A stretch of DNA of 41,481 nucleotides from a virus. Its lineage: Duplodnaviria > Heunggongvirae > Uroviricota > Caudoviricetes. The notes under the pieces are model-generated. The model was not told the origin of the DNA and made no database searches. It saw nothing but the letters and a program-made list of their open reading frames with translations. Numbering within the stretch: position 1 is the stretch's first letter; each line of letters starts with the position of its first letter. The stretch lies in IMG/VR virus record IMGVR_UViG_2519103024_000007; one strand, given 5' to 3'. Made by a program: the position numbers and the translations under genes. Positions 1 through 41,481 of the stretch are shown here, one piece after another.

Positions 1-318
1 ATGAAAAAGATAGCTGCTATATCATTAATTAGTGTTTTTCTTATGTCTGGGTGTGCTGTACATAATGATGAGACAAGTATCGGTAAATTTGGTCTTGCAT
101 ATAAAAGTAATATTCAGCGTAAACTCGATAACCAATACTACACCGAAGCCGAAGCTTCTTTAGCCAGGGGTAGAATATCTGGTGCAGAAAATATAGTAAA
201 AAATGATGCAGTTCATTTCTGTGTTACTCAGGGCAAAAAAATGCAGATAGTTGACCTGAAGACAGAAGGTGCAGGATTACATGGCGTCGCTCGTCTGACA
301 TTCAAATGTGGAGAGTGA
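1..318 (+). CDS. yegR: small host lipoprotein, YegR-like
   Basis: 105-aa ORF with N-terminal signal peptide and lipobox LMSGC; lies next to a P2-type att site opposite yegQ, which fits the E. coli yegR locus. Identity is by recall of locus layout, not by search. Confidence 0.5.
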   Translation: MKKIAAISLISVFLMSGCAVHNDETSIGKFGLAYKSNIQRKLDNQYYTEAEASLARGRISGAENIVKNDAVHFCVTQGKKMQIVDLKTEGAGLHGVARLTFKCGE

Positions 319-646
319 GAATAGATTCAAGACTACCATGCACATATTTATTTTATCTGTGATGGGATATTCTTCAACACCATTATTGAATGTGAGTAAT
401 AATGACAAACAGATAGATGAAACTAAAGCAGAATTTTTATTTTATGCAGCCATCAGAAAATGATGTCAAAAATGTTCCAATGCTTTAGGTTCATTTTTTG
501 GTAAGCGTCAAACATGCGCGTTCTGGCTGTGCGTAACCGGAACCTGTGCGAGCACGATGTCGATAAGTGAAAAGCATCGTGCTATGAAGGAGGATTCTAT
601 CGATGTGGTCAATGGAAGACGGTGACCAGGGATAGGGCTTATGCAT

Positions 647-673
647 AAAAAATAAGCCCGTGTAAGGGAGATT
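647..673. repeat. prophage attL core, 27 bp AAAAAATAAGCCCGTGTAAGGGAGATT
   Basis: Second copy at 35412-35438 with 2 substitutions; sits immediately outside the integrase gene; I recall this as the P2 att core. Confidence 0.7.
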
Positions 674-752
674 TAGGGTGTCACCAGTAGGGGCTTTCAA
701 CGGTACAATGCGGGTTTGAGCGGCATAAATTACCACTGAAAGCCCTTAAACG

Positions 753-1766
753 TTACTCTACTGTGGACACTGTGTGGACACTCTCGGCCTCAGTACCACC
801 TCTTAGCGGATTAAGAGAAATGGCGTCCTGAAGGTACTCTGGCGCAAAATGAGCGTAAACCATAGTTTGCTCAATCCGCGTGTGACCTAGTATCCGTTGT
901 AGCGTGATAATACTTCCTCCATTAATCATGAAATGAGTGGCAAAGCTGTGCCTTAGTGCATGTGTGGCTTGCCCCATTGGCAAATCCGGTTTTATTGCTT
1001 TCATTGTTCGTCTGAAGCGAGGGTAATCAGCATCAGGGAATAAAAAACCTCGTTTGTTATCCGCGATCATTTTGGCAACAGCCTCTGAAATCGGGACGGT
1101 GCGTGGTTTGTTTGTTTTCGTTTTAACAAACGTGACGCGGTTATGGATGATATTTTCTGCTTTCAAACGAGCTGCTTCTCCCCAACGTGCTCCTGTACTC
1201 AGGCAAAGAATCGCAATCTTTTTATTGTCGCCGTCAAGTGCTGCAAGCAGTAAGGCAATTTCTTCCTGTGTGAGATAGCCTGTTTCTGGTTTTTCCTCCT
1301 TAAGCCTCTTTGTCCCTCTGATAGGGTGCTCACCAAAGAATAACTCCGCTTCAATCAGGGCTGTAAACATGCCGCTAATACATGTTAAATCACGATTGAT
1401 ACTCGAAGGTTTAATACCCTGGCTTCTTCGGGTGGCGCAGTACTGGCTGATAAGGGATTTCGTGATTTGAAATGCGCATGGGTCATTCGTTATTTTTGTG
1501 AAGATTTCAATTTTTCCAAGATTAGATTTCCCATGCTCTTCGTGTTTACCCTTTAAATCCCACCAGATCTGTGTCAGTTCCGACAGACGTCGTTTGTCTG
1601 TTGGTTTTGATAGCCATTCTTTATTGTGGTGGTTGTACAACGTGTATTTTTCGAAAGCGACAGCTTCGCTTTTCTTATCAAACTTCCTACGGATGCGTTT
1701 TCCGTTACGTCCAGTAGGGCGGATGTCCACTTCATATCGACCATCATCGAGTTTTTTGATTGCCAT
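753..1766 (-). CDS. int: P2-family tyrosine integrase
   Basis: 337 aa; C-terminal HxLRHSFAT...LGH...Y catalytic signature; adjacent to att core; same length as P2 Int as I recall it. Confidence 0.9.
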   Translation of the reverse strand: MAIKKLDDGRYEVDIRPTGRNGKRIRRKFDKKSEAVAFEKYTLYNHHNKEWLSKPTDKRRLSELTQIWWDLKGKHEEHGKSNLGKIEIFTKITNDPCAFQITKSLISQYCATRRSQGIKPSSINRDLTCISGMFTALIEAELFFGEHPIRGTKRLKEEKPETGYLTQEEIALLLAALDGDNKKIAILCLSTGARWGEAARLKAENIIHNRVTFVKTKTNKPRTVPISEAVAKMIADNKRGFLFPDADYPRFRRTMKAIKPDLPMGQATHALRHSFATHFMINGGSIITLQRILGHTRIEQTMVYAHFAPEYLQDAISLNPLRGGTEAESVHTVSTVE

Positions 1767-1881
1767 CAGAAAACCCTCCGAGTGGTACTTTTTTTTGCTA
1801 CTACTAATCGCTTTTTTCGTGGTGGCTGAAATTTAGCCACCAATAGTAGGCACTTGTGATGAATATATTCACGATAAATTG

Positions 1882-2181
1882 TTAACCAGTCTTTTGACCG
1901 GAGTGGGGCGACGTTGTTTCGTTTTGCCCAAAGTGTGCGAGAGCGGGCGCAATTTGCCCGGACTCAGGAGCGACCTGATTGGTCATGAACCATAAAGTGT
2001 ATTTGGTGAATTGTGGGGTCTGCAGGATGTTCATCATGACATCTGTTGGAGGTGTTGAACGACCACTTTCATAGTAACTCAGCGTGCCATACGGAACCCC
2101 TGTTAAATCAGCAAGTTGTTGTCTGCTCAAATACTCTGATTTTCGCATTAAGACTATCTTCTCGCTTATCGTGTTTGACAT
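1882..2181 (-). CDS. C: immunity repressor C
   Basis: 99 aa with helix-turn-helix segment (SRQQLADLTGVPYGTLSYYESG); divergent from cox, as in the P2 lysis-lysogeny switch. Confidence 0.85.
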   Translation of the reverse strand: MSNTISEKIVLMRKSEYLSRQQLADLTGVPYGTLSYYESGRSTPPTDVMMNILQTPQFTKYTLWFMTNQVAPESGQIAPALAHFGQNETTSPHSGQKTG

Positions 2182-2295
2182 GGTGTTTAGATCTCAATAG
2201 TATTTAGTTTAGATGTAGATTGTTTAGTGCTTGGATGTGGGCACTAAAAGGCATTATAAGGCATTAAACGCAATTCATGAGGGCTGGGGGACGAC
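2182..2295. promoter_or_regulatory. divergent C/cox switch region with reiterated TTTAG operator-like repeats
   Basis: Intergenic region between divergent C and cox carries several TTTAG(A/T) repeats (gtttagatc, atttagtttagatgtag, tgtttagtg). Exact promoter hexamers not assigned. Confidence 0.45.
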
Positions 2296-2571
2296 ATGAG
2301 CAAGCAAGTAACACTCATGACTGATGCGATTCCTTATCAGGAGTTCGCAAAACTAATAGGAAAATCGACAGGAGCGGTTCGTCGGATGATCGATAAAGGA
2401 AAGCTGCCTGTAATTGATATGACCGATCCACAATCAGCTTCAGGTCGTGCAGGTGAATATTGGGTATACCTTCCGGCATGGAATAACGGACTAAAACTGG
2501 CTTATGAAAGCCGCCCTAAAGAGATTCGTGACGGCTGGTTGATGTGGTTAGGTCTCGGTGAACCACGTTAA
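2296..2571 (+). CDS. cox: Cox (excisionase / early regulator)
   Basis: 91 aa, first gene of the early rightward operon opposite C; length matches P2 Cox. Confidence 0.85.
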   Translation: MSKQVTLMTDAIPYQEFAKLIGKSTGAVRRMIDKGKLPVIDMTDPQSASGRAGEYWVYLPAWNNGLKLAYESRPKEIRDGWLMWLGLGEPR

Positions 2572-2752
2572 GGAGAACCGTATGAACGAGCCTCGTTGTA
2601 TTGCTCAGTTATTGCGTAACGAAAGCCCCAGGGCGATTGACTTCACCATCACCCACGGTAAGGGGCGTAAGGGAATCATTATCCGCACCAAAAAACAGAG
2701 TCCGTTAAAAAAGGCTCTGACCTTTCTGAAAAGCCGGAGGGTATGGAAATGA
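2558..2752 (+). CDS. small basic hypothetical protein (P2 early-region ORF)
   Basis: 64-aa ORF overlapping cox stop and B start; position as in the P2 early operon. Confidence 0.4.
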   Translation: MNHVKENRMNEPRCIAQLLRNESPRAIDFTITHGKGRKGIIIRTKKQSPLKKALTFLKSRRVWK

Positions 2753-3249
2753 CAGTGATGACGCTCAATCTCGTTGAAAAACAGCCAGCAGCTATGCGCC
2801 GGATAATTGGTAAGCATCTTGCCGTTCCTCGCTGGCAGGATACATGTGATTATTATAATCAGATGATGGAGCGCGAACGGCTAACGGTTTGCTTTCATGC
2901 GCAGTTAAAACAGCGTCACGCAACGATGCGTTTTGAAGAAATGAACGACGTCGAACGTGAACGACTGGTATGTGCAATTGATGAGTTGCGTGGGGCATTC
3001 TCAAAACGCCGTCAGGTTGGCGCAAGTGAGTATGCATATATTAGTTTTTTAACAGTCAGTCAGCGTCGCACTTTATTTATGCACGCACGACTGACAGAAA
3101 AAGAATTTAACCAGCCATACTGGCGAATTAATGAGGAATCATGTTACTGGCGTGATGCTTTATTCCGTGCATTACGTGAATTATTCAGTCTGTTTGAGTA
3201 TGCACCGACAATTCTGACGTCGGTAAAACCAGAGCAATATCTGCATTAA
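2743..3249 (+). CDS. B: replication protein B (helicase loader-like)
   Basis: 168 aa, second early gene, length and position as P2 gpB. Confidence 0.7.
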   Translation: MEMTVMTLNLVEKQPAAMRRIIGKHLAVPRWQDTCDYYNQMMERERLTVCFHAQLKQRHATMRFEEMNDVERERLVCAIDELRGAFSKRRQVGASEYAYISFLTVSQRRTLFMHARLTEKEFNQPYWRINEESCYWRDALFRALRELFSLFEYAPTILTSVKPEQYLH

Positions 3250-3312
3250 GTAATTAACCAGAGTTTTTAACGCGCTTAATCGTGCGGGGCTTCTTTTTGC
3301 CCGGAGAAAGTC

Positions 3313-3537
3313 ATGCATACAGTTTCTGAAAATCAGTGCGGTAAATACGCATTACTGCTGCAACAGGCCAGAACCGAAGCACAGGCCGACGCTGCGACGC
3401 GCTTTTCTTCTCATCTTGACGCCATGATTCGCCATATCACAAAGGCGGAGTTATCCCGCGTGGAGATAGTCGAGCTGCTCAGTCAGGAGTCGGAAAAATT
3501 TCACAATATCGGATTGTCTCGCGGGGAGGTACTTTGA
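3313..3537 (+). CDS. hypothetical early protein
   Basis: 74-aa ORF in the B-to-A interval, overlapping the next ORF. Confidence 0.5.
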
Positions 3538-3836
3538 TGTCCTGTTCTCATTCAGTTGTATTACTGAATAACGCCTTAAAAATCGCCGTTATGAAAAATG
3601 GCGATTTGTCTCTTATTCAACTTTGTCTTGATAAAGAAAAACGCGACATCACTGAATCTGTTATCGCGATTTATCAGAATGAATTAAACCTCCTGTCTGA
3701 TGTGGTCAATTTACTTGTTAAACGCGCTGTATTCCACAAGCAAATTTCCTCAGTGGATGAACTGACAAAATTAACGACAGAACTTGCCAGTTATTGCGCT
3801 GATGTATCCAGGAAACTTAACGATAAAAGGAGCTGA
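3534..3836 (+). CDS. hypothetical early protein
   Basis: 100-aa ORF, stop/start overlap with neighbours. Confidence 0.5.
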
Positions 3837-3838
3837 TA

Positions 3839-4063
3839 ATGCCGGACAACGTAGATTTTATTCAGGAACAACAGGCTGAATTACTGGAGCGCCAGATTAA
3901 CGCGGCAAGGGTAAAACATTGCGGTGCTTCTGCGCTGGTTTGCGAAGAGTGTGACGCGCCAATACCTGCTGCCCGTCGTGCGGCTTATCCGTCAGCCACG
4001 CGTTGTGTTTCCTGTCAGTCAGTCTTTGAAGCAAAAAACAAACATTACCGGAGAACGGCATGA
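3839..4063 (+). CDS. DksA/TraR-type C4 zinc-finger protein
   Basis: 74 aa with Cx2C-N17-Cx2C (CEECDAPIPAARRAAYPSATRCVSC). Confidence 0.7.
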   Translation: MPDNVDFIQEQQAELLERQINAARVKHCGASALVCEECDAPIPAARRAAYPSATRCVSCQSVFEAKNKHYRRTA

Positions 4064-4335
4064 GTATTCGTATTGAAATTGGCGAACGTTATGTCGTTAC
4101 CAGTGACAGCTTTCAGTTTATTCTCCACGAGAAAAAGAGAGCGGAAAGCGGTAAAAACGCCGGTCAGGAATGGCTGGCGGTGGTTGGTTATTACCCGAAA
4201 TTAAGCCAGCTCGTTTCCGGCCTGATGCATCACGATATTCTGACCGGAAGCGCAAAGTCTTTTGCTGATTTAAACGCGCAGGTTGAGCAACTCAGCAAGC
4301 GTTGTTCAGAGGCTTTTGGCTCATATGGCCGTTAA
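4060..4335 (+). CDS. hypothetical early protein
   Basis: 91-aa ORF immediately upstream of and overlapping A. Confidence 0.5.
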   Translation: MSIRIEIGERYVVTSDSFQFILHEKKRAESGKNAGQEWLAVVGYYPKLSQLVSGLMHHDILTGSAKSFADLNAQVEQLSKRCSEAFGSYGR

Positions 4336-6616
4336 AGCCTCCGGGCGTTTTGTCCCTCCGTCAGCATTTACCGCAGGCACCGGTAAGACGTTTACCGGTG
4401 CTTATGCATGGAACGCGCCACGCGAGGCCGTCGGGCGCGAAAGACCCCTTACACGTGACGAGATGCGTCAGGTGCAAGGTGTTTTATCCACGATTAACCG
4501 CCTGCCTTACTTTTTGCGCTCGCTGTTTACTTCACGCTATGACTACATCCGGCGCAATAAAAGCCCGGTGCACGGGTTTTATTTCCTCACATCCACTTTT
4601 CAGCGTCGTTTATGGCCGCGCATTGAGCGTGTGAATCAGCGCCATGAAATGAACACCGACGCGTCGTTGCTGTTTCTGGCAGAGCGTGACCATTATGCGC
4701 GTCTGCCGGGGATGAATGATAAGGAGCTGAAAAAGTTTGCCGCCCGTATCTCATCGCAGCTTTTCATGATGTATGAGGAACTCTGCGATGCCTGGGTGGA
4801 TGCGCATGGCGAAAAAGAATCGCTGTTTACGGATGAGGCGCAGGCTCACCTCTATGGTCATGTTGCTGGCGCTGCACGTGCTTTCAATATTTCCCCGCTC
4901 TACTGGAAAAAATACCGTAAAGGACAGATGACCACGAGGCAGGCATATTCTGCCATTGCCCGCCTGTTTAACGATGAGTGGTGGATTAGTCAGCTTAAAG
5001 GCCAGCGTATGCGCTGGCATGAGGCGTTACTGATTGCTGTCGGGGAGGTCAATAAAGACCGTTCACCTTATGCCAGTAAACATGCCATTCGTGATGTGCG
5101 TGCACGCCGCCAGGCAAATCTGGAATTTCTTAAATCGTGTGACCTTGAAAACAGGGAAACCGGCGAACGCATCGACCTTATCAGTAAGGTGATGGGCAGT
5201 ATTTCTAATCCTGAAATTCGCCGGATGGAGCTGATGAACACCATTGCCGGTATTGAGCGTTACGCCGCCGCAGAGGGTGATGTGGGGATGTTTATCACGC
5301 TTACCGCGCCGTCAAAGTATCACCCGACACGTCAGGTCGGAAAAGGCGAAAGTAAAACCGTCCAGCTAAATCACGGCTGGAACGATGAGGCATTTAATCC
5401 AAAGGATGCGCAGCGTTATCTCTGCCATATCTGGAGCCTGATGCGCACGGCATTCAAGGATAATGATTTACAGGTCTACGGTTTGCGTGTCGTCGAGCCA
5501 CACCACGACGGAACGCCGCACTGGCATATGATGCTTTTTTGTAATCCACGCCAGCGTAACCAGATTATCGAAATCATGCGTCGCTATGCGCTCAAAGAGG
5601 ATGGCGACGAAAGAGGAGCCGCGCGAAACCGTTTTCAGGCAAAACATCTTAACCGGGGCGGTGCTGCGGGGTATATCGCAAAATACATCTCAAAAAACAT
5701 CGATGGCTATGCACTGGATGGTCAGCTCGATAATGATACCGGCAGGCCGCTGAAAGATACTGCTGCGGCTGTTACCGCATGGGCGTCAACGTGGCGAATT
5801 CCGCAATTTAAAACGGTTGGCCTGCCGACAATGGGGGCTTACCGTGAACTACGCAAATTGCCTCGCGGCGTCAGTATTGCTGATGAGTTTGACGAACGCG
5901 TCGAGGCTGCTCGCGCTGCCGCAGACAGTGGTGATTTTGCGTTGTATATCAGCGCGCAGGGTGGGGCAAATGTCCCGCGCGATTGTCAGACTGTCAGGGT
6001 TGCCCGTAGCCCGTCGGATGACGTTAACGAGTACGAGGAAGAAGTCGAGAGAGTGGTCGGCATTTACGCGCCGCATCTCGGCGCGCGTCATATTCATATC
6101 ACCAGAACGACGGACTGGCGCATTGTGCCGAAAGTTCCGGTCGTTGAGCCTTTGACTTTAAAAAGCGGCATCGCCGCGCCTCGGAGTCCTGTCAATAACT
6201 GTGGAAAGCTCACCGGTGGTGATACTTCGTTACCGGCTCCCACACCTTCTGAGCACGCCGCAGCAGTGCTTAATCTGGTTGATGACGGTGTTATTGAATG
6301 GAATGAACCGGAGGTCGTGAGGGCGCTCAGGGGCGCATTAAAATACGACCTGAGAACGCCAAACCGTCAGCAAAGAAACGGAAGCCCGTTAAAACCGCAT
6401 GAAATTGCACCATCTGCCAGACTGACCAGGTCTGAACGATTGCAAATCACCCGTATCCGCGTTGACCTTGCTCAGAACGGTATCATGCCGCAGCGATGGG
6501 AGCTTGAGGCGCTGGCGCGTGGAGCGACCGTAAATTATGACGGGAAAAAATTCACGTATCCGGTCGCTGATGGTTGGGGGGGATTCATAGGGCGCTTTGA
6601 TTTTTTCTGTGTTTGA
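4325..6616 (+). CDS. A: replication initiation protein A (rolling-circle nickase)
   Basis: 763 aa from ATG 4325 (track ORF begins at an upstream in-frame start, 4283); HxH-type motif HWHMMLF; length and position as P2 gpA. Confidence 0.9.
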   Translation: MAVKASGRFVPPSAFTAGTGKTFTGAYAWNAPREAVGRERPLTRDEMRQVQGVLSTINRLPYFLRSLFTSRYDYIRRNKSPVHGFYFLTSTFQRRLWPRIERVNQRHEMNTDASLLFLAERDHYARLPGMNDKELKKFAARISSQLFMMYEELCDAWVDAHGEKESLFTDEAQAHLYGHVAGAARAFNISPLYWKKYRKGQMTTRQAYSAIARLFNDEWWISQLKGQRMRWHEALLIAVGEVNKDRSPYASKHAIRDVRARRQANLEFLKSCDLENRETGERIDLISKVMGSISNPEIRRMELMNTIAGIERYAAAEGDVGMFITLTAPSKYHPTRQVGKGESKTVQLNHGWNDEAFNPKDAQRYLCHIWSLMRTAFKDNDLQVYGLRVVEPHHDGTPHWHMMLFCNPRQRNQIIEIMRRYALKEDGDERGAARNRFQAKHLNRGGAAGYIAKYISKNIDGYALDGQLDNDTGRPLKDTAAAVTAWASTWRIPQFKTVGLPTMGAYRELRKLPRGVSIADEFDERVEAARAAADSGDFALYISAQGGANVPRDCQTVRVARSPSDDVNEYEEEVERVVGIYAPHLGARHIHITRTTDWRIVPKVPVVEPLTLKSGIAAPRSPVNNCGKLTGGDTSLPAPTPSEHAAAVLNLVDDGVIEWNEPEVVRALRGALKYDLRTPNRQQRNGSPLKPHEIAPSARLTRSERLQITRIRVDLAQNGIMPQRWELEALARGATVNYDGKKFTYPVADGWGGFIGRFDFFCV
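6176..6195 (+). other. candidate P2-type replication origin / A nick site inside gene A
   Basis: GCGCCTCGGAGTCCTGTCAA matches what I recall as the P2 ori nick region; recall only, not verified. Confidence 0.3.
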
Positions 6617-6839
6617 CATAGAATAGCCCCGTTACCGCTTGGGACATCTACTTTGCATTACTCTTGGTATTAGCTTTGTACAAAGGGTATAAAGGCTGCT
6701 ATTGGCAACAATAGTGCTGGCATGGAGATTGCCTCATGTTAAAGCTAGTGAATGTACGCCAGTACAACCGCTACCGCTTTGGGCGTTGGGAGACGGTGCG
6801 TAAGCACCGTCGTTCTTACCCAAAACGATAATATGCGGC

Positions 6840-9052
6840 CTAAGCGGTAACGTTTTCCTCTTCTAGTTCGTCCATCATTTTTAAATAATGCATTTCGTCA
6901 CCAGTAGCTGAAAATATTGTTCTCAATTGTTTTAGGTATTTATCTGGGTCTATGTCGCCCATATCAGTAATATTTACCGCATCAGAGTGAGAACCTCTGT
7001 TAATGTATCTGTAGAATGCTTTGAAATCACTGTTGCTATCGTCGCGTGCCAACTTTGTTAATTCATCTTGTAGAGCATCTGTTCTATGAACAAATGCAAA
7101 ATAATATTCTAGTATGTTTCTCATAATATTCGGTATTATGATTTTGTTTGCTTTGCCATCTTTTGCATCTTTTAATATTTGCCACAAAGATTGATATTCA
7201 TTCTGTATGCTGTTTTTTGTATTTCAGTAATTATACTAAAATCATTTTTCGTTACTCTACCTAGATAATAGTTTTTCTTAAATAGTTTGTCTTCTCTGCT
7301 TTTAGGAGATAGCTTAATAAGTTCATGAAAGAAATAAAGATTGTGAGTAAGGATTAATACCTTCTTTGTTAATTCATTTTTTATAATGTGGTGATGAATA
7401 ATTGATGCGATGTCGTAGACATAGTTTTGCGATAGACTAGATATTGGATCGTCAATAACAATAAAAATATCCCTGCTATCGGTATCATTTTTATCGGTTT
7501 TACCTTTACAGCACTCTAAAAAATAAAGAAACGTTATTAGTGTTTTTTCACCTTCGCTAAGAGATCTATAAACATTTTGGTTTTTTGTATGCCCTGGTCG
7601 AGATATAATGTACATATCTTTTCTTTCTGCATGTTTTTCAATACAAAAACCAGAGATCCCTAGATTTTTTAAATGGGTGTTTATTGAGTCTATCGTAGAA
7701 TCAATGTTAGATATTTTATCTCGCAATGCTTTTATTGTGAGATTATTTTCTTTTCCTTGTTGCTCAATATTATTTAATTCATCATGAACTTTCTTTTTGA
7801 TATCAAAGAATTTTTCTTTGTGTTTGGATAAATTCTCTAAATCATCGCTGCAAAAAGCATGGAGAGCCCCCCAAACTTGTTTTCCGATTTTATTCTCATA
7901 CTCTTTGAGTTTTTTAACCTTATCATTTATGTCTCTTATTTTCTTGTTAACAGCGCCTATGCTTTCCTGAACATGATTTTCTAGTTCTTTATCAATTTCT
8001 AATGTAACGCATGTTGATGGATTGTTGATCTTATCAATAATGTTTATTAAATTTTTTCTGCAATGTTTTGCAATATTTTAATATTGGAAATAATGTTCTC
8101 TTTATCTTTCTCATTGATTAGTGCACATGATGATATATTGTTTTGTATTTCGTTAAAATGATATATGGTATTTTTCTCATAAACTGACTTTATATCTGAG
8201 AGCTGTTTTACTTTCTTTGAATAACTTTCGTCAAATATTGATTTAAGGGCATTTAAAAATTCGTGACTAATAGTTTTTTCCTGACAAAACGGACATGTAG
8301 AACCGTCTAAATAATGTTCTTTACCTTTTTTTACCCAGTCAAGATTATGAAGTTTATTAATGGTTTCTGATAAATAGCTATTGCTTGTATCTATTATAGG
8401 TGTTGCTAATGTATTTACATCATCAATTGATGGGGTATATGGATGTAAAGGAGTTATTAATGCGGTTTCATTGTTTCTATTTTCTAATAGTATAGAGTAT
8501 TCTTTTGCTATATCATTTAAATTAATAAAGGTGATTGGTGAGGATGATTTTATCATCTCAAAAAAGGTCTTTTATAGCCAACTTTACCTTTCATTAAGGT
8601 TTTTAGTACAGAGTTTCTGATTGGTTCTGTTTTTTTCCAGATCGATTCGATGTATTCATTTTCTTTTTTTCCATTTCTGCTTCTAATTTCAATAACACTC
8701 CTTTTTTTTGTCTATATTGCTCTGTGAGTTGCTGTTTAATTGCTTCTTTTTCAATTAATTGTTTTTCAATATCTGCATTTTCTTTACTTAATGTAAAAAC
8801 ACCTTTTTGTTCCTGTGCATTATAGAAGTTATCTTCAATAAATTTAGTGTTGTAAACAAGAGGTTTGTAATTGTCAAGAAGGGTACATTCACACTCGTTA
8901 TAATCTGTGTGTGTAGAGTCGTAGAAATAATTTGAAATGGTAGATTTGCCACAACCATTTTGGCCGTATAGTATGTTTACTCTTTTTTCAAGATTCAGTA
9001 TTGTGAAGGCGTCTTTCTTATAACTGGTAACATTTTTTAATCTAAGTTCCAT
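6840..9052 (-). CDS. AAA_13-like ABC-type ATPase, reading frame broken in three places (pseudogene or assembly indels)
   Basis: Four collinear minus-strand ORF pieces (9052-8603, 8556-8047, open frame 8077-7172, 7223-6840). Walker A GQNGCGKST, CPFC motif in a K/E-rich coiled-coil insert, ABC signature LSEGEK, Walker B IFIVIDD, H-loop LTHN. Region is strongly AT-rich. Confidence 0.6.
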
Positions 9053-9367
9053 TTTTATGCCTCATACGATAAAGCTTTTATTGTATGTAAAAAAGCAGCT
9101 TAATATAGCCACTTAGTGGTAAAGATCTACCTTAAGACTTTGATATGTTCAAGAGGCATATAACGTAAGTGTTCGTTGAGCCAAATGTGTTTACGCTATG
9201 ACGAGTTGGTCGTTTTTTGACAATCCTGTAGGAGCTATAGATAGGCGTATATTAAGTGCGTGTTTTTGCATGTGTCAGATACTATTCTTTTTGTCAGTTT
9301 CGGTCAGTGCTGATGTGATTTCAGTTTCATCATGCAACTGCATTAAAACCGCCCCATGAAGCGGGCG

Positions 9368-9386
9368 GGCGAGGCGGGGAAAGCAC
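9368..9386. other. cos cohesive-end site (19 nt GGCGAGGCGGGGAAAGCAC)
   Basis: Exact match to the P2 cohesive end as I recall it, in the expected position between the A-side cargo and portal gene Q. Confidence 0.5.
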
Positions 9387-9555
9387 TGCGCGCTGGCGGT
9401 GGTGCTGATTTTATTTTTTCAGCGTCTCAGCGCGTCGTGACGGCGCTTAGTCTGCCCGTTGAGGCGCTGGTGTGTCTGCGGGGTGTTTTGTGCGGTGGTG
9501 AGCGTGTGAGGGCGTGATGACGGGGTGTAAAAAAGCCGCCCGCAGGCGGCGATGT

Positions 9556-10590
9556 TCAGCCGTTGTCAGTGTCCAGTGAGTAGTTTTTAAAGCGGATGAC
9601 CTCCTGACCGAGCCAGCCGTTTATTTCCCGAATCCTGTCCTGTAGCGGGATAAGTTCATTGCGGACAAAGACCTTTGCCACTTTCTCAATATCACCCAGA
9701 GCCCCGACGTTTTCCGGCTTGCCGCCCATCAACTGAAAGGGGATGCGGTGCGCATCCAGCAGGTCAACGGCGCTGGCTTTTTTGATATTAAAAAAATCGT
9801 CCTTCGTCGCCACTTCACTGAGCGGGATAATTTTAATGCCGTCGGCTTTCCCCTGTGGGGCATAGAGAAACAGGTTTTTAAAGTTATTGCGGCCTTTCGA
9901 CTTCACCATGTTTTCGCGAAGCATTTCGATATCGTTGCGGTCCTGCACGGCATCGGTGACGTACATGATGTATCCGGCATGCGCGCCGTTTTCGTAATAC
10001 TTGCGGCGGAACAGCGTGGCCGACTCATTCAGCCAGGCAGAGTTAAGGGCGCTGAGATATTCCGGCAGGCCGTACAGCTCCTGATTAATATCCGGCTCCA
10101 GCAGGTGAAACACGGAACCGGGCGCGAAAGGTGTCGGCTCGTTGAAGGACGGCACCCACCAGTAAACATCCTCCTCCACGCCACGGCGGGTATATTTTGC
10201 CGGTGAGGTTTCCAGTCTGATGATCTTACCGGTGGTGCTGTAACGCTTTTCCAGAAACGCATTACCGAACACCAGAAAATCCAGCACAAAGCGGCTGAAA
10301 TCCTGTTGCGAAAGCCACGGATGCGGGATAAATGTCGAGGCCAGAATATTGCGTTTAACGTAAATCGGTGAGCTGTGATGCACGGCAGCACGCAGGCTTT
10401 TCGCCAGACCGGTAAAGCTGACCGGCGGCTCATACCATCTGCCGTTACTGATGCACTCGACGTAATCCAGAATGTCACGGCGGTCGAGTACCGGCACCGG
10501 CTCACCAAAGGTGAATGCCTCCATTTTCGGGGCGCTGGCGGTCATTTTTTTTGCCGCAGGTTGCGGTGTTTTCCCTTTTTTCTTGCTCAT
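9556..10590 (-). CDS. Q: portal protein
   Basis: 344 aa, first leftward late gene next to cos; length as P2 gpQ. Confidence 0.9.
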   Translation of the reverse strand: MSKKKGKTPQPAAKKMTASAPKMEAFTFGEPVPVLDRRDILDYVECISNGRWYEPPVSFTGLAKSLRAAVHHSSPIYVKRNILASTFIPHPWLSQQDFSRFVLDFLVFGNAFLEKRYSTTGKIIRLETSPAKYTRRGVEEDVYWWVPSFNEPTPFAPGSVFHLLEPDINQELYGLPEYLSALNSAWLNESATLFRRKYYENGAHAGYIMYVTDAVQDRNDIEMLRENMVKSKGRNNFKNLFLYAPQGKADGIKIIPLSEVATKDDFFNIKKASAVDLLDAHRIPFQLMGGKPENVGALGDIEKVAKVFVRNELIPLQDRIREINGWLGQEVIRFKNYSLDTDNG

Positions 10591-12361
10591 CAGTAAAACT
10601 CCAGAATGGTGGATGTCAGCGGGGTGCTGATACCGGCGGTGAGTGGCTCATTTAACAGGGCGTGCATGGTCGCCCAGGCGAGGTCGGCGTGGCTGGCTTC
10701 CTCGCTGCGGCTGGCCTCATAAGTGGCGCTGCGTCCGCTGCTGGTCATGGTCTTGCGGATAGCCATAAACGAGCTGGTGATGTCGGTGGCGCTGACGTCA
10801 TATTCCAGACAGCCACGGCGGATGACGTCTTTTGCCTTGAGCACCATTGCGGTTTTCATTTCCGGCGTGTAGCGGATATCGCGCGCGGCGGGATAGAACG
10901 AGCGCACGAGCTGGAACACGCCGACACCGAGGCCGGTGGCATCAATACCGATGTATTCGACGTTGTATTTTTCGGTGAGTTTGCGGATGGATTCCGCCTG
11001 AGTGGCAAAGTCCATGCCTTTCCACTGGTGACGCTCAAGTATTCTGAATTTGCCACCGGCCACCACCGGCGGTGCCAGTACCACGCATCCGGCGCTGTCG
11101 CCACGGTGTGACGGGTCGTAACCAATCCAGACCGGGCGGGAGCCGAACGGATTGGCGGCAAACGGCGCATAGTCTTCCCATTCTTCCAGCGTGTCGACCA
11201 TGCAGCGTTGCAGCTCCTCGAACGGGAACACCGACGCCTTGTCGTCAACAAATTCACACATGAACAGGTTTTTAAAATCGTCGGCGCTGTTTTCGCGTTT
11301 GAGCTGTTCAATGTCGAACAGCGTGCAGCCACCTTTCAGGGCGTCCTCAATGGTGACAATCTGCCGCCACTGGCCGTCCGCACAGAGAAGCCCACCGGCA
11401 AGGGCGTTATGACTGACGTCGATTTCCACGCGTTCGGCGGCGCTGGCGCGTCCCCGGTTGAACAGTTCACCTGACCAGAACGGGTAGGCGTCGTGCGCCA
11501 GCGTGGACGGGGTGGAGAAATAGGTCGAGCGCAGGTGACTCTGTGAGGCCATACCTGATGCCACCTTACGCAGTACCTGAAAATTCGGGATCCAGAAAAT
11601 CTCGTCGACGTACAGGTCGCCGTTATGGCTCTGTGCGGTGTTGGAGTTGGTGCCGAGAAAAATCAGTTTTGCGCCGTTATTGCCCAGGACAATCGGGTCA
11701 CCGGTCAGGTCAACGTCAACCAGCCGGGCAAAGGCGATGATGTATTCGCGGAACACATACGCCTGCGTTTTACTGGCCGACAGAAAAATCTGGTTATGGC
11801 CGGTTTTCAGGGCGCGCAGCAGCGCCTCGCGGGAAAAATAAAACGTCGCGCCAATCTGGCGGGATTTCAGGATATCGCGGATGCGGTGCTCAAGCCCGGC
11901 GCGATACCAGTGCAACTGATAGTCGAAAGACTGCTCAAAGAAAATCTGCTCCAGCTTTTCGATGGCCTCGTCACTGAAAAAATTTTTTTCGGTTTGCGCC
12001 GCCCGCCTTTGTTGCGGTTAGCGACGTTCGGATTAAGGTCTGCCTCGTTGCCGGTCTGGCTGTAACGATTTACCCGTGCCAGTCGTTCAATCTGGCGTCC
12101 CAGCAGGTCAATTTCCTTGAAGTCACCGCCGGTTTTCTGCGGTTTGATGATGAGCTGGGTCAGCCGCGCTTCCAGGCTCATTTCGACACGGCTGATGGGG
12201 GCAACGTTGTCCCAGCCGTCGCGCTGTTTCCAGCTCTGCACTGTCGGGCGTTTCATCTGCAACATGGCGGCAATCTGCGGCACGGAAAATCCCTGCCAGT
12301 ACAGCAGCGCCGCCTGACGACGCGGGTCGTGTAAAAGAGTGGTGTCTGTGGTGATGGTCAT
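10590..12361 (-). CDS. P: terminase large (ATPase) subunit, frame break near 11995-12010
   Basis: N-terminal part (12361-11867) and C-terminal part (from about 12010 to 10590) lie in different frames; together 1772 nt, one short of a multiple of three. Conserved terminase sequence is read across the junction. Confidence 0.85.
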
Positions 12362-12534
12362 GAATACCTCGCCGTGATGAATACACGGCAAGGCTACTGA
12401 GTCGCGCCCTGCGATTCGCTAAGGTGCTGTTGTGTCAGTGATAAGCCATCCGGGACTGATGGCGGAGGATGCGCATCGTCGGGAAACTGATGCCGACATG
12501 TGACTCCTCTAATCACTATTCAGGACTCCTGACA

Positions 12535-13389
12535 ATGGCAAAAAAAGTCTCAAAATTCTTTCGTATCGGCGTTGAGGGTGACACCTGTGACGGGCGTGTC
12601 ATCAGTGCGCAGGATATTCAGGAAATGGCTGAAACCTTTGACCCGCGTGTCTACGGTTGCCGCATTAACCTGGAACATCTGCGCGGCATCCTGCCTGACG
12701 GTATTTTTAAACGTTATGGCGATGTGGCCGAACTTAAGGCCGAAAAGATTGACGATGATTCGGCGCTGAAAGGCAAATGGGCGCTGTTTGCGAAAATCAC
12801 CCCGACCGATGACCTTATCGCGATGAACAAGGCCGCGCAGAAGGTCTACACCTCAATGGAAATTCAGCCGAACTTTGCCAACACCGGCAAATGTTATCTG
12901 GTGGGTCTGGCCGTCACCGATGACCCGGCAAGCCTCGGCACGGAATACCTGGAATTCTGCCGCACGGCAAAACACAACCCCCTGAACCGCTTCAAATTAA
13001 GCCCTGAAAACCTGATTTCAGTGGCAACGCCTGTTGAGCTGGAATTTGAAGACCTGCCTGAAACAGTGTTCACCGTCCTGACCGAAAAGGTGAAGTCCAT
13101 TTTTGGCCGCAAACAGGCCAGCGATGATGCCCGTCTGAATGACGTGCATGAAGCGGTGACCGCTGTTGCTGAACATGTGCAGGAAAAACTGAGCGCCACT
13201 GAGCAGCGCCTCGCTGAGATGGAAACCGCCTTTTCCGCACTTAAGCAGGAGGTGACTGACAGGGCGGATGAAACCAGCCAGGCATTCACCCGCCTGAAAA
13301 ACAGTCTCGACCACACCGAAAGTCTGACCCAGCAGCGCCGCAGCAAGGCCACCGGTGGTGGCGGTGACGCCCTGATGACGAACTGCTGA
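12535..13389 (+). CDS. O: capsid scaffolding protein
   Basis: ATG 12535 preceded by AGGA-like RBS; 284 aa; divergent from P. Confidence 0.9.
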   Translation: MAKKVSKFFRIGVEGDTCDGRVISAQDIQEMAETFDPRVYGCRINLEHLRGILPDGIFKRYGDVAELKAEKIDDDSALKGKWALFAKITPTDDLIAMNKAAQKVYTSMEIQPNFANTGKCYLVGLAVTDDPASLGTEYLEFCRTAKHNPLNRFKLSPENLISVATPVELEFEDLPETVFTVLTEKVKSIFGRKQASDDARLNDVHEAVTAVAEHVQEKLSATEQRLAEMETAFSALKQEVTDRADETSQAFTRLKNSLDHTESLTQQRRSKATGGGGDALMTNC

Positions 13390-13447
13390 CCGGCGTCAGT
13401 CAGTCCGGGAAAACCTTCACGATTAACCCTTAATTTCAGGAAAAACT

Positions 13448-14521
13448 ATGCGCCAGGAAACCCGCTTTAAATTTAATGCCTACCTGTCCCGTGTTGCCGA
13501 GCTGAACGGCATCGACGCCGGTGATGTGTCGAAAAAATTCACCGTTGAACCGTCGGTCACCCAGACCCTGATGAACACCATGCAGGAGTCCTCTGACTTT
13601 CTGACCCGCATCAACATTGTGCCGGTCAGCGAAATGAAAGGGGAAAAAATTGGTATCGGTGTCACCGGCTCCATCGCCAGCACCACCGACACCGCCGGTG
13701 GCACCGAGCGTCAGCCGAAGGACTTCTCGAAGCTGGCGTCTAACAAGTACGAATGCGACCAGATTAACTTCGATTTTTATATCCGCTACAAAACGCTGGA
13801 CCTGTGGGCGCGTTATCAGGATTTCCAGCTCCGTATCCGTAACGCCATTATCAAACGCCAGTCCCTTGATTTCATCATGGCCGGTTTTAACGGCGTGAAG
13901 CGTGCAGAAACCTCTGACCGCAACAGTAATCCGATGTTGCAGGATGTGGCGGTCGGCTGGCTGCAGAAATACCGCAATGAAGCCCCGGCGCGTGTGATGA
14001 GCAAGGTCACTGACGAGGAAGGTCACACGACCTCTGAGGTCATCCGCGTGGGTAAGGGCGGTGATTATGCCAGCCTTGATGCACTGGTGATGGATGCGAC
14101 CAACAACCTGATTGAACCGTGGTATCAGGAAGACCCTGACCTTGTGGTGATTGTGGGGCGTCAGCTACTGGCGGACAAGTATTTCCCCATCGTTAACAAG
14201 GAGCAGGACAACAGCGAAATGCTGGCCGCTGACGTCATCATCAGCCAGAAACGCATCGGTAACCTGCCGGCGGTACGCGTCCCGTACTTCCCGGCGGATG
14301 CGATGCTCATCACGAAGCTGGAAAACCTGTCCATCTACTACATGGATGACAGCCATCGCCGCGTGATTGTGGAAAACCCGAAACTCGACCGCGTGGAGAA
14401 CTACGAGTCAATGAACATTGATTACGTGGTGGAAGACTACGCCGCCGGTTGTCTGGTGGAAAAAATTAAGGTCGGTGATTTCTCCACACCGGCTAAGGCG
14501 ACCGCAGAGCCGGGAGCGTAA
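13448..14521 (+). CDS. N: major capsid protein
   Basis: 357 aa, follows O; length as P2 gpN. Confidence 0.9.
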   Translation: MRQETRFKFNAYLSRVAELNGIDAGDVSKKFTVEPSVTQTLMNTMQESSDFLTRINIVPVSEMKGEKIGIGVTGSIASTTDTAGGTERQPKDFSKLASNKYECDQINFDFYIRYKTLDLWARYQDFQLRIRNAIIKRQSLDFIMAGFNGVKRAETSDRNSNPMLQDVAVGWLQKYRNEAPARVMSKVTDEEGHTTSEVIRVGKGGDYASLDALVMDATNNLIEPWYQEDPDLVVIVGRQLLADKYFPIVNKEQDNSEMLAADVIISQKRIGNLPAVRVPYFPADAMLITKLENLSIYYMDDSHRRVIVENPKLDRVENYESMNIDYVVEDYAAGCLVEKIKVGDFSTPAKATAEPGA

Positions 14522-14524
14522 CCG

Positions 14525-15268
14525 ATGACGAGTCCCGCACAGCGCCACATGATGCGGGTCTCGGCAGCGATGACCGCGCAGCGGGAAGCCGCCCCGCTGC
14601 GACATGCAACTGTCTATGAGCAGATGCTGGTCAAGCTGGCCGCAGACCAGCGCACACTGAAAGCGATTTATTCAAAAGAGCTGAAGGCCGCGAAAAAGCG
14701 CGAACTGCTGCCGTTCTGGTTGCCGTGGGTGAACGGCGTGCTGGAGCAGGGCAAAGGCGCACAGGATGACATTCTGATGACGGTCATGCTGTGGCGTCTG
14801 GATACCGGCGATATTGCCGGTGCGCTGGAGATTGCCCGTTATGCCCTGAAATACGGTCTGACCATGCCGGGTAAACACCGCCGCACCCCGCCGTATATGT
14901 TCACCGAGGAGGTCGCGCTCGCGGCCATGCGCGCCCACGCGGCCGGTGAGTCTGTGGATACCCGCCTGCTGACGGAGACCCTTGAACTGACTGCCGCTGC
15001 TGACATGCCTGATGAAGTGCGCGCAAAGCTGCACAAAATCACCGGTCTGTTTCTGCGTGACGGTGGTGATGCCGCCGGTGCGCTGGCTCACCTGCAACGT
15101 GCGACACAGCTCGACTGTCAGGCAGGCGTCAAAAAAGAGATTGAGCGACTGGAGCGGGAGCTGAAACCTAAGCCGGAGCCGCAACCCAAAGCGGCCACCC
15201 GTGCCACGCGTAAGACCCGGAGCGTGACACCGGCAAAACGTGGACGCCCGAAAAAGAAAGCCAGTTAA
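14525..15268 (+). CDS. M: terminase small (endonuclease) subunit
   Basis: 247 aa with basic C-terminal tail; length as P2 gpM. Confidence 0.9.
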   Translation: MTSPAQRHMMRVSAAMTAQREAAPLRHATVYEQMLVKLAADQRTLKAIYSKELKAAKKRELLPFWLPWVNGVLEQGKGAQDDILMTVMLWRLDTGDIAGALEIARYALKYGLTMPGKHRRTPPYMFTEEVALAAMRAHAAGESVDTRLLTETLELTAAADMPDEVRAKLHKITGLFLRDGGDAAGALAHLQRATQLDCQAGVKKEIERLERELKPKPEPQPKAATRATRKTRSVTPAKRGRPKKKAS

Positions 15269-15367
15269 CAACCGAATGCGCCCCGCGCCAGGGCGGCACG
15301 CCGGTCAGTGAGGGTGAATCACCTGACACTGCACCGGCGTCCACCGCCCGACTTTTCAGAGGTAGTC

Positions 15368-15877
15368 ATGATGACGCTGATTATTCCGCGAAAGGAGGCT
15401 CCCGTGTCCGGTGAGGGTACGGTGGTCATCCCGCAACCGGCAGGCGACGAGCCGGTGATTAAAAACACGTTCTTTTTTCCCGATATCGACCCGAAGCGCG
15501 TCCGGGAACGTATGCGCCTTGAGCAGACCGTCGCCCCCGCCCGTCTGCGTGAGGCCATCAAGTCAGGCATGGCGGAAACAAATGCGGAGCTGTACGAGTA
15601 CCGCGAACAGAAAATTGCCGCCGGTTTTACGCGTCTGGCGGACGTTCCGGCGGACGATATCGACGGTGAAAGTATCAAAGTTTTTTACTACGAGCGCGCC
15701 GTGTGTGCGATGGCGACCGCGTCGCTTTATGAGCGTTACCGCGGCGTGGATGCCAGTGCGAAAGGAGACAAGAAGGCCGACAGCATTGACAGCACCATTG
15801 ATGAGCTGTGGCGGGATATGCGCTGGGCAGTGGCGCGCATCCAGGACAAGCCGCGCTGCATCGTGAGTCAAATCTGA
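15368..15877 (+). CDS. L: head completion protein
   Basis: 169 aa from tandem ATG ATG at 15368; track ORF starts at an upstream alternative codon. Confidence 0.9.
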   Translation: MMTLIIPRKEAPVSGEGTVVIPQPAGDEPVIKNTFFFPDIDPKRVRERMRLEQTVAPARLREAIKSGMAETNAELYEYREQKIAAGFTRLADVPADDIDGESIKVFYYERAVCAMATASLYERYRGVDASAKGDKKADSIDSTIDELWRDMRWAVARIQDKPRCIVSQI

Positions 15878-16080
15878 TGAAGACCTTTGCGCTACAGGGC
15901 GACACGCTCGACGCCATTTGTGTCCGGTATTACGGGCGCACTGAGGGCGTGGTTGAGACCGTGCTCGCCGCAAATCCGGGACTGGCTGAACTGGGTGCGG
16001 TGCTGCCACATGGCTCCGCCGTCGAACTGCCCGACGTTCAGACCGCGCCCGTGGCTGAAACTGTCAATCTGTGGGAGTAA
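15877..16080 (+). CDS. X: tail protein X (LysM-like)
   Basis: 67 aa; ATG overlaps the L stop (TGATG). Confidence 0.85.
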   Translation: MKTFALQGDTLDAICVRYYGRTEGVVETVLAANPGLAELGAVLPHGSAVELPDVQTAPVAETVNLWE

Positions 16081-16083
16081 CGC

Positions 16084-16365
16084 ATGACAGCAGAAGAAAA
16101 AAGCGTCCTGTCGCTTTTCATGATTGGGGTGCTGATTGTTGTCGGCAAGGTGCTTGCCGGTGGTGAACCCATCACCCCGCGTCTGTTTATCGGGCGCATG
16201 TTGCTCGGTGGTTTTGTCTCGATGGTTGCCGGTGTTGTTCTGGTGCAGTTTCCTGACCTGTCACTGCCTGCGGTGTGCGGCATCGGCTCCATGCTGGGTA
16301 TCGCCGGTTATCAGGTGATTGAGATTGCCATTCAGCGCCGCTTTAAGGGCAGGGGGAAACCGTAA
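16084..16365 (+). CDS. Y: holin
   Basis: 93 aa with hydrophobic helices, first gene of the lysis cassette. Confidence 0.85.
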   Translation: MTAEEKSVLSLFMIGVLIVVGKVLAGGEPITPRLFIGRMLLGGFVSMVAGVVLVQFPDLSLPAVCGIGSMLGIAGYQVIEIAIQRRFKGRGKP

Positions 16366-16862
16366 TGCCGGTAATTAACACGCATCAGAATATCGCCGCC
16401 TTTCTCGACATGCTGGCAGTGTCCGAAGGGACGGCGAACCATCCGCTGACGAAAAACCGGGGCTATGACGTGATAGTCACCGGACTGGACGGAAAGCCGG
16501 AAATTTTCACCGACTACAGTGACCACCCGTTCGCGCATGGCCGACCGGCGAAGGTGTTTAACCGTCGCGGTGAAAAATCCACGGCCTCCGGTCGCTATCA
16601 GCAGCTTTACCTGTTCTGGCCGCATTACCGCAAACAGCTTGCCCTGCCGGATTTCAGTCCGTTGTCACAGGACAGACTTGCCATTCAGTTGATCCGCGAA
16701 CGCGGTGCACTGGATGACGTCCGGGCGGGACGTATTGAGCGCGCCATTTCACGCTGTCGCAATATCTGGGCGTCCCTGCCGGGTGCCGGTTACGGTCAGC
16801 GTGAGCATTCACTGGAAAAACTGGTCACCGTCTGGCGTACCGCTGGCGGCGTACCGGCTTAA
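16365..16862 (+). CDS. K: endolysin (lysozyme-like)
   Basis: 165 aa following the holin; length as P2 gpK. Confidence 0.9.
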   Translation: MPVINTHQNIAAFLDMLAVSEGTANHPLTKNRGYDVIVTGLDGKPEIFTDYSDHPFAHGRPAKVFNRRGEKSTASGRYQQLYLFWPHYRKQLALPDFSPLSQDRLAIQLIRERGALDDVRAGRIERAISRCRNIWASLPGAGYGQREHSLEKLVTVWRTAGGVPA

Positions 16863-16876
16863 ACGGAGTAAACACC

Positions 16877-17302
16877 ATGAAGAAATTATCCCTTTCACTG
16901 ATGCTGAACGTGTCGCTGGCGCTGATGCTGGCACTGTCCCTGATTTACCCGCAGAGCGTGGCCGTCAGTTTTGTCGCCACCTGGGCGATTCTGGCGACGG
17001 TTATCTGTGTGGTTGCCGGTGGTGTCGGCGTGTATGCCACGGAGTATGTGCTGGAACGCTACGGGCGGGAGCTGCCGCCGGAATCGCTGGCCGTGAAGAT
17101 TGTCACGTCGCTGTTTTTGCAGCCGGTGCCGTGGCGCAGACGGGCGGCGGCTCTGGTGGTGATGGTGGCGACGTTTATCTCGCTGGTCGCTGCCGGGTGG
17201 ATTTTTACCGCGCTGATTTATCTTGTGGCGTCGCTGTTTTTCCGGCTGATACGTAAAGCCTGTCGTCAGCGTCTTGAGGGGCGGGAACTATGTCAAAGCT
17301 GA
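16877..17302 (+). CDS. lysA: lysis timing membrane protein LysA
   Basis: 141 aa, multiple TM helices. Confidence 0.8.
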   Translation: MKKLSLSLMLNVSLALMLALSLIYPQSVAVSFVATWAILATVICVVAGGVGVYATEYVLERYGRELPPESLAVKIVTSLFLQPVPWRRRAAALVVMVATFISLVAAGWIFTALIYLVASLFFRLIRKACRQRLEGRELCQS

Positions 17303-17715
17303 TGATTGTGCTGGTCGTGTTGTTATCGCTGGCGGTGGCCGGTCTGTTTCTGGTGAAACATAAAAATGCCAGCCTGCGCGCCTCGCTGGACAGGGCGAAC
17401 AACGTCGCCAGTGAACAGCAGACGACCATCACCATGCTGAAAAACCAGCTTCATGTTGCCCTTACCAGGGCAGACAAAAACGAGCTGGCGCAGGTGGCAC
17501 TGCGTCAGGAACTGGAGAACGCCGCGAAACGTGAAGCACAGCGCGAGAAAACCATCACGAGGTTACTTAATGAAAACGAGGATTTTCGCCGCTGGTATGG
17601 CGCTGACCTGCCTGATGCTGTGCGCCGGTTGCACCAGCGTCCGGCCTGCACTGACGCCAGTGATTGTCGCCAACGCCTGCCCGAAAGTGAGCCTTTGCCC
17701 GATGCCGGGCAGTGA
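17290..17715 (+). CDS. lysB: i-spanin (Rz-like) LysB
   Basis: 141 aa, N-terminal TM helix then coiled-coil-prone periplasmic domain. Confidence 0.8.
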   Translation: MSKLMIVLVVLLSLAVAGLFLVKHKNASLRASLDRANNVASEQQTTITMLKNQLHVALTRADKNELAQVALRQELENAAKREAQREKTITRLLNENEDFRRWYGADLPDAVRRLHQRPACTDASDCRQRLPESEPLPDAGQ

Positions 17716-17860
17716 CCCGCAGACGAACGGCGATTTAAGTGCCGATATCCGGCAGCTTGAGAACGCGCTGGCACGCTGTGCCAGCCAGGTAAAAATGATT
17801 AAACACTGTCAGGACGAAAACGATGCTCAAACCCGACAGCCTGCGCAGGGCGCTGACTGA
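17570..17860 (+). CDS. lysC: o-spanin lipoprotein (Rz1-like) LysC, overlapping lysB in another frame
   Basis: ATG 17570; signal peptide with lipobox (MKTRIFAAGMALTCLMLCAGC); 96 aa; starts inside lysB. Confidence 0.75.
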   Translation: MKTRIFAAGMALTCLMLCAGCTSVRPALTPVIVANACPKVSLCPMPGSDPQTNGDLSADIRQLENALARCASQVKMIKHCQDENDAQTRQPAQGAD

Positions 17861-18290
17861 TGCCGTCACGGTGCTGAAAACTAACCCCGATATGCTGCGG
17901 ATATTCGTGGATAACGGGAGTATTGCCTCCACACTGGCGACGTCGCTGTCATTCGAAAAGCGTTACACGCTCAATGTCATTGTGACCGACTTTACCGGTG
18001 ATTTTGACCTGCTCATCGTGCCGGTGCTGGCGTGGCTGCGGGAAAATCAGCCCGACATCATGACCACCGACGAAGGCCAGAAAAAGGGCTTCACGTTTTA
18101 TGCGGACATCAACAATGACAGCAGCTTTGATATCAGCATCAGCCTGATGCTGACCGAGCGCACGCTGGTCAGTGAGGTTGACGGTGCGCTGCATGTGAAG
18201 AATATCCCGGAACCTCCGCCGCCGGAGCCGGTCACCCGCCCGATGGAGCTTTATATCAATGGCGAACTGGTGAGTAAGTGGGATGAATGA
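17823..18290 (+). CDS. R: tail completion protein
   Basis: 155 aa; position and length as P2 gpR. Confidence 0.85.
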   Translation: MLKPDSLRRALTDAVTVLKTNPDMLRIFVDNGSIASTLATSLSFEKRYTLNVIVTDFTGDFDLLIVPVLAWLRENQPDIMTTDEGQKKGFTFYADINNDSSFDISISLMLTERTLVSEVDGALHVKNIPEPPPPEPVTRPMELYINGELVSKWDE

Positions 18291-18735
18291 GTTTAAGCGT
18301 TTTGAAGACCGGCTGACCGGACTGACTGAATCGCTGTCACCGTCAGGGCGTCGGCGACTGAGCTCCGAACTGGCGAAACGTCTGCGGCAGAGTCAGCAGC
18401 GCCGGGTGATGGCACAGAAAGCCCCGGACGGCACACCCTACGCACCACGCCAGCAGCAGAGCGCCAGAAAAAAGACCGGTCGCGTTAAGCGAAAAATGTT
18501 TGCGAAACTTATCACCAGTCGTTTTTTGCATATCCGCGCCAGCCCGGAACAGGCATCAATGGAGTTTTACGGCGGGAAGTCACCGAAAATTGCCAGCGTG
18601 CATCAGTTCGGTCTGTCGGAAGAAAACCGGAAAGACGGTAAGAAAATTGATTATCCGGCGCGTCCTCTGCTCGGCTTTACCGGTGAGGATGTGCAGATGA
18701 TTGAAGAGATTATCCTGGCTCACCTCGACCGTTAG
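18283..18735 (+). CDS. S: tail completion protein
   Basis: 150 aa; position and length as P2 gpS. Confidence 0.85.
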   Translation: MNEFKRFEDRLTGLTESLSPSGRRRLSSELAKRLRQSQQRRVMAQKAPDGTPYAPRQQQSARKKTGRVKRKMFAKLITSRFLHIRASPEQASMEFYGGKSPKIASVHQFGLSEENRKDGKKIDYPARPLLGFTGEDVQMIEEIILAHLDR

Positions 18736-18801
18736 TTGTGCCATTCCCGACACCTCATCGTCACATTGCCGCCGGTATGACCCGACGGCATCCTTCCCGT
18801 T

Positions 18802-19437
18802 ATGAACACTCTCGCAAATATTCAGGAACTCGCGCGCGCACTGCGCAACATGATCCGCACCGGCATTATCGTCGAAACCGACCTTAACGCCGGTCGCTGC
18901 CGTGTGCAGACCGGCGGCATGTGCACCGACTGGCTTCAGTGGCTGACCCATCGCGCCGGACGTTCGCGCACGTGGTGGGCACCTTCCGAGGGGGAACAGG
19001 TGCTGATTCTGGCCGTGGGCGGTGAACTCGACACGGCGTTCGTTCTGCCGGGGATTTATTCCGGTGATAACCCCGCGCCGTCTGCGTCGGCGGATGCCCT
19101 GTACATCCGTTTCCCTGACGGGGCGGTGATTGAGTATGAACCCGAAACCAGTGCGCTCACGGCAAGCGGAATTAAAACGGCCAGCGTGACGGCTTCTGAT
19201 TCTGTTACTGCCACGGTGCCGGTGGTCATGGTGAAAGCATCAACCCGCGTCACCCTGGACACACCGGAGGTGGTCTGCACCAACAGGCTGATTACCGGCA
19301 CGCTGGAAGTGCAGAAGGGCGGGACGATGCGCGGCAACATTGAACACACCGGCGGTGAACTCTCATCAAACGGTAAGGTACTGCATACCCATAAACACCC
19401 CGGCGACAGCGGCGGCACAACCGGGGGACCTCTATGA
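18802..19437 (+). CDS. V: baseplate spike protein
   Basis: 211 aa; position and length as P2 gpV. Confidence 0.9.
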   Translation: MNTLANIQELARALRNMIRTGIIVETDLNAGRCRVQTGGMCTDWLQWLTHRAGRSRTWWAPSEGEQVLILAVGGELDTAFVLPGIYSGDNPAPSASADALYIRFPDGAVIEYEPETSALTASGIKTASVTASDSVTATVPVVMVKASTRVTLDTPEVVCTNRLITGTLEVQKGGTMRGNIEHTGGELSSNGKVLHTHKHPGDSGGTTGGPL

Positions 19438-19781
19438 CTGCGCGTTATCTCGGAATGAATCGCAGTGATGGCCTGACTGTCACTGACCTTGAGCATATCA
19501 GCCAGAGTATCGGCGATATCCTGCGCACACCGGTCGGCTCGCGGGTGATGCGTCGTGATTACGGCTCGTTGCTGGCGTCAATGATTGACCAGCCGCAGAC
19601 TCCGGCGCTTGAGTTGCAGATTAAGGTCGCCTGTTACATGGCGGTGCTGAAATGGGAACCCCGCGTCACCCTGTCATCCGTCACCACTGAGCGCAGTTTT
19701 GACGGGCGAATGACGGTCACGTTAACCGGTCAGCACAACGACACCGGCCAGCCACTTTCGTTAACCATCCCTGTGAGTTGA
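19434..19781 (+). CDS. W: baseplate wedge protein
   Basis: 115 aa, overlaps V stop. Confidence 0.9.
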   Translation: MTARYLGMNRSDGLTVTDLEHISQSIGDILRTPVGSRVMRRDYGSLLASMIDQPQTPALELQIKVACYMAVLKWEPRVTLSSVTTERSFDGRMTVTLTGQHNDTGQPLSLTIPVS

Positions 19782-19785
19782 AACC

Positions 19786-20694
19786 ATGCCGATTATCGAC
19801 CTGAACCAGCTACCCGCACCGGATGTGGTCGAGGAGCTGGACTTTGAAACCATTCTTGCCGAACGCAAGGCGACACTGATTTCCCTTTACCCGGAAGACC
19901 AGCAGGAGGCGGTCGCCCGTACCCTGACGCTGGAATCCGAGCCTCTCGTCAAACTGCTGGAGGAAAATGCTTATCGTGAACTTATCTGGCGTCAGCGTGT
20001 GAATGAGGCCGCACGGGCGGTGATGCTGGCCTGTGCTGCCGGTAATGACCTTGATGTGATTGGTGCCAATTACAACACCACGCGCCTGATTATCACCCCG
20101 GCAGATGATTCGACTATCCCGCCGACACCGGCAGTGATGGAGTCTGACACCGATTACCGGCTGCGTATTCAGCAGGCGTTTGAAGGCTTAAGCGTCGCCG
20201 GGTCGGTGGGTGCCTATCAGTATCATGGCCGCAGTGCCGACGGGCGTGTCGCGGATATCTCTGTCACCAGTCCGTCTCCGGCCTGCGTCACCATCTCTGT
20301 GCTGTCACGTGAGAATAACGGTGTGGCATCCGAAGACCTGCTGGCGGTGGTACGTAACGCCCTTAATGGCGAGGATGTCAGGCCGGTGGCTGACCGCGTG
20401 ACCGTGCAGTCTGCCGCCATCGTTGAATACCAGATAAACGCCACGCTTTACCTTTACCCTGGTCCCGAAAGCGAACCCATCCGCGCGGCCGCAGTAAAAA
20501 AACTGGAAGCGTATATCACGGCACAGCACCGGCTGGGGCGCGACATCCGTCTGTCTGCCATTTATGCCGCTTTGCATGTGGAAGGCGTGCAGCGTGTCGA
20601 ACTGACTGCACCGCTGGCCGACATCGTGCTCAACAGTACGCAGGCGTCTTTCTGTACCGAATACCGCGTCGTGACCGGAGGCTCTGATGAGTGA
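19786..20694 (+). CDS. J: baseplate protein
   Basis: 302 aa; position and length as P2 gpJ. Confidence 0.9.
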   Translation: MPIIDLNQLPAPDVVEELDFETILAERKATLISLYPEDQQEAVARTLTLESEPLVKLLEENAYRELIWRQRVNEAARAVMLACAAGNDLDVIGANYNTTRLIITPADDSTIPPTPAVMESDTDYRLRIQQAFEGLSVAGSVGAYQYHGRSADGRVADISVTSPSPACVTISVLSRENNGVASEDLLAVVRNALNGEDVRPVADRVTVQSAAIVEYQINATLYLYPGPESEPIRAAAVKKLEAYITAQHRLGRDIRLSAIYAALHVEGVQRVELTAPLADIVLNSTQASFCTEYRVVTGGSDE

Positions 20695-21217
20695 TTCGCG
20701 CCTGCTGCCGACCGGCTCATCACCGCTTGAAGTTGCCGCCGCAAAAGCCTGTGCGGAAATTGAAAAAACGCCGGTCAGTATTCGTGAGCTGTGGAACCCG
20801 GACACCTGTCCGGCAAATCTGCTGCCGTGGCTGGCGTGGGCGTTTTCTGTTGACAGGTGGGATGAAAAGTGGCCGGAAGCAACAAAACGCGCCGTTATCC
20901 GCGATGCGTATTTCATTCACTGCCATAAGGGCACTATAGGCGCAATCCGGCGTGTGGTGGAGCCGCTCGGCTATCTCATTAACGTAAAGGAATGGTGGGA
21001 GACAAACGACCCGCCCGGAACCTTTCGCCTTGATATCGGTGTGCTGGAAAGCGGCATCACGGAGGAGATGTATCTGGAAATGGAACGGCTTATTGCCGAT
21101 GCCAAACCCGCAAGTCGCCACCTTATCGGTCTGAACATTATCCAGGACATTCCCGGCTGTCTGTATACAGGCGGTGTGGTCTGTGATGGTGATGTTATTA
21201 CTGTTTATCCCGGATAA
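20687..21217 (+). CDS. I: baseplate / tail fiber attachment protein
   Basis: 176 aa, overlaps J stop. Confidence 0.9.
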   Translation: MSDSRLLPTGSSPLEVAAAKACAEIEKTPVSIRELWNPDTCPANLLPWLAWAFSVDRWDEKWPEATKRAVIRDAYFIHCHKGTIGAIRRVVEPLGYLINVKEWWETNDPPGTFRLDIGVLESGITEEMYLEMERLIADAKPASRHLIGLNIIQDIPGCLYTGGVVCDGDVITVYPG

Positions 21218-21227
21218 GTGAGAAACA

Positions 21228-23957
21228 ATGAGCACGAAATTTAAAACCGTTATCACTACTGCCGGAGCCGCAAAGCTGGCAGCCGCCACTGTCCCCGGCG
21301 GGAAAAAAGTAACCCTGTCTGCAATGGCCGTGGGTGACGGTAATGGCAAATTGCCGGTGCCGGATGCCGGTCAGACGAAACTGGTGCATGAGGTCTGGCG
21401 TCACGCTCTGAATAAAGTCAGCGTGGATAACAAGAATAAAAACTATATCGTGGCTGAACTGGTTGTACCGCCCGAAGTGGGCGGCTTCTGGATGCGTGAG
21501 CTTGGTCTGTATGACGATGCCGGAACACTGATTGCGGTATCCAACATGGCTGAAAGCTATAAGCCAGAACTGGCTGAAGGCTCCGGGCGTGCGCAGACCT
21601 GCCGCATGGTTATTATTGTCAGTAACGTGGCGTCCGTTGAGCTGAGTATTGATGCCAGCACAGTGATGGCGACGCAGGATTACGTCGATGACAAAATCGC
21701 AGAGCATGAGCAGTCCCGCCGCCATCCTGACGCCACGCTGACAGAAAAAGGTTTTACTCAGTTAAGCAGTGCAACAAACAGCACCAGTGAGTCATTGGCA
21801 GCAACGCCAAAAGCGGTCAAGGCAGCAAATGACAACGCAAATTCACGTCTGGCGAAAAATCAGAATGGTGCAGATATCCAGGATAAATCAGCTTTTCTGG
21901 ACAATGTTGGCGTTACCAGCCTGACGTTTATGAAAAACAATGGCGAAATGCCGGTTGATGCTGATCTGAATACGTTTGGTTCTGTTAAGGCTTATTCAGG
22001 TATCTGGTCTAAAGCAACGTCCACCAACGCAACACTGGAGAAAAACTTCCCTGAAGATAATGCTGTCGGTGTGCTTGAGGTTTTTACTGGCGGCAATTTT
22101 GCAGGCACGCAACGCTATACCACACGTGACGGAAATTTGTATATCCGCAAACTCATTGGAACATGGAATGGTAATGATGGACCATGGGGAGCATGGCGCC
22201 ATGTTCAGGCTGTAACGCGAGCTCTAAGTACGACCATTGACCTTAACTCTCTCGGTGGCGCAGAACATTTAGGTCTATGGAGAAACAGCAGTTCAGCAAT
22301 AGCTTCTTTTGAACGACATTACCCCGAGCAGGGAGGAGACGCGCAGGGCATTCTGGAAATTTTCGAAGGTGGGCTATATGGACGCACACAGCGTTATACA
22401 ACCCGTAACGGGACTATGTATATTCGCGGCCTGACAGCCAAATGGGATGCAGAAAATCCACAGTGGGAAGACTGGATCCAAATTGGTTATCAGACCAGTA
22501 GTACCTTCTATGAGGATGACCTGGATGATTTGATGTCTCCAGGTATTTACAGTGTGACAGGCAAAGCGACCCACACCCCAATCCAGGGGCAGTCTGGTTT
22601 TCTGGAAGTCATCAGGCGCAAGGATGGTGTCTATGTTTTGCAACGTTACACGACCACAGGAACCAGCGCAGCTACAAAAGACCGTTTATATGAGCGAGTG
22701 TTTCTTGGTGGCTCATTTAACGCGTGGGGGGAGTGGCGACAGATTTATAACTCAAACTCTTTGCCGTTAGAGTTGGGTATCGGTGGCGCAGTGGCAAAAC
22801 TCACCAGCCTGGACTGGCAGACATACGATTTTGTGCCGGGCAGTCTGATAACCGTTCGGCTGGATAACATGACCAATATTCCCGACGGTATGGACTGGGG
22901 CGTCATTGATGGCAACCTGATAAACATCTCAGTCGGTCCGAGTGATGATTCTGGTTCGGGACGCTCAATGCATGTATGGCGCAGCACTGTAAGTAAAGCC
23001 AACTACCGCTTTTTTATGGTGCGTATTTCAGGAAATCCGGGAAGCCGCACGATCACGACAAGACGTGTGCCAATTATCGACGAAGCCCAGACATGGGGCG
23101 CGAAACAGACATTCAGTGCTGGCCTTTCTGGTGAACTGTCCGGCAATGCGGCGACAGCAACAAAGCTGAAAACAGCCCGTAAAATTAATAACGTTTCGTT
23201 TGATGGAACATCAGATATTAACCTGACGCCGAAAAATATTGGTGCATTTGCTTCAGGAAAAACAGGAGACACCGTTGCGAATGATAAAGCCGTTGGATGG
23301 AACTGGAGTAGCGGAGCCTATAACGCAACTATTGGTGGGGCATCAACGTTAATTCTTCATTTTAATATCGGGGAAGGAAGTTGTCCCGCCGCCCAGTTTC
23401 GCGTTAATTATAAGAACGGTGGTATTTTTTATCGTTCTGCTCGTGACGGTTACGGATTCGAGGCTGACTGGTCTGAGTTTTATACCACAACGCGAAAACC
23501 TACAGCGGGAGATGTCGGTGCACTGCCGTTATCTGGTGGTCAATTGAATGGTGCTCTGGGTATAGGAACATCCAGTGCTCTTGGCGGTAATTCGATTGTT
23601 TTGGGTGATAATGACACGGGCTTTAAACAAAATGGTGATGGTAATCTGGATGTTTATGCTAATAGCGTCCATGTTATGCGCTTTGTCTCCGGAAGCGTTC
23701 AAAGTAATAAAACCATAAATATTACGGGGCGTGTTAATCCCTCGGATTACGGTAACTTTGATTCCCGCTATGTGAGAGATGTCAGACTTGGCACACGTGT
23801 TGTCCAGACCATGCAGAAAGGGGTGATGTATGAGAAAGCAGGGCACGTAATTACCGGGCTTGGTATTGTCGGTGAAGTCGATGGTGATGACCCCGCAGTA
23901 TTCAGACCAATACAAAAATACATCAATGGCACATGGTATAACGTCGCACAGGTGTAA
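21228..23957 (+). CDS. H: tail fiber protein with extended variable C-terminal region
   Basis: 909 aa; conserved P2-type N-terminus (MSTKFKTVITTAGAAKLAAA), then three tandem ~55-aa repeats and a distinct distal domain; longer than the 669 aa I recall for P2 gpH. Confidence 0.9.
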   Translation: MSTKFKTVITTAGAAKLAAATVPGGKKVTLSAMAVGDGNGKLPVPDAGQTKLVHEVWRHALNKVSVDNKNKNYIVAELVVPPEVGGFWMRELGLYDDAGTLIAVSNMAESYKPELAEGSGRAQTCRMVIIVSNVASVELSIDASTVMATQDYVDDKIAEHEQSRRHPDATLTEKGFTQLSSATNSTSESLAATPKAVKAANDNANSRLAKNQNGADIQDKSAFLDNVGVTSLTFMKNNGEMPVDADLNTFGSVKAYSGIWSKATSTNATLEKNFPEDNAVGVLEVFTGGNFAGTQRYTTRDGNLYIRKLIGTWNGNDGPWGAWRHVQAVTRALSTTIDLNSLGGAEHLGLWRNSSSAIASFERHYPEQGGDAQGILEIFEGGLYGRTQRYTTRNGTMYIRGLTAKWDAENPQWEDWIQIGYQTSSTFYEDDLDDLMSPGIYSVTGKATHTPIQGQSGFLEVIRRKDGVYVLQRYTTTGTSAATKDRLYERVFLGGSFNAWGEWRQIYNSNSLPLELGIGGAVAKLTSLDWQTYDFVPGSLITVRLDNMTNIPDGMDWGVIDGNLINISVGPSDDSGSGRSMHVWRSTVSKANYRFFMVRISGNPGSRTITTRRVPIIDEAQTWGAKQTFSAGLSGELSGNAATATKLKTARKINNVSFDGTSDINLTPKNIGAFASGKTGDTVANDKAVGWNWSSGAYNATIGGASTLILHFNIGEGSCPAAQFRVNYKNGGIFYRSARDGYGFEADWSEFYTTTRKPTAGDVGALPLSGGQLNGALGIGTSSALGGNSIVLGDNDTGFKQNGDGNLDVYANSVHVMRFVSGSVQSNKTINITGRVNPSDYGNFDSRYVRDVRLGTRVVQTMQKGVMYEKAGHVITGLGIVGEVDGDDPAVFRPIQKYINGTWYNVAQV

Positions 23958-23960
23958 TTT

Positions 23961-24488
23961 ATGCAGCATTTAAAAAATATTACTGCGGGTAATCCAAAAA
24001 CTGTTGCCCAATATCAACTGACAAAAAATTTTGATGTTATCTGGTTATGGTCCGAAGAGGGAAAAAACTGGTATGAGGAAGTAAGTAATTTTCAGGAAGA
24101 CACGATAAAGATTGTTTACGATGAGAATAATATAATTGTCGGCATCACCAGAGATGCTTCAACGCTCAACCCTGAAGGTTTTAGCGTTGTCGAGGTTCCT
24201 GATATTACCGCCAACCGACGTGCTGATGACTCAGGTAAATGGATGTTTAAGGATGGTGCCGTGATTAAGCGGATTTATACGGCAGACGAACAGCTGCAAC
24301 TGGCGGAATTACAGAAGTCAGCTTTGCTTTCCGAAGCTGAAACTATCATTCAGCCACTGGAACGCTCTGTCAGACTGAATATGGCAACAGATGAGGAGCG
24401 TAGCCGACTGGAAGCATGGGAACGCTACAGTGTTCTGGTCAGCCGTGTGGATCCTGCAAATCCTGAATGGCCGGAAATGCCGCAATAA
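23961..24488 (+). CDS. G: tail fiber assembly chaperone
   Basis: 175 aa immediately after H. Confidence 0.85.
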
Positions 24489-24522
24489 GTTGTATGATCT
24501 CTGGAGTGAGCTAACGTATCTA

Positions 24523-24564
24523 TAGCACAGAGTAAAGCCTAATCTGACAGTCTGCTCTGTGCTA
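24523..24564. repeat. 10-bp-stem hairpin (TAGCACAGAG / CTCTGTGCTA) enclosing an inverted copy of the CAGACTGTCAG motif
   Basis: Perfect inverted repeat 24523-24532 / 24555-24564; loop contains CTGACAGTCTG (24544-24554), the reverse complement of the motif at 26199 and 28509. Confidence 0.75.
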
Positions 24565-24710
24565 GGAGCGGACTGACCTGCTTCCCGATGATTAATACAC
24601 AGCTATGCTAGTAATGTCCTAGACTGGCCCCCTGAATCTCCAGACAACCAATATCACTTATTTAAGTGATAGTCTTAATACTAGTTTTTAGACTAGTCAT
24701 TGGAGAGCAG

Positions 24711-25076
24711 ATGATTGATGTCTTAGGACCGGAGAAACGCAGACGGCGTACCACACAGGAAAAGATCGCAATTGTTCAGCAGAGCTTTGAACCAGGGATG
24801 ACGGTCTCCCTCGTTGCCCGGCAACACGGTGTGGCAGCCAGCCAGTTATTTCTCTGGCGTAAGCAATACCAGGAAGGAAGTCTTACTGCTGTCGCCGCCG
24901 GAGAACAGGTTGTTCCTGCCTCTGAACTTGCTGCCGCCATGAAGCAGATTAAAGAACTCCAGCGCCTGCTCGGCAAGAAAACGATGGAAAATGAACTCCT
25001 CAAAGAAGCCGTTGAATATGGACGGGCAAAAAAGTGGATAGCGCACGCGCCCTTATTGCCCGGGGATGGGGAGTAA
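24711..25076 (+). CDS. insC: IS2 transposase orfA (InsC-like, HTH)
   Basis: 121 aa from ATG 24711, [26 protein letters not shown]... Confidence 0.85.
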
Positions 25077-26135
25077 GCTTAGTCAGCCGTTGTCTCCGGG
25101 TGTCGCGTGCGCAGTTGCACGTCATTACGACGNNNNNNNNNNNNNNNNNNNNNNNNNNNNNNNNNNNNNNNNNNNNNNNNNNNNNNNNNNNNNNNNNNNN
25201 NNNNNNNNNNNNNNNNNNNNNNNNNNNNNNNNNNNNNNNNNNNNNNNNNNNNNNNNNNNNNNNNNNNNNNNNNNNNNNNNNNNNNNNNNNNNNNNNNNNN
25301 NNNNNNNNNNNNNNNNNNNNNNNNNNNNNNNNNNNNNNNNNNNNNNNNNNNNNNNNNNNNNNNNNNNNNNNNNNNNNNNNNNNNNNNNNNNNNNNNNNNN
25401 NNNNNNNNNNNNNNNNNNNNNNNNNNNNNNNNNNNNNNNNNNNNNNNNNNNNNNNNNNNNNNNNNNNNNNNNNNNNNNNNNNNNNNNNNNNNNNNNNNNN
25501 NNNNNNNNNNNNNNNNNNNNNNNNNNNNNNNNNNNNNNNNNNNNNNNNNNNNNNNNNNNNNNNNNNNNNNNNNNNNNNNNNNNNNNNNNNNNNNNNNNNN
25601 NNNNNNNNNNNNNNNNNNNNNNNNNNNNNNNNNNNNNNNNNNNNNNNNNNNNNNNNNNNNNNNNNNNNNNNNNNNNNNNNNNNNNNNNNNNNNNNNNNNN
25701 NNNNNNNNNNNNNNNNNNNNNNNNNNNNNNNNNNNNNNNNNNNNNNNNNNNNNNNNNNNATGCTGGGAGCGGTGGAACGCCGCTCGGCAACGAGCTTCCG
25801 GCGTCTCCAGTAGAGTGGCTGACGGATAATGGTTCATGCTACCGGGCTAATGAAACACGGCAGTTTGCCCGGATGTTGGGGCTTGAACCGAAGAGCACGG
25901 CGGTGCGGAGTCCGGAGAGTAACGGCATAGCAGAGAGCTTCGTGCGATAAAGCGTGACTACATCAGTGTCATGCCCAAACCAGACGGGTTAACGGCAGCA
26001 AAGAACCTTGCAGAGGCGTTCGAGCATTATAACGAATGGCATCCGCATAGTGCACTGGGTTATCGCTCGCCACGGGAATATCTGCGGCAGCAAGCCAGTA
26101 ATGGGTTAAGTGATAACAGGTGTCTGGAAATATAG
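25034..26135 (+). CDS. insD: IS2 transposase orfB (InsD-like, DDE), interrupted by assembly gap and an apparent small deletion
   Basis: N-terminal [23 protein letters not shown] and C-terminal ...[10 protein letters not shown] are on either side of the N run; premature stop at 25948-25950 (ESFVR*) where I recall extra bases in IS2. Confidence 0.6.
25133..25759. other. assembly gap (627 N)
   Basis: Uninterrupted run of n inside IS2. Confidence 1.
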
Positions 26136-26198
26136 GGGCAAATCCATGTCCGTAGATCGCTGTGTGTTGCATCCATCGGTTGAACTCACAGTCCAAAC

Positions 26199-26219
26199 CA
26201 GACTGTCAGCTTTGATTAG
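26199..26219 (+). repeat. recombination-site-like repeat, copy 1: CAGACTGTCAG-c-TTTGATTAG
   Basis: Shares the 11-mer core and TTTGAT(T)AG extension with 28509-28528; a second TGTCAG follows 28 nt downstream in both copies. Confidence 0.8.
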
Positions 26220-26397
26220 ATTCTACCTACTCAACCTGTCAGATAAGGTCTGAGCTAATACATCTAATATATGGCTTCGTGCAGGGGACGGCTATCGCGA
26301 ACGTTAGGCCAGGTATCTGAATACGCACAGTTCACTTGGTTGTACTTCTTGCACTGATCTGCTATCCCGCACAGCTATTTATAGGTAATCTTCAGTG

Positions 26398-26403
26398 TAT
26401 AAT
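26398..26403 (+). promoter_or_regulatory. candidate -10 hexamer TATAAT for the 280-aa gene
   Basis: TATAAT 39 nt upstream of ATG 26442; strong RBS AGGAG at 26431-26435; -35 element weak. Confidence 0.35.
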
Positions 26404-26441
26404 CTGCCAACTTATGGAAGCTTGTACAACAGGAGAAATAT

Positions 26442-27284
26442 ATGAAAAAAGAATTGTTTGGACGTTGCCCGTTTGATCTTGACGAAGATGTAAAAAAAAT
26501 AGCCGCGATAAATAAATATATCCATGCAAAATTTGAGGAGCATAAAAATAAAATAGACAACCTAAAGGGTGTGGAACAAAAATTGATGGTCTTACAGTAC
26601 TTTAATGTACTGAATGAACTTAGTAATCAGGCTATCTCTTCTTTGAATATAGGAGCCTTTTCAGCATCGGAAGTATTAGCTAGGGTTATAATAGAACAGG
26701 CTGCCAATCAATTTTATATAGCAATAGATGATGGCGAAAATGCACAAGCATTACTCAAGGCTAGTAAGAAATTAGTTCATAGTAATGGAAAACGGTGGCT
26801 GGAGTGTTTAAAATCCAAAGGAATGACTAATCCAGCAGCAAATGAAAGGATTCGCATGGGAAAAGAACTAACTGATCTATTTAATAGATTGTGGCCAAAT
26901 ACACCTGAATATCCAGGAACCAGAAGACTTTTTGAATTAATTGGCTGGGAAACACACTATCATGCCCATTACGTTCCCCTTTGTGATTCAATACATACAT
27001 TCTCTGATGATATGGTAAATATAGTATCTCTATATAATGCAATCCAAAGTGATGAAAATACTGCTATCGAATTCATTCTTGCAGTTAAACAAGAAAATAA
27101 ACGGCTGGCAATTTATAATTTTGTAATTGCTACGGCCCTTCGGTGTGAGGCCTTAGTAAATGTATTTAACTCTTTAGGTTATCAGGATATTATAACAGAA
27201 ATGACACCAACAATAGATACAGTCAACCAGACTATAATTCGATATGATGATTTTGATCATTCCAGAATTGATGATTGTCAATAA
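26442..27284 (+). CDS. hypothetical protein, 280 aa, no motif recognised (cargo gene 1)
   Basis: AT-rich ORF with strong RBS; soluble, no TM segment; no catalytic motif I can assign by eye. Confidence 0.6.
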   Translation: MKKELFGRCPFDLDEDVKKIAAINKYIHAKFEEHKNKIDNLKGVEQKLMVLQYFNVLNELSNQAISSLNIGAFSASEVLARVIIEQAANQFYIAIDDGENAQALLKASKKLVHSNGKRWLECLKSKGMTNPAANERIRMGKELTDLFNRLWPNTPEYPGTRRLFELIGWETHYHAHYVPLCDSIHTFSDDMVNIVSLYNAIQSDENTAIEFILAVKQENKRLAIYNFVIATALRCEALVNVFNSLGYQDIITEMTPTIDTVNQTIIRYDDFDHSRIDDCQ

Positions 27285-27390
27285 TTAATTGACAGAATAC
27301 GTACATGCGCAACAACTAGTGATAGTTGACTTATTTTCGCTCTTGAGAGACAACCATACTCAAATCTCCCACATTGCAGGAGATTTGAAT

Positions 27391-27975
27391 ATGAAAACGT
27401 CACCGTGGAATAAAGACCGTACCATCGGTCAAAAAAGGCCACTTCAGATATTTCATATCTGGGGGATCCGGATTAGACTTGAGTTGGAAGGTAAAACACG
27501 CGATCTAGCTCTGTTCAACATGGCTTTGGACACTAAGCTACGGGGCTGTGATTTGGTCAAACTCAAAGTATCAGATGCTGCATATGGCAGTTCTGTCTCA
27601 AGCAGAGCAACGGTGTTGCAACAGAAAACCGGCAGCCCTGTCCAATTTGAGATAACCAAAGGGACAAGGGAAGCGGTTACTGCATTGATAAAGCTCGGCA
27701 ACTGGCATAGTAAAGGCTTCCTGTTCCGCTCTCGGGTCGGAACTAACCACCATATATCAACCCGGCAATACAACCGAATTTTTCATGGGTGGGTAGAAAA
27801 GCTTGGTCTCGAAGATTCGCTGTACAGCACACATTCCATGAGAAGAACAAAACCTTACTTAATCTACAAGAAAACCAAGAGTCTCCGGGTGATCCAACTT
27901 CTGTTGGGCCATAAGAAACTGGAAAGCACAGTCCGTTATTTGGGCATTGAAGTCGATATAGAAGGTCTCTTTTAA
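27391..27975 (+). CDS. short tyrosine recombinase, catalytic domain only (FimB/FimE-like size)
   Basis: ATG 27391 with RBS AGGAG 8 nt upstream (track ORF starts at upstream TTG 27289); box I LRGCDLVKL, conserved K in QKTG, box II HSMRRT...LLGH...TVRY; about 194 aa, no N-terminal core-binding domain. Confidence 0.65.
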   Translation: MKTSPWNKDRTIGQKRPLQIFHIWGIRIRLELEGKTRDLALFNMALDTKLRGCDLVKLKVSDAAYGSSVSSRATVLQQKTGSPVQFEITKGTREAVTALIKLGNWHSKGFLFRSRVGTNHHISTRQYNRIFHGWVEKLGLEDSLYSTHSMRRTKPYLIYKKTKSLRVIQLLLGHKKLESTVRYLGIEVDIEGLF

Positions 27976-27997
27976 GTTATGGGGGCTGATTTTATAT

Positions 27998-28387
27998 TCA
28001 ATAGCGTATGCTCATCGAAGAAATAAACTCATAAAATGTAAAGACAGCCAGCAAAAACATACAGATAAAGATAAGGGAAATAGCACACTTAACTAAGGGC
28101 TGAACCCCCCGAGGTGTTCCCCATGGTTTAGACATTTGGGTTATAACCCAAATAAATAAGGCCACAAAACAGCAAACACCAGCCAATCCGAGCAGAGATA
28201 TTATGACAACTCCAAACAGATTTCCAACATCTAGTTTATCTGTTTTTGCAACTAGGGTTAACAAACCAGCAATAATAGTTGCAATCGATATTCCCGCAAT
28301 GGTTGTGAGATCGGCGATAACAGCCAGTTTTTCTTTAGTATTTCCTTGAGTAAAGACCTCTAAAATTGATTTCATGGAAATAACCAC
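27998..28387 (-). CDS. small membrane protein, three predicted TM helices (cargo gene 3)
   Basis: 129-aa ORF convergent with the recombinase gene; three long hydrophobic stretches. Confidence 0.5.
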   Translation of the reverse strand: MVISMKSILEVFTQGNTKEKLAVIADLTTIAGISIATIIAGLLTLVAKTDKLDVGNLFGVVIISLLGLAGVCCFVALFIWVITQMSKPWGTPRGVQPLVKCAISLIFICMFLLAVFTFYEFISSMSIRY

Positions 28388-28508
28388 CTACTATCGATTA
28401 TATTCAGGAGCTTTTTATCATAACGATATCAGATAGATAAGGACATTGTAATATTTTGGATGATTTAAACTTGCTTTTGTAACTCTAATGTCCACTTTTC
28501 GCTCAAAG

Positions 28509-28528
28509 CAGACTGTCAGGTTTGATAG
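28509..28528 (+). repeat. recombination-site-like repeat, copy 2: CAGACTGTCAG-g-TTTGATAG
   Basis: Direct-orientation partner of 26199-26219; followed by a second TGTCAG at 28548-28553. Confidence 0.8.
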
Positions 28529-28582
28529 CATTTGGGCTATGTAAATTGTCAGGCGGAAAATGAGTGAGTACAAATCAGGACA

Positions 28583-28609
28583 GGCGGGCGAATTGCCCGC
28601 CTTTTCTTT
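28583..28609 (+). terminator. rho-independent terminator candidate
   Basis: GGCGGGC-gaatt-GCCCGCC stem-loop followed by TTTTCTTT, about 100 nt upstream of FI. Confidence 0.5.
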
Positions 28610-28705
28610 ATCTGTTGTTTCATCCACTGACCAGCCAGGTCAAATAGCGTCTTATGCTCTGCACAACAGAAAATAGTTGTACCCATTAACCACGGAGTTA
28701 AACGG

Positions 28706-29938
28706 ATGAGTGACTATCATCATGGCGTGCAGGTGCTGGAGATTAACGACGGCACCCGCGTCATTTCCACCGTATCCACTGCCATTGTCGGCATGGTCTG
28801 CACGGCCAGCGATGCGGATGCGGAAACCTTCCCCCTCAATAAACCGGTGCTGATTACCAATGTGCAAAGCGCAATTGCAAAGGCCGGTAAAAAAGGCACG
28901 CTGGCGGCATCGTTGCAGGCCATCGCTGACCAGTCAAAACCGGTCACCGTTGTCGTGCGCGTGGAAGACTGCACCGGTGATGACGAGGAAACGAAACTCG
29001 CGCAGACCGTTTCCAATATCATCGGCACCACCGACGAAAACGGTCAGTACACCGGACTAAAAGCCCTGCTGGCGGCGGAGTCGGTAACCGGTGTTAAACC
29101 GCGTATTCTCGGTGTGCCGGGACTGGATACCAAAGAGGTGGCTGTTGCACTGGCATCCGTCTGTCAGAAGCTGCGCGCTTTCGGATATATCAGCGCATGG
29201 GGCTGTAAGACCATTTCCGAGGTGAAAGCCTACCGCCAGAATTTCAGCCAGCGTGAGCTGATGGTCATCTGGCCGGATTTCCTCGCATGGGATACGGTCA
29301 CCAGTACCACCGCTACCGCGTATGCCACCGCCCGTGCGCTGGGTCTGCGCGCTAAAATCGACCAGGAGCAGGGCTGGCATAAAACGCTGTCCAACGTCGG
29401 GGTAAACGGTGTTACCGGCATCAGCGCATCTGTATTCTGGGATTTGCAGGAGTCCGGCACCGATGCTGACCTGCTTAACGAGTCAGGCGTCACTACGCTG
29501 ATTCGCCGCGACGGTTTCCGATTCTGGGGTAACCGTACCTGCTCTGATGACCCGCTGTTCCTCTTTGAAAACTACACCCGCACCGCGCAGGTACTGGCTG
29601 ACACGATGGCTGAGGCGCACATGTGGGCGGTGGACAAGCCCATCACCGCAACGCTGATTCGCGACATCGTTGACGGCATCAATGCCAAATTCCGTGAGCT
29701 GAAAACAAACGGCTATATCGTGGATGCGACCTGCTGGTTCAGCGAAGAATCCAACGATGCGGAAACCCTCAAGGCCGGAAAACTGTATATCGACTACGAC
29801 TATACACCGGTGCCTCCTCTTGAAAACCTGACCCTGCGCCAGCGTATTACCGATAAATACCTGGCAAATCTGGTCACCTCGGTTAACAGCAATTATAAGG
29901 AGCCTGACCGATGGCAATGCCGCGCAAACTCAAGTTAA
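28706..29938 (+). CDS. FI: tail sheath protein
   Basis: 410 aa as read; 3' end overlaps FII by 28 nt, so the true stop may differ. Confidence 0.9.
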   Translation: MSDYHHGVQVLEINDGTRVISTVSTAIVGMVCTASDADAETFPLNKPVLITNVQSAIAKAGKKGTLAASLQAIADQSKPVTVVVRVEDCTGDDEETKLAQTVSNIIGTTDENGQYTGLKALLAAESVTGVKPRILGVPGLDTKEVAVALASVCQKLRAFGYISAWGCKTISEVKAYRQNFSQRELMVIWPDFLAWDTVTSTTATAYATARALGLRAKIDQEQGWHKTLSNVGVNGVTGISASVFWDLQESGTDADLLNESGVTTLIRRDGFRFWGNRTCSDDPLFLFENYTRTAQVLADTMAEAHMWAVDKPITATLIRDIVDGINAKFRELKTNGYIVDATCWFSEESNDAETLKAGKLYIDYDYTPVPPLENLTLRQRITDKYLANLVTSVNSNYKEPDRWQCRANSS

Positions 29939-30429
29939 TGAACGTCTTTCTGAACGGCTACAGCTATCAGGGCGTCGCGAAGTCCGTCACGCTACCAAAA
30001 CTGACCCGTAAGCTCGAAAACTATCGCGGTGCGGGGATGAACGGCAGCGCACCGGTAGACCTCGGCCTTGATGACGATGCGCTGTCAATGGAGTGGTCGC
30101 TCGGTGGCTTCCCGGATTCGGTTATCTGGGAGCTTTACGCCGCAACCGGTGTGGATTCCGTACCGATTCGTTTTGCAGGCTCTTACCAGCGCGACGATAC
30201 CGGCGAAACGGTGGCCGTCGAGGTGGTCATGCGTGGACGTCAGAAAGAAATCGACACCGGCGAGGGCAAACAGGGAGAAGACACCGAGTCGAAAATCTCC
30301 GTGGTCTGCACCTATTTCCGGCTGACGATGGACGGTAAGGAGCTGGTCGAAATCGACACCATCAACATGATTGAGAAGGTGAACGGCGTCGACCGGCTGG
30401 AGCAACACCGCCGCAATATCGGCCTGTGA
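29911..30429 (+). CDS. FII: tail tube protein
   Basis: 172 aa; position and length as P2 gpFII. Confidence 0.9.
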   Translation: MAMPRKLKLMNVFLNGYSYQGVAKSVTLPKLTRKLENYRGAGMNGSAPVDLGLDDDALSMEWSLGGFPDSVIWELYAATGVDSVPIRFAGSYQRDDTGETVAVEVVMRGRQKEIDTGEGKQGEDTESKISVVCTYFRLTMDGKELVEIDTINMIEKVNGVDRLEQHRRNIGL

Positions 30430-30485
30430 TTTTCATCCGGTCAGCCTGGCTGACCGGTTAACCCCGATTCAGAAGTGAGAAAACC

Positions 30486-30761
30486 ATGAACAAAGAAAAT
30501 GTGATTACCCTGGACAATCCGGTCAAGCGTGGTGAGCAGGTTATCGAACAGGTCACGCTGATGAAACCTAATGCCGGGACGCTGCGCGGTGTCAGTCTGG
30601 CTGCGGTCGCGAACTCCGAAGTCGATGCACTGATTAAGGTGCTGCCGCGCATGACGGCACCGATGCTGACCGAGCAGGAAGTCGCCGCGCTGGAACTGCC
30701 TGACCTTGTGGCGCTGGCCGGTAAGGTGGTCGGTTTTTTGTCGCCGAACTCGGTGCAGTGA
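30486..30761 (+). CDS. E: tail assembly chaperone E
   Basis: 91 aa, immediately upstream of the tape measure gene. Confidence 0.85.
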   Translation: MNKENVITLDNPVKRGEQVIEQVTLMKPNAGTLRGVSLAAVANSEVDALIKVLPRMTAPMLTEQEVAALELPDLVALAGKVVGFLSPNSVQ

Positions 30762-30913
30762 CGCTTCCGAAAAATCTGTCGGTCGATGACCTGATGGCGG
30801 ATGTGGCAGTGATATTTCACTGGCCGCCATCAGAACTGTATCCCATGAGCCTGACCGAACTCATCACATGGCGCGAAAAGGCGCTCAGGCGAAGCGGAAA
30901 CACGAATGAGTAA
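30486..30913 (+). CDS. E': E+E' fusion made by programmed -1 frameshift at TTTTTTG (30734-30740)
   Basis: Slippery heptamer near the end of E; the -1 frame is open from 30737 to a TAA at 30911-30913, overlapping the start of T; analogous to lambda G/GT. Confidence 0.7.
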
Positions 30914-33353
30914 CAATGTAAAATTACAGGTATTGCTCAGGGCTGTTGACCAGGCGTCCCGCCCGTTTAAATCCATCCGCACAGCGAGTAAGTTGCTGTC
31001 GGGGGATATCCGGGAAACACAAAAATCACTGCGCGAGCTGAACGGTCACGCATCCCGTATTGAGGGATTCCGCAAGACCAGTGCACAGCTCGCCGTGACT
31101 GGTCATGCACTTGAAAAGGCACGGCAGCAGGCCGAAGCCCTTGCCACACAGTTTAAAAACACCGAACGCCCGACCCGTGCTCAGGCGAAAGTGCTGGAAT
31201 CCGCAAAGCGTGCGGCGGAGGACTTACAGGCGAAATATAACCGCCTGACAGATTCCGTTAAACGCCAGCAGCGGGAACTGGCCGCTGTGGGAATTAATAC
31301 CCGCAATCTTGCACATGATGAGCAGGGACTGAAAAACCGTATCAGTGAAACCACCGCCCAGCTTAACCGGCAGCGTGACGCGCTGGCGCGTGTCAGTGCG
31401 CAACAGGCAAAACTTAACGCAGTCAAACAGCGTTATCAGGCCGGAAAGGAACTGGCCGGAAATATGGCCTCAGTGGGCGCTGCCGGTGTGGGGATTGCGG
31501 CGGCGGGAACGATGGCCGGTGTTAAGCTGCTGATGCCCGGTTATGAGTTTGCGCAGAAAAACTCAGAATTACAGGCCGTGCTCGGTGTGGCAAAAGATTC
31601 TGCCGAAATGGCCGCGCTACGCAAACAGGCGCGCCAGCTCGGCGACAACACAGCCGCCTCGGCGGATGATGCTGCCGGTGCGCAGATTATCATTGCGAAA
31701 GCCGGTGGGGATGTTGATGCCATTCAGGCGGCAACGCCGGTCACGCTGAATATGGCGCTGGCGAACCGCCGCACGATGGAAGAAAACGCCGCCCTGCTGA
31801 TGGGGATGAAATCCGCCTTTCAGCTTTCAAACGATAAGGTCGCTCATATCGGGGATGTTCTCTCCATGACGATGAACAAAACCGCCGCCGATTTTGACGG
31901 TATGAGCGATGCGCTGACCTATGCCGCACCTGTGGCAAAAAATGCCGGTGTCAGCATTGAAGAAACAGCCGCAATGGTCGGGGCGCTGCATGATGCAAAA
32001 ATTACCGGTTCAATGGCGGGAACGGGAAGCCGTGCCGTGTTAAGCCGCCTGCAGGCACCGACGGGAAAAGCATGGGATGCACTCAAAGAGCTTGGTGTGA
32101 AAACCTCAGACAGTAAGGGAAACACCCGACCAGTATTTACCATTCTGAAAGAAATGCAGGCCAGTTTTGAGAAAAACCGGCTCGGTACTGCCCAGCAGGC
32201 TGAATACATGAAAACCATTTTCGGGGAGGAGGCCAGTTCAGCCGCCGCCGTGCTGATGACTGCCGCCTCAACCGGAAAGCTGGACAAACTGACCGCTGCG
32301 TTTAAAGCCTCAGACGGAAAGACCGCAGAACTGGTAAATATCATGCAGGACAACCTCGGCGGTGACTTTAAGGAGTTTCAGTCCGCTTATGAGGCGGTGG
32401 GGACTGACCTGTTTGACCAGCAGGAAGGCGCACTGCGTAAGCTCACGCAGACGGCCACAAAGTATGTGTTAAAACTCGACGGCTGGATCCAGAAAAACAA
32501 ATCACTGGCGTTAACCATTGGCCTAATTGCCGGTGGTGCACTGGCGCTGACTGGCATCATTGGTGCCATTGGCCTCGTAGCCTGGCCGGTTATCACCGGC
32601 ATCAATGCTATTATCGCGGCAGCAGGCGCAATGGGGGCAATCTTCACGACGGTTGGCAGTGCTGTTATGACGGCCATCGGGGCGATTAGCTGGCCGGTTG
32701 TGGCCGTGGTGGCTGCCATTGTCGCCGGGGCGTTGCTTATCCGTAAATACTGGGAGCCTGTCAGCGCATTCTTTGGCGGTGTGGTTGAAGGGCTGAAAGC
32801 GGCATTTGCGCCGGTGGGGGAGCTGTTCACGCCACTTAAGCCGGTGTTTGACTGGCTGGGCGAAAAGTTACAGGCCGCGTGGCAGTGGTTTACAAACCTG
32901 ATTGCTCCGGTTAAAGCCACCCGGGACACCCTGAACCGTTGCCGTGACACGGGCGTCATGTTCGGGCAGGCACTGGCTGACGCGCTGATGCTGCCGCTTA
33001 ATGCGTTCAACAAACTGCGCAGCGGTATTGACTGGGTACTGGAAAAACTCGGTGTTATCAACAAAGAGTCAGACACACTTGACCAGACCGCCGCCAGAAC
33101 TCATGCCGCCACGTATGGCACCGGTGGTTATATTCCGGCGACCAGCTCTTATGCAGGCTATCAGGCTTATCAGCCGGTCACGGCACCGGCTGGCCGCTCT
33201 TATGTGGACCAGAGTAAAAACGAATATCACATCAGCCTGACGGGTGGTACTGCGCCGGGGACACAGCTTGACCGCCAGTTACAGGATGCGCTCGAAAAAT
33301 ACGAGCGGGATAAACGTGCGCGCGCCCGTGCCAGCATGATGCATGACGGTTAA
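30906..33353 (+). CDS. T: tail tape measure protein
   Basis: 815 aa, coiled-coil N-terminal half and Gly/Ala-rich hydrophobic segment; length as P2 gpT. Confidence 0.9.
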   Translation: MSNNVKLQVLLRAVDQASRPFKSIRTASKLLSGDIRETQKSLRELNGHASRIEGFRKTSAQLAVTGHALEKARQQAEALATQFKNTERPTRAQAKVLESAKRAAEDLQAKYNRLTDSVKRQQRELAAVGINTRNLAHDEQGLKNRISETTAQLNRQRDALARVSAQQAKLNAVKQRYQAGKELAGNMASVGAAGVGIAAAGTMAGVKLLMPGYEFAQKNSELQAVLGVAKDSAEMAALRKQARQLGDNTAASADDAAGAQIIIAKAGGDVDAIQAATPVTLNMALANRRTMEENAALLMGMKSAFQLSNDKVAHIGDVLSMTMNKTAADFDGMSDALTYAAPVAKNAGVSIEETAAMVGALHDAKITGSMAGTGSRAVLSRLQAPTGKAWDALKELGVKTSDSKGNTRPVFTILKEMQASFEKNRLGTAQQAEYMKTIFGEEASSAAAVLMTAASTGKLDKLTAAFKASDGKTAELVNIMQDNLGGDFKEFQSAYEAVGTDLFDQQEGALRKLTQTATKYVLKLDGWIQKNKSLALTIGLIAGGALALTGIIGAIGLVAWPVITGINAIIAAAGAMGAIFTTVGSAVMTAIGAISWPVVAVVAAIVAGALLIRKYWEPVSAFFGGVVEGLKAAFAPVGELFTPLKPVFDWLGEKLQAAWQWFTNLIAPVKATRDTLNRCRDTGVMFGQALADALMLPLNAFNKLRSGIDWVLEKLGVINKESDTLDQTAARTHAATYGTGGYIPATSSYAGYQAYQPVTAPAGRSYVDQSKNEYHISLTGGTAPGTQLDRQLQDALEKYERDKRARARASMMHDG

Positions 33354-33367
33354 GGAGGTGACGAAAA

Positions 33368-33847
33368 ATGATGCTCGCGTTAGGTATGTTTGTTTTTATG
33401 CGCCAGACGCTGCCACACCAGACCATGCAGCGTGAATCAGATTATCGCTGGGCGTCAAATTCCCGTATCGGCAAACGGGATGCCTTTCAGTTTCTCGGTG
33501 TTGGCGAGGAAAATATCACGCTTGCCGGTGTGCTTTATCCCGAACTGACCGGCGGCAAGCTGACGATGACCACGCTCAGGCTGATGGCTGAGGAAGGCCG
33601 GGCGTGGCCGTTGCTGGATGGCACCGGCATGATTTACGGCATGTATGTCATCAGCAGGGTGAGTGAAACAGGGAGTATTTTCTTTGCAGACGGCACACCC
33701 CGGAAAATTGATTTTACGCTGTCGCTCACCCGCGTTGATGAATCACTGGCCGCGCTTTATGGCGATATCGGTAAACAGGCAGAATCGCTCATCGGTAAGG
33801 CTGGCAGTATGGCGACTAAATTCACGGATATGACGGGGGCGGGATAA
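33368..33847 (+). CDS. U: tail protein U
   Basis: 159 aa; position and length as P2 gpU. Confidence 0.9.
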   Translation: MMLALGMFVFMRQTLPHQTMQRESDYRWASNSRIGKRDAFQFLGVGEENITLAGVLYPELTGGKLTMTTLRLMAEEGRAWPLLDGTGMIYGMYVISRVSETGSIFFADGTPRKIDFTLSLTRVDESLAALYGDIGKQAESLIGKAGSMATKFTDMTGAG

Positions 33848-35010
33848 TGCTGGATGCACTGACATTTGATGCAGGCAGTACGCTGACGCCGGATTACATG
33901 CTGATGCTCGACAACAGGGATATTACCGGCAATATCAGCGACCGTCTGATGAGCATGACCCTGACGGATAACCGGGGCTTTGAGGCTGACCAGCTTGATA
34001 TTGAACTGAACGATGCCGACGGGCAGGTCGGGCTGCCGGTTCGTGGCGCTGTCCTGACGGTGTATATCGGCTGGAAAGGTTTTGCCCTGGTATGCAAAGG
34101 GAAATTTACCGTTGATGAGGTTGAACACCGGGGCGCACCGGATGTGGTCACCATCCGCGCCCGGAGTGCAGATTTTCGCGGGACGCTCAATTCCCGCCGT
34201 GAAGGCTCCTGGCATGACACCACGCTCGGTGCGATTGTTGAAGCGATAGCCTCCCGTAACAGGCTGGAAGCCAGTGTCGCTCCGTCACTGGCCGGAATTA
34301 AAATCCCGCACATCGACCAGTCGCAGGAGTCTGATGCAAAATTCCTGACCCGCCTTGCTGAACGCAACGGCGGTGAGGTGTCGGTAAAAATGGGAAAACT
34401 GTTGTTTCTCAAGGCGGGGCAGGGGGTGACGGCCAGCGGTAAAAAAATCCCGCAGATTACCATCACCCGCAGCGACGGCGACCGCCATCATTTTGCGATT
34501 GCTGACCGTGGAGCCTATACCGGCGTAACGGCAAAGTGGTTACACACCAAAGACCCGAAGCCACAAAAGCAGAAGGTAAAACTGAAACGCAAAAAGAAAG
34601 AGAAACACCTGCGCGCACTGGAGCACCCGAAAGCGAAACCAGTCACGCAGAAGAAAGCGCCAAAAGTACCGGAAGCGCGCGAAGGTGAATACATGGCAGG
34701 TGAGGCTGACAATGTTTTTGCCCTGACCGCGGTATATGCCACGAAAGCGCAGGCCATGCGCGCCGCTCAGGCGAAGTGGGATAAGCTGCAACGGGGCGTT
34801 GCGGAGTTCTCCATCAGCCTGGCTACCGGTCGGGCAGATATTTACACGGAAACACCGGTTAAAGTGTCAGGCTTTAAGCGCGTCATAGACGAGCAGGACT
34901 GGACAATCACTAAGGTGACACATTTTCTGAATAATAGCGGCTTCACGACGTCCTTGGAGCTTGAGGTCAGGCTTTCTGATGTGGAGTACGAAACAGAAGA
35001 TGATGAGTGA
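33847..35010 (+). CDS. D: tail protein D
   Basis: 387 aa; position and length as P2 gpD. Confidence 0.9.
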   Translation: MLDALTFDAGSTLTPDYMLMLDNRDITGNISDRLMSMTLTDNRGFEADQLDIELNDADGQVGLPVRGAVLTVYIGWKGFALVCKGKFTVDEVEHRGAPDVVTIRARSADFRGTLNSRREGSWHDTTLGAIVEAIASRNRLEASVAPSLAGIKIPHIDQSQESDAKFLTRLAERNGGEVSVKMGKLLFLKAGQGVTASGKKIPQITITRSDGDRHHFAIADRGAYTGVTAKWLHTKDPKPQKQKVKLKRKKKEKHLRALEHPKAKPVTQKKAPKVPEAREGEYMAGEADNVFALTAVYATKAQAMRAAQAKWDKLQRGVAEFSISLATGRADIYTETPVKVSGFKRVIDEQDWTITKVTHFLNNSGFTTSLELEVRLSDVEYETEDDE

Positions 35011-35091
35011 TGTTTTTATTTTATCTATTTGTTTTATAAGGATAAATTAACTAAAATAGCACCATCAACAAAACCGGAAGAGGTGCTCGCG

Positions 35092-35310
35092 ATGTTTCAT
35101 TGTCCTTTATGCCAGCATGCCGCACATGCGCGTACAAGCCGCTATATCACTGACACGACAAAAGAGCGTTATCACCAGTGTCAGAACGTGAATTGCAGCG
35201 CCACATTCATCACTTATGAGTCGGTACAGCGATACATCGTGAAGCCGGGAGAAGTCCACGCCGTAAGACCGCACCCGTTGCCGTCAGGGCAGCAAATTAT
35301 GTGGATGTAA
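35092..35310 (+). CDS. ogr: late-gene transcription activator Ogr (zinc finger)
   Basis: 72 aa from ATG 35092; Cx2C-N22-Cx4C (CPLCQ...CQNVNC); last prophage gene before attR. Confidence 0.85.
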   Translation: MFHCPLCQHAAHARTSRYITDTTKERYHQCQNVNCSATFITYESVQRYIVKPGEVHAVRPHPLPSGQQIMWM

Positions 35311-35323
35311 TTACAAACAGGAA

Positions 35324-35347
35324 GCCCCTCAGTCGAGGGGCTTTTTT
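35324..35347 (+). terminator. rho-independent terminator after ogr
   Basis: GCCCCTC-agtc-GAGGGGC followed by TTTTTT. Confidence 0.6.
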
Positions 35348-35411
35348 GTCGATGTGGTCAATGTGTGGACGTGACCAGAAATAAATCCTTTTATTTCATT
35401 GTGTTACGCGT

Positions 35412-35438
35412 AAAAAATAAGCCTGCGTAAGGGAGATT
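35412..35438. repeat. prophage attR core (27 bp, 2 substitutions versus attL)
   Basis: AAAAAATAAGCCtGcGTAAGGGAGATT; overlaps the 3' terminator of cyaR. Confidence 0.7.
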
Positions 35439-35498
35439 ACACAGGCTAAGGAGGTGGTTCCTGGTACAGCTAGCATTTTATGGGTTATGTTTTTCAGC
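35412..35498 (-). ncRNA. cyaR: CyaR (RyeE) small regulatory RNA
   Basis: Reverse complement reads GCTGAAAAACATAACCCATAAAATGCTAGCTGTACCAGGAACCACCTCCTTAGCCTGTGTAATCTCCCTTACGCAGGCTTATTTTTT, matching the E. coli CyaR sequence as I recall it except for two bases in the terminator arm; 87 nt ending in U6. Confidence 0.8.
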
Positions 35499-35532
35499 GA
35501 AACGGATGATAACCTTAATAAATGCAGCTGTA

Positions 35533-35548
35533 TGTGATCGGTTTCTAA
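35533..35548. promoter_or_regulatory. candidate CRP site (TGTGA-N6-TCTAA) for the cyaR promoter
   Basis: Centred about 42 nt upstream of the cyaR 5' end, with a TATCAT -10-like hexamer at 35506-35511 (minus strand); CyaR is known to be CRP-activated. Confidence 0.45.
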
Positions 35549-35582
35549 GAATTTTCCATCCGGGAAAAATAATCGAAATTAA

Positions 35583-36944
35583 TCACTTACCGTGGGGGTT
35601 ACGCGTGGTTTCCCCGGAGAAATTACGCATCAGCAGCGCGTAATTTAGCTCAAGATCCTGCGGCACCGGGAGCCACACAGTATAACCATCGCCTGGTGCG
35701 ACCGGCATCGCTTCACCTTTGGCGTTTTCCATATGCTCAAGGGTAAAGTTAATGTTGCCTTGCGGCGTCATCAGCTCAAGGCTGTCGCCAACGGAGAATT
35801 TATTTTTCACCGCTACCGCCGCGAGCTCCCCCTTGCGCTCACCGGTAAACTCACCAACAAACTGCTGGCGGTCAGAAACCGAATAACCGTATTCGTAGTT
35901 CTGATAATCGTCGTGGGTATGACGACGCAGGAAACCTTCGGTATAGCCACGATGCGCCAGACCTTCCAGCGTTTCCAGCAGGCTGGTATCGAACGGTTTG
36001 CCCGCAGCGGCGTCATCGATAGCTTTACGGTAAACCTGCGCGGTGCGTGCGCAATAGTAGAAAGATTTGGTACGGCCTTCGATTTTCAGCGAATGCACGC
36101 CCATTTTGGTCAGGCGTTCAACATGGGCGATGGCGCGCAGATCTTTCGAGTTCATGATGTAAGTGCCGTGCTCATCTTCAAACGCGGTCATATACTCGCC
36201 CGGACGCTGGGCTTCTTCGATCATAAACACTTTGTCGGTTGGCGCGCCGATACCCAGCGTCGGCTCAACATTTTGCACCGGAATCGGCTCGTACTTGTGT
36301 ACGATGTTGCCGACGTCATCTTCTTTCCCTTCCTGGACATTGTACTCCCAGCGGCAGGCGTTGGTGCAGGTGCCCTGGTTCGGGTCGCGCTTGTTGATAT
36401 AGCCAGAGAGCAGGCAGCGACCGGAGTAGGCCATGCACAGCGCGCCGTGAACGAAGATTTCGATCTCCATATCCGGCACCTGATTGCGGATCTCTTCAAT
36501 CTCTTCCAGTGACAGTTCGCGAGAGAGGATCACGCGGGTCAGACCCATTTGCTGCCAGAATTTCACCGTCGCCCAGTTTACGGCGTTAGCCTGTACCGAG
36601 AGGTGGATTGGCATTTCCGGGAAGTGTTCACGCACCAGCATAATCAGCCCTGGATCGGACATAATCAGCGCATCCGGCCCCATTTCCACCACCGGTTTCA
36701 GGTCACGGATAAAGGTTTTCAGCTTGGCGTTGTGCGGTGCAATGTTGACCACGACATAAAACTTTTTCCCCAGCGCGTGGGCTTCATTGATGCCGAGCTG
36801 AAGATTTTCGTGGTTGAATTCGTTGTTGCGTACACGCAGGGAGTAACGCGGCTGGCCCGCATAAACAGCATCTGCGCCATAAGCGAAAGCGTAACGCATA
36901 TTTTTCAGCGTTCCCGCCGGGGAAAGGAGTTCCGGTTTAAACAT
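35583..36944 (-). CDS. yegQ: peptidase U32-family protein YegQ / TrhP
   Basis: 453 aa, MFKPELLSPAGTLKNMRYAFAYGADAVYAG... with U32 Cys-rich motif; host gene beside cyaR. Confidence 0.85.
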   Translation of the reverse strand: MFKPELLSPAGTLKNMRYAFAYGADAVYAGQPRYSLRVRNNEFNHENLQLGINEAHALGKKFYVVVNIAPHNAKLKTFIRDLKPVVEMGPDALIMSDPGLIMLVREHFPEMPIHLSVQANAVNWATVKFWQQMGLTRVILSRELSLEEIEEIRNQVPDMEIEIFVHGALCMAYSGRCLLSGYINKRDPNQGTCTNACRWEYNVQEGKEDDVGNIVHKYEPIPVQNVEPTLGIGAPTDKVFMIEEAQRPGEYMTAFEDEHGTYIMNSKDLRAIAHVERLTKMGVHSLKIEGRTKSFYYCARTAQVYRKAIDDAAAGKPFDTSLLETLEGLAHRGYTEGFLRRHTHDDYQNYEYGYSVSDRQQFVGEFTGERKGELAAVAVKNKFSVGDSLELMTPQGNINFTLEHMENAKGEAMPVAPGDGYTVWLPVPQDLELNYALLMRNFSGETTRNPHGK

Positions 36945-37385
36945 AATTCTCTCGTTCTGATGACAGGTCAGAGCCGCTTCACCTGATGAAGCGGTTAGGG
37001 GAGTGCCCCCACTTTAAGGGCGGGCATTGTAGCGCAATCGGCGGGTTTAGCTCCAGTGTAAATGTGAGGGGAGAAGTGGCAGAGATGGGAGTATCTACAC
37101 GAAATCTTCATGTAGTGATAAAAGAAAAAGTTGACGATACTGACTACTTTCCTGAATGTTCATCCCCTGATAATTATGAATGTATTTGCCGTCCTCTTAC
37201 AGCCTGAATTATTGAGGATGTAAAATAATGTCATTTATCTCAATTATTCACTAAAATAAACTGCAAATATAAGACATAATTTCCAAAGTTTGTGACGCTG
37301 CCACTATTGAGTTTACGTTATTTTCTTGAGTGGCTTACTTGAGTATGTACCTGCAACCATGCTGATTTAGATAAAAAATCTATAG

Positions 37386-37414
37386 TCAACAATTATTGCT
37401 TTGAGTGATATAAT
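37386..37414 (+). promoter_or_regulatory. candidate sigma70 promoter (TCAACA-17-TATAAT) for the terminal three-gene operon
   Basis: -35-like TCAACA 37386-37391, 17-nt spacer, TATAAT 37409-37414, ATG at 37432. Confidence 0.35.
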
Positions 37415-37431
37415 AAACACGGGCGGATGTT

Positions 37432-38646
37432 ATGACTGGAAATATTCACCAGAATTATAATGCAAGGGATGTAATTAATGCCCCGGAAGTAAAAACAGCA
37501 ATTTTGCAAAGAAGTCTGTTTCGCCAGGATAATGAGACCATCCAAAAATGGTTACTCAACCATTTTTATCGATGGCTAATTAGTGACTTTCCAATGGTGC
37601 AACAAATTAACTCGCTTGCAGAATATTCACTGTTTAATAAAAATGATGATGTAATCCCGGAATGGCTGGTATCGAAGTTTAATACTGCCTCAGTATCAAC
37701 TGCGACACTTTATTATATCGAAACCGATCATCAACAAATATTAACCAAAGAACGGGAGTTGGTGGAATTTCTTTCCAGGAAATGTGGTACCCGTCTGGAA
37801 TCAAAACTACAGCGCATAACCTGCTACGTTGCGTTCAGAATGCGTGAAGAAGAGCATGAAAAGATGCTTCAACGACGCGAGAAAGGGTGGCAGCCGAGTG
37901 AACAAAATACTGTAAAGTCAATACTTGATGTGCCAGACGGAAAAATTGTTGAGTTTGATGCCAGTCATTCGAACCTTCGTCGTGAAATGGCTTATGAATC
38001 ATGGCATATGCAACATTGCGTAGGCCAGTTTGATGATCGAAAAAATCTTACCGGTGGTTATGGTGAGTATTATGCAAATCAAATTGAGCAACATAAATTA
38101 CGGTTATTCAGTTTGCGTGATAATAATAATATTCCTCATGTTACTATTGCTCTCAATGTTGTTGGTGATTCACTTGAAATTGATCAAATAAAAGGTAAGC
38201 AAAATCGTCATCCAGTTAAAAAATATGCGGACGATGTTTTGTCTCTTTTGCAACTATTATCACCACAAGCAGTTCGACATAGTGATTGTGAAGGTATGGG
38301 TATTGTTTATGAAAATACACCTGAATATCAGGGGTGGAAATATGTAACGGAAGTATACGAAACCAGTTTTTTACTAAGCGTACTACATAATAACTTTCAT
38401 TTATTAGAACATTTTACAAATCCTTCAGTGGAGTTGCAGTGGTTACTGTTACACAGCGCACCTGATAAGTTACATTATCTTAATGCTATTGACCCTATAG
38501 TTGCTACTTCTGCGGAAATGTTATTCCCTGGCGCTGAGTGGCATCCGCAATTTGCAGGTCAAAATATCAGCAACATTTCCTTTGAGATAGAGAGTTTGAC
38601 ATTACAGACATCTCATTACTTACCCCTGTCAGAGGTTGAAAAATAA
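37432..38646 (+). CDS. hypothetical protein, 404 aa, possible PcfJ-like domain
   Basis: AT-rich ORF; the segment ESWHMQHCVGQF...LFSLRD...IDQIKGKQN resembles what I recall of the PcfJ-like domain; tentative. Confidence 0.55.
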   Translation: MTGNIHQNYNARDVINAPEVKTAILQRSLFRQDNETIQKWLLNHFYRWLISDFPMVQQINSLAEYSLFNKNDDVIPEWLVSKFNTASVSTATLYYIETDHQQILTKERELVEFLSRKCGTRLESKLQRITCYVAFRMREEEHEKMLQRREKGWQPSEQNTVKSILDVPDGKIVEFDASHSNLRREMAYESWHMQHCVGQFDDRKNLTGGYGEYYANQIEQHKLRLFSLRDNNNIPHVTIALNVVGDSLEIDQIKGKQNRHPVKKYADDVLSLLQLLSPQAVRHSDCEGMGIVYENTPEYQGWKYVTEVYETSFLLSVLHNNFHLLEHFTNPSVELQWLLLHSAPDKLHYLNAIDPIVATSAEMLFPGAEWHPQFAGQNISNISFEIESLTLQTSHYLPLSEVEK

Positions 38647-39362
38647 TGAGTCTTATCATTGTTCTCCTGGTCGCAATATTTATTTTTATCTATAGATACA
38701 AAAAAAACAAACCACAAATCGATGCTTTTATTGCTAAAGAAAAAGAAAAGGATCTAATCAAGGACAAAAGACGAGCAACAAAGAGACGTAAGTGGGCATT
38801 AGCAATTGGTGATATAGTTGCTCGTCGTAATGGACTGTCAGTAAATGGCTTCACGTTAGATTTAAAGTTGACTGATGATAAGCGTCAACAACTTGCACTA
38901 CAGGTTAAACAAGAGCTAGGAACAGAAACTTACCAAAGCAACGAAGATTTCCGTCAACAAATTGGCGTTATATTACAGCGCTGGGCTACAGGGCTTGGTA
39001 ATTCTCCACATGATTTTTACGAACAACTGGCAGCACAAGGCCAGGTTCTGGATGGGCTGGCGTTTGACTGTATGCGCACTGCTTTTTTAACTCGTTGCAT
39101 CGCCGGTTTAGGCTGGTGCGATGAAAACCAGGCCTGGATAGTGTTATTACTGAATGCTCAAAGAGCACAAGATTGTTTCGCTTCATGGGAAGATTATGCC
39201 AGTGCTTATGTTCGCGCCCGACAAAAATGGTTAATGATATACGATACCCCCGTCGCCACTGCGAACCGTGATTTAAAGGAAGTCACTGCATGGTTGAAAG
39301 ATCCATTCAGTAACTGGAAAAAATTGCCGTGGAATGAATTTAAAATTTTTGAACCTAATTAA
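38646..39362 (+). CDS. hypothetical membrane-anchored protein, 238 aa
   Basis: Start overlaps the upstream stop (TAATG); N-terminal TM helix (LIIVLLVAIFIFIY) followed by a basic stretch. Confidence 0.55.
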   Translation: MSLIIVLLVAIFIFIYRYKKNKPQIDAFIAKEKEKDLIKDKRRATKRRKWALAIGDIVARRNGLSVNGFTLDLKLTDDKRQQLALQVKQELGTETYQSNEDFRQQIGVILQRWATGLGNSPHDFYEQLAAQGQVLDGLAFDCMRTAFLTRCIAGLGWCDENQAWIVLLLNAQRAQDCFASWEDYASAYVRARQKWLMIYDTPVATANRDLKEVTAWLKDPFSNWKKLPWNEFKIFEPN

Positions 39363-39372
39363 AAGGATATCT

Positions 39373-41481
39373 ATGGAACAGGATGCTCGTTTACTCAGTG
39401 CAATGCAAAAGATGTGTGACCAAAAAATGCCACTTAATACTCTTGAGAGAAAATGGCAAATCGCAAATATTCCTTATATGTTACAAGAAAAACGTTATCA
39501 GGAACTAGATGAAATTTATAACCAGGTATTACAGGAGAGTTTCACTTCTCGTCAGGCTGAAAAGCGCTATTTTTTATCCTGGACCCAAATGTGCAACTAT
39601 TTTTATGATATGAACACGCTAGTTGATGCCGGAACAGAAGGTTTAAGACTCATTAAAACCTGGCAGCAAGCAAGACCTCATTCTACACATGCCTGGCTTG
39701 CCGAAGCACAATACTGGAATCACCGTGCATGGTTATATCGCAGTTATGGCTGGGCAAATGATACCACACATGCAATGTGGCTTTGTGCTGGTGCATGTAA
39801 TGAACAAATGGTCATCGCTACACTTAAAGCAATTGATTGTGACCCACGACAATGGATGGCTGCATTACTTACCAGCACCAACTCAAAAGTATTTGGTCAG
39901 CCAGCCTGGCTGGCGGCACACCTTAACGGTGATAGTGTCGCAGGAATACCATTAATGATCGCACTGAAAAATTATCACCGCCGCTCCCCGCAAGAAGTGG
40001 AAGCGTTGATGGCGTATTCCGGACTTTCGTTTGAGCATGCAATATGCCCCGTTTTGCCTCGCCCCAATATACTTCCTGAGTATGATGATGATGGTGGGCA
40101 AAAATATTGGCTTTCTGTTTGCCTGACTATTTTTCCTCACACTTTTTATCCTTTTGTTGAATATATACCATTTCGAATGCCACGCTGGGGAGGGTCGCAT
40201 AAAGAAATTTCCGAATTGCTGGATTCAGTAACCTGTAAGCACTTATCTACCGAAGAACATGACTATATGGATCTCTTACTTTGGTGGGATGATTACCGAG
40301 ATGTCAGCATTGAGGACATTGCGCCCGAGGAGCAACAATATGCAATCGACTTAGCAGAGAATATTGCTCAGTACGCACAATTTCAGGAATGTCGCCATAA
40401 TGCCCTAGAGTGGTTACTTGCCTGCTATAACAAGCAGAACGATCACGATAAGTTGTGGTGCTGTATACAGCGAGCGGTGATGGAAGACATGAAGCTCAAT
40501 AATTATTACACTGCGTACGCGATAAAATTTGCATTAAGTTATTATCCAGATTCATTCTGGATATATAATTTTATCTGCCAAAATTCACAGAATACAACTT
40601 ATGCTACACCTGTTATTTATAGGGGGTTTTTCCAGCGAGAGGGTATTTTGGGTTTTGAAAAAGATGAAGGGCAGGGCGATGCTTGGCTGGAAAAAACTAG
40701 TGACATTAAATACAATCATAATTGGCGGTCGGCAATAAAAGATTTGAGTTGGTTTGACCTTTCTGATTATTTCATTCCGCTTGCGACAATTGGTAAGCAA
40801 AGAAATATTCCTGCCGCATTAAATTTAGTTGCTCTTGAATATTTGGATAAGGAAGACAATACAAAATTACCTTATGAACCATCTACAGCTTTGGAGTATT
40901 TTCGACGGGCACTTAAAATACTTCAAGATGACCTAAATTTCCATAGCTCGGTATCTTATCCACTGGTAAAAAATTATGGTTATAGCGAACATCAACAAGA
41001 TCTACAAAATATTTATTTTAGCATTGCTATCTGCTACCAGGCACTAAATAAACAAGAAATTTCTAAAGAAACACGGGCTATTTATGAAAAAAATCTCCTT
41101 GACAATTTATTTCTGGCTCATGAAGCTGGACATGAAAAAGCATGGGGGCTTTTTTTACTTAATATCTTTGAGGTGAAAGAACTCTCACTTGCTCATTTGC
41201 ACCTCCAACAGGTACAAGAAGAAGCGAATAAAGGTACGCTCGAAGCAATGATTACTTTGTCGCGCCTGTATGGTAACAAAGAAGATGAAAAACTGTTTAA
41301 CATGAAACTCAGTGCGCGCTGGACACATTTTGCCGAGTCTTTATATCCAGATAACGAAATTATTGCAGATTGCCTTTATCATCTCCATTTCTCCAGCCTG
41401 TGGAAACGCTGTCGTTATGCCTGGTATACCTTTCGTATTCCAGCTAGCGAATTACCCGGCCAGGTTAACAGTATGGTGTAA
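39373..41481 (+). CDS. hypothetical large protein (about 702 aa from ATG 39373), Trp/Tyr-rich helical repeats
   Basis: ATG 39373 with AAGGA RBS just after the upstream stop (track ORF begins at an in-frame ATG 39334 inside the previous gene); stop is the last codon of the window. Confidence 0.55.
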   Translation: MEQDARLLSAMQKMCDQKMPLNTLERKWQIANIPYMLQEKRYQELDEIYNQVLQESFTSRQAEKRYFLSWTQMCNYFYDMNTLVDAGTEGLRLIKTWQQARPHSTHAWLAEAQYWNHRAWLYRSYGWANDTTHAMWLCAGACNEQMVIATLKAIDCDPRQWMAALLTSTNSKVFGQPAWLAAHLNGDSVAGIPLMIALKNYHRRSPQEVEALMAYSGLSFEHAICPVLPRPNILPEYDDDGGQKYWLSVCLTIFPHTFYPFVEYIPFRMPRWGGSHKEISELLDSVTCKHLSTEEHDYMDLLLWWDDYRDVSIEDIAPEEQQYAIDLAENIAQYAQFQECRHNALEWLLACYNKQNDHDKLWCCIQRAVMEDMKLNNYYTAYAIKFALSYYPDSFWIYNFICQNSQNTTYATPVIYRGFFQREGILGFEKDEGQGDAWLEKTSDIKYNHNWRSAIKDLSWFDLSDYFIPLATIGKQRNIPAALNLVALEYLDKEDNTKLPYEPSTALEYFRRALKILQDDLNFHSSVSYPLVKNYGYSEHQQDLQNIYFSIAICYQALNKQEISKETRAIYEKNLLDNLFLAHEAGHEKAWGLFLLNIFEVKELSLAHLHLQQVQEEANKGTLEAMITLSRLYGNKEDEKLFNMKLSARWTHFAESLYPDNEIIADCLYHLHFSSLWKRCRYAWYTFRIPASELPGQVNSMV

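Follow-up and report, generated by a model that had tools for sequence, protein, structure and literature searches.

The question raised by this locus is whether the terminase large subunit gene P of a P2-like E. coli prophage is truly broken, or whether the break entered the record when the DNA was sequenced and assembled. In the window, which is the whole 41,481-nt stretch of DNA that was analysed, P lies on the minus strand as two ORFs in different frames, as a preliminary description of this DNA had reported, and only after the addition of one base do these become one continuous ORF of about 590 codons. Both pieces (the 164-aa and 441-aa ORFs) match terminase domains, which rules out a chance ORF pattern, and the identification of the gene as a P2-type terminase large subunit of about 590 codons was borne out. 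Coordinates of all features are given in Table 1.

The frame break and the repaired gene P

The break was located by three-frame translation of positions 11850-12110 on the minus strand. The upstream frame encodes native P through ...RRKPKK (...NRNKGGRRKPKK) and then continues as the nonsense sequence IFSVTRPSKS..., while the downstream frame encodes native P starting at NFFSDEAIEKLEQ (NFFSDEAIEKLEQIFFEQSFDYQLHWYRAG). The native end of the one and the native start of the other confine the frame switch to the coding-strand stretch CCG-AAAAAAA-TTTTTT-CAG, in which two adjoining runs form an A7T6 tract. When the region was aligned with ATCC 11775, APEC O1, and three closer relatives (L019, L020, and L021), the sole gap was one base in the first of these runs (T8 in the relatives versus T7 in the window, as written on the plus strand), with identical flanks on either side. 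The 8-base version of the intact relatives codes Lys125-Lys126-Asn127 as AAA AAA AAT. The junction had earlier been placed in a GC-rich stretch (11995-12010) rather than in a long homopolymer, and neither part of that placement could be kept. The GC-rich stretch was rejected as the junction because the native P frame passes through it and its sequence is the same as in intact relatives, and the break is instead a loss of one base from an A8 run, 6-12 nt outside that stretch.

Table 1. Positions of gene P, its fragments, the contracted runs, and other features discussed in the text, numbered along the window
Feature	Position	Strand	Description
Gene P, terminase large subunit	10590..12361	-	1772 nt as deposited; 1773 nt (590 codons + stop) with 8-base run
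P 5' fragment	ORF 11867-12391, true ATG 12361	-	164 codons: 126 native, 38 out of frame, TGA end
P 3' ORF	10590..11915	-	441 codons, internal TTG start; Terminase_6N and Terminase_6C complete
Break site	11983..11989	-	plus-strand T7 = coding-strand A7; 8 bases in intact relatives
Adjoining run	11977..11982	-	plus-strand A6 = coding T6, Phe-Phe codons; same length as in relatives
GC-rich stretch	11995..12010	-	codes ...NKGGRRK...; matches intact relatives exactly; not the junction
Contraction	7219 (now 7213-7218)		T7 to T6; ATPase gene
Contraction	8058 (now 8052-8057)		T7 to T6; ATPase gene
Contraction	8566 (now 8560-8565)		A7 to A6; ATPase gene
Contraction	8671 (now 8664-8670)		T8 to T7; ATPase gene
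Contraction	11990 (now 11983-11989)		T8 to T7; P
AAA_13 ATPase gene	6840..9052	-	broken by four -1 homopolymer differences; 2.2 kb, 30% GC
Sheath gene FI	28706-29938	+	TA insertion 29896-29897: AAT TAA to AAT TAT AAG...
N run	25133..25759		627 N, inside IS2 copy 24620-26146

The addition of one T to the T7 run yields a 1773-nt ORF of 590 codons. The preliminary description had anticipated that an extra base might restore a single ORF of about 590 codons, and at the level of the sequence it does, giving a very common 590-aa allele whose exact protein occurs in at least 1000 public contigs. The repaired protein equals the P protein of the ATCC 11775 prophage apart from P580T, and intact P is annotated at 590 aa in ATCC 11775 and in the three closer relatives. 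Its domains are Terminase_5 (PF06056; residues 12-69, E = 1.3e-27), the Terminase_6N ATPase (PF03237; residues 164-386, E = 5.7e-60), and the Terminase_6C RNaseH-like nuclease (PF17289; residues 413-571, E = 3.3e-47). The break follows residue 126, within the linker that joins the Terminase_5 helix-turn-helix (HTH) to the Terminase_6N ATPase, and the 164-aa 5' fragment contains the HTH domain at residues 12-69. Within the 30 nt upstream of the internal TTG of the 441-aa ORF (context ATTTTCTTTGAGCAGTCTTTCGACTATCAG-TTG), no Shine-Dalgarno-like sequence was seen.

The repaired P resembles P2 gpP in its length of 590 aa, in its HTH, ATPase, and nuclease domains, and in its nucleotide sequence (98% identity over the 601 nt tested). 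The position of the gene, beside the portal gene Q and divergent from O-N-M, is likewise that of P2, and the same Q-P order, again divergent from O-N-M, was found in the annotation of three related records (L001, L002, and L010) and in the called genes of a fourth (L004). The deposited P differs from P2 gpP in being short of one base in an A8 run, which is confined to this allele group. P2 itself has AAG as the second Lys codon (AAAAAGAAT) and accordingly is without the long run. Judged by its sequence, the repaired P is an ordinary P2 gpP-type terminase, with nothing new about it.

Other differences in the window and the prophage setting

ATCC 11775 served as the first reference, after which the relatives L019-L021 were found by exact-protein look-up. 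Compared with ATCC 11775 (L001 and L003), the window has 6 SNPs, a TA insertion at 29896, and five one-base deletions; it is also without the ISEc12 copy in the hotspot ATPase gene and has an extra 1.5 kb at 24620-26146. ATCC 11775 was dropped as the nearest reference because L019-L021 share every SNP within positions 1-20589 of the window. Over these positions, the closest relative, L020 (KE700850.1), shows no substitutions and exactly five differences, all of which are losses of one base from A/T runs that are 7-8 bases long in the relative (Table 1). Altogether, relatives have 20 runs of 7 or more bases, 5 of which are contracted in the window. The window has 68 other runs, of 6 bases, and where it was aligned to a relative, none of these differed in length; no insertions or G/C-run changes were seen in runs. 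Contractions restricted to runs of 7 or more bases, with none in 6-base runs and no insertions, match the profile of homopolymer undercalling. By region, the contractions affect 5 of the 10 long runs in 7.2-12.0 kb versus 0 of the 10 elsewhere (Fisher p = 0.03).

Four of the five contractions lie in the AAA_13 ATPase gene, which is located between the replication gene A and the portal gene Q, at the ‘old/tin’ cargo site of P2. In PADLOC, the gene matches PDC-S06, a candidate defence family (E = 1e-254), and its C-terminal part is PrrC-like. It encodes an intact protein of 738 aa in L019-L021 and is split by ISEc12 in ATCC 11775. The earlier statement that most other P2-like genes here are intact holds for nearly all of them, the exceptions being this ATPase gene with its four breaks and the sheath gene FI, in which a stop-codon change is common to relatives. 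The sheath protein is lengthened from 396 to 410 aa by the TA insertion, and its gene now extends into the beginning of the tube gene. The insertion was considered as another error and rejected as such, since it also occurs in three assemblies (L015, L018, and L022); it was therefore treated as real and looks like a real lineage allele.

The extra 1.5 kb is an IS2 copy, flanked by a 5-bp duplication (TGTCC), whose TnpA scored 276 bits (cutoff, 229 bits). It is located immediately downstream of the tail-fibre assembly gene, and the insertion is absent from ATCC 11775. The gap of 627 N within IS2 identifies the source of the window as a gapped draft scaffold.

The prophage is located between yegR and yegQ (window positions 1-318 and 35400-41481), and an empty yegR-yegQ site is present in another genome (L017). 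The APEC O1 prophage is 97-98% identical and lies between pflA and pflB, with other cargo and with ISEc12 in the sheath region. At the position of Z/fun in P2, between the tail-fibre and sheath genes, the window encodes a DUF5677 protein and then a short ORF that resembles tyrosine recombinases (26442-27975, plus strand), a pair also found in ATCC 11775.

Run lengths in other genomes and the origin of the record

A 601-nt stretch of P was found in 100 phage records and in 1522 of 5426 complete E. coli genomes, and every one of the best matches exceeded the query by one base. A shorter query of 86 nt, with the run at its centre, had an exact match in 0 of 1457 complete E. coli genomes carrying the stretch, a search that could miss A7 alleles with a SNP in the flanks. 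For the ATPase gene, carriers of the full-length gene were found in 44 genomes; none of the best matches listed had the length of the window, and most of the records listed were 4 bases longer.

The products of the split P are nevertheless present in public data. The exact 164-aa frameshift product occurs in 17 contigs, its 90% cluster comprises 121 variants, and the 441-aa 3' product occurs in 164 contigs. Several carriers of A7 are noisy, as other genes are also split by run contractions in L005, L007, and L009. Two more records, L037 and L038, have two or three of the ATPase contractions in common with the window, in addition to new ones; their accessions fall within the ranges that include L006, L007, and L009. 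In six GCA_9744... assemblies from one project (L039-L044), P is split at the same A-run. The portal is shortened (329 aa) or the O, P, and Q genes are multiply fragmented in this batch, which looks like uncorrected long-read homopolymer error across the whole submission. The occurrence of the same contractions in noisy assemblies of long-read character indicates that these particular runs are recurrently undercalled.

Other carriers are cleaner. The Logan contigs L006 and L008 have A7 in P and no other indel over about 5 kb, and long, clean-looking contigs (L026 and L028-L030) have the T8-to-T7 contraction at 8671 alone, with P intact. From these two sets of records, real alleles of such a kind probably exist somewhere. 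Some ten independent runs or assemblies, of differing backgrounds, have the lone contraction at 8664-8670, with products of 149 aa and 585 aa (L026 and L028-L035); some of these contigs are 45-77 kb in length with P intact, and this tract may be naturally polymorphic.

The 164-aa product leads to the scaffold HE572566.1 (GCA_000285375.1), which is 100% identical to the window wherever the two were compared. A C-to-T change at 39307, which gives S221F in a DUF1266 gene (38646-39362, plus strand), is present in only a handful of public contigs. It is common to the E. coli HM605 protein EIL71908.1 and the draft assembly GCA_014411765.1; the latter matches the window without differences for 12.8 kb, on a contig that starts exactly at the IS2 edge. 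The rare S221F marker and the 12.8 kb of identity link the window to HM605 or a clone-mate, from which it very probably derives. The contiguous IS2 junction was found in no complete RefSeq genome. A literature search found no mention of HE572566 or GCA_000285375, and the sequencing platform is not stated in other HM605 papers. The HM605 genome (2011) was reportedly obtained by 454 pyrosequencing, a technology that undercalls long homopolymers.

Sequencing error, slippage, or recoding

The split of P is most likely a homopolymer-length miscall, in which the A8 run would have been read as A7 during the sequencing or assembly of the gapped draft scaffold HE572566.1 (GCA_000285375.1). This reading follows from the five contractions being one-directional and length-dependent against a background of zero substitutions relative to L020, from four of them lying in one gene, where the second to fourth frameshift would be biologically redundant, from their absence in the fetched relatives and their not being evident among the best-matching complete genomes listed, and from the gapped scaffold as the source. 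We infer that all five contractions arose in sequencing or assembly and not in the bacterium. The pattern resembles the homopolymer errors of flow-based (454, Ion Torrent) and nanopore sequencing in draft assemblies, in that only the longest A/T runs are shortened, by one base each and without substitutions, apparent frameshifts occur in conserved genes of a scaffold with N gaps, and the changes are absent from close relatives. It differs from such errors in that the contractions of the window cluster in about 5 kb and are not window-wide. A uniform error process would not predict the clustering in 7.2-12.0 kb, but it would be expected from low coverage of this region or from the high AT content of the ATPase gene. 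Two further points stand against an undercall: A/T runs of 8 bases are genuine slippage hot spots too, and some decay is plausible in a prophage that bears IS2.

The same points lend some weight to a genuine slipped-strand deletion from A8 to A7 in the bacterium, by which a cryptic prophage would be in early decay; we consider this unlikely. The break does stand in the public record, long A/T runs are among the natural indel hot spots, L006 and L008 bear A7 in P without any other indel, and the contraction of the 8671 run occurs alone on long, clean contigs. IS2 in the window and ISEc12 in the ATPase gene of ATCC 11775 indicate that these prophages do gather lesions, and the 441-aa ORF is without a good start or an upstream Shine-Dalgarno sequence. 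However, a genuine deletion at this site needs to be accompanied by others, amounting to five independent -1 events with no substitution since the separation from L020-type relatives, four of them in an already-dead gene and none accompanied by insertions or by G/C-run changes. The gapped draft source and the contraction of identical sites in noisy data sets also argue against it. As in slipped-strand mispairing at mononucleotide tracts, a change of one base in either direction would switch the reading frame of P. The P tract differs from contingency loci of that type in showing no evidence of conservation, of selected variability, or of two lengths in one clone.

If A7 were real, it could be leaky, with -1 ribosomal or transcriptional slippage on A7U6 restoring some full-length P, so that terminase supply and packaging would be low-level, tuned, or phase-variable via a mononucleotide tract. 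Read from the letters of the tract, a -1 shift at any point in CCG AAA AAA AUU UUU UCA would regain the P frame at the cost of at most one Asn-to-Ile change, and the 121 sequence variants in cluster 1 of the frameshifted product count on the same side. This possibility is nevertheless very improbable, as conservation of the run is lacking: in P2 and more distant peduoviruses, the ORF is uninterrupted and the site reads AAAAAGAA(T/C). Alignment of P2 and relatives from Salmonella, Yersinia, and Klebsiella found no conservation of the slippery tract, with AAAAAGAAC at the site in the relatives from these three genera and GATAAAAAC in a Y. enterocolitica phage, and the A8 tract thus reads as a lineage-specific synonymous AAG-to-AAA variant. 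The zero frame contains no canonical X XXY YYZ heptamer, A8 intact alleles are far commoner than A7, and many of the A7 cases come from noisy assemblies. Nor do homologues need a shift, as they code P in one frame at 590 aa. A programmed frameshift was rejected as unsupported, given that the run is not conserved and that the relatives read P in one frame. The site is like the programmed -1 frameshift of the P2 tail-assembly genes E/E', the recoding site known from this phage family and located elsewhere in the window, in that a slippery run rich in T/A links two overlapping frames. Unlike the P site, which intact relatives read straight through, the E/E' site is conserved in the family together with both of its products. 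A functional split terminase, in which the HTH and the ATPase-nuclease would cooperate as two proteins, is scarcely credible. The position of the break in the linker favours it, since Terminase_5 and Terminase_6N are both left whole, but the last 38 residues of the 5' fragment are out of frame, the only start of the 3' ORF is a TTG that lacks a Shine-Dalgarno-like sequence, and all related phages and prophages examined have one 590-aa protein.

The readings have different consequences for the prophage. Were the deletion genuine, P would stop after residue 126 (plus 38 junk residues) and the prophage, intact in other respects, would lose DNA packaging; as the downstream ORF has only a TTG and no Shine-Dalgarno-like sequence, the ATPase and nuclease would not be expected to be made. 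On this point we agree with the preliminary description, which held that a real lesion would make the prophage packaging-defective. Taken at face value, the record would have the prophage annotated as defective in packaging and its cargo gene, a defence candidate, as a pseudogene with multiple frameshifts, and both calls rest on five one-base differences in run length that are absent from every close relative. The value of the analysis is therefore mainly one of quality control, and neither outcome raises a new question. A real lesion would represent ordinary prophage decay by homopolymer slippage. With the homopolymer miscall that we favour, P in the real DNA would be a normal single 590-codon terminase gene, and the site of the break would have no biological meaning.

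Follow-up and report, generated by a model that had tools for sequence, protein, structure and literature searches.

Paired 24-bp sites in the terminal repeats around the G–FI cargo of P2-like phages as candidate targets for cassette exchange by a small tyrosine recombinase

The cargo located between genes G and FI in P2-like phages is flanked, as inverted repeats, by an element of ~85 bp (hereafter E), and the inner 24 bp of each E form a palindrome in which two 9-bp arms enclose a 6-bp centre (9-6-9). The sites fall into two main classes, a (consensus GTCCGCTyy-TCGCTC-AAAGCrGAC) and b (GTCCGCTyy-TGGCAC-ArAGCGGAC), whose centres are dominant among 54 distinct sites (TCGCTC in 20, TGGCAC in 14). 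Considered as a whole, the comparisons are best explained by inner sites of the tyrosine-recombinase type, which we regard as probable, and point to cassettes that a recombinase probably exchanges through a pair of mutually incompatible sites. The outer repeats were already known, since the 2004 GenBank records AJ512676, AJ512681 and AJ512685 annotate a left and a right inverted repeat on either side of the G–FI cargo; the 24-bp site classes, the link to a recombinase, the empty sites, the sharing of cassettes with a lambdoid prophage and the other P2 positions are added here beyond those records.

The window, that is, the whole stretch of 41,481 nucleotides analysed, contains the following features, from left to right.

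24484–24490 (+): left 7-bp flanking repeat AATAAGT, overlapping the TAA stop of gene G; 5 of 7 positions match AATCAGG at 28573–28579
24491–24573 (−): left terminal repeat E_b, outer end TGTATGATC at 24491; nhmmer b-profile score 71.4; equal in length to the right repeat read in reverse complement; its counterpart is the "left inverted repeat" of AJ512685, AJ512681 and AJ512676
24523–24564: hairpin with a 10-bp stem around the 11-mer, from sequence and fold
24544–24554 (−): 11-mer, inverted, exact match, spanning the outer arm and the adjacent TGTCAG
24550–24573 (−): b core site; the + strand reads outer arm GTCTGCTCT, centre GTGCTA, inner arm GGAGCGGAC; from conservation over 27 cargo classes
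24620–26146 (+): IS2 (IS3 family) in the 74-bp spacer of the module; N-masked at 25133–25760; 5-bp duplication TGTCC at 24615–24619 and 26147–26151
26179–26262 (+): internal full-length E (E1), outer end GAGCTAATACA at 26252–26262; nhmmer score 68.1; part of an imported DUF5677–recombinase module
26179–26203 (+): variant "c" core site GTTGAACTC-ACAGTC-CAAACCAGAC, also in L003, L006, L007, L016, L028, L033 and L051
26442–27284 (+): cargo gene for a DUF5677 protein (Pfam PF18928, E=8e-10)
27328–27351 (+): a-type site directly 5′ of the recombinase gene, centre TCGCTC at 27337–27342, recombinase-proximal arm TTGAGAGAC; from comparison of 12 distinct loci
27355–27393 (+): 5′-UTR hairpin of the recombinase gene, predicted to sequester its Shine-Dalgarno sequence and start codon (−17.4 kcal/mol, z=−5.0)
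27391–27975 (+): small tyrosine recombinase, 194 aa, catalytic domain only (PF00589, E=1e-17)
27957–27958: illegitimate joint between sequence homologous to the recombinase module on the left and, on the right, to a different cassette that L133 and L126 have intact
27998–28376 (−): ORF for a small predicted membrane protein, a second-cassette remnant in a block 96.5% identical in L133 and L126; no Pfam family
28490–28572 (+): right terminal repeat E_a, outer end GAGTGAGTACA at 28562–28572; nhmmer score 63.4; "right inverted repeat" in AJ512685
28490–28513 (+): a core site, inner arm GTCCACTTT, centre TCGCTC, outer arm AAAGCAGAC; from conservation over 27 cargo classes
28573–28579 (+): right 7-bp flanking repeat AATCAGG, by comparison with the left repeat
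28583–28605 (+): Rho-independent terminator of the V–G operon (GGCGGGC...GCCCGCC, then a T run), read in the sequence

The original prediction had confined an 11-mer, CAGACTGTCAG, to the cargo interval. Its three exact copies are indeed located there (24544–24554 on the minus strand, 26199–26209 and 28509–28519 on the plus strand), but a fourth lies at 5987–5997 (+), within replication gene A, and is probably a coincidence, since its flanks are unlike the element profile (profile search, E=6); one additional exact copy by chance has p~0.02 by our own estimate for 83 kb over two strands. The claim that the motif exceeds chance holds, as with up to one mismatch 4 matches are found against 0.44 expected, a number reached in 0 of 100 shuffles. 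The copies at 26199 and 28509 share the extended architecture described for them (core, one base, TTTGAT(T)AG and a second TGTCAG), with the two TGTCAG starting 33 nt apart in both (26204 to 26237; 28514 to 28547), and the inverted copy, preceded by CTAAT, does sit inside a hairpin, within a 22-nt loop closed by a perfect 10-bp stem (TAGCACAGAG at 24523–24532 and CTCTGTGCTA at 24555–24564; fold z-score −2.5). The stem is formed by the inverted repeat GGCACAGAG / CTCTGTGCC typical of b-type ends, which other b-type ends keep, but with mismatches and no compensatory changes.

The copies belong to the ~85-bp E repeats that bracket the cargo, in agreement with the proposal of one site family delimiting it. 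The 11-mer itself is the best-conserved piece of these terminal repeats and consists of CAGAC, the 5 nt that end the outer arm, followed by TGTCAG, the adjacent 6 nt. The suggested layout of recombinase target sites gains comparative support from the 24-bp palindrome, from the step in conservation that falls at its centre of 6 bp, from a cassette shared between elements and from the existence of arrays; nevertheless, the 11-mer is not the recombination core and its copies are not equivalent, as they represent three site classes with different centres, b at 24550–24573, variant c at 26179–26203 and a at 28490–28513. The outer two are conserved backbone of the P2 lineage, and the middle copy alone arrived with the recombinase module.

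The IS2 copy is unrelated to the recombination system, and its IS-free counterpart in L055–L058, L073 and L028 reads b(−), 74 bp, then a(+). Homology between the module of the window and the Buttiauxella locus L028 begins inside the b site, at 24550, and the E1 block recurs at 96.6% identity in that locus and at 89% identity in L003, a lambdoid prophage of E2348/69. The DUF5677 protein has no match in PADLOC or NCBIfam, and homology to the P2 backbone resumes at ~28481–28487. The landing pad of the window holds an imported module composed of the 74-bp spacer, E1, the DUF5677 gene, the a site and the recombinase gene, which a later deletion would have joined to the remnant of a second cassette, in addition to the unrelated IS2.

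An exact-pattern scan of one genome per species returned 44 loci, about 28 of them in Enterobacterales or Alteromonadales and similar over ~85 bp, and most have a second, inverted copy 1.2–6 kb away. Over 27 unrelated cargo classes compared at the P2 G/FI hotspot, the identity to consensus on the right side is 0.94 in outer E, 0.96 in the outer arm and 0.96 in the centre, and then falls to 0.74 in the inner arm and 0.40 in the cargo; the corresponding values on the left side are 0.97, 0.96, 0.95, 0.79 and 0.44. Each unrelated cargo therefore brings its own consensus inner arm. A cassette of the P2 hotspot (L140) and its counterpart in a lambdoid prophage array (L062–L065) are 98.9% identical over 1961 bp, and their flanks, which change at the sites (TCGCTC-AAAGCAGACtgtcag vs TCGCTC-ATAAGGGACaaccat), are unrelated beyond them. 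A b site at one end and an a (or c) site, inverted relative to it, at the other enclose every cargo cassette, and what separates cassettes can be a whole phage genome, a 15–18-nt linker or the recombinase gene itself; the L062 array, for instance, reads b, cargo, a, 18 nt, b, cargo, a, recombinase gene, b, cargo, a, and this type of layout recurs in L060, L061, L066, L067, L002 and L028. Further positions in P2 at which E occurs are A/Q, D/ogr and the region upstream of V, and cassettes appear to be interchangeable in P2-like prophages, lambdoid prophages and genomic islands.

The recombinase family of ~200 aa looks functional, judging from the PF00589 match and the R-K-HxxR-H-Y signature, of which R51, K79, H148, R151, H174 and Y183 are invariant in 26 homologues; it comprises at least 8000 clusters at 72–95% identity from several gammaproteobacterial orders. 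Neither a core-binding domain nor a sequence relative in PDB was found, and the AlphaFold model (pLDDT 43) is too low for use. As to the original pairing of the 27391–27975 recombinase with the sites, the family is physically tied to them in every locus examined: in 12 distinct loci an a-type centre lies 5′ of the gene, full-length copies have a b-type centre 3′ of it, and the recombinase-linked conserved block starts and ends exactly at these centres, while the arm distal to the gene at the upstream a site varies with the neighbouring cargo and the arms adjoining the gene are degenerate. Homologues at 75% and 58% identity also adjoin such sites (L037, L021 and L072), and the 5′-UTR hairpin of the L062 copy reaches −23.5 kcal/mol (z=−5.8). 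The copy in the window, however, ends in IEGLF instead of the family consensus DALEISESIEV, its tail being replaced after residue 189; this recombinase may be inactive, since both the conserved 11-residue tail and the downstream b site are missing. Counted separately, the E. coli genomes with E_a number 1807 and those with the recombinase 794, and since most P2-like hotspots carry no recombinase gene, the proposal has to assume action in trans.

The E-unit is itself an insertion, as deduced from target duplications and empty sites. Whole E-units have TGT...ACA ends and 6–7-bp target duplications, the flanking repeats being perfect (7/7) in L049, L019, L043 and L033 and 6/7 in L036; 70 E. coli genomes have a true empty site corresponding to L019, and the empty G–FI sites of phages P37, STYP1 and PSP3 show a single 7-mer between the G stop codon and the terminator (AATAAAC in STYP1). 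E-units adjoin or sit inside terminators, and in element-free phages the V–G terminator lies 2–6 nt 3′ of the G stop codon. The possibility that the motif is a common host repeat does not hold, because E is low-copy (1807 of 5426 E. coli genomes, at 1–4 places each, median 1) and associated with mobile elements; of 2120 E. coli places, only 2 are plasmid-borne.

The segment in which the breakpoints fall, TCGCTCAAAGCAGACTGTCAGATTTGAT, is the one best conserved between lineages, and for this reason short-homology recombination could yield similar breakpoints. E may accordingly be a mere conserved flank, with the cargo swapped by general or phage-encoded homologous recombination within ~28 bp that hardly differ among all lineages and the recombinase as a passenger, which would also suit its absence from most hotspots; a 2026 survey of P2/P4 hotspots includes homologous recombination among possible routes (PMC13586616). 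Nevertheless, we consider this unlikely, since it leaves unexplained the consensus inner arm mirroring the outer arm that unrelated cargos keep, the 24-bp sites that persist in arrays without outer E sequence, and the framing of the recombinase gene by one a and one b centre. Slightly less credible is a reading of E-bounded units as non-autonomous transposons of the DDE type (mobile insertion cassettes or MITE-like), in which a transposase encoded elsewhere would move the whole unit and have the palindromes as inner binding sites. The a and b sites do leave the ~60-bp outer E and the 6–7-bp target duplication unexplained, and 85-bp terminal inverted repeats with TGT and ACA ends, subterminal repeats, the duplications and the clean empty sites are what such transposons would show; however, no transposase was found in any cargo, a duplication of 6–7 bp also fits the overlap region of a tyrosine recombinase (joined ends would give an 11-7-11 palindrome), and most turnover is not whole-unit transposition, because the outer repeats remain P2-specific in the P2 lineage while cargo and inner arms change.

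Two further readings concern the folding or regulatory capacity of the repeats. In arrays, a(+) and b(−) lie 15–18 nt apart as an imperfect palindrome with its mismatches in the centre (TCGCTC vs TGGCAC, 4/6 positions identical), and might pair as a hairpin recombined in single-stranded form like integron attC; this is very improbable, considering that single-cassette hotspots separate a and b by cargo or a whole phage genome, that each 24-bp site alone is already a complete palindrome, that the E alignment gave no consensus RNA fold (RNAalifold) and that the recombinase scores 18 bits against an integron-integrase cut-off of 435. Even less probable is a purely regulatory or insulating role, as terminators or operators shielding phage late operons from cargo transcription, despite the hairpin directly 3′ of gene G and the terminators adjoining E-units, since the unit is an insertion, mobility is seen in arrays and in cassettes common to different elements, and the repeats have neither an Rfam match nor a conserved RNA fold.

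The closest precedent for cassette exchange at these repeats is the Z/fun region of P2-like coliphages (AJ512676, AJ512681 and AJ512685), which has the identical two outer repeats (left 3–115, right ~91 bp in GenBank coordinates) between G and FI, bracketing variable "lysogenic conversion" ORFs, although the records name no core site, enzyme, arrays or target duplication. Site-specific recombination is reportedly what the title of Nilsson, Karlsson and Haggard-Ljungquist (Mol Biol Evol 2004) holds responsible for the exchange. By analogy, the system may be comparable to integrons or pdif modules. With integrons it shares a tyrosine recombinase, arrays parted by imperfect palindromic sites and unrelated, often defence-like cargos each with its own site copy, but its ~200-aa recombinase lacks integron-specific features, RYYYAAC / GTTRRRY boxes are missing from its sites, the two ends of each cassette carry different sites, cargo genes may point either way and apparently have their own promoters, and the recombinase gene is inside the array, between a and b sites. 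The pdif modules of Acinetobacter plasmids are bounded by inverted short XerC/XerD sites whose polarity alternates along arrays, and are common to several replicons. The E system shares these traits, with discrete modules between short inverted sites, alternating polarity in arrays and occurrence of a module in different replicons; by our own sequence comparison, however, the E arms are unlike XerC or XerD binding sites, and a dedicated recombinase family travels with sites that are located in prophages and islands rather than plasmids. Engineered recombinase-mediated cassette exchange with heterospecific lox or FRT sites also places a cassette between two incompatible inverted sites, exchangeable but not excisable alone, whereas the E system is natural and we infer the a/b incompatibility from centres matching at only 4/6 positions. 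FimB/FimE are likewise of ~200 aa, with the catalytic domain only, no N-terminal core-binding domain and short inverted sites, but the E-system recombinase scores 22.9 bits against an invertase-family cut-off of 222, and no sign of inversion was seen in the loci compared, with the a centre upstream and the b centre downstream of the gene. Mobile insertion cassettes and MITE-like transposons resemble E-units in long terminal inverted repeats, target-site duplication, passenger genes and lack of a transposase, and differ in having neither the internal 9-6-9 exchange points proposed here nor an associated tyrosine recombinase.

In summary, insertion of an E-unit would have installed a landing pad between G and FI in P2-like phages, and elsewhere in other elements. 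The ~200-aa recombinase family, in cis or in trans, is the likely catalyst of a × a and b × b exchange, with crossover presumably within the 6-bp centres, and a × b exchange would not occur. A single integration and a subsequent single resolution would swap or add a cassette between two mobile elements, and this process would build arrays and leave the orientation of cassettes against the backbone unchanged. Exchange at paired sites would provide a concrete mechanism for the hopping of cargo between mobile elements.

The window is a P2-like prophage in which gene names follow the P2 order, those of G and FI being confirmed by Pfam. Its features are listed below, where E denotes the terminal repeat of about 85 bp that holds the 11-mer CAGACTGTCAG, a, b and c are classes of a 24-bp core site, and E_a and E_b are the corresponding types of end.

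753-1766, minus strand: integrase
4283-6616: replication gene A
21228-23957: tail fibre gene H
23961-24488: assembly protein gene G (Pfam match)
24484-24490: G stop codon and left 7-mer
24491-24573: E_b, with a b site at 24550-24573
Between E_b and E1: 74-bp spacer, split by IS2
24620-26146: IS2 (IS3 family), with a 5-bp duplication TGTCC; N-masked at 25133-25760
26179-26262: E1, an internal full-length E carrying a variant c site
26442-27284: DUF5677 gene
27328-27351: a site
27391-27975: recombinase gene
27957: illegitimate joint
27998-28376, minus strand: small membrane-protein gene, remnant of a second cassette
28490-28572: E_a, with an a site at 28490-28513
28573-28579: right 7-mer, followed by a terminator and then FI
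28706-29938: sheath gene FI (Pfam match)

The three exact copies of CAGACTGTCAG described for the G-FI interval are present (24544-24554, minus strand; 26199-26209 and 28509-28519, plus strand), and their excess over chance stands, with four matches at up to one mismatch against 0.44 expected and none of 100 shuffles reaching four. The extended architecture common to both direct copies is likewise found in the window sequence, and the perfect 10-bp hairpin enclosing the inverted copy in sequence and fold; this hairpin can be traced to the inverted repeat GGCACAGAG / CTCTGTGCC, which b-type ends typically carry. The motif had also been thought to be restricted to this interval, which is not the case, a fourth exact copy lying inside gene A (5987-5997, plus strand). 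A search with the E profile found no similarity past the 11-mer at this copy; its flanks are not E-like, and it is treated as a chance occurrence. Its local context is TTGTCAGACTGTCAGGG, about 190 bp upstream of GCGCCTCGGAGTCCTGTCAA (6177-6196), which we take to resemble the P2 origin nick site.

An IS-free form of the region is found in IMG/VR, where IS2 is missing from the otherwise identical copies L055-L058, and region 26148-28520 is held by 36 E. coli genomes with the truncated form of the recombinase. The second cassette, a remnant in the window, is intact in two other loci (L133 and L126). Past the prophage and a peptidase U32 gene, 37432-41481 carries genes for PcfJ-like, DUF1266 and DUF4034 proteins, which may be part of another accessory island.

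Knowledge of the outer inverted repeats goes back to 2004. In GenBank entries for P2-like 'Z-regions' (AJ512676, AJ512681, AJ512685), the annotated 'left' and 'right inverted repeat' coincide exactly with the first and third copies, so that the outer pair is a documented feature of the P2 lineage, in which inverted repeats of about 90-110 bp lie directly after G and before the FI pF promoter region and bracket variable ORFs. Both 24491-24573 and 28490-28572 align with the AJ512685 repeats, P2-backbone homology restarts about 25 nt upstream of the third copy, and the phage P2 reference genome has the right repeat only. Scanning one genome per species with the pattern CAAASCRGACTGTCAGNTTT returned 44 loci, about 17 being expected by chance; matches outside Gammaproteobacteria had no further similarity around CAAASCRGACTGTCAGNTTT, and about 28 of the 44, from Enterobacterales, Neptunicella and Bowmanella, share the consensus of about 85 bp aTGTCCGCTtcTCGCTCAAAG-CAGACTGTCAG-ATTTGAT...CTGTCAG-aTCAAGTCTGAGCTAATACA. 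In most loci the E profile detects another copy in inverted orientation, at a distance of 1.2-6 kb; the inner ends of such an E-unit face the cargo, the outer ends read TGTATTAGCTC...GAGCTAATACA, and the two ends differ in subtype, 'a' versus 'b', a variant 'c' also being seen. A structured RNA was rejected as an account of E, with no Rfam match at E<=1 and zero pairs predicted by RNAalifold on 25 copies.

In every E, the inner 24 bp are palindromic, with two 9-bp arms flanking a 6-bp centre, the a site being GTCCGCTyy-TCGCTC-AAAGCrGAC and the b site GTCCGCTyy-TGGCAC-ArAGCGGAC; this is the form of a tyrosine recombinase core site, with inverted arms around an asymmetric centre of 6-8 bp (here 6). 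Among 54 distinct sites outside the P2 set, the centre is TCGCTC in 20 and TGGCAC in 14, and TGTCAG adjoins the arm in only 26. The original prediction of recombinase target sites built on CAGACTGTCAG stands in part: the comparative evidence on the sites fits site-specific recombination, but the 11-mer itself comprises only the final five bases of the outer arm and the six that follow. The 41 P2-type G-FI hotspots sampled from IMG/VR fall into 28 cargo classes, 27 of which have E_b on the left and E_a on the right. Across the 27 classes with both repeats, identity to the consensus falls in a step. This step indicates that the outer arm and centre belong to the backbone and that each unrelated cargo supplies its own inner arm, still consensus-like. 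The breakpoints of both homology and conservation are located at the centre, an indirect pointer to putative cleavage and strand exchange at its edges.

Identity to the consensus across 27 cargo classes with both repeats (segment: right, a; left, b)
Outer E: 0.94; 0.97
Outer arm: 0.96; 0.96
Centre: 0.96; 0.95
Inner arm: 0.74; 0.79
First 40 nt of cargo: 0.40; 0.44

E-units are insertions. The 7 bp immediately outside both outer ends are duplicated, perfectly in four loci, and the joined flanks of the Pantoea locus L019 are contiguous in 70 E. coli genomes; this unoccupied site is a terminator hairpin, GAGGCTAAC-GGAT-GTTAGCCTC, flanked by a hypothetical gene and a gene for a VbhA antitoxin.

Seven-bp flanks of E-units (locus: left / right, agreement)
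L049: GCTAATA / GCTAATA, 7/7
L019: GCTAACT / GCTAACT, 7/7
L043: CACTATT / CACTATT, 7/7
L033: AATAATT / AATAATT, 7/7
L036: TATAATA / TATAATT, 6/7
Window: AATAAGT / AATCAGG, 5/7

The terminator target can be written GAGGCTAAC(T)GGATGTTAGCC, and in P37, STYP1 and PSP3, which are without E, 2-6 nt separate the G stop codon from the terminator that lies ahead of the FI promoter. E-units sit in or beside rho-independent terminators (L019 1560-1600 and 7830-7870; L169 260-300): the Pantoea unit splits its hairpin, and the P2 unit lies 2-6 nt upstream of the terminator preceding the FI promoter.

P2-like prophages of other genera carry E-units at A-Q, D-ogr and upstream of V, all known variable positions, and E occurs elsewhere in lambdoid prophages (from the replication genes to hokD/rem), a satellite-like element and tRNA-linked islands. 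A Kosakonia prophage (L033) has an E-unit at the A-Q position, where no E or core site was found in the window; the window's A-Q region, the second variable region of P2 (6840-9052, minus strand), holds an AAA_13 (PF13166) ATPase gene split into at least four ORFs, and thus apparently a pseudogene. No E or core site was detected at E<1 in the P4 satellite reference genome, and the claim is not extended to the P4 hotspot. A dispersed host repeat such as REP/BIME or ERIC would number tens to hundreds per chromosome and lie in ordinary intergenic sequence; E_a is found in 1807 of 5426 complete E. coli genomes, at one to four places each (median one), and the contexts of E inspected are prophages, the satellite-like element and islands. 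The concern that the motif might belong to a genome-wide host repeat is thereby answered, and this origin is rejected on copy number.

The relatives of the recombinase, drawn from IMG/VR, link the gene to the core sites. An a-type site precedes it in 12 distinct loci, a b-type site follows the full-length copies, and the stretch conserved together with the gene runs from TCGCTC to GTGCCA, beyond which the distal arms vary with the neighbouring cargo; recombinases at 75% and 58% identity also adjoin such sites. The array of the lambdoid-prophage locus L062 reads b, cargo, a, 18 nt, b, cargo, a, recombinase, b, cargo, a, a layout also seen in L060, L061, L066, L067, Nissle 1917 (L002) and Buttiauxella (L028). 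These site maps imply that segments alternate between a and b sites; what serves as the 'linker' may be a stretch of 15-18 nt, the recombinase gene or an entire phage genome. The same arrays of cassettes are found in lambdoid prophages, in the interval from the replication genes to hokD/rem (L003 6275-10151; L166 4843-9944). The array of E2348/69 contains DUF5677, a frameshifted recombinase, and an AAA ATPase with an HNH endonuclease, and the same segment recurs in a record of an 8.4-kb 'plasmid' (L004), which could reflect either faulty assembly or excision as a circle.

Cassettes are also common to different elements. A P2 hotspot (L140) and a lambdoid-prophage array (L062-L065) share a 1.96-kb cassette at 98.9% identity; it is the second one in the array, the context of which is annotated in E. 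coli WCHEC035148 with a DUF977 gene on one side and hokD/rem/RusA on the other. Past the sites the flanks are unrelated: on the right side, TCGCTC is followed by AAAGCAGACtgtcagatttgat in L140 and by ATAAGGGACaaccatactc in the array. The window's own module, consisting of the 74-bp spacer, E1, DUF5677, an a site and the recombinase, recurs in Buttiauxella (96.6% identity) and in a lambdoid prophage of E2348/69 (89%), its homology beginning inside the b site, at 24550. PADLOC identified no known defence system among three cargo proteins.

The recombinase is about 200 aa long and comprises the catalytic domain only (PF00589, E=9.6e-18 and residues 35-184 for the window copy). Full-length copies include WP_023147793.1 and, in Nissle 1917, WP_001305361.1. 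R51, K79, H148, R151, H174 and Y183 are invariant in 26 homologues, the catalytic roles (R, K, H-x-x-R, H/W, Y) being assigned by motif position. The N-terminal core-binding domain of Xer, Cre and lambda Int is absent, only about 35 residues preceding the catalytic domain and no second Pfam domain being found; FimB and FimE likewise lack it, so that its absence does not exclude activity. Its family, with at least 8000 clusters at 72-95% identity, is spread over Enterobacterales, Morganellaceae, Idiomarina, Pseudoalteromonas and Cycloclasticus, and the gene is present in 794 of 5426 complete E. coli genomes (about 15%). No sequence relative was found in the PDB, and an AlphaFold2 model from 26 close homologues reached a pLDDT of 43. 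In the window, a deletion at 27957 took the last 11 codons and the downstream b site and fused the gene to the interior of another cassette (27957-27975; tail IEGLF versus DALEISESIEV in the family), and with these losses the window recombinase may be impaired. A 10-15-bp hairpin in the mRNA leader can hide the Shine-Dalgarno sequence and the ATG (z = -5.0 at window 27355-27393, -5.8 at L062 7962-8003), the stem being retained with different bases in a Bowmanella homologue; this suggests tight translational control, which is known for many transposase genes.

The best-supported reading of these comparisons is site-specific recombination at the 6-bp centres, with a putative catalytic role for the recombinase family, a predicted crossover at the centres of a and b sites, and a and b as two probably incompatible site types, since their centres agree at only four of six positions. 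By recombining a with a and then b with b, or in the opposite order, two molecules would exchange or gain a cassette, and such exchange would explain the arrays, the fixed orientation in which cassettes stand to the backbone, the step in conservation at the centre and the cassettes common to unrelated elements. Plain homologous recombination within the most conserved 28 bp is a possible alternative, and so are E-units as a non-autonomous transposon, with the traits of a DDE transposon or mobile insertion cassette, that is, terminal inverted repeats TGTATTAGCTC...GAGCTAATACA, target duplication and empty sites; both leave unexplained the mirrored inner arms and the framing of the recombinase gene by two centres. 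For insertion of the whole E-unit, joined ends would give GAGCTAATACA-N7-TGTATTAGCTC, a classical tyrosine-recombinase layout, although the TGT...ACA ends and the target duplication suit a DDE transposase equally well; no cognate transposase was found in the cargo ORFs examined.

The nearest mechanistic analogues of the proposed site-specific exchange would be integrons, Acinetobacter pdif modules and engineered cassette exchange. The recombinase fails the IntI test (NF011946, 18.3 bits against a cut-off of 435; TIGR02249, 18.2 against 265), the site consensus lacks the RYYYAAC / GTTRRRY (R''/R') boxes of attC, and cargo genes lie on both strands, whereas integron cassettes run one way behind a common promoter. 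Scores for XerC and XerD are 43 and 26 bits against cut-offs of 335 and 330, and the arms GTCCGCTyy / AAAGCrGAC are unlike those of dif-type sites (11-6-11, XerC/XerD arms), to which pdif modules and IMEX belong. Against the FimB/FimE invertase family the recombinase scores 22.9 bits (NF007371, cut-off 222). Such an invertase acts on a segment found in both orientations, whereas the recombinase has one orientation relative to the a/b centres in 12 loci, and an inversion switch is rejected on this ground. NCBIfam returned only Xer, integron and invertase matches for the recombinase, all below threshold. In the searchable literature no description of the 24-bp sites, the arrays or the recombinase family was found, and motif strings matched unrelated primers only.

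P2-like phages, like their relatives, have well-documented hotspots of anti-phage and other accessory genes. When thousands of P2/P4 elements were surveyed in 2026, these hotspots proved almost free of transposable elements; the survey offered homologous or illegitimate recombination as guesses and described the path by which P2/P4 elements exchange cargo with other elements as unknown (PMC13586616). The anatomy described here is a specific and testable answer to cargo movement, with 24-bp sites, a candidate enzyme and a cassette shared by P2 and lambdoid elements. The whole platform would be a previously undescribed, integron-independent cassette exchange in Gammaproteobacteria, combining a highly conserved catalytic-domain-only recombinase of about 200 aa, two to three mutually incompatible 24-bp sites and a carrier with ends of about 85 bp that plants these sites by terminators, and we put the chance of this reading at about even. 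If true, it would supply the missing mechanism for the traffic of defence and other accessory cassettes among P2-like phages, lambdoid phages, satellite-like elements and genomic islands; if confirmed, cassette boundaries could be called at the base-pair level, site scanning would yield a catalogue of cargo, and a compact natural cassette-exchange system would be on hand.

Follow-up and report, generated by a model that had tools for sequence, protein, structure and literature searches.

Within the 41,481-nucleotide stretch of DNA that we analyzed (the window), three adjacent genes of a P2-like prophage, encoding a DUF5677 protein, a small tyrosine recombinase and a hydrophobic membrane protein, proved to be two unrelated mobile gene cassettes and a damaged copy of the small recombinase gene. 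The original prediction had treated them as one three-gene unit, possibly recombinase-controlled; instead, each gene is found without the others, the junction between the recombinase and membrane-protein genes is a deletion scar, and no functional link among the three is evident. It is likely that the region 24550-28513 is cargo of the Z/fun slot, a slot already recognised for exchanging its cargo, and that a site-specific platform for gene cassettes in the Enterobacterales uses this slot for docking. As judged from sequence comparison, the small recombinase probably moves such cassettes.

The Z/fun slot and its backbone repeats

In the ORF list, P2 gene G extends to 24488, and FI begins at 28706. 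The interval between them corresponds to the slot in which P2-like prophages carry Z/fun cargo, as originally predicted, and both the coordinates and the repeats agree with this assignment. The DNA that it holds is foreign and AT-rich, again as predicted: the GC content is 0.33-0.41 at 26350-27400 and 27850-28600 and rises to 0.47 over the recombinase gene, compared with 0.50-0.59 in FI and beyond.

What truly brackets this interval is the pair of inverted repeats, left and right, of the P2 ‘Z region’, an annotation taken from GenBank records AJ512676-83 (Nilsson, Karlsson & Haggard-Ljungquist 2004), and the prophage repeats are 87-92% identical to those annotated there. A site scan showed that each repeat carries at its inner end a 24-bp core site, in which inverted arms of 9 bp each (GTCCGCTyy / rrAGCGGAC) flank a 6-bp spacer, which is TGGCAC in type 1 and TCGCTC in type 2. 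The left repeat (24461..24573), which matches the ‘left inverted repeat’ features of AJ512676-83, ends in a type 1 site on the minus strand (24550-24573; GTCTGCTCT-GTGCTA-GGAGCGGAC) with one mismatch to the consensus spacer. The right repeat (28490..28580), corresponding to the ‘right inverted repeat’ feature of AJ512677 and related records, carries a type 2 site (28490-28513; GTCCACTTT-TCGCTC-AAAGCAGAC). The two backbone sites are thus inverted relative to each other, and in canonical P2 the same pair (P2 15335-15358 and 17432-17455) encloses fun(Z). Because their two spacers differ, the long backbone repeats could not be derived from a single ancestral site. On the right, a stretch of P2 backbone on the plus strand (28577..28705), with a stem-loop and then a T-run (28577-28607) followed by the F-operon late promoter region upstream of FI, features with annotated counterparts in NC_001895, is 92-94% identical across P2 phages. 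On the left, the cargo homology to a lambdoid prophage (L003) and to locus L006, where one P2 slot holds two cassettes with a canonical joint between them, stops at 24573. An Rfam search of 24300-28800 at E-values up to 1 gave no match.

The original prediction also reported two related sites in direct orientation, and we found CAGACTGTCAGNTTTGAT exactly at 26199 and at 28509; allowing up to three mismatches, this sequence gave 0.08 matches in shuffled sequences, and a 49-nt stretch around the two sites is 71% identical. A third copy, missed at the time, lies inverted to the left of the IS2 copy at 24537-24554. The direct sites do not, however, bracket one module: the copy at 28509 is part of the P2 backbone, within the right inverted repeat, which P2 phages with other cargo also possess, and the copy at 26199 is degenerate and moves with DUF5677. 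In other words, a site-specific recombinase and related short sites are indeed involved, but a module bracketed by direct repeats of its own is not supported.

Cargo genes in the slot

The leftmost cargo gene (26442..27284, plus strand) encodes an all-helical protein of 280 aa with a putative HEPN-like four-helix core. The ORF was correctly called, but the protein, said to have no assignable motif, matches Pfam DUF5677 above the cut-off (E 8e-10). In an alignment of 46 sequences, the invariant residues of the family are R81, E85, Y173 and H185; the Rx4-6H motif was absent from this alignment, in which the invariant R81 and H185 are 104 residues apart. Compared with HEPN abortive-infection and toxin proteins, the family has no contiguous Rx4-6H, and its invariant residues lie far from each other in sequence. 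A search of the DUF5677 profile against PDB sequences gave chance matches only, and Foldseek found nothing significant in the PDB. Homologues occur as solitary genes in lambdoid prophages without any recombinase, and DUF5677 is most likely a stand-alone HEPN-like protein. Our best guess, held with low confidence, is an RNA-targeting protein of the abortive-infection type. A defence role for this gene alone is plausible from the apparent HEPN-like fold and the positions in prophage hotspots; a Bacillota DUF5677 protein that has been tested was outside the positives (PMC12632615).

The non-coding leader of the DUF5677 cassette is interrupted by an insertion sequence on the plus strand (24620..26146), located from the sequence and ORF translations, which we take to be IS2 on the basis of the InsC sequence. 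This copy was part of the original prediction, and its insertion duplicated a 5-bp target, TGTCC, now present at 24615-24619 and at 26147-26151. The central part of the copy is N-masked and its orfB is frameshifted near 25945. Isolate ECA64 (L001) carries the same module with the IS absent. Just downstream lies a degenerate type 2 copy, hereafter site B (26180..26228, plus strand), consisting of TTGAACTCA-CAGTCC-AAACCAGAC followed by the flank TGTCAGCTTTGAT (nhmmer E 1.8e-8), with conservation limited to the right arm and the flank. Site B accompanies DUF5677 outside P2, in L003 and L015; in L003, the module begins on its left side at a position that does not coincide with a spacer. In our own reading, the approximately 75 nt from the left site to site B appear to resemble the start of a cassette in L024 and L031.

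The second gene (27391..27975, plus strand) encodes a tyrosine recombinase of 194 aa. As predicted, it consists of the catalytic domain only (PF00589, E 1.5e-17; 64 bits against a cut-off of 27): approximately 35 residues precede this domain, no second Pfam domain was found and the N-terminal core-binding domain that most tyrosine recombinases possess is missing. According to RefSeq, translation starts at ATG 27391, not at TTG 27289. We assign R51, K79, H148, R151, H174 and Y183 as the putative catalytic residues, all of which are intact; a search against PDB sequences gave no match. Full-length relatives have 200 aa, and here their last 11 codons have been replaced by IEGLF as the result of a deletion. 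At the junction (27955..27960), the 3' end of the recombinase gene is joined to the loop of a terminator hairpin downstream of the membrane-protein gene; homology to other recombinase loci stops at 27957, and homology to L006 begins at 27957. We also considered a recombination site at this junction and rejected it, since the partner side is a terminator loop, and we therefore read the junction as an ordinary deletion. From these comparisons, the deletion appears to have removed the site downstream of the recombinase gene together with the remainder of the adjoining cassette, and the truncated copy in the window may be inactive.

The left border of the recombinase unit is a degenerate type 2 site on the plus strand (27327..27350; GACTTATTT-TCGCTC-TTGAGAGAC), and conservation with other recombinase loci begins at 27337, inside its spacer TCGCTC. 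It is followed by a hairpin in the 5' leader (27355..27393, plus strand; a 15-nt inverted repeat, I7, 93% complementary), which in the predicted RNA fold (-18.3 kcal/mol, z -2.9) engages both the Shine-Dalgarno GGAG and the region of the start codon in pairing and whose sequence is kept in nearly all recombinase loci. Across many genera of the Enterobacterales, the recombinase protein shows 88-96% identity, and it is always found among arrays of 24-bp sites. About 860 further E. coli genomes have the gene alone, with 88-90% nucleotide identity and in varied contexts, and in the three such loci that we examined (L002, L004 and L005) its neighbours are unrelated.

The third gene (27998..28375, minus strand; phrog_4155) is convergent, as predicted, and encodes a hydrophobic membrane protein, probably with three transmembrane helices. 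The predicted length of 129 aa, which counts from GTG 28387, did not stand, as the RefSeq protein has 125 aa from ATG 28375. Its homologues are confined to the Enterobacterales, and the segment carrying it (27957-28513) is present in another P2 prophage without the other two genes. In a Serratia cassette (L097), the membrane-protein gene has a convergent gene for a STAND-like NTPase, and L006 retains a remnant of such an NTPase; the membrane-protein gene of the window is a remnant of a cassette that also held this NTPase. We rejected the idea that the two are always paired, given that the neighbour in Pectobacterium is unrelated. None of the three proteins matched a family in PADLOC-DB 2.0 at E-values up to 1, and NCBIfam gave nothing useful for the DUF5677 protein or the membrane protein. 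A Megablast search with the module found no match among 50,697 phage records, yet both proteins belong to PHROG families.

The 24-bp sites and cassette arrays

We scanned 80 loci that had been chosen by their recombinase, and the link between recombinase and sites is one of co-occurrence in such loci. In these loci (1.38 Mb), there were 226 strict sites and none in shuffled sequences; a relaxed scan gave 296 sites against four in shuffles. With the recombinase on the plus strand, type 1 sites lie on the minus strand (141:1) and type 2 sites on the plus strand (148:6). The cassettes of chromosomal and plasmid arrays are each bounded by a reversed type 1 site and a type 2 site, and the joint of two neighbouring cassettes consists of a type 2 site, approximately 17 nt and a reversed type 1 site, spaced 38-43 nt start to start. 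The gene for the 200-aa recombinase is located in one such joint, the density of sites is highest at this gene, and the conservation of the recombinase unit begins and ends at spacers. Of 133 ends of cargo homology, 36 fell no more than 12 nt from a site centre, compared with 2 of 146 random positions. In a small set of control DNA of approximately 130 kb (the window, L007-L011 and L097-L099), sites occurred only in the slot and around the Serratia cassette. Within the window, the two outer sites alone are intact, and those inside have degenerated.

Near-identical arrays in Enterobacter and in Cedecea/Hafnia differ by insertions with arms swapped across or beside the spacer. For example, L023 and L030 (the latter near-identical to L086) share 99.97% identity over 8.7 kb. 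What distinguishes them is a 2.58-kb insertion, in which the arms are swapped exactly across GTGCCA and a joint is created, and a 1.49-kb insertion at a type 2 site, with the break at the border of arm and spacer. The cargo of the arrays comprises 378 ORFs in 272 clusters and includes many ordinary metabolic and regulatory genes, some of which may be flanking chromosome. A full-text literature search, with most subscription journals outside its scope, returned no description of the arrays or of the recombinase.

These observations bear on the possibility that the 24-bp elements play a purely passive part, as repeats of the kind seen in REP-like hairpins or as terminators, with cargo turning over by homologous recombination in conserved flanks and the recombinase being an unrelated hitch-hiker or an integrase remnant. 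Every site has the potential to fold into a 7-bp stem and a 10-nt loop, and the recombinase is usually absent from P2 slots. In addition, bioRxiv 10.64898/2026.02.27.708500, which describes turnover at P2 and P4 hotspots, mentions tyrosine and site-specific recombination, in the passages searched, only for the integration of elements. However, the polarity is strict, two spacer classes alternate, and the 9-6-9 layout is typical of the core sites of tyrosine recombinases. Arm exchange exactly across the spacer in near-identical arrays, half-sites that bound the conservation of the recombinase unit and the peak of site density at its gene also argue against passive repeats, which we consider unlikely. 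We give next to no credence to a phase-variable switch, in which a recombinase of Fim size would flip a segment between inverted repeats and so turn the cargo on or off. The unlike spacers should block productive exchange even though the two backbone sites are mutually inverted, and none of 5426 E. coli genomes contained a synthetic inverted junction. The recombinase does have approximately 200 aa, like FimB/FimE, but its weak match to a ‘tyrosine-type DNA invertase’ model (E 8e-5) amounts to 22 bits against a family cut-off of 222.

It also seems very doubtful that all three genes together make up an undescribed system for anti-phage defence or exclusion, whose own recombinase would mobilise or switch it at the 26199/28509 repeats. 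Small membrane proteins are frequent defence effectors, the slot holds the known anti-T5 gene fun(Z), and DUF5677 probably has a HEPN-like fold. Of 5426 E. coli genomes, 36 keep the block together as a unit, although these 36 fit clonal spread of one prophage variant. Against such a system, every gene occurs independently of the other two, and PADLOC found no match. Moreover, the left repeat travels with DUF5677 outside P2 and the right one is P2 backbone, and the deletion that shortened the recombinase also took the former neighbour of the membrane-protein gene.

A proposed cassette platform

In the docking-site reading, which we favour, the small recombinase would bind the arms, and strand exchange would take place across the spacer. 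As a cassette has a different spacer at either end, its ends would not recombine with each other, and inversion would thereby be prevented. Sites of the same class would recombine and excise a circle of cargo plus joint, or insert such a circle wherever a matching site exists, the pair around the P2 slot among them. Because the sites are present without the recombinase in canonical P2, in L006 and in the three Z regions that we examined (AJ512677, AJ512680 and AJ512681), the enzyme would need to act in trans there. In the history that we propose, the slot would have gained the DUF5677 cassette, the recombinase unit and a cassette with the STAND-like NTPase and membrane-protein genes; a deletion would then have taken the last 11 recombinase codons, the downstream site and the NTPase gene; and IS2 would have inserted into the DUF5677 leader. 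With its internal sites degenerate, the block would now be locked as a single unit between the two backbone sites.

Among the closest known systems, the P2 Z region of AJ512676-83 has the same slot, the same repeats and variable foreign ORFs inside; however, the cargo of the window includes the candidate recombinase itself, and the repeats resolve here into 24-bp sites of two classes that also organise arrays outside phages. As in integrons, a tyrosine recombinase lies beside a very diverse array of cassettes, borders fall at short imperfect palindromes and circular intermediates are presumed. In contrast to integrons, the recombinase has 200 aa without an N-terminal domain and scores 17.8 bits with the NCBIfam integron integrase models (cut-offs 435 and 265), and the sites are of a short 9-6-9 duplex type in two classes, rather than folded attC sites of 57-141 nt. 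The platform has neither attI nor a common promoter; its cassettes, of one to several genes in either orientation and on both sides of the recombinase gene, apparently carry their own promoters. The pdif modules of Acinetobacter plasmids are bounded by XerC/XerD sites of 28 bp (11-6-11) in alternating orientation, and host XerCD is presumed to act on them. Their short dif-like boundary sites alternate so that modules are flanked by inverted sites, whereas the platform described here has 24-bp sites and a dedicated small recombinase, which differs from Xer recombinases in its scores (XerC 42.7 bits against 335; XerD 25 against 330). FimB and FimE are likewise of approximately 200 aa and essentially catalytic domain alone, but the genomic signature here is cassette insertion and deletion, not inversion.

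More tentatively, we suggest that a recombinase without a core-binding domain and two incompatible 24-bp sites may make up an uncharacterised duplex-site, integron-like cassette platform of the Enterobacterales. It might shuttle defence and metabolic cassettes of one to several genes among chromosomes, plasmids and the P2 Z/fun slot, with the phage carrying the recombinase gene itself between hosts; the work of 2004 would then have seen the phage-side repeats only. Genes in the Z/fun slot are to be read as independent cassettes, not as operon-like systems, and the 24-bp sites provide exact borders for cargo mining, including many unannotated candidates. If the recombinase and the sites work as proposed, they would constitute a natural cassette-exchange device made of a 200-aa enzyme and two non-cross-reacting 24-bp sites. 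The classic P2 cargo slot would then have a specific turnover mechanism beyond homologous recombination in its flanks, and phage cargo would be tied to cassette arrays in many enterobacterial genera.

Contents of the G-FI interval and its bracketing repeats

The interval between the end of gene G (24488) and the start of FI (28706) has a GC content of 0.33-0.41 at 26350-27400 and 27850-28600 and of up to 0.47 across the recombinase gene, against 0.50-0.59 in FI and the genes past it. It begins with an element at 24620-26146, flanked by a 5-bp target duplication, which we take to be IS2 from its InsC sequence. The middle of this copy is masked by a run of N (25133-25759); as given, it is 1527 bp long, and its orfB frame is interrupted by a stop near 25948 (break about 25945). 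Beyond it lie ORFs for a 280-aa DUF5677 protein (26442-27284), a 194-aa tyrosine recombinase (27391-27975, starting at the RefSeq ATG at 27391) and, in convergent orientation, a small hydrophobic protein (27998-28375) with three transmembrane helices by reading of its sequence.

The original prediction treated 26199-28528 as a three-gene module, with a hypothetical defence or exclusion role, between two direct sites. Both copies of CAGACTGTCAGNTTTGAT are real, with exact matches at 26199 and 28509 (0.08 matches with up to three mismatches in shuffled sequence), but the description was incomplete because it left out a weaker third copy, inverted, at 24537-24554. The DNA directly past G matched about 70 phage records and that directly ahead of FI about 96, including GenBank AJ512676-83 ('P2-EC30 to EC58 proviral Z-region'; Nilsson, Karlsson and Haggard-Ljungquist 2004), in which the two stretches are labelled left and right inverted repeats, on either side of 'putative lysogenic conversion' ORFs. 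The fun(Z) gene of canonical P2 is also flanked by these two sites. Therefore, the 28509 copy belongs to the P2 backbone and does not pair with the 26199 copy as a module bracket; its true partner is the inverted copy left of IS2.

Occurrence of the three genes at other loci

Of 5426 complete E. coli genomes, 36 carried the whole block, among them ECA64, where IS2 is missing. The recombinase gene alone (27337-27957) was found in about 860 further E. coli genomes at 88-90% nucleotide identity, and its neighbours were unrelated in all three loci opened (a CFT073 island, a strain FY10 island and a region near ypjA). DUF5677 and the recombinase occur as a pair in a lambdoid prophage (L003) and in Buttiauxella (L015), more distant DUF5677 homologues (41-54% identity) stand alone, and a different P2 prophage (L006) has the membrane-protein segment (27957-28513), adjoining a DUF6650 gene, and neither of the remaining two genes. 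Given that each gene or segment was met apart from the others, the notion of a three-gene system was abandoned. An inversion switch was not supported either: the inverted junction was seen in none of the 5426 genomes.

The DUF5677 family is small, with 51 representatives among 1.8 billion proteins. Its invariant residues are R81, E85, Y173 and H185, and the structure model of the protein has a pLDDT of 95. In Bacillota, a DUF5677 protein is enriched adjoining serine recombinases and, when tested, was not one of the five ORFs with a positive defence result (PMC12632615). In two lambdoid prophages, a lone homologue lies directly after the replication genes, amid defence-like genes, and this position looks like a second hotspot. 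The DUF5677 gene adjoins an AAA ATPase with an HNH nuclease in L003 (7151-9146), and DUF4365, NADAR with PRTase-CE and a GAPS4-type nuclease in comparison locus L009 (7293-12819). Homologues of the membrane protein were confined to Enterobacterales, and the protein has no family assignment.

At the other P2 hotspot of the window, between gpA and the portal gene (7172-9052, minus strand), three ORFs (184, 169 and 149 aa) align with consecutive pieces (profile positions 4-143, 176-335 and 447-611) of the PADLOC candidate PDC-S06, a roughly 727-aa AAA_13/PrrC-like ATPase. They look like a broken-up, probably dead, defence gene.

A two-class 24-bp site and its candidate recombinase

A profile of the repeat copies matched recombinase loci far above chance, and the matches resolved to a 24-bp unit of two classes, type 1 (GTCCGCTyy-TGGCAC-rrAGCGGAC) and type 2 (GTCCGCTyy-TCGCTC-rrAGCGGAC). 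A strict scan of 1.38 Mb gave 226 sites versus 0 in shuffles, and a relaxed scan 296 versus 4. With the recombinase on the plus strand, the relaxed scan placed type 1 on the minus strand (141:1) and type 2 on the plus strand (148:6). A type 2 site followed by a reversed type 1 site forms a joint with a start-to-start spacing of 38-43 nt (mode 42), and the median cassette length is 2.2 kb. Array cargo varies widely, its 378 ORFs falling into 272 clusters, and comprises transporters, regulators and oxidoreductases together with defence-like ATPases and SIR2, S_4TM, HerA and GmrSD domains.

Site density is maximal at the recombinase gene, which itself sits inside a joint: across loci, conservation of its unit starts within the TCGCTC spacer, 54 nt 5' of the start codon, and stops at the GTGCCA spacer, directly past a stem-loop 3' of the stop codon. 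A scan of the genome collection gave 80 recombinase loci, most of them 88-96% identical at the protein level, in Buttiauxella, Pantoea, Serratia, Pectobacterium, Klebsiella, Erwinia and others, with more distant relatives in marine Gammaproteobacteria. The protein has the catalytic residues and lacks the core-binding domain; a sequence search of the PDB returned no relative, and it scores far under the Xer, IntI and Fim-invertase cut-offs. A leader hairpin (27355-27393; -18.3 kcal/mol, z -2.9), conserved at positions 9938-10003 in most of loci L015-L094, base-pairs both the ribosome-binding GGAG and the region of the start codon, and may keep the recombinase translationally silent.

The P2 slot obeys the same grammar. 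Its left site (24550-24573) is a reversed type 1 and its right site (28490-28513) a type 2, and these backbone sites are the only intact ones in the window; the L006 slot holds two cassettes with a canonical joint between them. Some sites (L002 4476-4517; L098 and L099, about 2394; the P2 repeats) bear an additional outer flank that is conserved, CTGTCAGNTT(T/A)GAT. This flank occurs at the P2 slot ends, close to the membrane-protein gene of Pectobacterium and at one terminus of the CFT073 array, and may be a marker of array termini.

Evidence for exchange at the sites and probable history of the locus

Of 133 ends of homology between the cargo of different loci, 36 fell no more than 12 nt from a site centre, versus 2 of 146 random positions. 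Across 8.7 kb, recombinase included, the arrays of Enterobacter sp. Bisph1 (L023) and Cedecea davisae (L030) share 99.97% identity, and that of Hafnia paralvei (L086) is near-identical to the Cedecea array. This near-identity indicates that the array moved between genera very recently. The three recombinase-bearing arrays are 99.97-100% identical and differ only by whole cassettes. Between L023 and L030, one difference is a 2.58-kb insertion at a type 1 site, in which the outer arms are kept and the inner arms swapped exactly across GTGCCA, giving a new joint; the other is a 1.49-kb insertion at a type 2 site, with the break at the arm-spacer border. Conservative site-specific integration of a circle predicts such insertions, and the recombinase nearby is the candidate enzyme, given its co-occurrence with the sites. 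In addition, L024 (7652-7675) and L031 (12865-12888) share a cassette whose orientation with respect to the recombinase is reversed between the two, and its homology stops within the spacers, leaving hybrid spacers (GTGC|TG and GAGC|TG). The two site classes may thus, on rare occasions, recombine with each other.

The recombinase of the window shares homology with every full-length copy up to 27957, past ...GIEVD, and not beyond; it ends in IEGLF, where those copies end in DALEISESIEV. The homology of L006 starts at this same base, inside the loop of the terminator hairpin that follows the membrane gene. A Serratia cassette flanked by type 1 and type 2 sites holds the membrane gene in convergent orientation to a gene for a 555-aa STAND-like NTPase, and L006 retains a remnant of the last 53 residues of that NTPase (89% identical). 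Together, these observations point to a deletion that took out the NTPase gene along with the end of the recombinase and the site downstream of it. The left direct repeat (26180-26228) is a degenerate type-2-like site forming part of the DUF5677 cassette, and the site at 27327-27350 is degenerate too.

Truncation at this place, past GAAGTCGA, has occurred twice independently, in the window (27957) and in a Leclercia MAG (L058, about 10565). Directly upstream lies GTCCGTTAT-CTGGGC-ATTGAAGTC, which loosely resembles a site, and a secondary site within the recombinase gene is possible. NZ_CM160072.1 carries the module at 100% identity, interrupted by an inserted segment of about 1.3 kb and lacking IS2 at the position seen in the window; therefore, the same block was struck by different IS insertions.

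The Z/fun slot itself is already known. The full texts searched contained no description of this recombinase, the two-class site grammar or non-phage arrays, and these three points (for the recombinase, its identity) may be new. The locus is two unrelated cassettes and a truncated recombinase of this cassette system, locked by deletion within the known Z/fun slot.

Follow-up and report, generated by a model that had tools for sequence, protein, structure and literature searches.

The Fim enzymes invert one 314-bp promoter element adjoining their genes, and the XerC/XerD-dependent pdif modules of Acinetobacter plasmids, which are bounded by short sites, pass from one replicon to another although they have no transposase of their own. 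Integrons combine a tyrosine recombinase (IntI) and the sites attI and attC with cassette arrays and imperfect palindromes of two "simple sites". Cassette exchange with Cre or Flp is an artificial arrangement that uses two-domain recombinases and heterospecific lox or FRT sites of 34 bp, which share the same arms and have incompatible spacers; a segment placed between two such sites is therefore exchangeable, although the sites do not recombine with one another.

For P2, a review (PMC8987985) reports that Nilsson et al. (2004) found the fun gene to be flanked by inverted repeats and proposed a site-specific exchange. A 2026 study that covered thousands of P2 and P4 elements calls the mechanism of cargo exchange unknown, leaves the sites described below unmentioned, and reports, for the movement of hotspot cargo, that transposons are rare and that homologous recombination is without flanking homology (PMC13586616).

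Here we analyze a tyrosine recombinase gene within a 41,481-nt stretch of DNA (IMG/VR record IMGVR_UViG_2519103024_000007; referred to throughout as the window), together with its family of ∼200-amino-acid (aa) proteins and two types of palindromic site, LH and RH, that accompany the family. Like FimB and FimE, which act on short sites, the window recombinase is about 200 aa long, has no core-binding domain, and carries the same catalytic residues, with 19–25% identity in a multiple alignment; unlike the Fim system, its family has no invertible element and is found with cassette arrays and two site types. The likeness to integrons extends to the type of recombinase, the cassette arrays, and the composite palindromes, but the window recombinase is half the size of IntI and lacks both the core-binding domain and the IntI-specific signature. 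Moreover, its gene is located within a junction and not next to an attI site with a promoter, both halves of the junction appear to be crossover points that can stand alone kilobases apart, and the cassette genes point either way. As with pdif modules, short recombination sites bound the gene modules, but the pdif sites resemble dif and serve the two-domain Xer proteins of the host, whereas LH and RH are accompanied by the gene of a dedicated one-domain recombinase. Finally, LH and RH resemble the heterospecific lox and FRT sites in having the same arms and, judging from their different 7-bp cores, incompatible spacers, although the LH/RH arrangement is a natural one. We favor, with a probability of roughly 60%, the reading that the recombinase family and its LH and RH sites constitute a cassette-junction family that likely excises, inserts, or exchanges cassettes, in other words a recombinase-driven gene-cassette system of which the window gene would be a decayed member. 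A literature search found no account of the ∼200-aa recombinase family, the two types of site, or any array outside P2, and a search for attC-like sites in P2 returned nothing specific.

The Window Recombinase Consists of a Catalytic Domain Only

The initial annotation described an open reading frame (ORF) of about 194 aa that starts at an ATG with a good ribosome-binding site (RBS) and retains all catalytic signatures, and both statements hold. An AGGAG motif lies 7 nt upstream of the ATG at 27391, the stop codon occupies 27973–27975, and an identical ORF is labeled "tyrosine-type recombinase/integrase" in RefSeq. The catalytic residues R51 (LRGCDL), K79 (QQKTG), H148 and R151 (both in HSMRRT), H174 (LLGH), and Y183 (VRY) are all in place; they are invariant or nearly so in family alignments and align with the catalytic residues of XerD and of FimB/FimE.

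A Pfam search of the 194-aa protein found PF00589 (Phage_integrase) as its sole domain (residues 35–184, E = 9.6e-18, 65 bits versus a cut-off of 27.1). In the family profile, residues 36–186 align with residues 131–280 of XerD, which is the catalytic domain only, and no more than about 17–35 residues precede the first helices of that domain. The N-terminal core-binding domain of about 100 aa that is present in XerC, XerD, and XerA is therefore missing, since residue 36 of the window protein already corresponds to residue 131 of XerD. Nor is such a domain hidden 5′ of the ATG, because the upstream DUF5677 gene (26442–27284) ends 106 nt before it. The 194-aa recombinase thus has no core-binding domain, as the initial annotation maintained; the ORF is complete at its 5′ end and truncated at its 3′ end. 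Models for Xer proteins score 25–49 bits against it, with cut-offs of 220–335.

Structure prediction, which the initial annotation had proposed as a check, points the same way. An AlphaFold2 model built with 32 close homologues reached a pLDDT of 46, and one built from 107 homologues reached 62, with a poor C-terminal third and a usable range limited to residues 15–145. Foldseek searches with this moderate model returned essentially only tyrosine-recombinase catalytic domains (XerA, lambda Int, Cre), which account for all matches at E ≤ 0.001 and for nearly all others listed, and the best target-normalized score belonged to the isolated catalytic core of lambda Int. PADLOC found no match to the recombinase or its two neighbor genes.

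The start of the gene is enclosed in a leader palindrome (Table 1), in whose stem CAU and CUCC pair with the start AUG and the Shine-Dalgarno GGAG. The hairpin is common to the family and shows some compensatory changes, and its conservation over the Shine-Dalgarno sequence and the AUG suggests tight translational control.

The Short Form Is the Norm of a Widespread Family

A search of 5.8 billion proteins returned thousands of matches, and the best 120, which we inspected, were 72–100% identical to the window protein and almost all 200 aa long. An exhaustive search yielded 332 clusters (at 50% identity) that match at E<1e-30; the cluster matches listed are mostly about 160–290 aa long, and the intact ones share a start point. 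With each species represented by one genome, relatives are encoded in 179 stretches. We examined 90 related loci, of which 73 share the N-terminus and a conserved 5′ leader and encode a protein of exactly 200 aa, while 13 are pseudogenes. The combination of 200 aa, the N-terminus MxxSPWNK, and a leader with an RBS recurs in relatives from more than 60 species. The window copy belongs to this family by its identity of at least 72%, its MxxSPWNK N-terminus, and its leader hairpin.

Thousands of homologues of about 200 aa occur in Gammaproteobacteria, and 845 of 5426 complete E. coli genomes carry a family copy. Outside P2-like prophages, homologues are located in tmRNA-integrated islands, cargo regions of ICEs, lambdoid prophages, and CP4-type islands, as well as in one conjugative plasmid and at one end of a Mu-like prophage. 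Among 50,697 phage records, only three homologues were found, all distant, and a megablast of the recombinase locus against phage records gave no match. Distant members are less similar in DNA (69–76% identity) than in protein (79–83%), and the dN/dS of the window copy versus the main family is 0.04–0.10. By these measures, the ∼200-aa family is under strong purifying selection, and the short, catalytic-domain-only form is its norm.

The Gene Lies in a Sharply Bounded Unit between Two Palindromic Sites

We compared 66 distinct contexts of the gene, comprising 65 loci and the window. Conservation starts abruptly about 62 nt upstream of the ATG and stops about 45 nt downstream of the stop codon, beyond which the flanks are unrelated. 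The gene is accordingly part of a sharply bounded unit of ∼710 bp between two 24-bp palindromic sites, LH on the left, with the consensus (AAY)GTCCGCT-yy-TCGCTCA-y-AGCGGAC, and RH on the right, with the consensus GTCCGCT-yy-GTGCCAG-r-AGCGGAC(RTT). In both sites, inverted arms of 7–10 bp enclose a 7-bp core that is invariant and asymmetric and that differs between LH and RH. The gene-bearing unit has poor inner arms: its left end reads (AAC)GTCCGCT-yy-TCGCTCA-y-AaGGGAC, with AAGGGAC as the inner arm, and its right end reads hairpin-...-yy-GTGCCAG-r-AGCGGAC(GTT), with a hairpin replacing arm a3. LH is recognizable upstream of the gene in 51 of the 66 contexts, RH in 59, and both in 48.

Of 73 parsed sites, 72 have arms that are exactly 10 nt apart. 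The inner arms a2 and a3 covary, with 14 compensated changes versus 7.3 expected, a value that was reached by 2 of 2000 shuffles; the same analysis gave no signal for a1/a2, a3/a4, or a1/a4. LH and RH are far more widespread than the gene, and many P2-like phages carry RH and LH without the recombinase. Use of the sites by Xer was considered and rejected, and neither LH nor RH resembles dif.

Junctions of LH and RH Separate Cassettes in Arrays

Profile searches with the two unit ends revealed further copies of the sites near the genes, with about 213 matches within 10 kb. Half-site matches on the gene's strand outnumber those on the opposite strand 33:1 and 114:7; likewise, of the 104 full sites among the 213 matches, 91 lie on the gene's strand, and the remaining 13, a minority confined to some arrays, have the opposite orientation. 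The recurrent form is a junction of ∼69 nt in which the two sites follow one another as LH-loop-RH, i.e., GTCCGCT yyTCGCTCAy AGCGGAC, a loop of ∼18 nt, and GTCCGCT yyGTGCCAGr AGCGGAC. Such junctions separate gene cassettes in arrays on prophages, genomic islands, ICEs, and plasmids.

Segments from one site to the next measure 2.0 kb in the median, and their ORFs are split evenly between the strands (79 plus, 79 minus). Many defence genes are among the cargo: of ten sampled cassette genes, seven match the GmrSD_N, DUF4238, SMODS, RnlA toxin, HNH, LysE, and arginase families, and the other three had no Pfam match. As single-stranded DNA, the junction is predicted to fold, in a manner like attC, into an outer stem, unpaired spacers, an inner stem, and a loop (−19.5 kcal/mol, z = −4.8). 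An Rfam search of three array loci found only the unrelated C4 RNA, and the junctions are therefore not a curated RNA family.

The Window Locus Occupies the P2 Tail Hotspot

The window is a P2-like prophage, and its recombinase gene is located in the variable region that has the tail fibre assembly gene G on one side and the tail sheath gene FI on the other (Table 1). This region is bordered by a solo RH, which begins 61 nt 3′ of the G stop codon, and by a solo LH, which ends 192 nt 5′ of FI. In the cargo between them, a 46-nt remnant that runs into a partial LH is interrupted by IS2; its uninterrupted form is present in loci L001 and L011, and the 46-nt segment also precedes intact recombinase units in L017 and L019. 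IS2 itself is absent from the otherwise identical locus of E. coli ATCC 11775. The DUF5677 gene and the recombinase gene that follow are linked in the same way in the Buttiauxella locus L011, at 96.6% DNA identity. The rightmost part of the cargo, which encodes a predicted membrane protein, is a separate module that recurs alone in the P2-like viral contigs L109–L112.

We consider it probable, as part of the favored reading, that the tail hotspot of the window is a cassette slot with the order backbone-RH, cargo, LH-backbone. The inverted repeats known from the P2 fun gene are most likely RH and LH at this same locus.

Table 1. Features of the recombinase locus and the surrounding tail hotspot in the window.
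Feature	Coordinates	Strand	Description
Tail fibre assembly gene (G)	23961..24488	+	P2 backbone
Solo RH	24550..24573	+	GTCTGCTCTGTGCTAGGAGCGGAC; left border of cargo; 2 mismatches to consensus, 0 expected by chance
46-nt remnant and partial LH start (AAT GTCC...)	24574..24619	+	Resumes at 26147-26161 (TGTCCGTAGATCGCT) past the IS
IS2 (IS3-family)	24620..26146		5-bp target duplication TGTCC; partly N-masked in the window
DUF5677 cargo gene	26442..27284	+	280 aa; PF18928, E 8e-10; phrog_4167
Recombinase unit's own LH	27328..27351	+	Degenerate: outer arm GACTTAT for GTCCGCT, spacer TTTCGCTCTT, inner arm GAGAGAC
Leader palindrome/hairpin	27354..27394	+	19-pair stem
Tyrosine recombinase ORF	27391..27975	+	194 aa; catalytic-domain-only, 3′-altered member of the ∼200-aa family
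Foreign 3′ end	27958..27975	+	Codons IEGLF and stop; replaces last 11 codons, post-stop hairpin, and RH
Predicted membrane protein gene	27998..28387	-	129 aa; phrog_4155; separate module 27957-28513
Solo LH	28490..28513	+	GTCCACTTTTCGCTCAAAGCAGAC; right border of cargo; 3 mismatches to consensus, 0 expected by chance
Terminator	28582-28602		Precedes tail sheath gene FI
Tail sheath gene (FI)	28706..29938	+	P2 backbone

Breakpoints Fall within the Sites

We compared the window with more than 1300 E. coli genomes that carry P2-like prophages. Homology of the window to P2-like prophages with other cargo ends at 24562–24573 and resumes at 28484–28504, in both cases inside RH/LH. Across five P2 hotspots compared, the inner arm and the portion of the spacer next to it stay with the backbone, and the outer arm goes with the cargo; in the solo LH of the window, likewise, the outer arm moves with the cassette and the inner arm with the phage backbone. 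One hotspot (L094) holds two cassettes, which are split by a full LH-loop-RH junction. The window cargo shares 96.6% identity over 1876 bp with a segment of the Buttiauxella array, and this homology starts inside the RH spacer.

A comparison that differs by a single step is offered by other P2-like contigs, in which the module at 27957–28513 is followed by a full junction, another cassette, and a terminal LH. The window and contig L110 differ by exactly one cassette, and at the corresponding LH the window retains the outer arm GTCCACT, while the inner arm AGCGGAC has switched to the backbone's AGCAGAC. To judge from its sequence, the window-L110 junction is the exact product expected of LH × LH recombination.

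Recombinase units that share the same interior and have unrelated flanks allow a finer resolution. In such pairs, divergence starts at spacer positions 9–10 of RH in 183 of 299 pairs and ends at spacer positions 1–2 of LH in 127 of 197, which therefore suggests exchange within the cores TCGCTCA and GTGCCAG. Strand exchange would accordingly take place within the invariant 7-bp cores, and exchange in such an overlap region is the signature expected of tyrosine recombinases. As every locus is from a different species, an all-against-all comparison of the flanks of 101 junctions yielded too few cassettes in common for breakpoints to be mapped.

A Model for Cassette Exchange

The constant physical embedding of the gene between the sites, together with their co-occurrence, leads us to infer that the family catalyzes LH/RH exchanges. 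We further infer that LH and RH are core-type sites with the same arms and incompatible cores; arms of only 7–10 bp fit a recombinase that has a catalytic domain only. In our model, the arms would be bound by recombinase dimers, which would exchange strands inside the 7-bp core; LH would recombine with LH only and RH with RH only. Recombination between two like sites would excise or insert a cassette circle, whereas one LH event combined with one RH event would result in a cassette swap between replicons. Since the gene is part of the junction interior, the cassettes on both sides could change while the gene stays in place. Whether these ∼200-aa recombinases with LH and RH amount to a natural two-site cassette-exchange system, distinct from integrons, that moves cargo between unrelated elements is in our estimate an even bet; the elements so linked would be the P2 tail hotspot, lambdoid and Mu-like prophages, CP4-type islands, ICEs, and plasmids.

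Much of the anti-phage arsenal of bacteria is found in variable hotspots of prophages, satellites, and islands. If the model is true, a minimal recombinase and two heterospecific 24-bp sites would supply the mechanism that is missing from recent hotspot studies, and anti-phage defence genes would be among the cargo moved between the hotspots of unrelated elements. The arrangement would also represent a second natural gene-cassette system beside integrons, LH and RH would serve as a simple annotation marker that delimits cassettes, and the very small recombinase-and-site pair could be of use in engineering.

Alternative Explanations

The initial annotation viewed the protein as a catalytic-domain-only recombinase rather than a 5′-truncated integrase, which stands, and suggested the role of a dedicated invertase of the FimB/FimE type, which is not supported. 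An invertase would turn a gene on or off by inverting a nearby segment that lies between inverted repeats. The architecture and size of the window protein are those of FimB and FimE, FimE is 26% identical over 155 aa, and the reversed orientation of 13 of the 104 junction sites makes inversions conceivable in some arrays; even so, this role is very unlikely. The invertase profiles NF007371 and NF007370 (NCBIfam) score 22.9 and 14.4 bits, far below their cut-offs of 222 and 221, and BLASTP gives no significant match to FimB. In addition, the LH and RH cores differ, no invertible segment flanked by inverted repeats adjoins the gene, the cargo has a single orientation relative to both phage junctions in every E. 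coli genome that carries it (36 for the cargo, 38 and 45 for the junctions), and what characterizes the family is cassette arrays with unrelated flanks. That the gene is instead a 5′-truncated remnant of a full-length phage integrase, the objection that the initial annotation had raised against itself, might be suspected from its position in a prophage cargo region beside an IS. This is scarcely credible, as the 200-aa length, the MxxSPWNK N-terminus, and the leader with its RBS are common to relatives across so many species, the family is under strong purifying selection, and just 106 nt separate the ATG from the upstream gene. More serious is an integron-like scheme, in which the ∼69-nt junction would act as a folded single strand like attC that is recombined at one end only, such that each cassette would carry its own downstream junction. 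The junction does consist of two simple sites with AAC...GTT ends and an attC-like single-stranded fold, and only its inner arms covary. We nevertheless regard this scheme as unlikely, given that RH and LH serve as separate borders (∼4 kb apart in the window and ∼1–3.5 kb in other hotspots), that breakpoints fall in both sites, and that cassette ORFs lack a strand bias. The integron-integrase models TIGR02249 and NF011946 score 18 bits versus cut-offs of 265 and 435, over residues 112–184 only, and IntI is a weak structural match (PDB 2a3v, E = 0.14 by Foldseek with the moderate model).

Two further explanations take a different view of the repeats. The repeats could be homology patches for RecA or phage recombinases, with the recombinase gene as a passenger or regulator, an idea with which the wide occurrence of sites without the gene agrees and with which the resolution of the breakpoints is compatible, since short-homology recombination could produce it. 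We judge it improbable, because inverted arms, an exact 10-nt spacing, and two distinct invariant cores have been maintained across bacterial orders, the gene is consistently flanked by one LH and one RH, and 24 bp is very short for homologous recombination. Alternatively, LH-X-RH, where X is either the gene or the 18-nt loop, could itself be a mobile and selfish palindromic element, comparable to an IS with its MITEs or a RAYT with its REPINs, and the cassettes would then be incidental. The sharp ends and unrelated flanks of the gene unit, the numerous short versions without the gene, and the frequency of pseudogenized copies (13 of 90) are what such an element would show. The order RH, cargo, LH in the P2 hotspot is, however, the reverse of that of an inserted element, the outer arms travel with the cargo, and the same cargo is found behind different junction interiors; between orthologous regions, we saw no precise insertion of a 69-nt or 710-bp unit with a target duplication. 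This explanation is thus slightly more doubtful still than the homology patches, and recombinase-driven exchange of cassettes at LH and RH is the reading that we retain.

The Window Copy Shows Signs of Decay

Homology of the window gene to all of its relatives stops at nt 27957, after D189, and is followed by IEGLF. Relatives of 200 aa end ...LGIEVDDALEISESIEV; the conserved C-terminus of the 200-aa form, DDALEISESIEV, is not present in the window copy, in which the tail is replaced from this point onward. The foreign tail is the 3′ half of the terminator hairpin of the neighboring module, which is intact in L109–L112, and its origin therefore speaks for a non-site (illegitimate) deletion. The arrangement indicates that this deletion took out 11 codons together with the hairpin, RH, and some of the next cassette. 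The unit has lost the usual setting of the family, in that its LH has a degenerate outer arm and its downstream hairpin and RH are absent.

The coding sequence has diverged as well. At columns that are at least 95% conserved, the window copy carries five substitutions (S21F, S48T, L105W, D109G, and N164S) in addition to the lost tail, compared with a family median of one deviation. Taken together, these features suggest that the window copy is probably a decaying relic that is weak or inactive. It may, given its intact catalytic residues and the identity of the ORF in 36 genomes, be active still, but decay is more likely than retained activity, and the gene in the window is most likely a relic of little functional consequence. 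Versus its nearest relative, the window copy has a dN/dS of 0.59, a value that derives from few substitutions.

P2-like phages with the LH border and the rarity of the recombinase in phage records

Among the sequenced P2-like phages of the phage collection, at least 61 records have the border formed by LH, one of the two 24-bp palindromic sites (LH and RH) that bound the tail-gene cargo hotspot, whereas only three recombinase homologues, all distant, occur among 50,697 phage records. These counts indicate that the slots are found in phages, which seldom encode the enzyme themselves. In the window, additional palindromes in the P2 backbone adjoin both RH and LH (see table). Beyond the palindrome next to LH lies the sequence TGTCAG-CGGAA, possibly a degenerate RH.

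Coordinates of features in the window and in compared loci (L-numbers)
Feature	Locus	Position	Strand	Remarks
Palindrome TGGCACAGAG...CTCTGTGCyA	window	within 24515-24566		overlaps RH
IS2 (IS3-family) element	window	24620-26146		5-bp duplication TGTCC
DUF5677 protein (phrog_4167)	window	26442-27284		
Leader palindrome	window	27354-27394		
phrog_4155	window	27998-28387	-	129-aa membrane-protein gene
Palindrome TGTCAGATTTGATAGC...GCTATGTAAATTGTCAG	window	within 28514-28560		directly past LH
phrog_4155 / 102-aa ORF pair	L110	4004-4381 and 4491-4799		
Paired recombinase units	L015	10001 and 13856		
Paired recombinase units	L043	10001 and 14808		
C4 antisense RNA	L063	13678-13764	-	Rfam RF01695, 59.7 bits

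Conserved elements of the recombinase leader and the junction loop

The leader of the recombinase gene contains a 15–19-bp palindrome that sequesters both the start codon and the Shine-Dalgarno sequence in base pairs, and about 50 related loci have it at the same position. This palindrome is kept family-wide, with compensatory changes at 2 of the 11 consensus pairs, and may serve as an operator or a translational lock. In about 73 junction sites parsed from loci L011-L093, the loop of the junctions, the LH-loop-RH elements that separate cassettes in arrays, is about 18 nt long and shows fair conservation of its own (CTTCAGCTCAGTTAGCTT), and it is able to lengthen the inner stem via AGCT/AGCT. 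Together, loop conservation and inner-stem extension hint that the loop is functional, for example as a terminator/insulator or as a site for an accessory protein.

Cargo genes and the IS2 insertion

In other P2-like phages, phrog_4155 is accompanied by a partner gene, an ORF of 102 aa that shares its strand. This partner is absent from the window, where one deletion removed it and clipped the recombinase. A PADLOC search with the DUF5677 protein returned no match; a 2025 preprint (PMC12632615) picks a DUF5677 ORF near serine recombinases as a candidate anti-phage gene. Just within the hotspot, the insertion point of IS2, the middle of which is N-masked (about 25130-25780), is a partial LH remnant. 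The ATCC 11775 locus lacks this IS2 and is otherwise identical to the window.

Arrays with two recombinase units

Six arrays (L015, L043, L062, L077, L079, and L083) each contain two recombinase units on the same strand, 3–5 kb apart. The paired units belong to different sub-lineages (e.g., 94% versus 81% identity to the window protein), and in some of these arrays the second copy is truncated. Near the L063 array, from Enterobacter adelaidei, lies a C4 antisense RNA, which suggests that the host of this array is a P1/P7-like element.

What the first reader, a model, noticed from the sequence alone, without database searches (positions are those of the whole stretch)
35412..35498. Prophage att core lies in the CyaR terminator; integration regenerates the sRNA 3' end with altered but pairing-competent bases
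The 27-bp att core is the last 27 nt of cyaR. The intact cyaR at attR carries two substitutions in the terminator's 3' arm relative to the attL copy. Folding by eye, both variants keep an 11-bp stem with one G-U wobble. The attL copy (647-673) is left as an orphan 3' fragment.
Basis: partly seen in the sequence, partly recalled or inferred. Interest (0 to 1): 0.5.

Follow-up and report, generated by a model that had tools for sequence, protein, structure and literature searches.

The report
P2 prophage inserted in CyaR terminator
A P2-type virus has integrated into the last 27 bases of the E. coli small RNA gene cyaR and rebuilt the gene's end, which is a known integration site; the two changed bases are harmless natural variants whose origin (virus or host) cannot be settled from sequence alone.

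Summary
cyaR (Rfam RF00112, 100 bits) lies on the minus strand at 35412-35498. Its last 27 nt are repeated at 647-673 with two differences. The repeats bracket a 34.7-kb P2-like prophage running from int/C/cox to gpD/ogr. The 27-mer is the annotated attP core of phage P2. Prophage-free B2 relatives join the two flanks exactly, with the core inside cyaR.

This is P2's classical chromosomal site. cyaR is already listed as a P2 insertion site, and K-12 carries the ogr-D' remnant there.

Both terminator versions fold into the same 11-bp stem (-16.2 and -15.9 kcal/mol). The two variable bases are A/G opposite U, so every combination pairs.

The claim that this integration altered cyaR is only partly supported:
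- The window's allele (CCTGCGT) is rare in E. coli, about 30 of 5,426 records, but common in other enterobacteria.
- P2 and the four closest phages fetched carry the attL-type allele.
- Natural lysogens show both arrangements, host allele kept at attL or kept in cyaR. The positions probably lie in the strand-exchange region.

A phage-mediated import is likely. Which phage delivered it is unresolved. The finding is ordinary and already known in kind.

The parts
35412..35498 (-). cyaR (CyaR/RyeE sRNA gene), intact, 87 nt
   Evidence: Rfam RF00112, 100.2 bits versus gathering score 47. The ends are set by alignment to K-12 cyaR b4438.
35420..35447 (-). CyaR intrinsic terminator hairpin (11 bp, loop UCUCCC), followed by the U tail at 35412-35419
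35412..35438 (.). attR core, 27 bp, equal to the last 27 nt of cyaR. The variable bases are T35424 and C35426.
   Evidence: It aligns with the annotated P2 attP core AF063097 24356-24382.
647..673 (.). attL core, an orphan copy of the cyaR 3' end. The variable bases are C659 and T661.
   Evidence: No hairpin, no terminator and no Rfam hit.
674..35411 (.). P2-like (Peduovirus) prophage between the two cores, about 34.7 kb
   Evidence: The int, C, cox, gpD and ogr domains. The reconstituted attP region is 97.5-99.2% identical to P2, P2_4C9 and phage 10W. It is collinear with the annotated P2-like prophage of S88.
753..1766 (-). P2-type tyrosine integrase
   Evidence: Pfam Int_N and Phage_integrase. 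Annotated as site-specific integrase in ATCC 11775.
690..787 (.). Cox-binding region and P' arm Int sites (TGTGGACA repeats), assigned by position from the P2 annotation
   Evidence: P2 features transferred through the gap-free alignment; sequence.
1882..2181 (-). C-type immunity repressor (HTH)
2296..2571 (+). cox (excisionase/directionality factor)
   Evidence: Pfam Phage_Cox, 5.5e-48.
33847..35010 (+). Gene D (tail/late control)
   Evidence: Pfam Phage_GPD.
35092..35310 (+). ogr (late gene activator). The mechanical ORF listing starts at 35029; the ATG homologous to P2 ogr is at 35092.
   Evidence: Pfam Ogr_Delta; P2 annotation.
35321..35411 (.). ogr terminator, P arm Int site (about 35349-35376) and IHF site (about 35380-35413) of the phage att region
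   Evidence: P2 annotation transferred through the alignment.
595..646 (.). Bacterial flank next to attL that resembles a decayed P2 P arm (TCGATGTGGTCAATG...GACCAG..ATA), present in nearly all E. coli
   Evidence: Repeat D13; alignments; 5,418 of 5,426 genomes match the left flank.
1..318 (+). yegR (left chromosomal flank)
35583..36944 (-). yegQ/trhP (right chromosomal flank)
   Evidence: Pfam Peptidase_U32; annotations.

Best explanation
The window is from an E. coli B2 strain (identical at both junctions to ATCC 11775). It carries a P2-like prophage integrated at P2's classical chromosomal site, the 3' end of cyaR.

The phage tyrosine integrase recombined the 27-bp attP core with the identical-length attB. 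That attB is the loop, 3' stem arm and U tail of the CyaR terminator. Because phage and host share the core, the junction next to ogr (attR) reconstitutes a complete cyaR. The junction next to int (attL) keeps a non-functional 27-nt copy.

The two differences between the copies sit at positions 13 and 15, the centre of the core. In the RNA they are A/G opposite U4 and U6 of the 5' arm. All four combinations therefore keep the 11-bp stem (Watson-Crick or G-U), and CyaR termination and Hfq binding should be unaffected.

Shown: the anatomy, the site, the folding, and the population and cross-genus polymorphism.

Inferred:
- The rare CCTGCGT allele in this lineage was imported by integrase-mediated exchange rather than by mutation or homologous recombination (about 0.8). 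The argument: 366 bp to the left and 6 kb to the right are essentially identical to strain S88, which has CCCGTGT.
- This prophage, rather than an earlier one or the pre-existing host site, delivered it (about 0.5-0.55).
- The two positions lie inside the strand-exchange (overlap) region, so either parental allele can end up in cyaR (about 0.6).
For: Anatomy:
- cyaR and its strand; repeat and its significance; phage genes.
- P2 attP core, arm, IHF and Cox annotation, aligned without gaps.
- Host identified by 100% matches at both ends.

Empty site:
- A synthetic join of the two flanks through one core is 100% identical over 349 bp in UTI89, CFT073, ATCC 25922 and others.
- 4,572 of 5,426 genomes have an empty-type junction.
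- 1,273 have a P2-type arm next to cyaR.

Public record:
- K-12 RefSeq annotates cryptic prophage PR-X starting inside cyaR, followed by ogrK and yegZ.
- Archer et al. 2011 (PMC3032704, Table 2) list 'cyaR RNA' as the insertion site of P2-type elements in E. coli W, K-12 and B.

Folding: -16.2, -15.9, -16.6 and -15.5 kcal/mol for the four allele combinations, all 11 bp.

Polymorphism:
- E. coli records: CCCGTGT 4,834, CCTGTGT 530, CCTGCGT about 30.
- 120 enterobacterial genomes: CC 50, TC 48, CT 21, TT 1.
- Of the 117 that have a cyaR 5' arm beside the core, 4 carry a mismatch at a variable pair.

Import rather than mutation: the window and S88 differ by 2 SNPs in 6 kb of right flank and by none in the 366 bp left of the core, yet they differ at both variable positions.

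Both phases in nature:
- E. albertii lysogen: attL TC (host allele), attR CT.
- MSB1_4E: attL CT, attR TT, with a B flank 0/600 different from JJ1887, whose empty site is TT.
Against: - No phage attP carrying CCTGCGT with P2-type arms was found. The five phage records fetched and the one IMG/VR attP-like junction are all CCCGTGT.
- Sites with CCTGCGT and no prophage exist in E. coli (LH13-b, 2018-11-1BCC, 510016). The allele could therefore have been in the host before integration.
- I could not read the primary papers that map P2 Int cleavage points, so placing positions 13 and 15 in the overlap region is my inference from linkage patterns.
- Those patterns rest on assuming that a lysogen's ancestor had the same allele as its closest prophage-free relative.
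- Prophages in this lineage are mosaic (window, S88 and APEC O1 differ by about 2% in the early region), so the history is complex.
Confidence: 0.85

Rival explanations
1. The cyaR allele CCTGCGT was already in the host chromosome before this prophage arrived. Integration crossed over to the U-tail side of positions 13-15. cyaR therefore kept its own stem bases, and the attL copy (CCCGTGT) is the phage's core. On this reading the integration did not alter the stem of the sRNA.
For: - P2, the four closest phages fetched and the IMG/VR attP-like junction all have CCCGTGT.
- 100 of 103 junctions made of the core plus a P2-type P' arm carry CCCGTGT, whatever the bacterial flank haplotype.
- MSB1_4E shows exactly this phase.
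- S88 has the same P arm but a different attR allele.
- Unoccupied CCTGCGT sites exist in E. coli.
Against: - CCTGCGT is in only about 0.55% of E. coli records.
- The closest prophage-free relatives (UTI89, CFT073, IHE3034 and others) are CCCGTGT with 100% identical flanks.
- S88, which has 2 SNPs in 6 kb of flank, is CCCGTGT.
- The E. albertii lysogen shows the opposite phase.
- Even on this reading the rare allele, sitting in otherwise identical flanks, still needs an earlier site-specific import.
Confidence: 0.3
2. The two differences arose by point mutation in cyaR after integration, tolerated because each keeps a U-A or U-G pair.
For: Both changes are transitions. All three alleles are connected by single viable steps (CT-TT-TC), and the intermediate CCTGTGT exists in 530 records. 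Pairing is preserved in all of them.
Against: - It needs two changes 2 nt apart in a lineage that shows only 2 SNPs in 6 kb of adjacent flank relative to S88.
- The resulting allele is identical to the one that is standard in Citrobacter, Salmonella and others.
- The same allele recurs in unrelated E. coli with a different P2-like prophage (EC11, UTAK-6).
Confidence: 0.05
3. The allele was imported by RecA-dependent homologous recombination with DNA from another strain, unrelated to phage integrase.
For: E. coli recombines frequently, and prophage segments in this lineage are visibly mosaic.
Against: Donors carrying CCTGCGT differ from the window immediately left of the core, with a different P arm or a bacterial flank. 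The left crossover would have to fall within the 12-nt AAAAAATAAGCC. No other donor SNPs are seen for 366 bp to the left or in the 6 kb to the right.
Confidence: 0.07

Closest known systems
Phage P2 integration at its preferred E. coli site (locI) and the K-12 P2 remnant (ogrK-yegZ, 'cryptic prophage PR-X', 'ogr-D'')
   Same: - Same 27-bp core as annotated in P2 (AF063097 24356-24382).
- Same arm, IHF and Cox architecture.
- Same chromosomal position between yegR and yegQ, with ogr next to the cyaR-proximal junction.
- cyaR is listed as the P2 insertion site in PMC3032704.
- From memory, not readable here: Yu et al. 1989 (Gene 80:1) and Barreiro & Haggard-Ljungquist 1992 (J Bacteriol 174:4086) defined the 27-nt core, locI and the K-12 remnant of D'-ogr-attR.
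   Different: This is a complete prophage, not a remnant. It is 97.5% identical to P2 in the att region and carries different accessory genes. Its cyaR-side core carries the rare CCTGCGT variant instead of CCCGTGT.
Integration of temperate phages and islands into the 3' ends of tRNA/tmRNA genes with regeneration of the gene (phage 186 in tRNA-Ile, Fels-2/SopE-phi in ssrA, HP1 in tRNA-Leu)
   Same: The att core duplicates the 3' part of a structured RNA gene. The gene stays intact at one junction and an orphan 3' fragment is left at the other. This is described for P2-like phages in PMC3448106.
   Different: The target is an Hfq-dependent sRNA terminator rather than a tRNA acceptor/T arm. PMC3448106 describes P2-type integrases as integrating 'between other genes' and does not mention cyaR (one search found 0 occurrences).
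Other sRNA genes used as P2-like or other phage attachment sites (rybB, sdsR/ryeB)
   Same: PMC3032704 Table 2 lists rybB ncRNA as another P2-type insertion site. [quoted passage not shown]
   Different: Different RNAs, cores and integrase specificities.

Membership tests
P2-like (Peduovirus) prophage integrated at the P2 locI/cyaR site | P2-type tyrosine integrase adjacent to one junction, with the divergent C repressor / cox switch next to it | tested here: met
   Int_N and Phage_integrase at 753-1766(-), HTH repressor at 1882-2181(-), Phage_Cox at 2296-2571(+).
P2-like (Peduovirus) prophage integrated at the P2 locI/cyaR site | ogr and gene D adjacent to the other junction | tested here: met
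   Phage_GPD at 33847-35010 and Ogr_Delta at 35092-35310.
P2-like (Peduovirus) prophage integrated at the P2 locI/cyaR site | 27-bp core equal to the annotated P2 attP core, as direct repeats at both ends | tested here: met
   attL is 27/27 and attR 25/27 identical to the P2 core.
P2-like (Peduovirus) prophage integrated at the P2 locI/cyaR site | P and P' arm Int sites (tgTGGaCa repeats), IHF and Cox sites flanking the core | tested here: met
   Gap-free alignment to the annotated P2 att region, 97.5% identical over 603 nt. The arm consensus is from PMC3448106.
P2-like (Peduovirus) prophage integrated at the P2 locI/cyaR site | Prophage-free relatives have the two flanks joined through a single core | tested here: met
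   100% match of the synthetic junction in many B2 genomes. JJ1887 and LH13-b loci were fetched.
P2-like (Peduovirus) prophage integrated at the P2 locI/cyaR site | Complete structural/lysis module and the ability to excise and form virions | not tested
   The window is collinear with the annotated P2-like prophage of S88 over most of its length. The window's structural genes were not annotated one by one. An IS insertion at 24624-26145 and a fragmented accessory gene are present. Excision cannot be tested in silico.
CyaR/RyeE sRNA (Rfam RF00112) | Covariance-model score above the family's gathering threshold over the full model | tested here: met
   100.2 bits versus 47, model positions 1-85 of 85.
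CyaR/RyeE sRNA (Rfam RF00112) | Rho-independent terminator hairpin followed by a U tract (Hfq-binding 3' end) | tested here: met
   11-bp stem, -16.2 kcal/mol, tail UUAUUUUUU.
CyaR/RyeE sRNA (Rfam RF00112) | Conserved genomic context next to yegQ/trhP | tested here: met
   yegQ at 35583-36944(-), as in K-12.
CyaR/RyeE sRNA (Rfam RF00112) | cAMP-CRP-dependent expression and Hfq-dependent regulation of ompX and other targets | not testable with these tools
   Needs expression data. Known for K-12 and Salmonella from the literature cited in PMC3333887.

The most novel reading that the evidence does not exclude
The 3' half of the CyaR terminator behaves as a horizontally exchangeable cassette. P2-like integrases across Enterobacteriaceae use the same 27-mer, and the two central positions lie in the strand-exchange region. 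Integration and excision would then move 3'-arm alleles between hosts: CCTGCGT matches the GCCUGCGU 5' arm of Citrobacter and Salmonella perfectly, and P2's CCCGTGT matches the GCCCGUGU arm found in some Kluyvera. The G-U wobble found in the CyaR terminator of about 89% of E. coli would be a scar of an ancient P2-like integration, and its decayed P arm still sits downstream of cyaR in virtually every E. coli. The sRNA would tolerate this only because its 5' arm presents U at both positions.
Probability: 0.35. Interest if true: 0.4.

Novelty: already known. Interest (0 to 1): 0.2.

Why it matters
The main point has little consequence. It is a textbook case of a temperate phage integrating into the 3' end of an RNA gene and restoring it, at a site known for P2 and already associated with cyaR in genome papers and in the K-12 annotation.

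The useful by-products are practical:
- Prophage-boundary callers should place this boundary inside cyaR.
- cyaR in lysogens should be annotated as intact.
- The two central core positions are natural markers that could be used to map P2 Int strand exchange in vivo.

If the exchangeable-cassette reading holds, it would be a small, clean example of phage-driven allele turnover inside a functional sRNA, buffered by G-U wobble.

Tried and rejected
1. I looked for a sequenced phage whose attP carries the cyaR-side allele CCTGCGT.
   - INPHARED megablast with the reconstituted attP and the fetched top hits gave only CCCGTGT.
   - An IMG/VR scan for the core plus a P2 P' arm gave one attP-like junction, also CCCGTGT. 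The only CCTGCGT hit was an E. albertii attL.
2. I tried to assign the variable bases to phage or host by linkage to flanks.
   - attL alleles against bacterial-flank haplotypes and attR alleles against P-arm variants showed no strict linkage on either side.
   - Paired junctions gave both phases. I therefore rejected both simple models, a crossover always left or always right of positions 13-15.
3. I hypothesised that S88 and the window share one integration event, so that the allele changed in situ. This was rejected: the prophages are about 2% divergent with different accessory genes. APEC O1 is a third mosaic.
4. I tried to read the primary literature on P2 att sites and on CyaR genomic context (PMC2620814, PMC193207, PMC206961). 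None is held. Statements about locI, the 27-nt core papers and tolerance of core mismatches rest on my memory and are marked as such.
5. I considered a chance repeat and rejected it.

Full report
OBSERVATION

The 27-mer AAAAAATAAGCCTGCGTAAGGGAGATT is at 35412-35438. AAAAAATAAGCCCGTGTAAGGGAGATT is at 647-673. Allowing 3 mismatches, these are the only two matches in the window, and none is expected in shuffles.

Rfam finds a single CyaR_RyeE gene, on the minus strand, covering the full model at 100.2 bits against a gathering score of 47. Aligned to K-12 cyaR, the gene is 35412-35498(-). The repeat is therefore exactly its last 27 nt: two bases of the 5' arm, the loop UCUCCC, the whole 3' arm and the tail UUAUUUUUU.

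The two differences are core positions 13 and 15 (35424/35426 versus 659/661). The terminator folds into 11 bp with one G-U pair at -16.2 kcal/mol. Swapping in the attL-type arm gives 11 bp with one G-U at -15.9. The other two combinations give -16.6 and -15.5. A pattern scan calls the terminator at 35447-35420(-) and finds nothing at attL. The attL copy has no 5' arm and does not fold.

WHAT LIES BETWEEN THE REPEATS

Reading from the left, the element contains:
- a P2-type tyrosine integrase (753-1766, -);
- an HTH repressor (1882-2181, -);
- cox (2296-2571, +);
- and, at the far end, gene D (33847-35010) and ogr (35092-35310).

Rejoining the two ends in silico recreates an attP region that is 97.5% identical to phage P2 and 99.2% identical to Peduovirus P2_4C9 and phage 10W. 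In the P2 GenBank record the 27-mer is annotated as the attP core. It is flanked by the Int P arm, the IHF site, the Cox sites and the Int P' arm, and all of these align to the window without gaps.

The host is E. coli phylogroup B2. Both junctions are 100% identical to ATCC 11775 and relatives. yegR is on the left and yegQ/trhP on the right.

PROPHAGE-FREE LOCI

A synthetic junction (left flank, one core, right flank) is 100% identical over 349 bp in UTI89, CFT073, IHE3034, ATCC 25922 and many others. In all, 4,572 of 5,426 complete genomes have this empty-type arrangement. In 1,273 genomes a P2-type arm abuts cyaR, as a prophage or a remnant. In each unoccupied locus I fetched and aligned, the core is the 3' end of cyaR.

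ALREADY KNOWN

- K-12 RefSeq annotates 'cryptic prophage PR-X' starting 18 nt inside cyaR, followed by ogrK and the gene-D pseudogene yegZ.
- Archer et al. 2011 list 'cyaR RNA' as the insertion site of Wphi2 (P2) in strain W, ogr-D' in K-12 and P2*B in strain B (PMC3032704).
- From memory (papers not held here): the 27-nt core and locI were defined by Yu et al. 1989 and by Barreiro & Haggard-Ljungquist 1992. The latter also described the K-12 remnant of D'-ogr-attR.
- Integration into the 3' end of structured RNA genes with regeneration of the gene is the general habit of this phage group (PMC3448106).

THE TWO VARIABLE BASES

In the RNA they are purines opposite U4 and U6 of the 5' arm GCCUGUGU. 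A or G at either site pairs, so nothing compensatory is needed.

In E. coli complete-genome records the intact cyaR carries:
- CCCGTGT in 4,834;
- CCTGTGT in 530 (for example the ST131-type strain JJ1887);
- the window's CCTGCGT in about 30.

Across 120 genomes of other Enterobacteriaceae species the same 27-mer ends cyaR, with alleles CC 50, TC 48, CT 21 and TT 1. Most genera have the 5' arm GCCUGCGU, with which the window's 3' arm ACGCAGGC is a perfect Watson-Crick partner. Of the 117 genomes with a cyaR 5' arm beside the core, four have a mismatch at a variable pair. The window's cyaR therefore carries an allele that is rare in its own species but standard elsewhere.

WHO SUPPLIED THE BASES?

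For a phage origin through this integration:
- The closest prophage-free relatives are CCCGTGT.
- Strain S88, whose flanks differ from the window by 0 of 646 nt on the left and 2 of about 6,000 nt on the right, has CCCGTGT at attR. It carries a different P2-like prophage, about 2% divergent.
- The rare allele also sits at attR in two E. coli strains carrying a different, Citrobacter-like P2-type prophage (EC11, UTAK-6), with CCCGTGT at EC11's attL.

Against it:
- P2, the four closest phages fetched and the one IMG/VR attP-like junction have CCCGTGT.
- The attR allele is not tied to the P arm. S88 shows this, and an EC11-type arm also occurs with CCCGTGT.
- Unoccupied CCTGCGT sites exist.

Paired junctions in other lysogens show both phases:
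- In an E. albertii lysogen, the non-lysogenic type strain has TC. The lysogen's attL keeps TC and cyaR has the P2 allele CT. Its flanks are 4/370 and 1/370 different from the type strain.
- In MSB1_4E the bacterial flank is 0/600 different from JJ1887, whose empty site is TT. Here attL has the P2 allele CT and cyaR keeps TT.
- Two further lysogens have attL TT and attR CT.

A crossover fixed on either side of positions 13-15 cannot give both outcomes. The simplest reading is that these central positions lie between the two strand-exchange points. A heteroduplex then forms, and either parental allele can segregate into cyaR. That is inference; I could not consult the cleavage-mapping papers.

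One thing can be said with more confidence. The rare allele sits in flanks that are otherwise identical to CCCGTGT strains on both sides. It was therefore most probably introduced by a site-specific, integrase-mediated event. Two point mutations or RecA recombination are less likely explanations. Whether the resident prophage or an earlier phage did it remains open. Prophages in this clade are mosaic (window, S88 and APEC O1 each differ), so superinfection and exchange clearly happen.

MECHANISM AND CONSEQUENCE

Int, with IHF, synapses attP with the cyaR terminator DNA and exchanges strands within the 27-bp identity. The ogr-side junction re-forms a full cyaR, and the int-side junction keeps an inert copy.

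All observed alleles give the same stem length, near-identical stability and an unchanged U tail. CyaR termination and Hfq loading are therefore predicted to be unaffected. This has not been tested. For reference, the K-12 CyaR terminator showed about 41% read-through in a reporter (PMC9765468).

VERDICT

It is unproven about the integration having changed the bases. The phenomenon is known, and interest is low. The modest new point is the natural two-position polymorphism at the centre of the P2 core and its shuffling among hosts.

OTHER OBSERVATIONS

These are listed under Noticed in passing:
- the bacterial flank next to attL looks like a decayed P2 P arm fixed in E. coli;
- a fragmented candidate defence ATPase;
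- a strain-specific IS insertion;
- an accessory pair of a DUF5677 protein and a small recombinase;
- a variable island beyond yegQ.

Noticed in passing
window 595-646 (and the same spacer in nearly all E. coli): The 'bacterial' flank next to attL resembles the phage P arm (TCGATGTGGTCAATG...GACCAG..ATA; 75% over 40 nt versus 35344-35383) but lacks the IHF-site segment. Escherichia sp. MOD1-EC7003 still keeps that segment, and E. albertii has a different P-arm remnant. E. whittamii has an unrelated flank resembling those of several other genera. The unoccupied E. coli site therefore looks like a fossil attR of an ancient P2-like phage.
   Followed up: partly
window 6840-9052 (minus strand): In the slot between gene A and the portal gene, four consecutive ORFs (149, 169, 184 and 115 aa) together cover one roughly 727-aa AAA_13 / PADLOC PDC-S06 (PrrC-like) ATPase profile. 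This looks like a candidate anti-phage gene broken by frameshifts or stops, or by sequencing errors.
   Followed up: partly
window 24624-26145: A 1.5-kb insertion carries IS3-family transposase pieces (HTH_Tnp_1 at 24666-25076; a weak rve match at 25066-25950). It is absent from otherwise >=99.97% identical copies of the same prophage in IMG/VR (L242, L247), so it is a strain-specific IS insertion after the tail-fibre assembly gene.
   Followed up: partly
window 26442-27975: There is an accessory pair between the tail-fibre and sheath genes: a DUF5677 protein (26442-27284) and a short, 228-aa tyrosine-recombinase-like protein (27289-27975). S88 has the same pair. No PADLOC match was found and the function is unknown.
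   Followed up: no
window 37432-41481: Beyond yegQ the window has PcfJ-like, DUF1266 and DUF4034 genes, where K-12 and JJ1887 have yegP-baeR directly. EC11 and UTAK-6 have a RelE/ParE-ParD toxin-antitoxin pair there. The yegQ-yegP gap is a second variable spot next to cyaR.
   Followed up: no
window 634-659: GGGCTTAtgcataaaaaaTAAGCCC is a 7-bp inverted repeat formed by the bacterial flank and the first half of the core. It is complete only with C at core position 13. In unoccupied CCCGTGT strains a read-through cyaR transcript could fold a second hairpin that reuses the terminator's GGGCUUA. Its significance is unknown.
   Followed up: no
L293 (E. coli S88) and L137/L261 (APEC O1-like): Closely related ST95 hosts carry different versions of the P2-like prophage at this site. 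S88 has a frameshifted int and an IS21-family element in the capsid gene. The APEC O1-like copy is about 24 kb. The early regions differ by about 2% among the three, although the first 1 kb is identical.
   Followed up: partly
L294 (E. coli EC11) about 9590-9620 and 42364: The Citrobacter-like P2-type prophage of EC11 shares only 22 nt of the core with its target (AAAAAATAAGCCYGYGTAAGGG). Its integrase must therefore exchange strands within that shorter segment of the cyaR terminator.
   Followed up: partly
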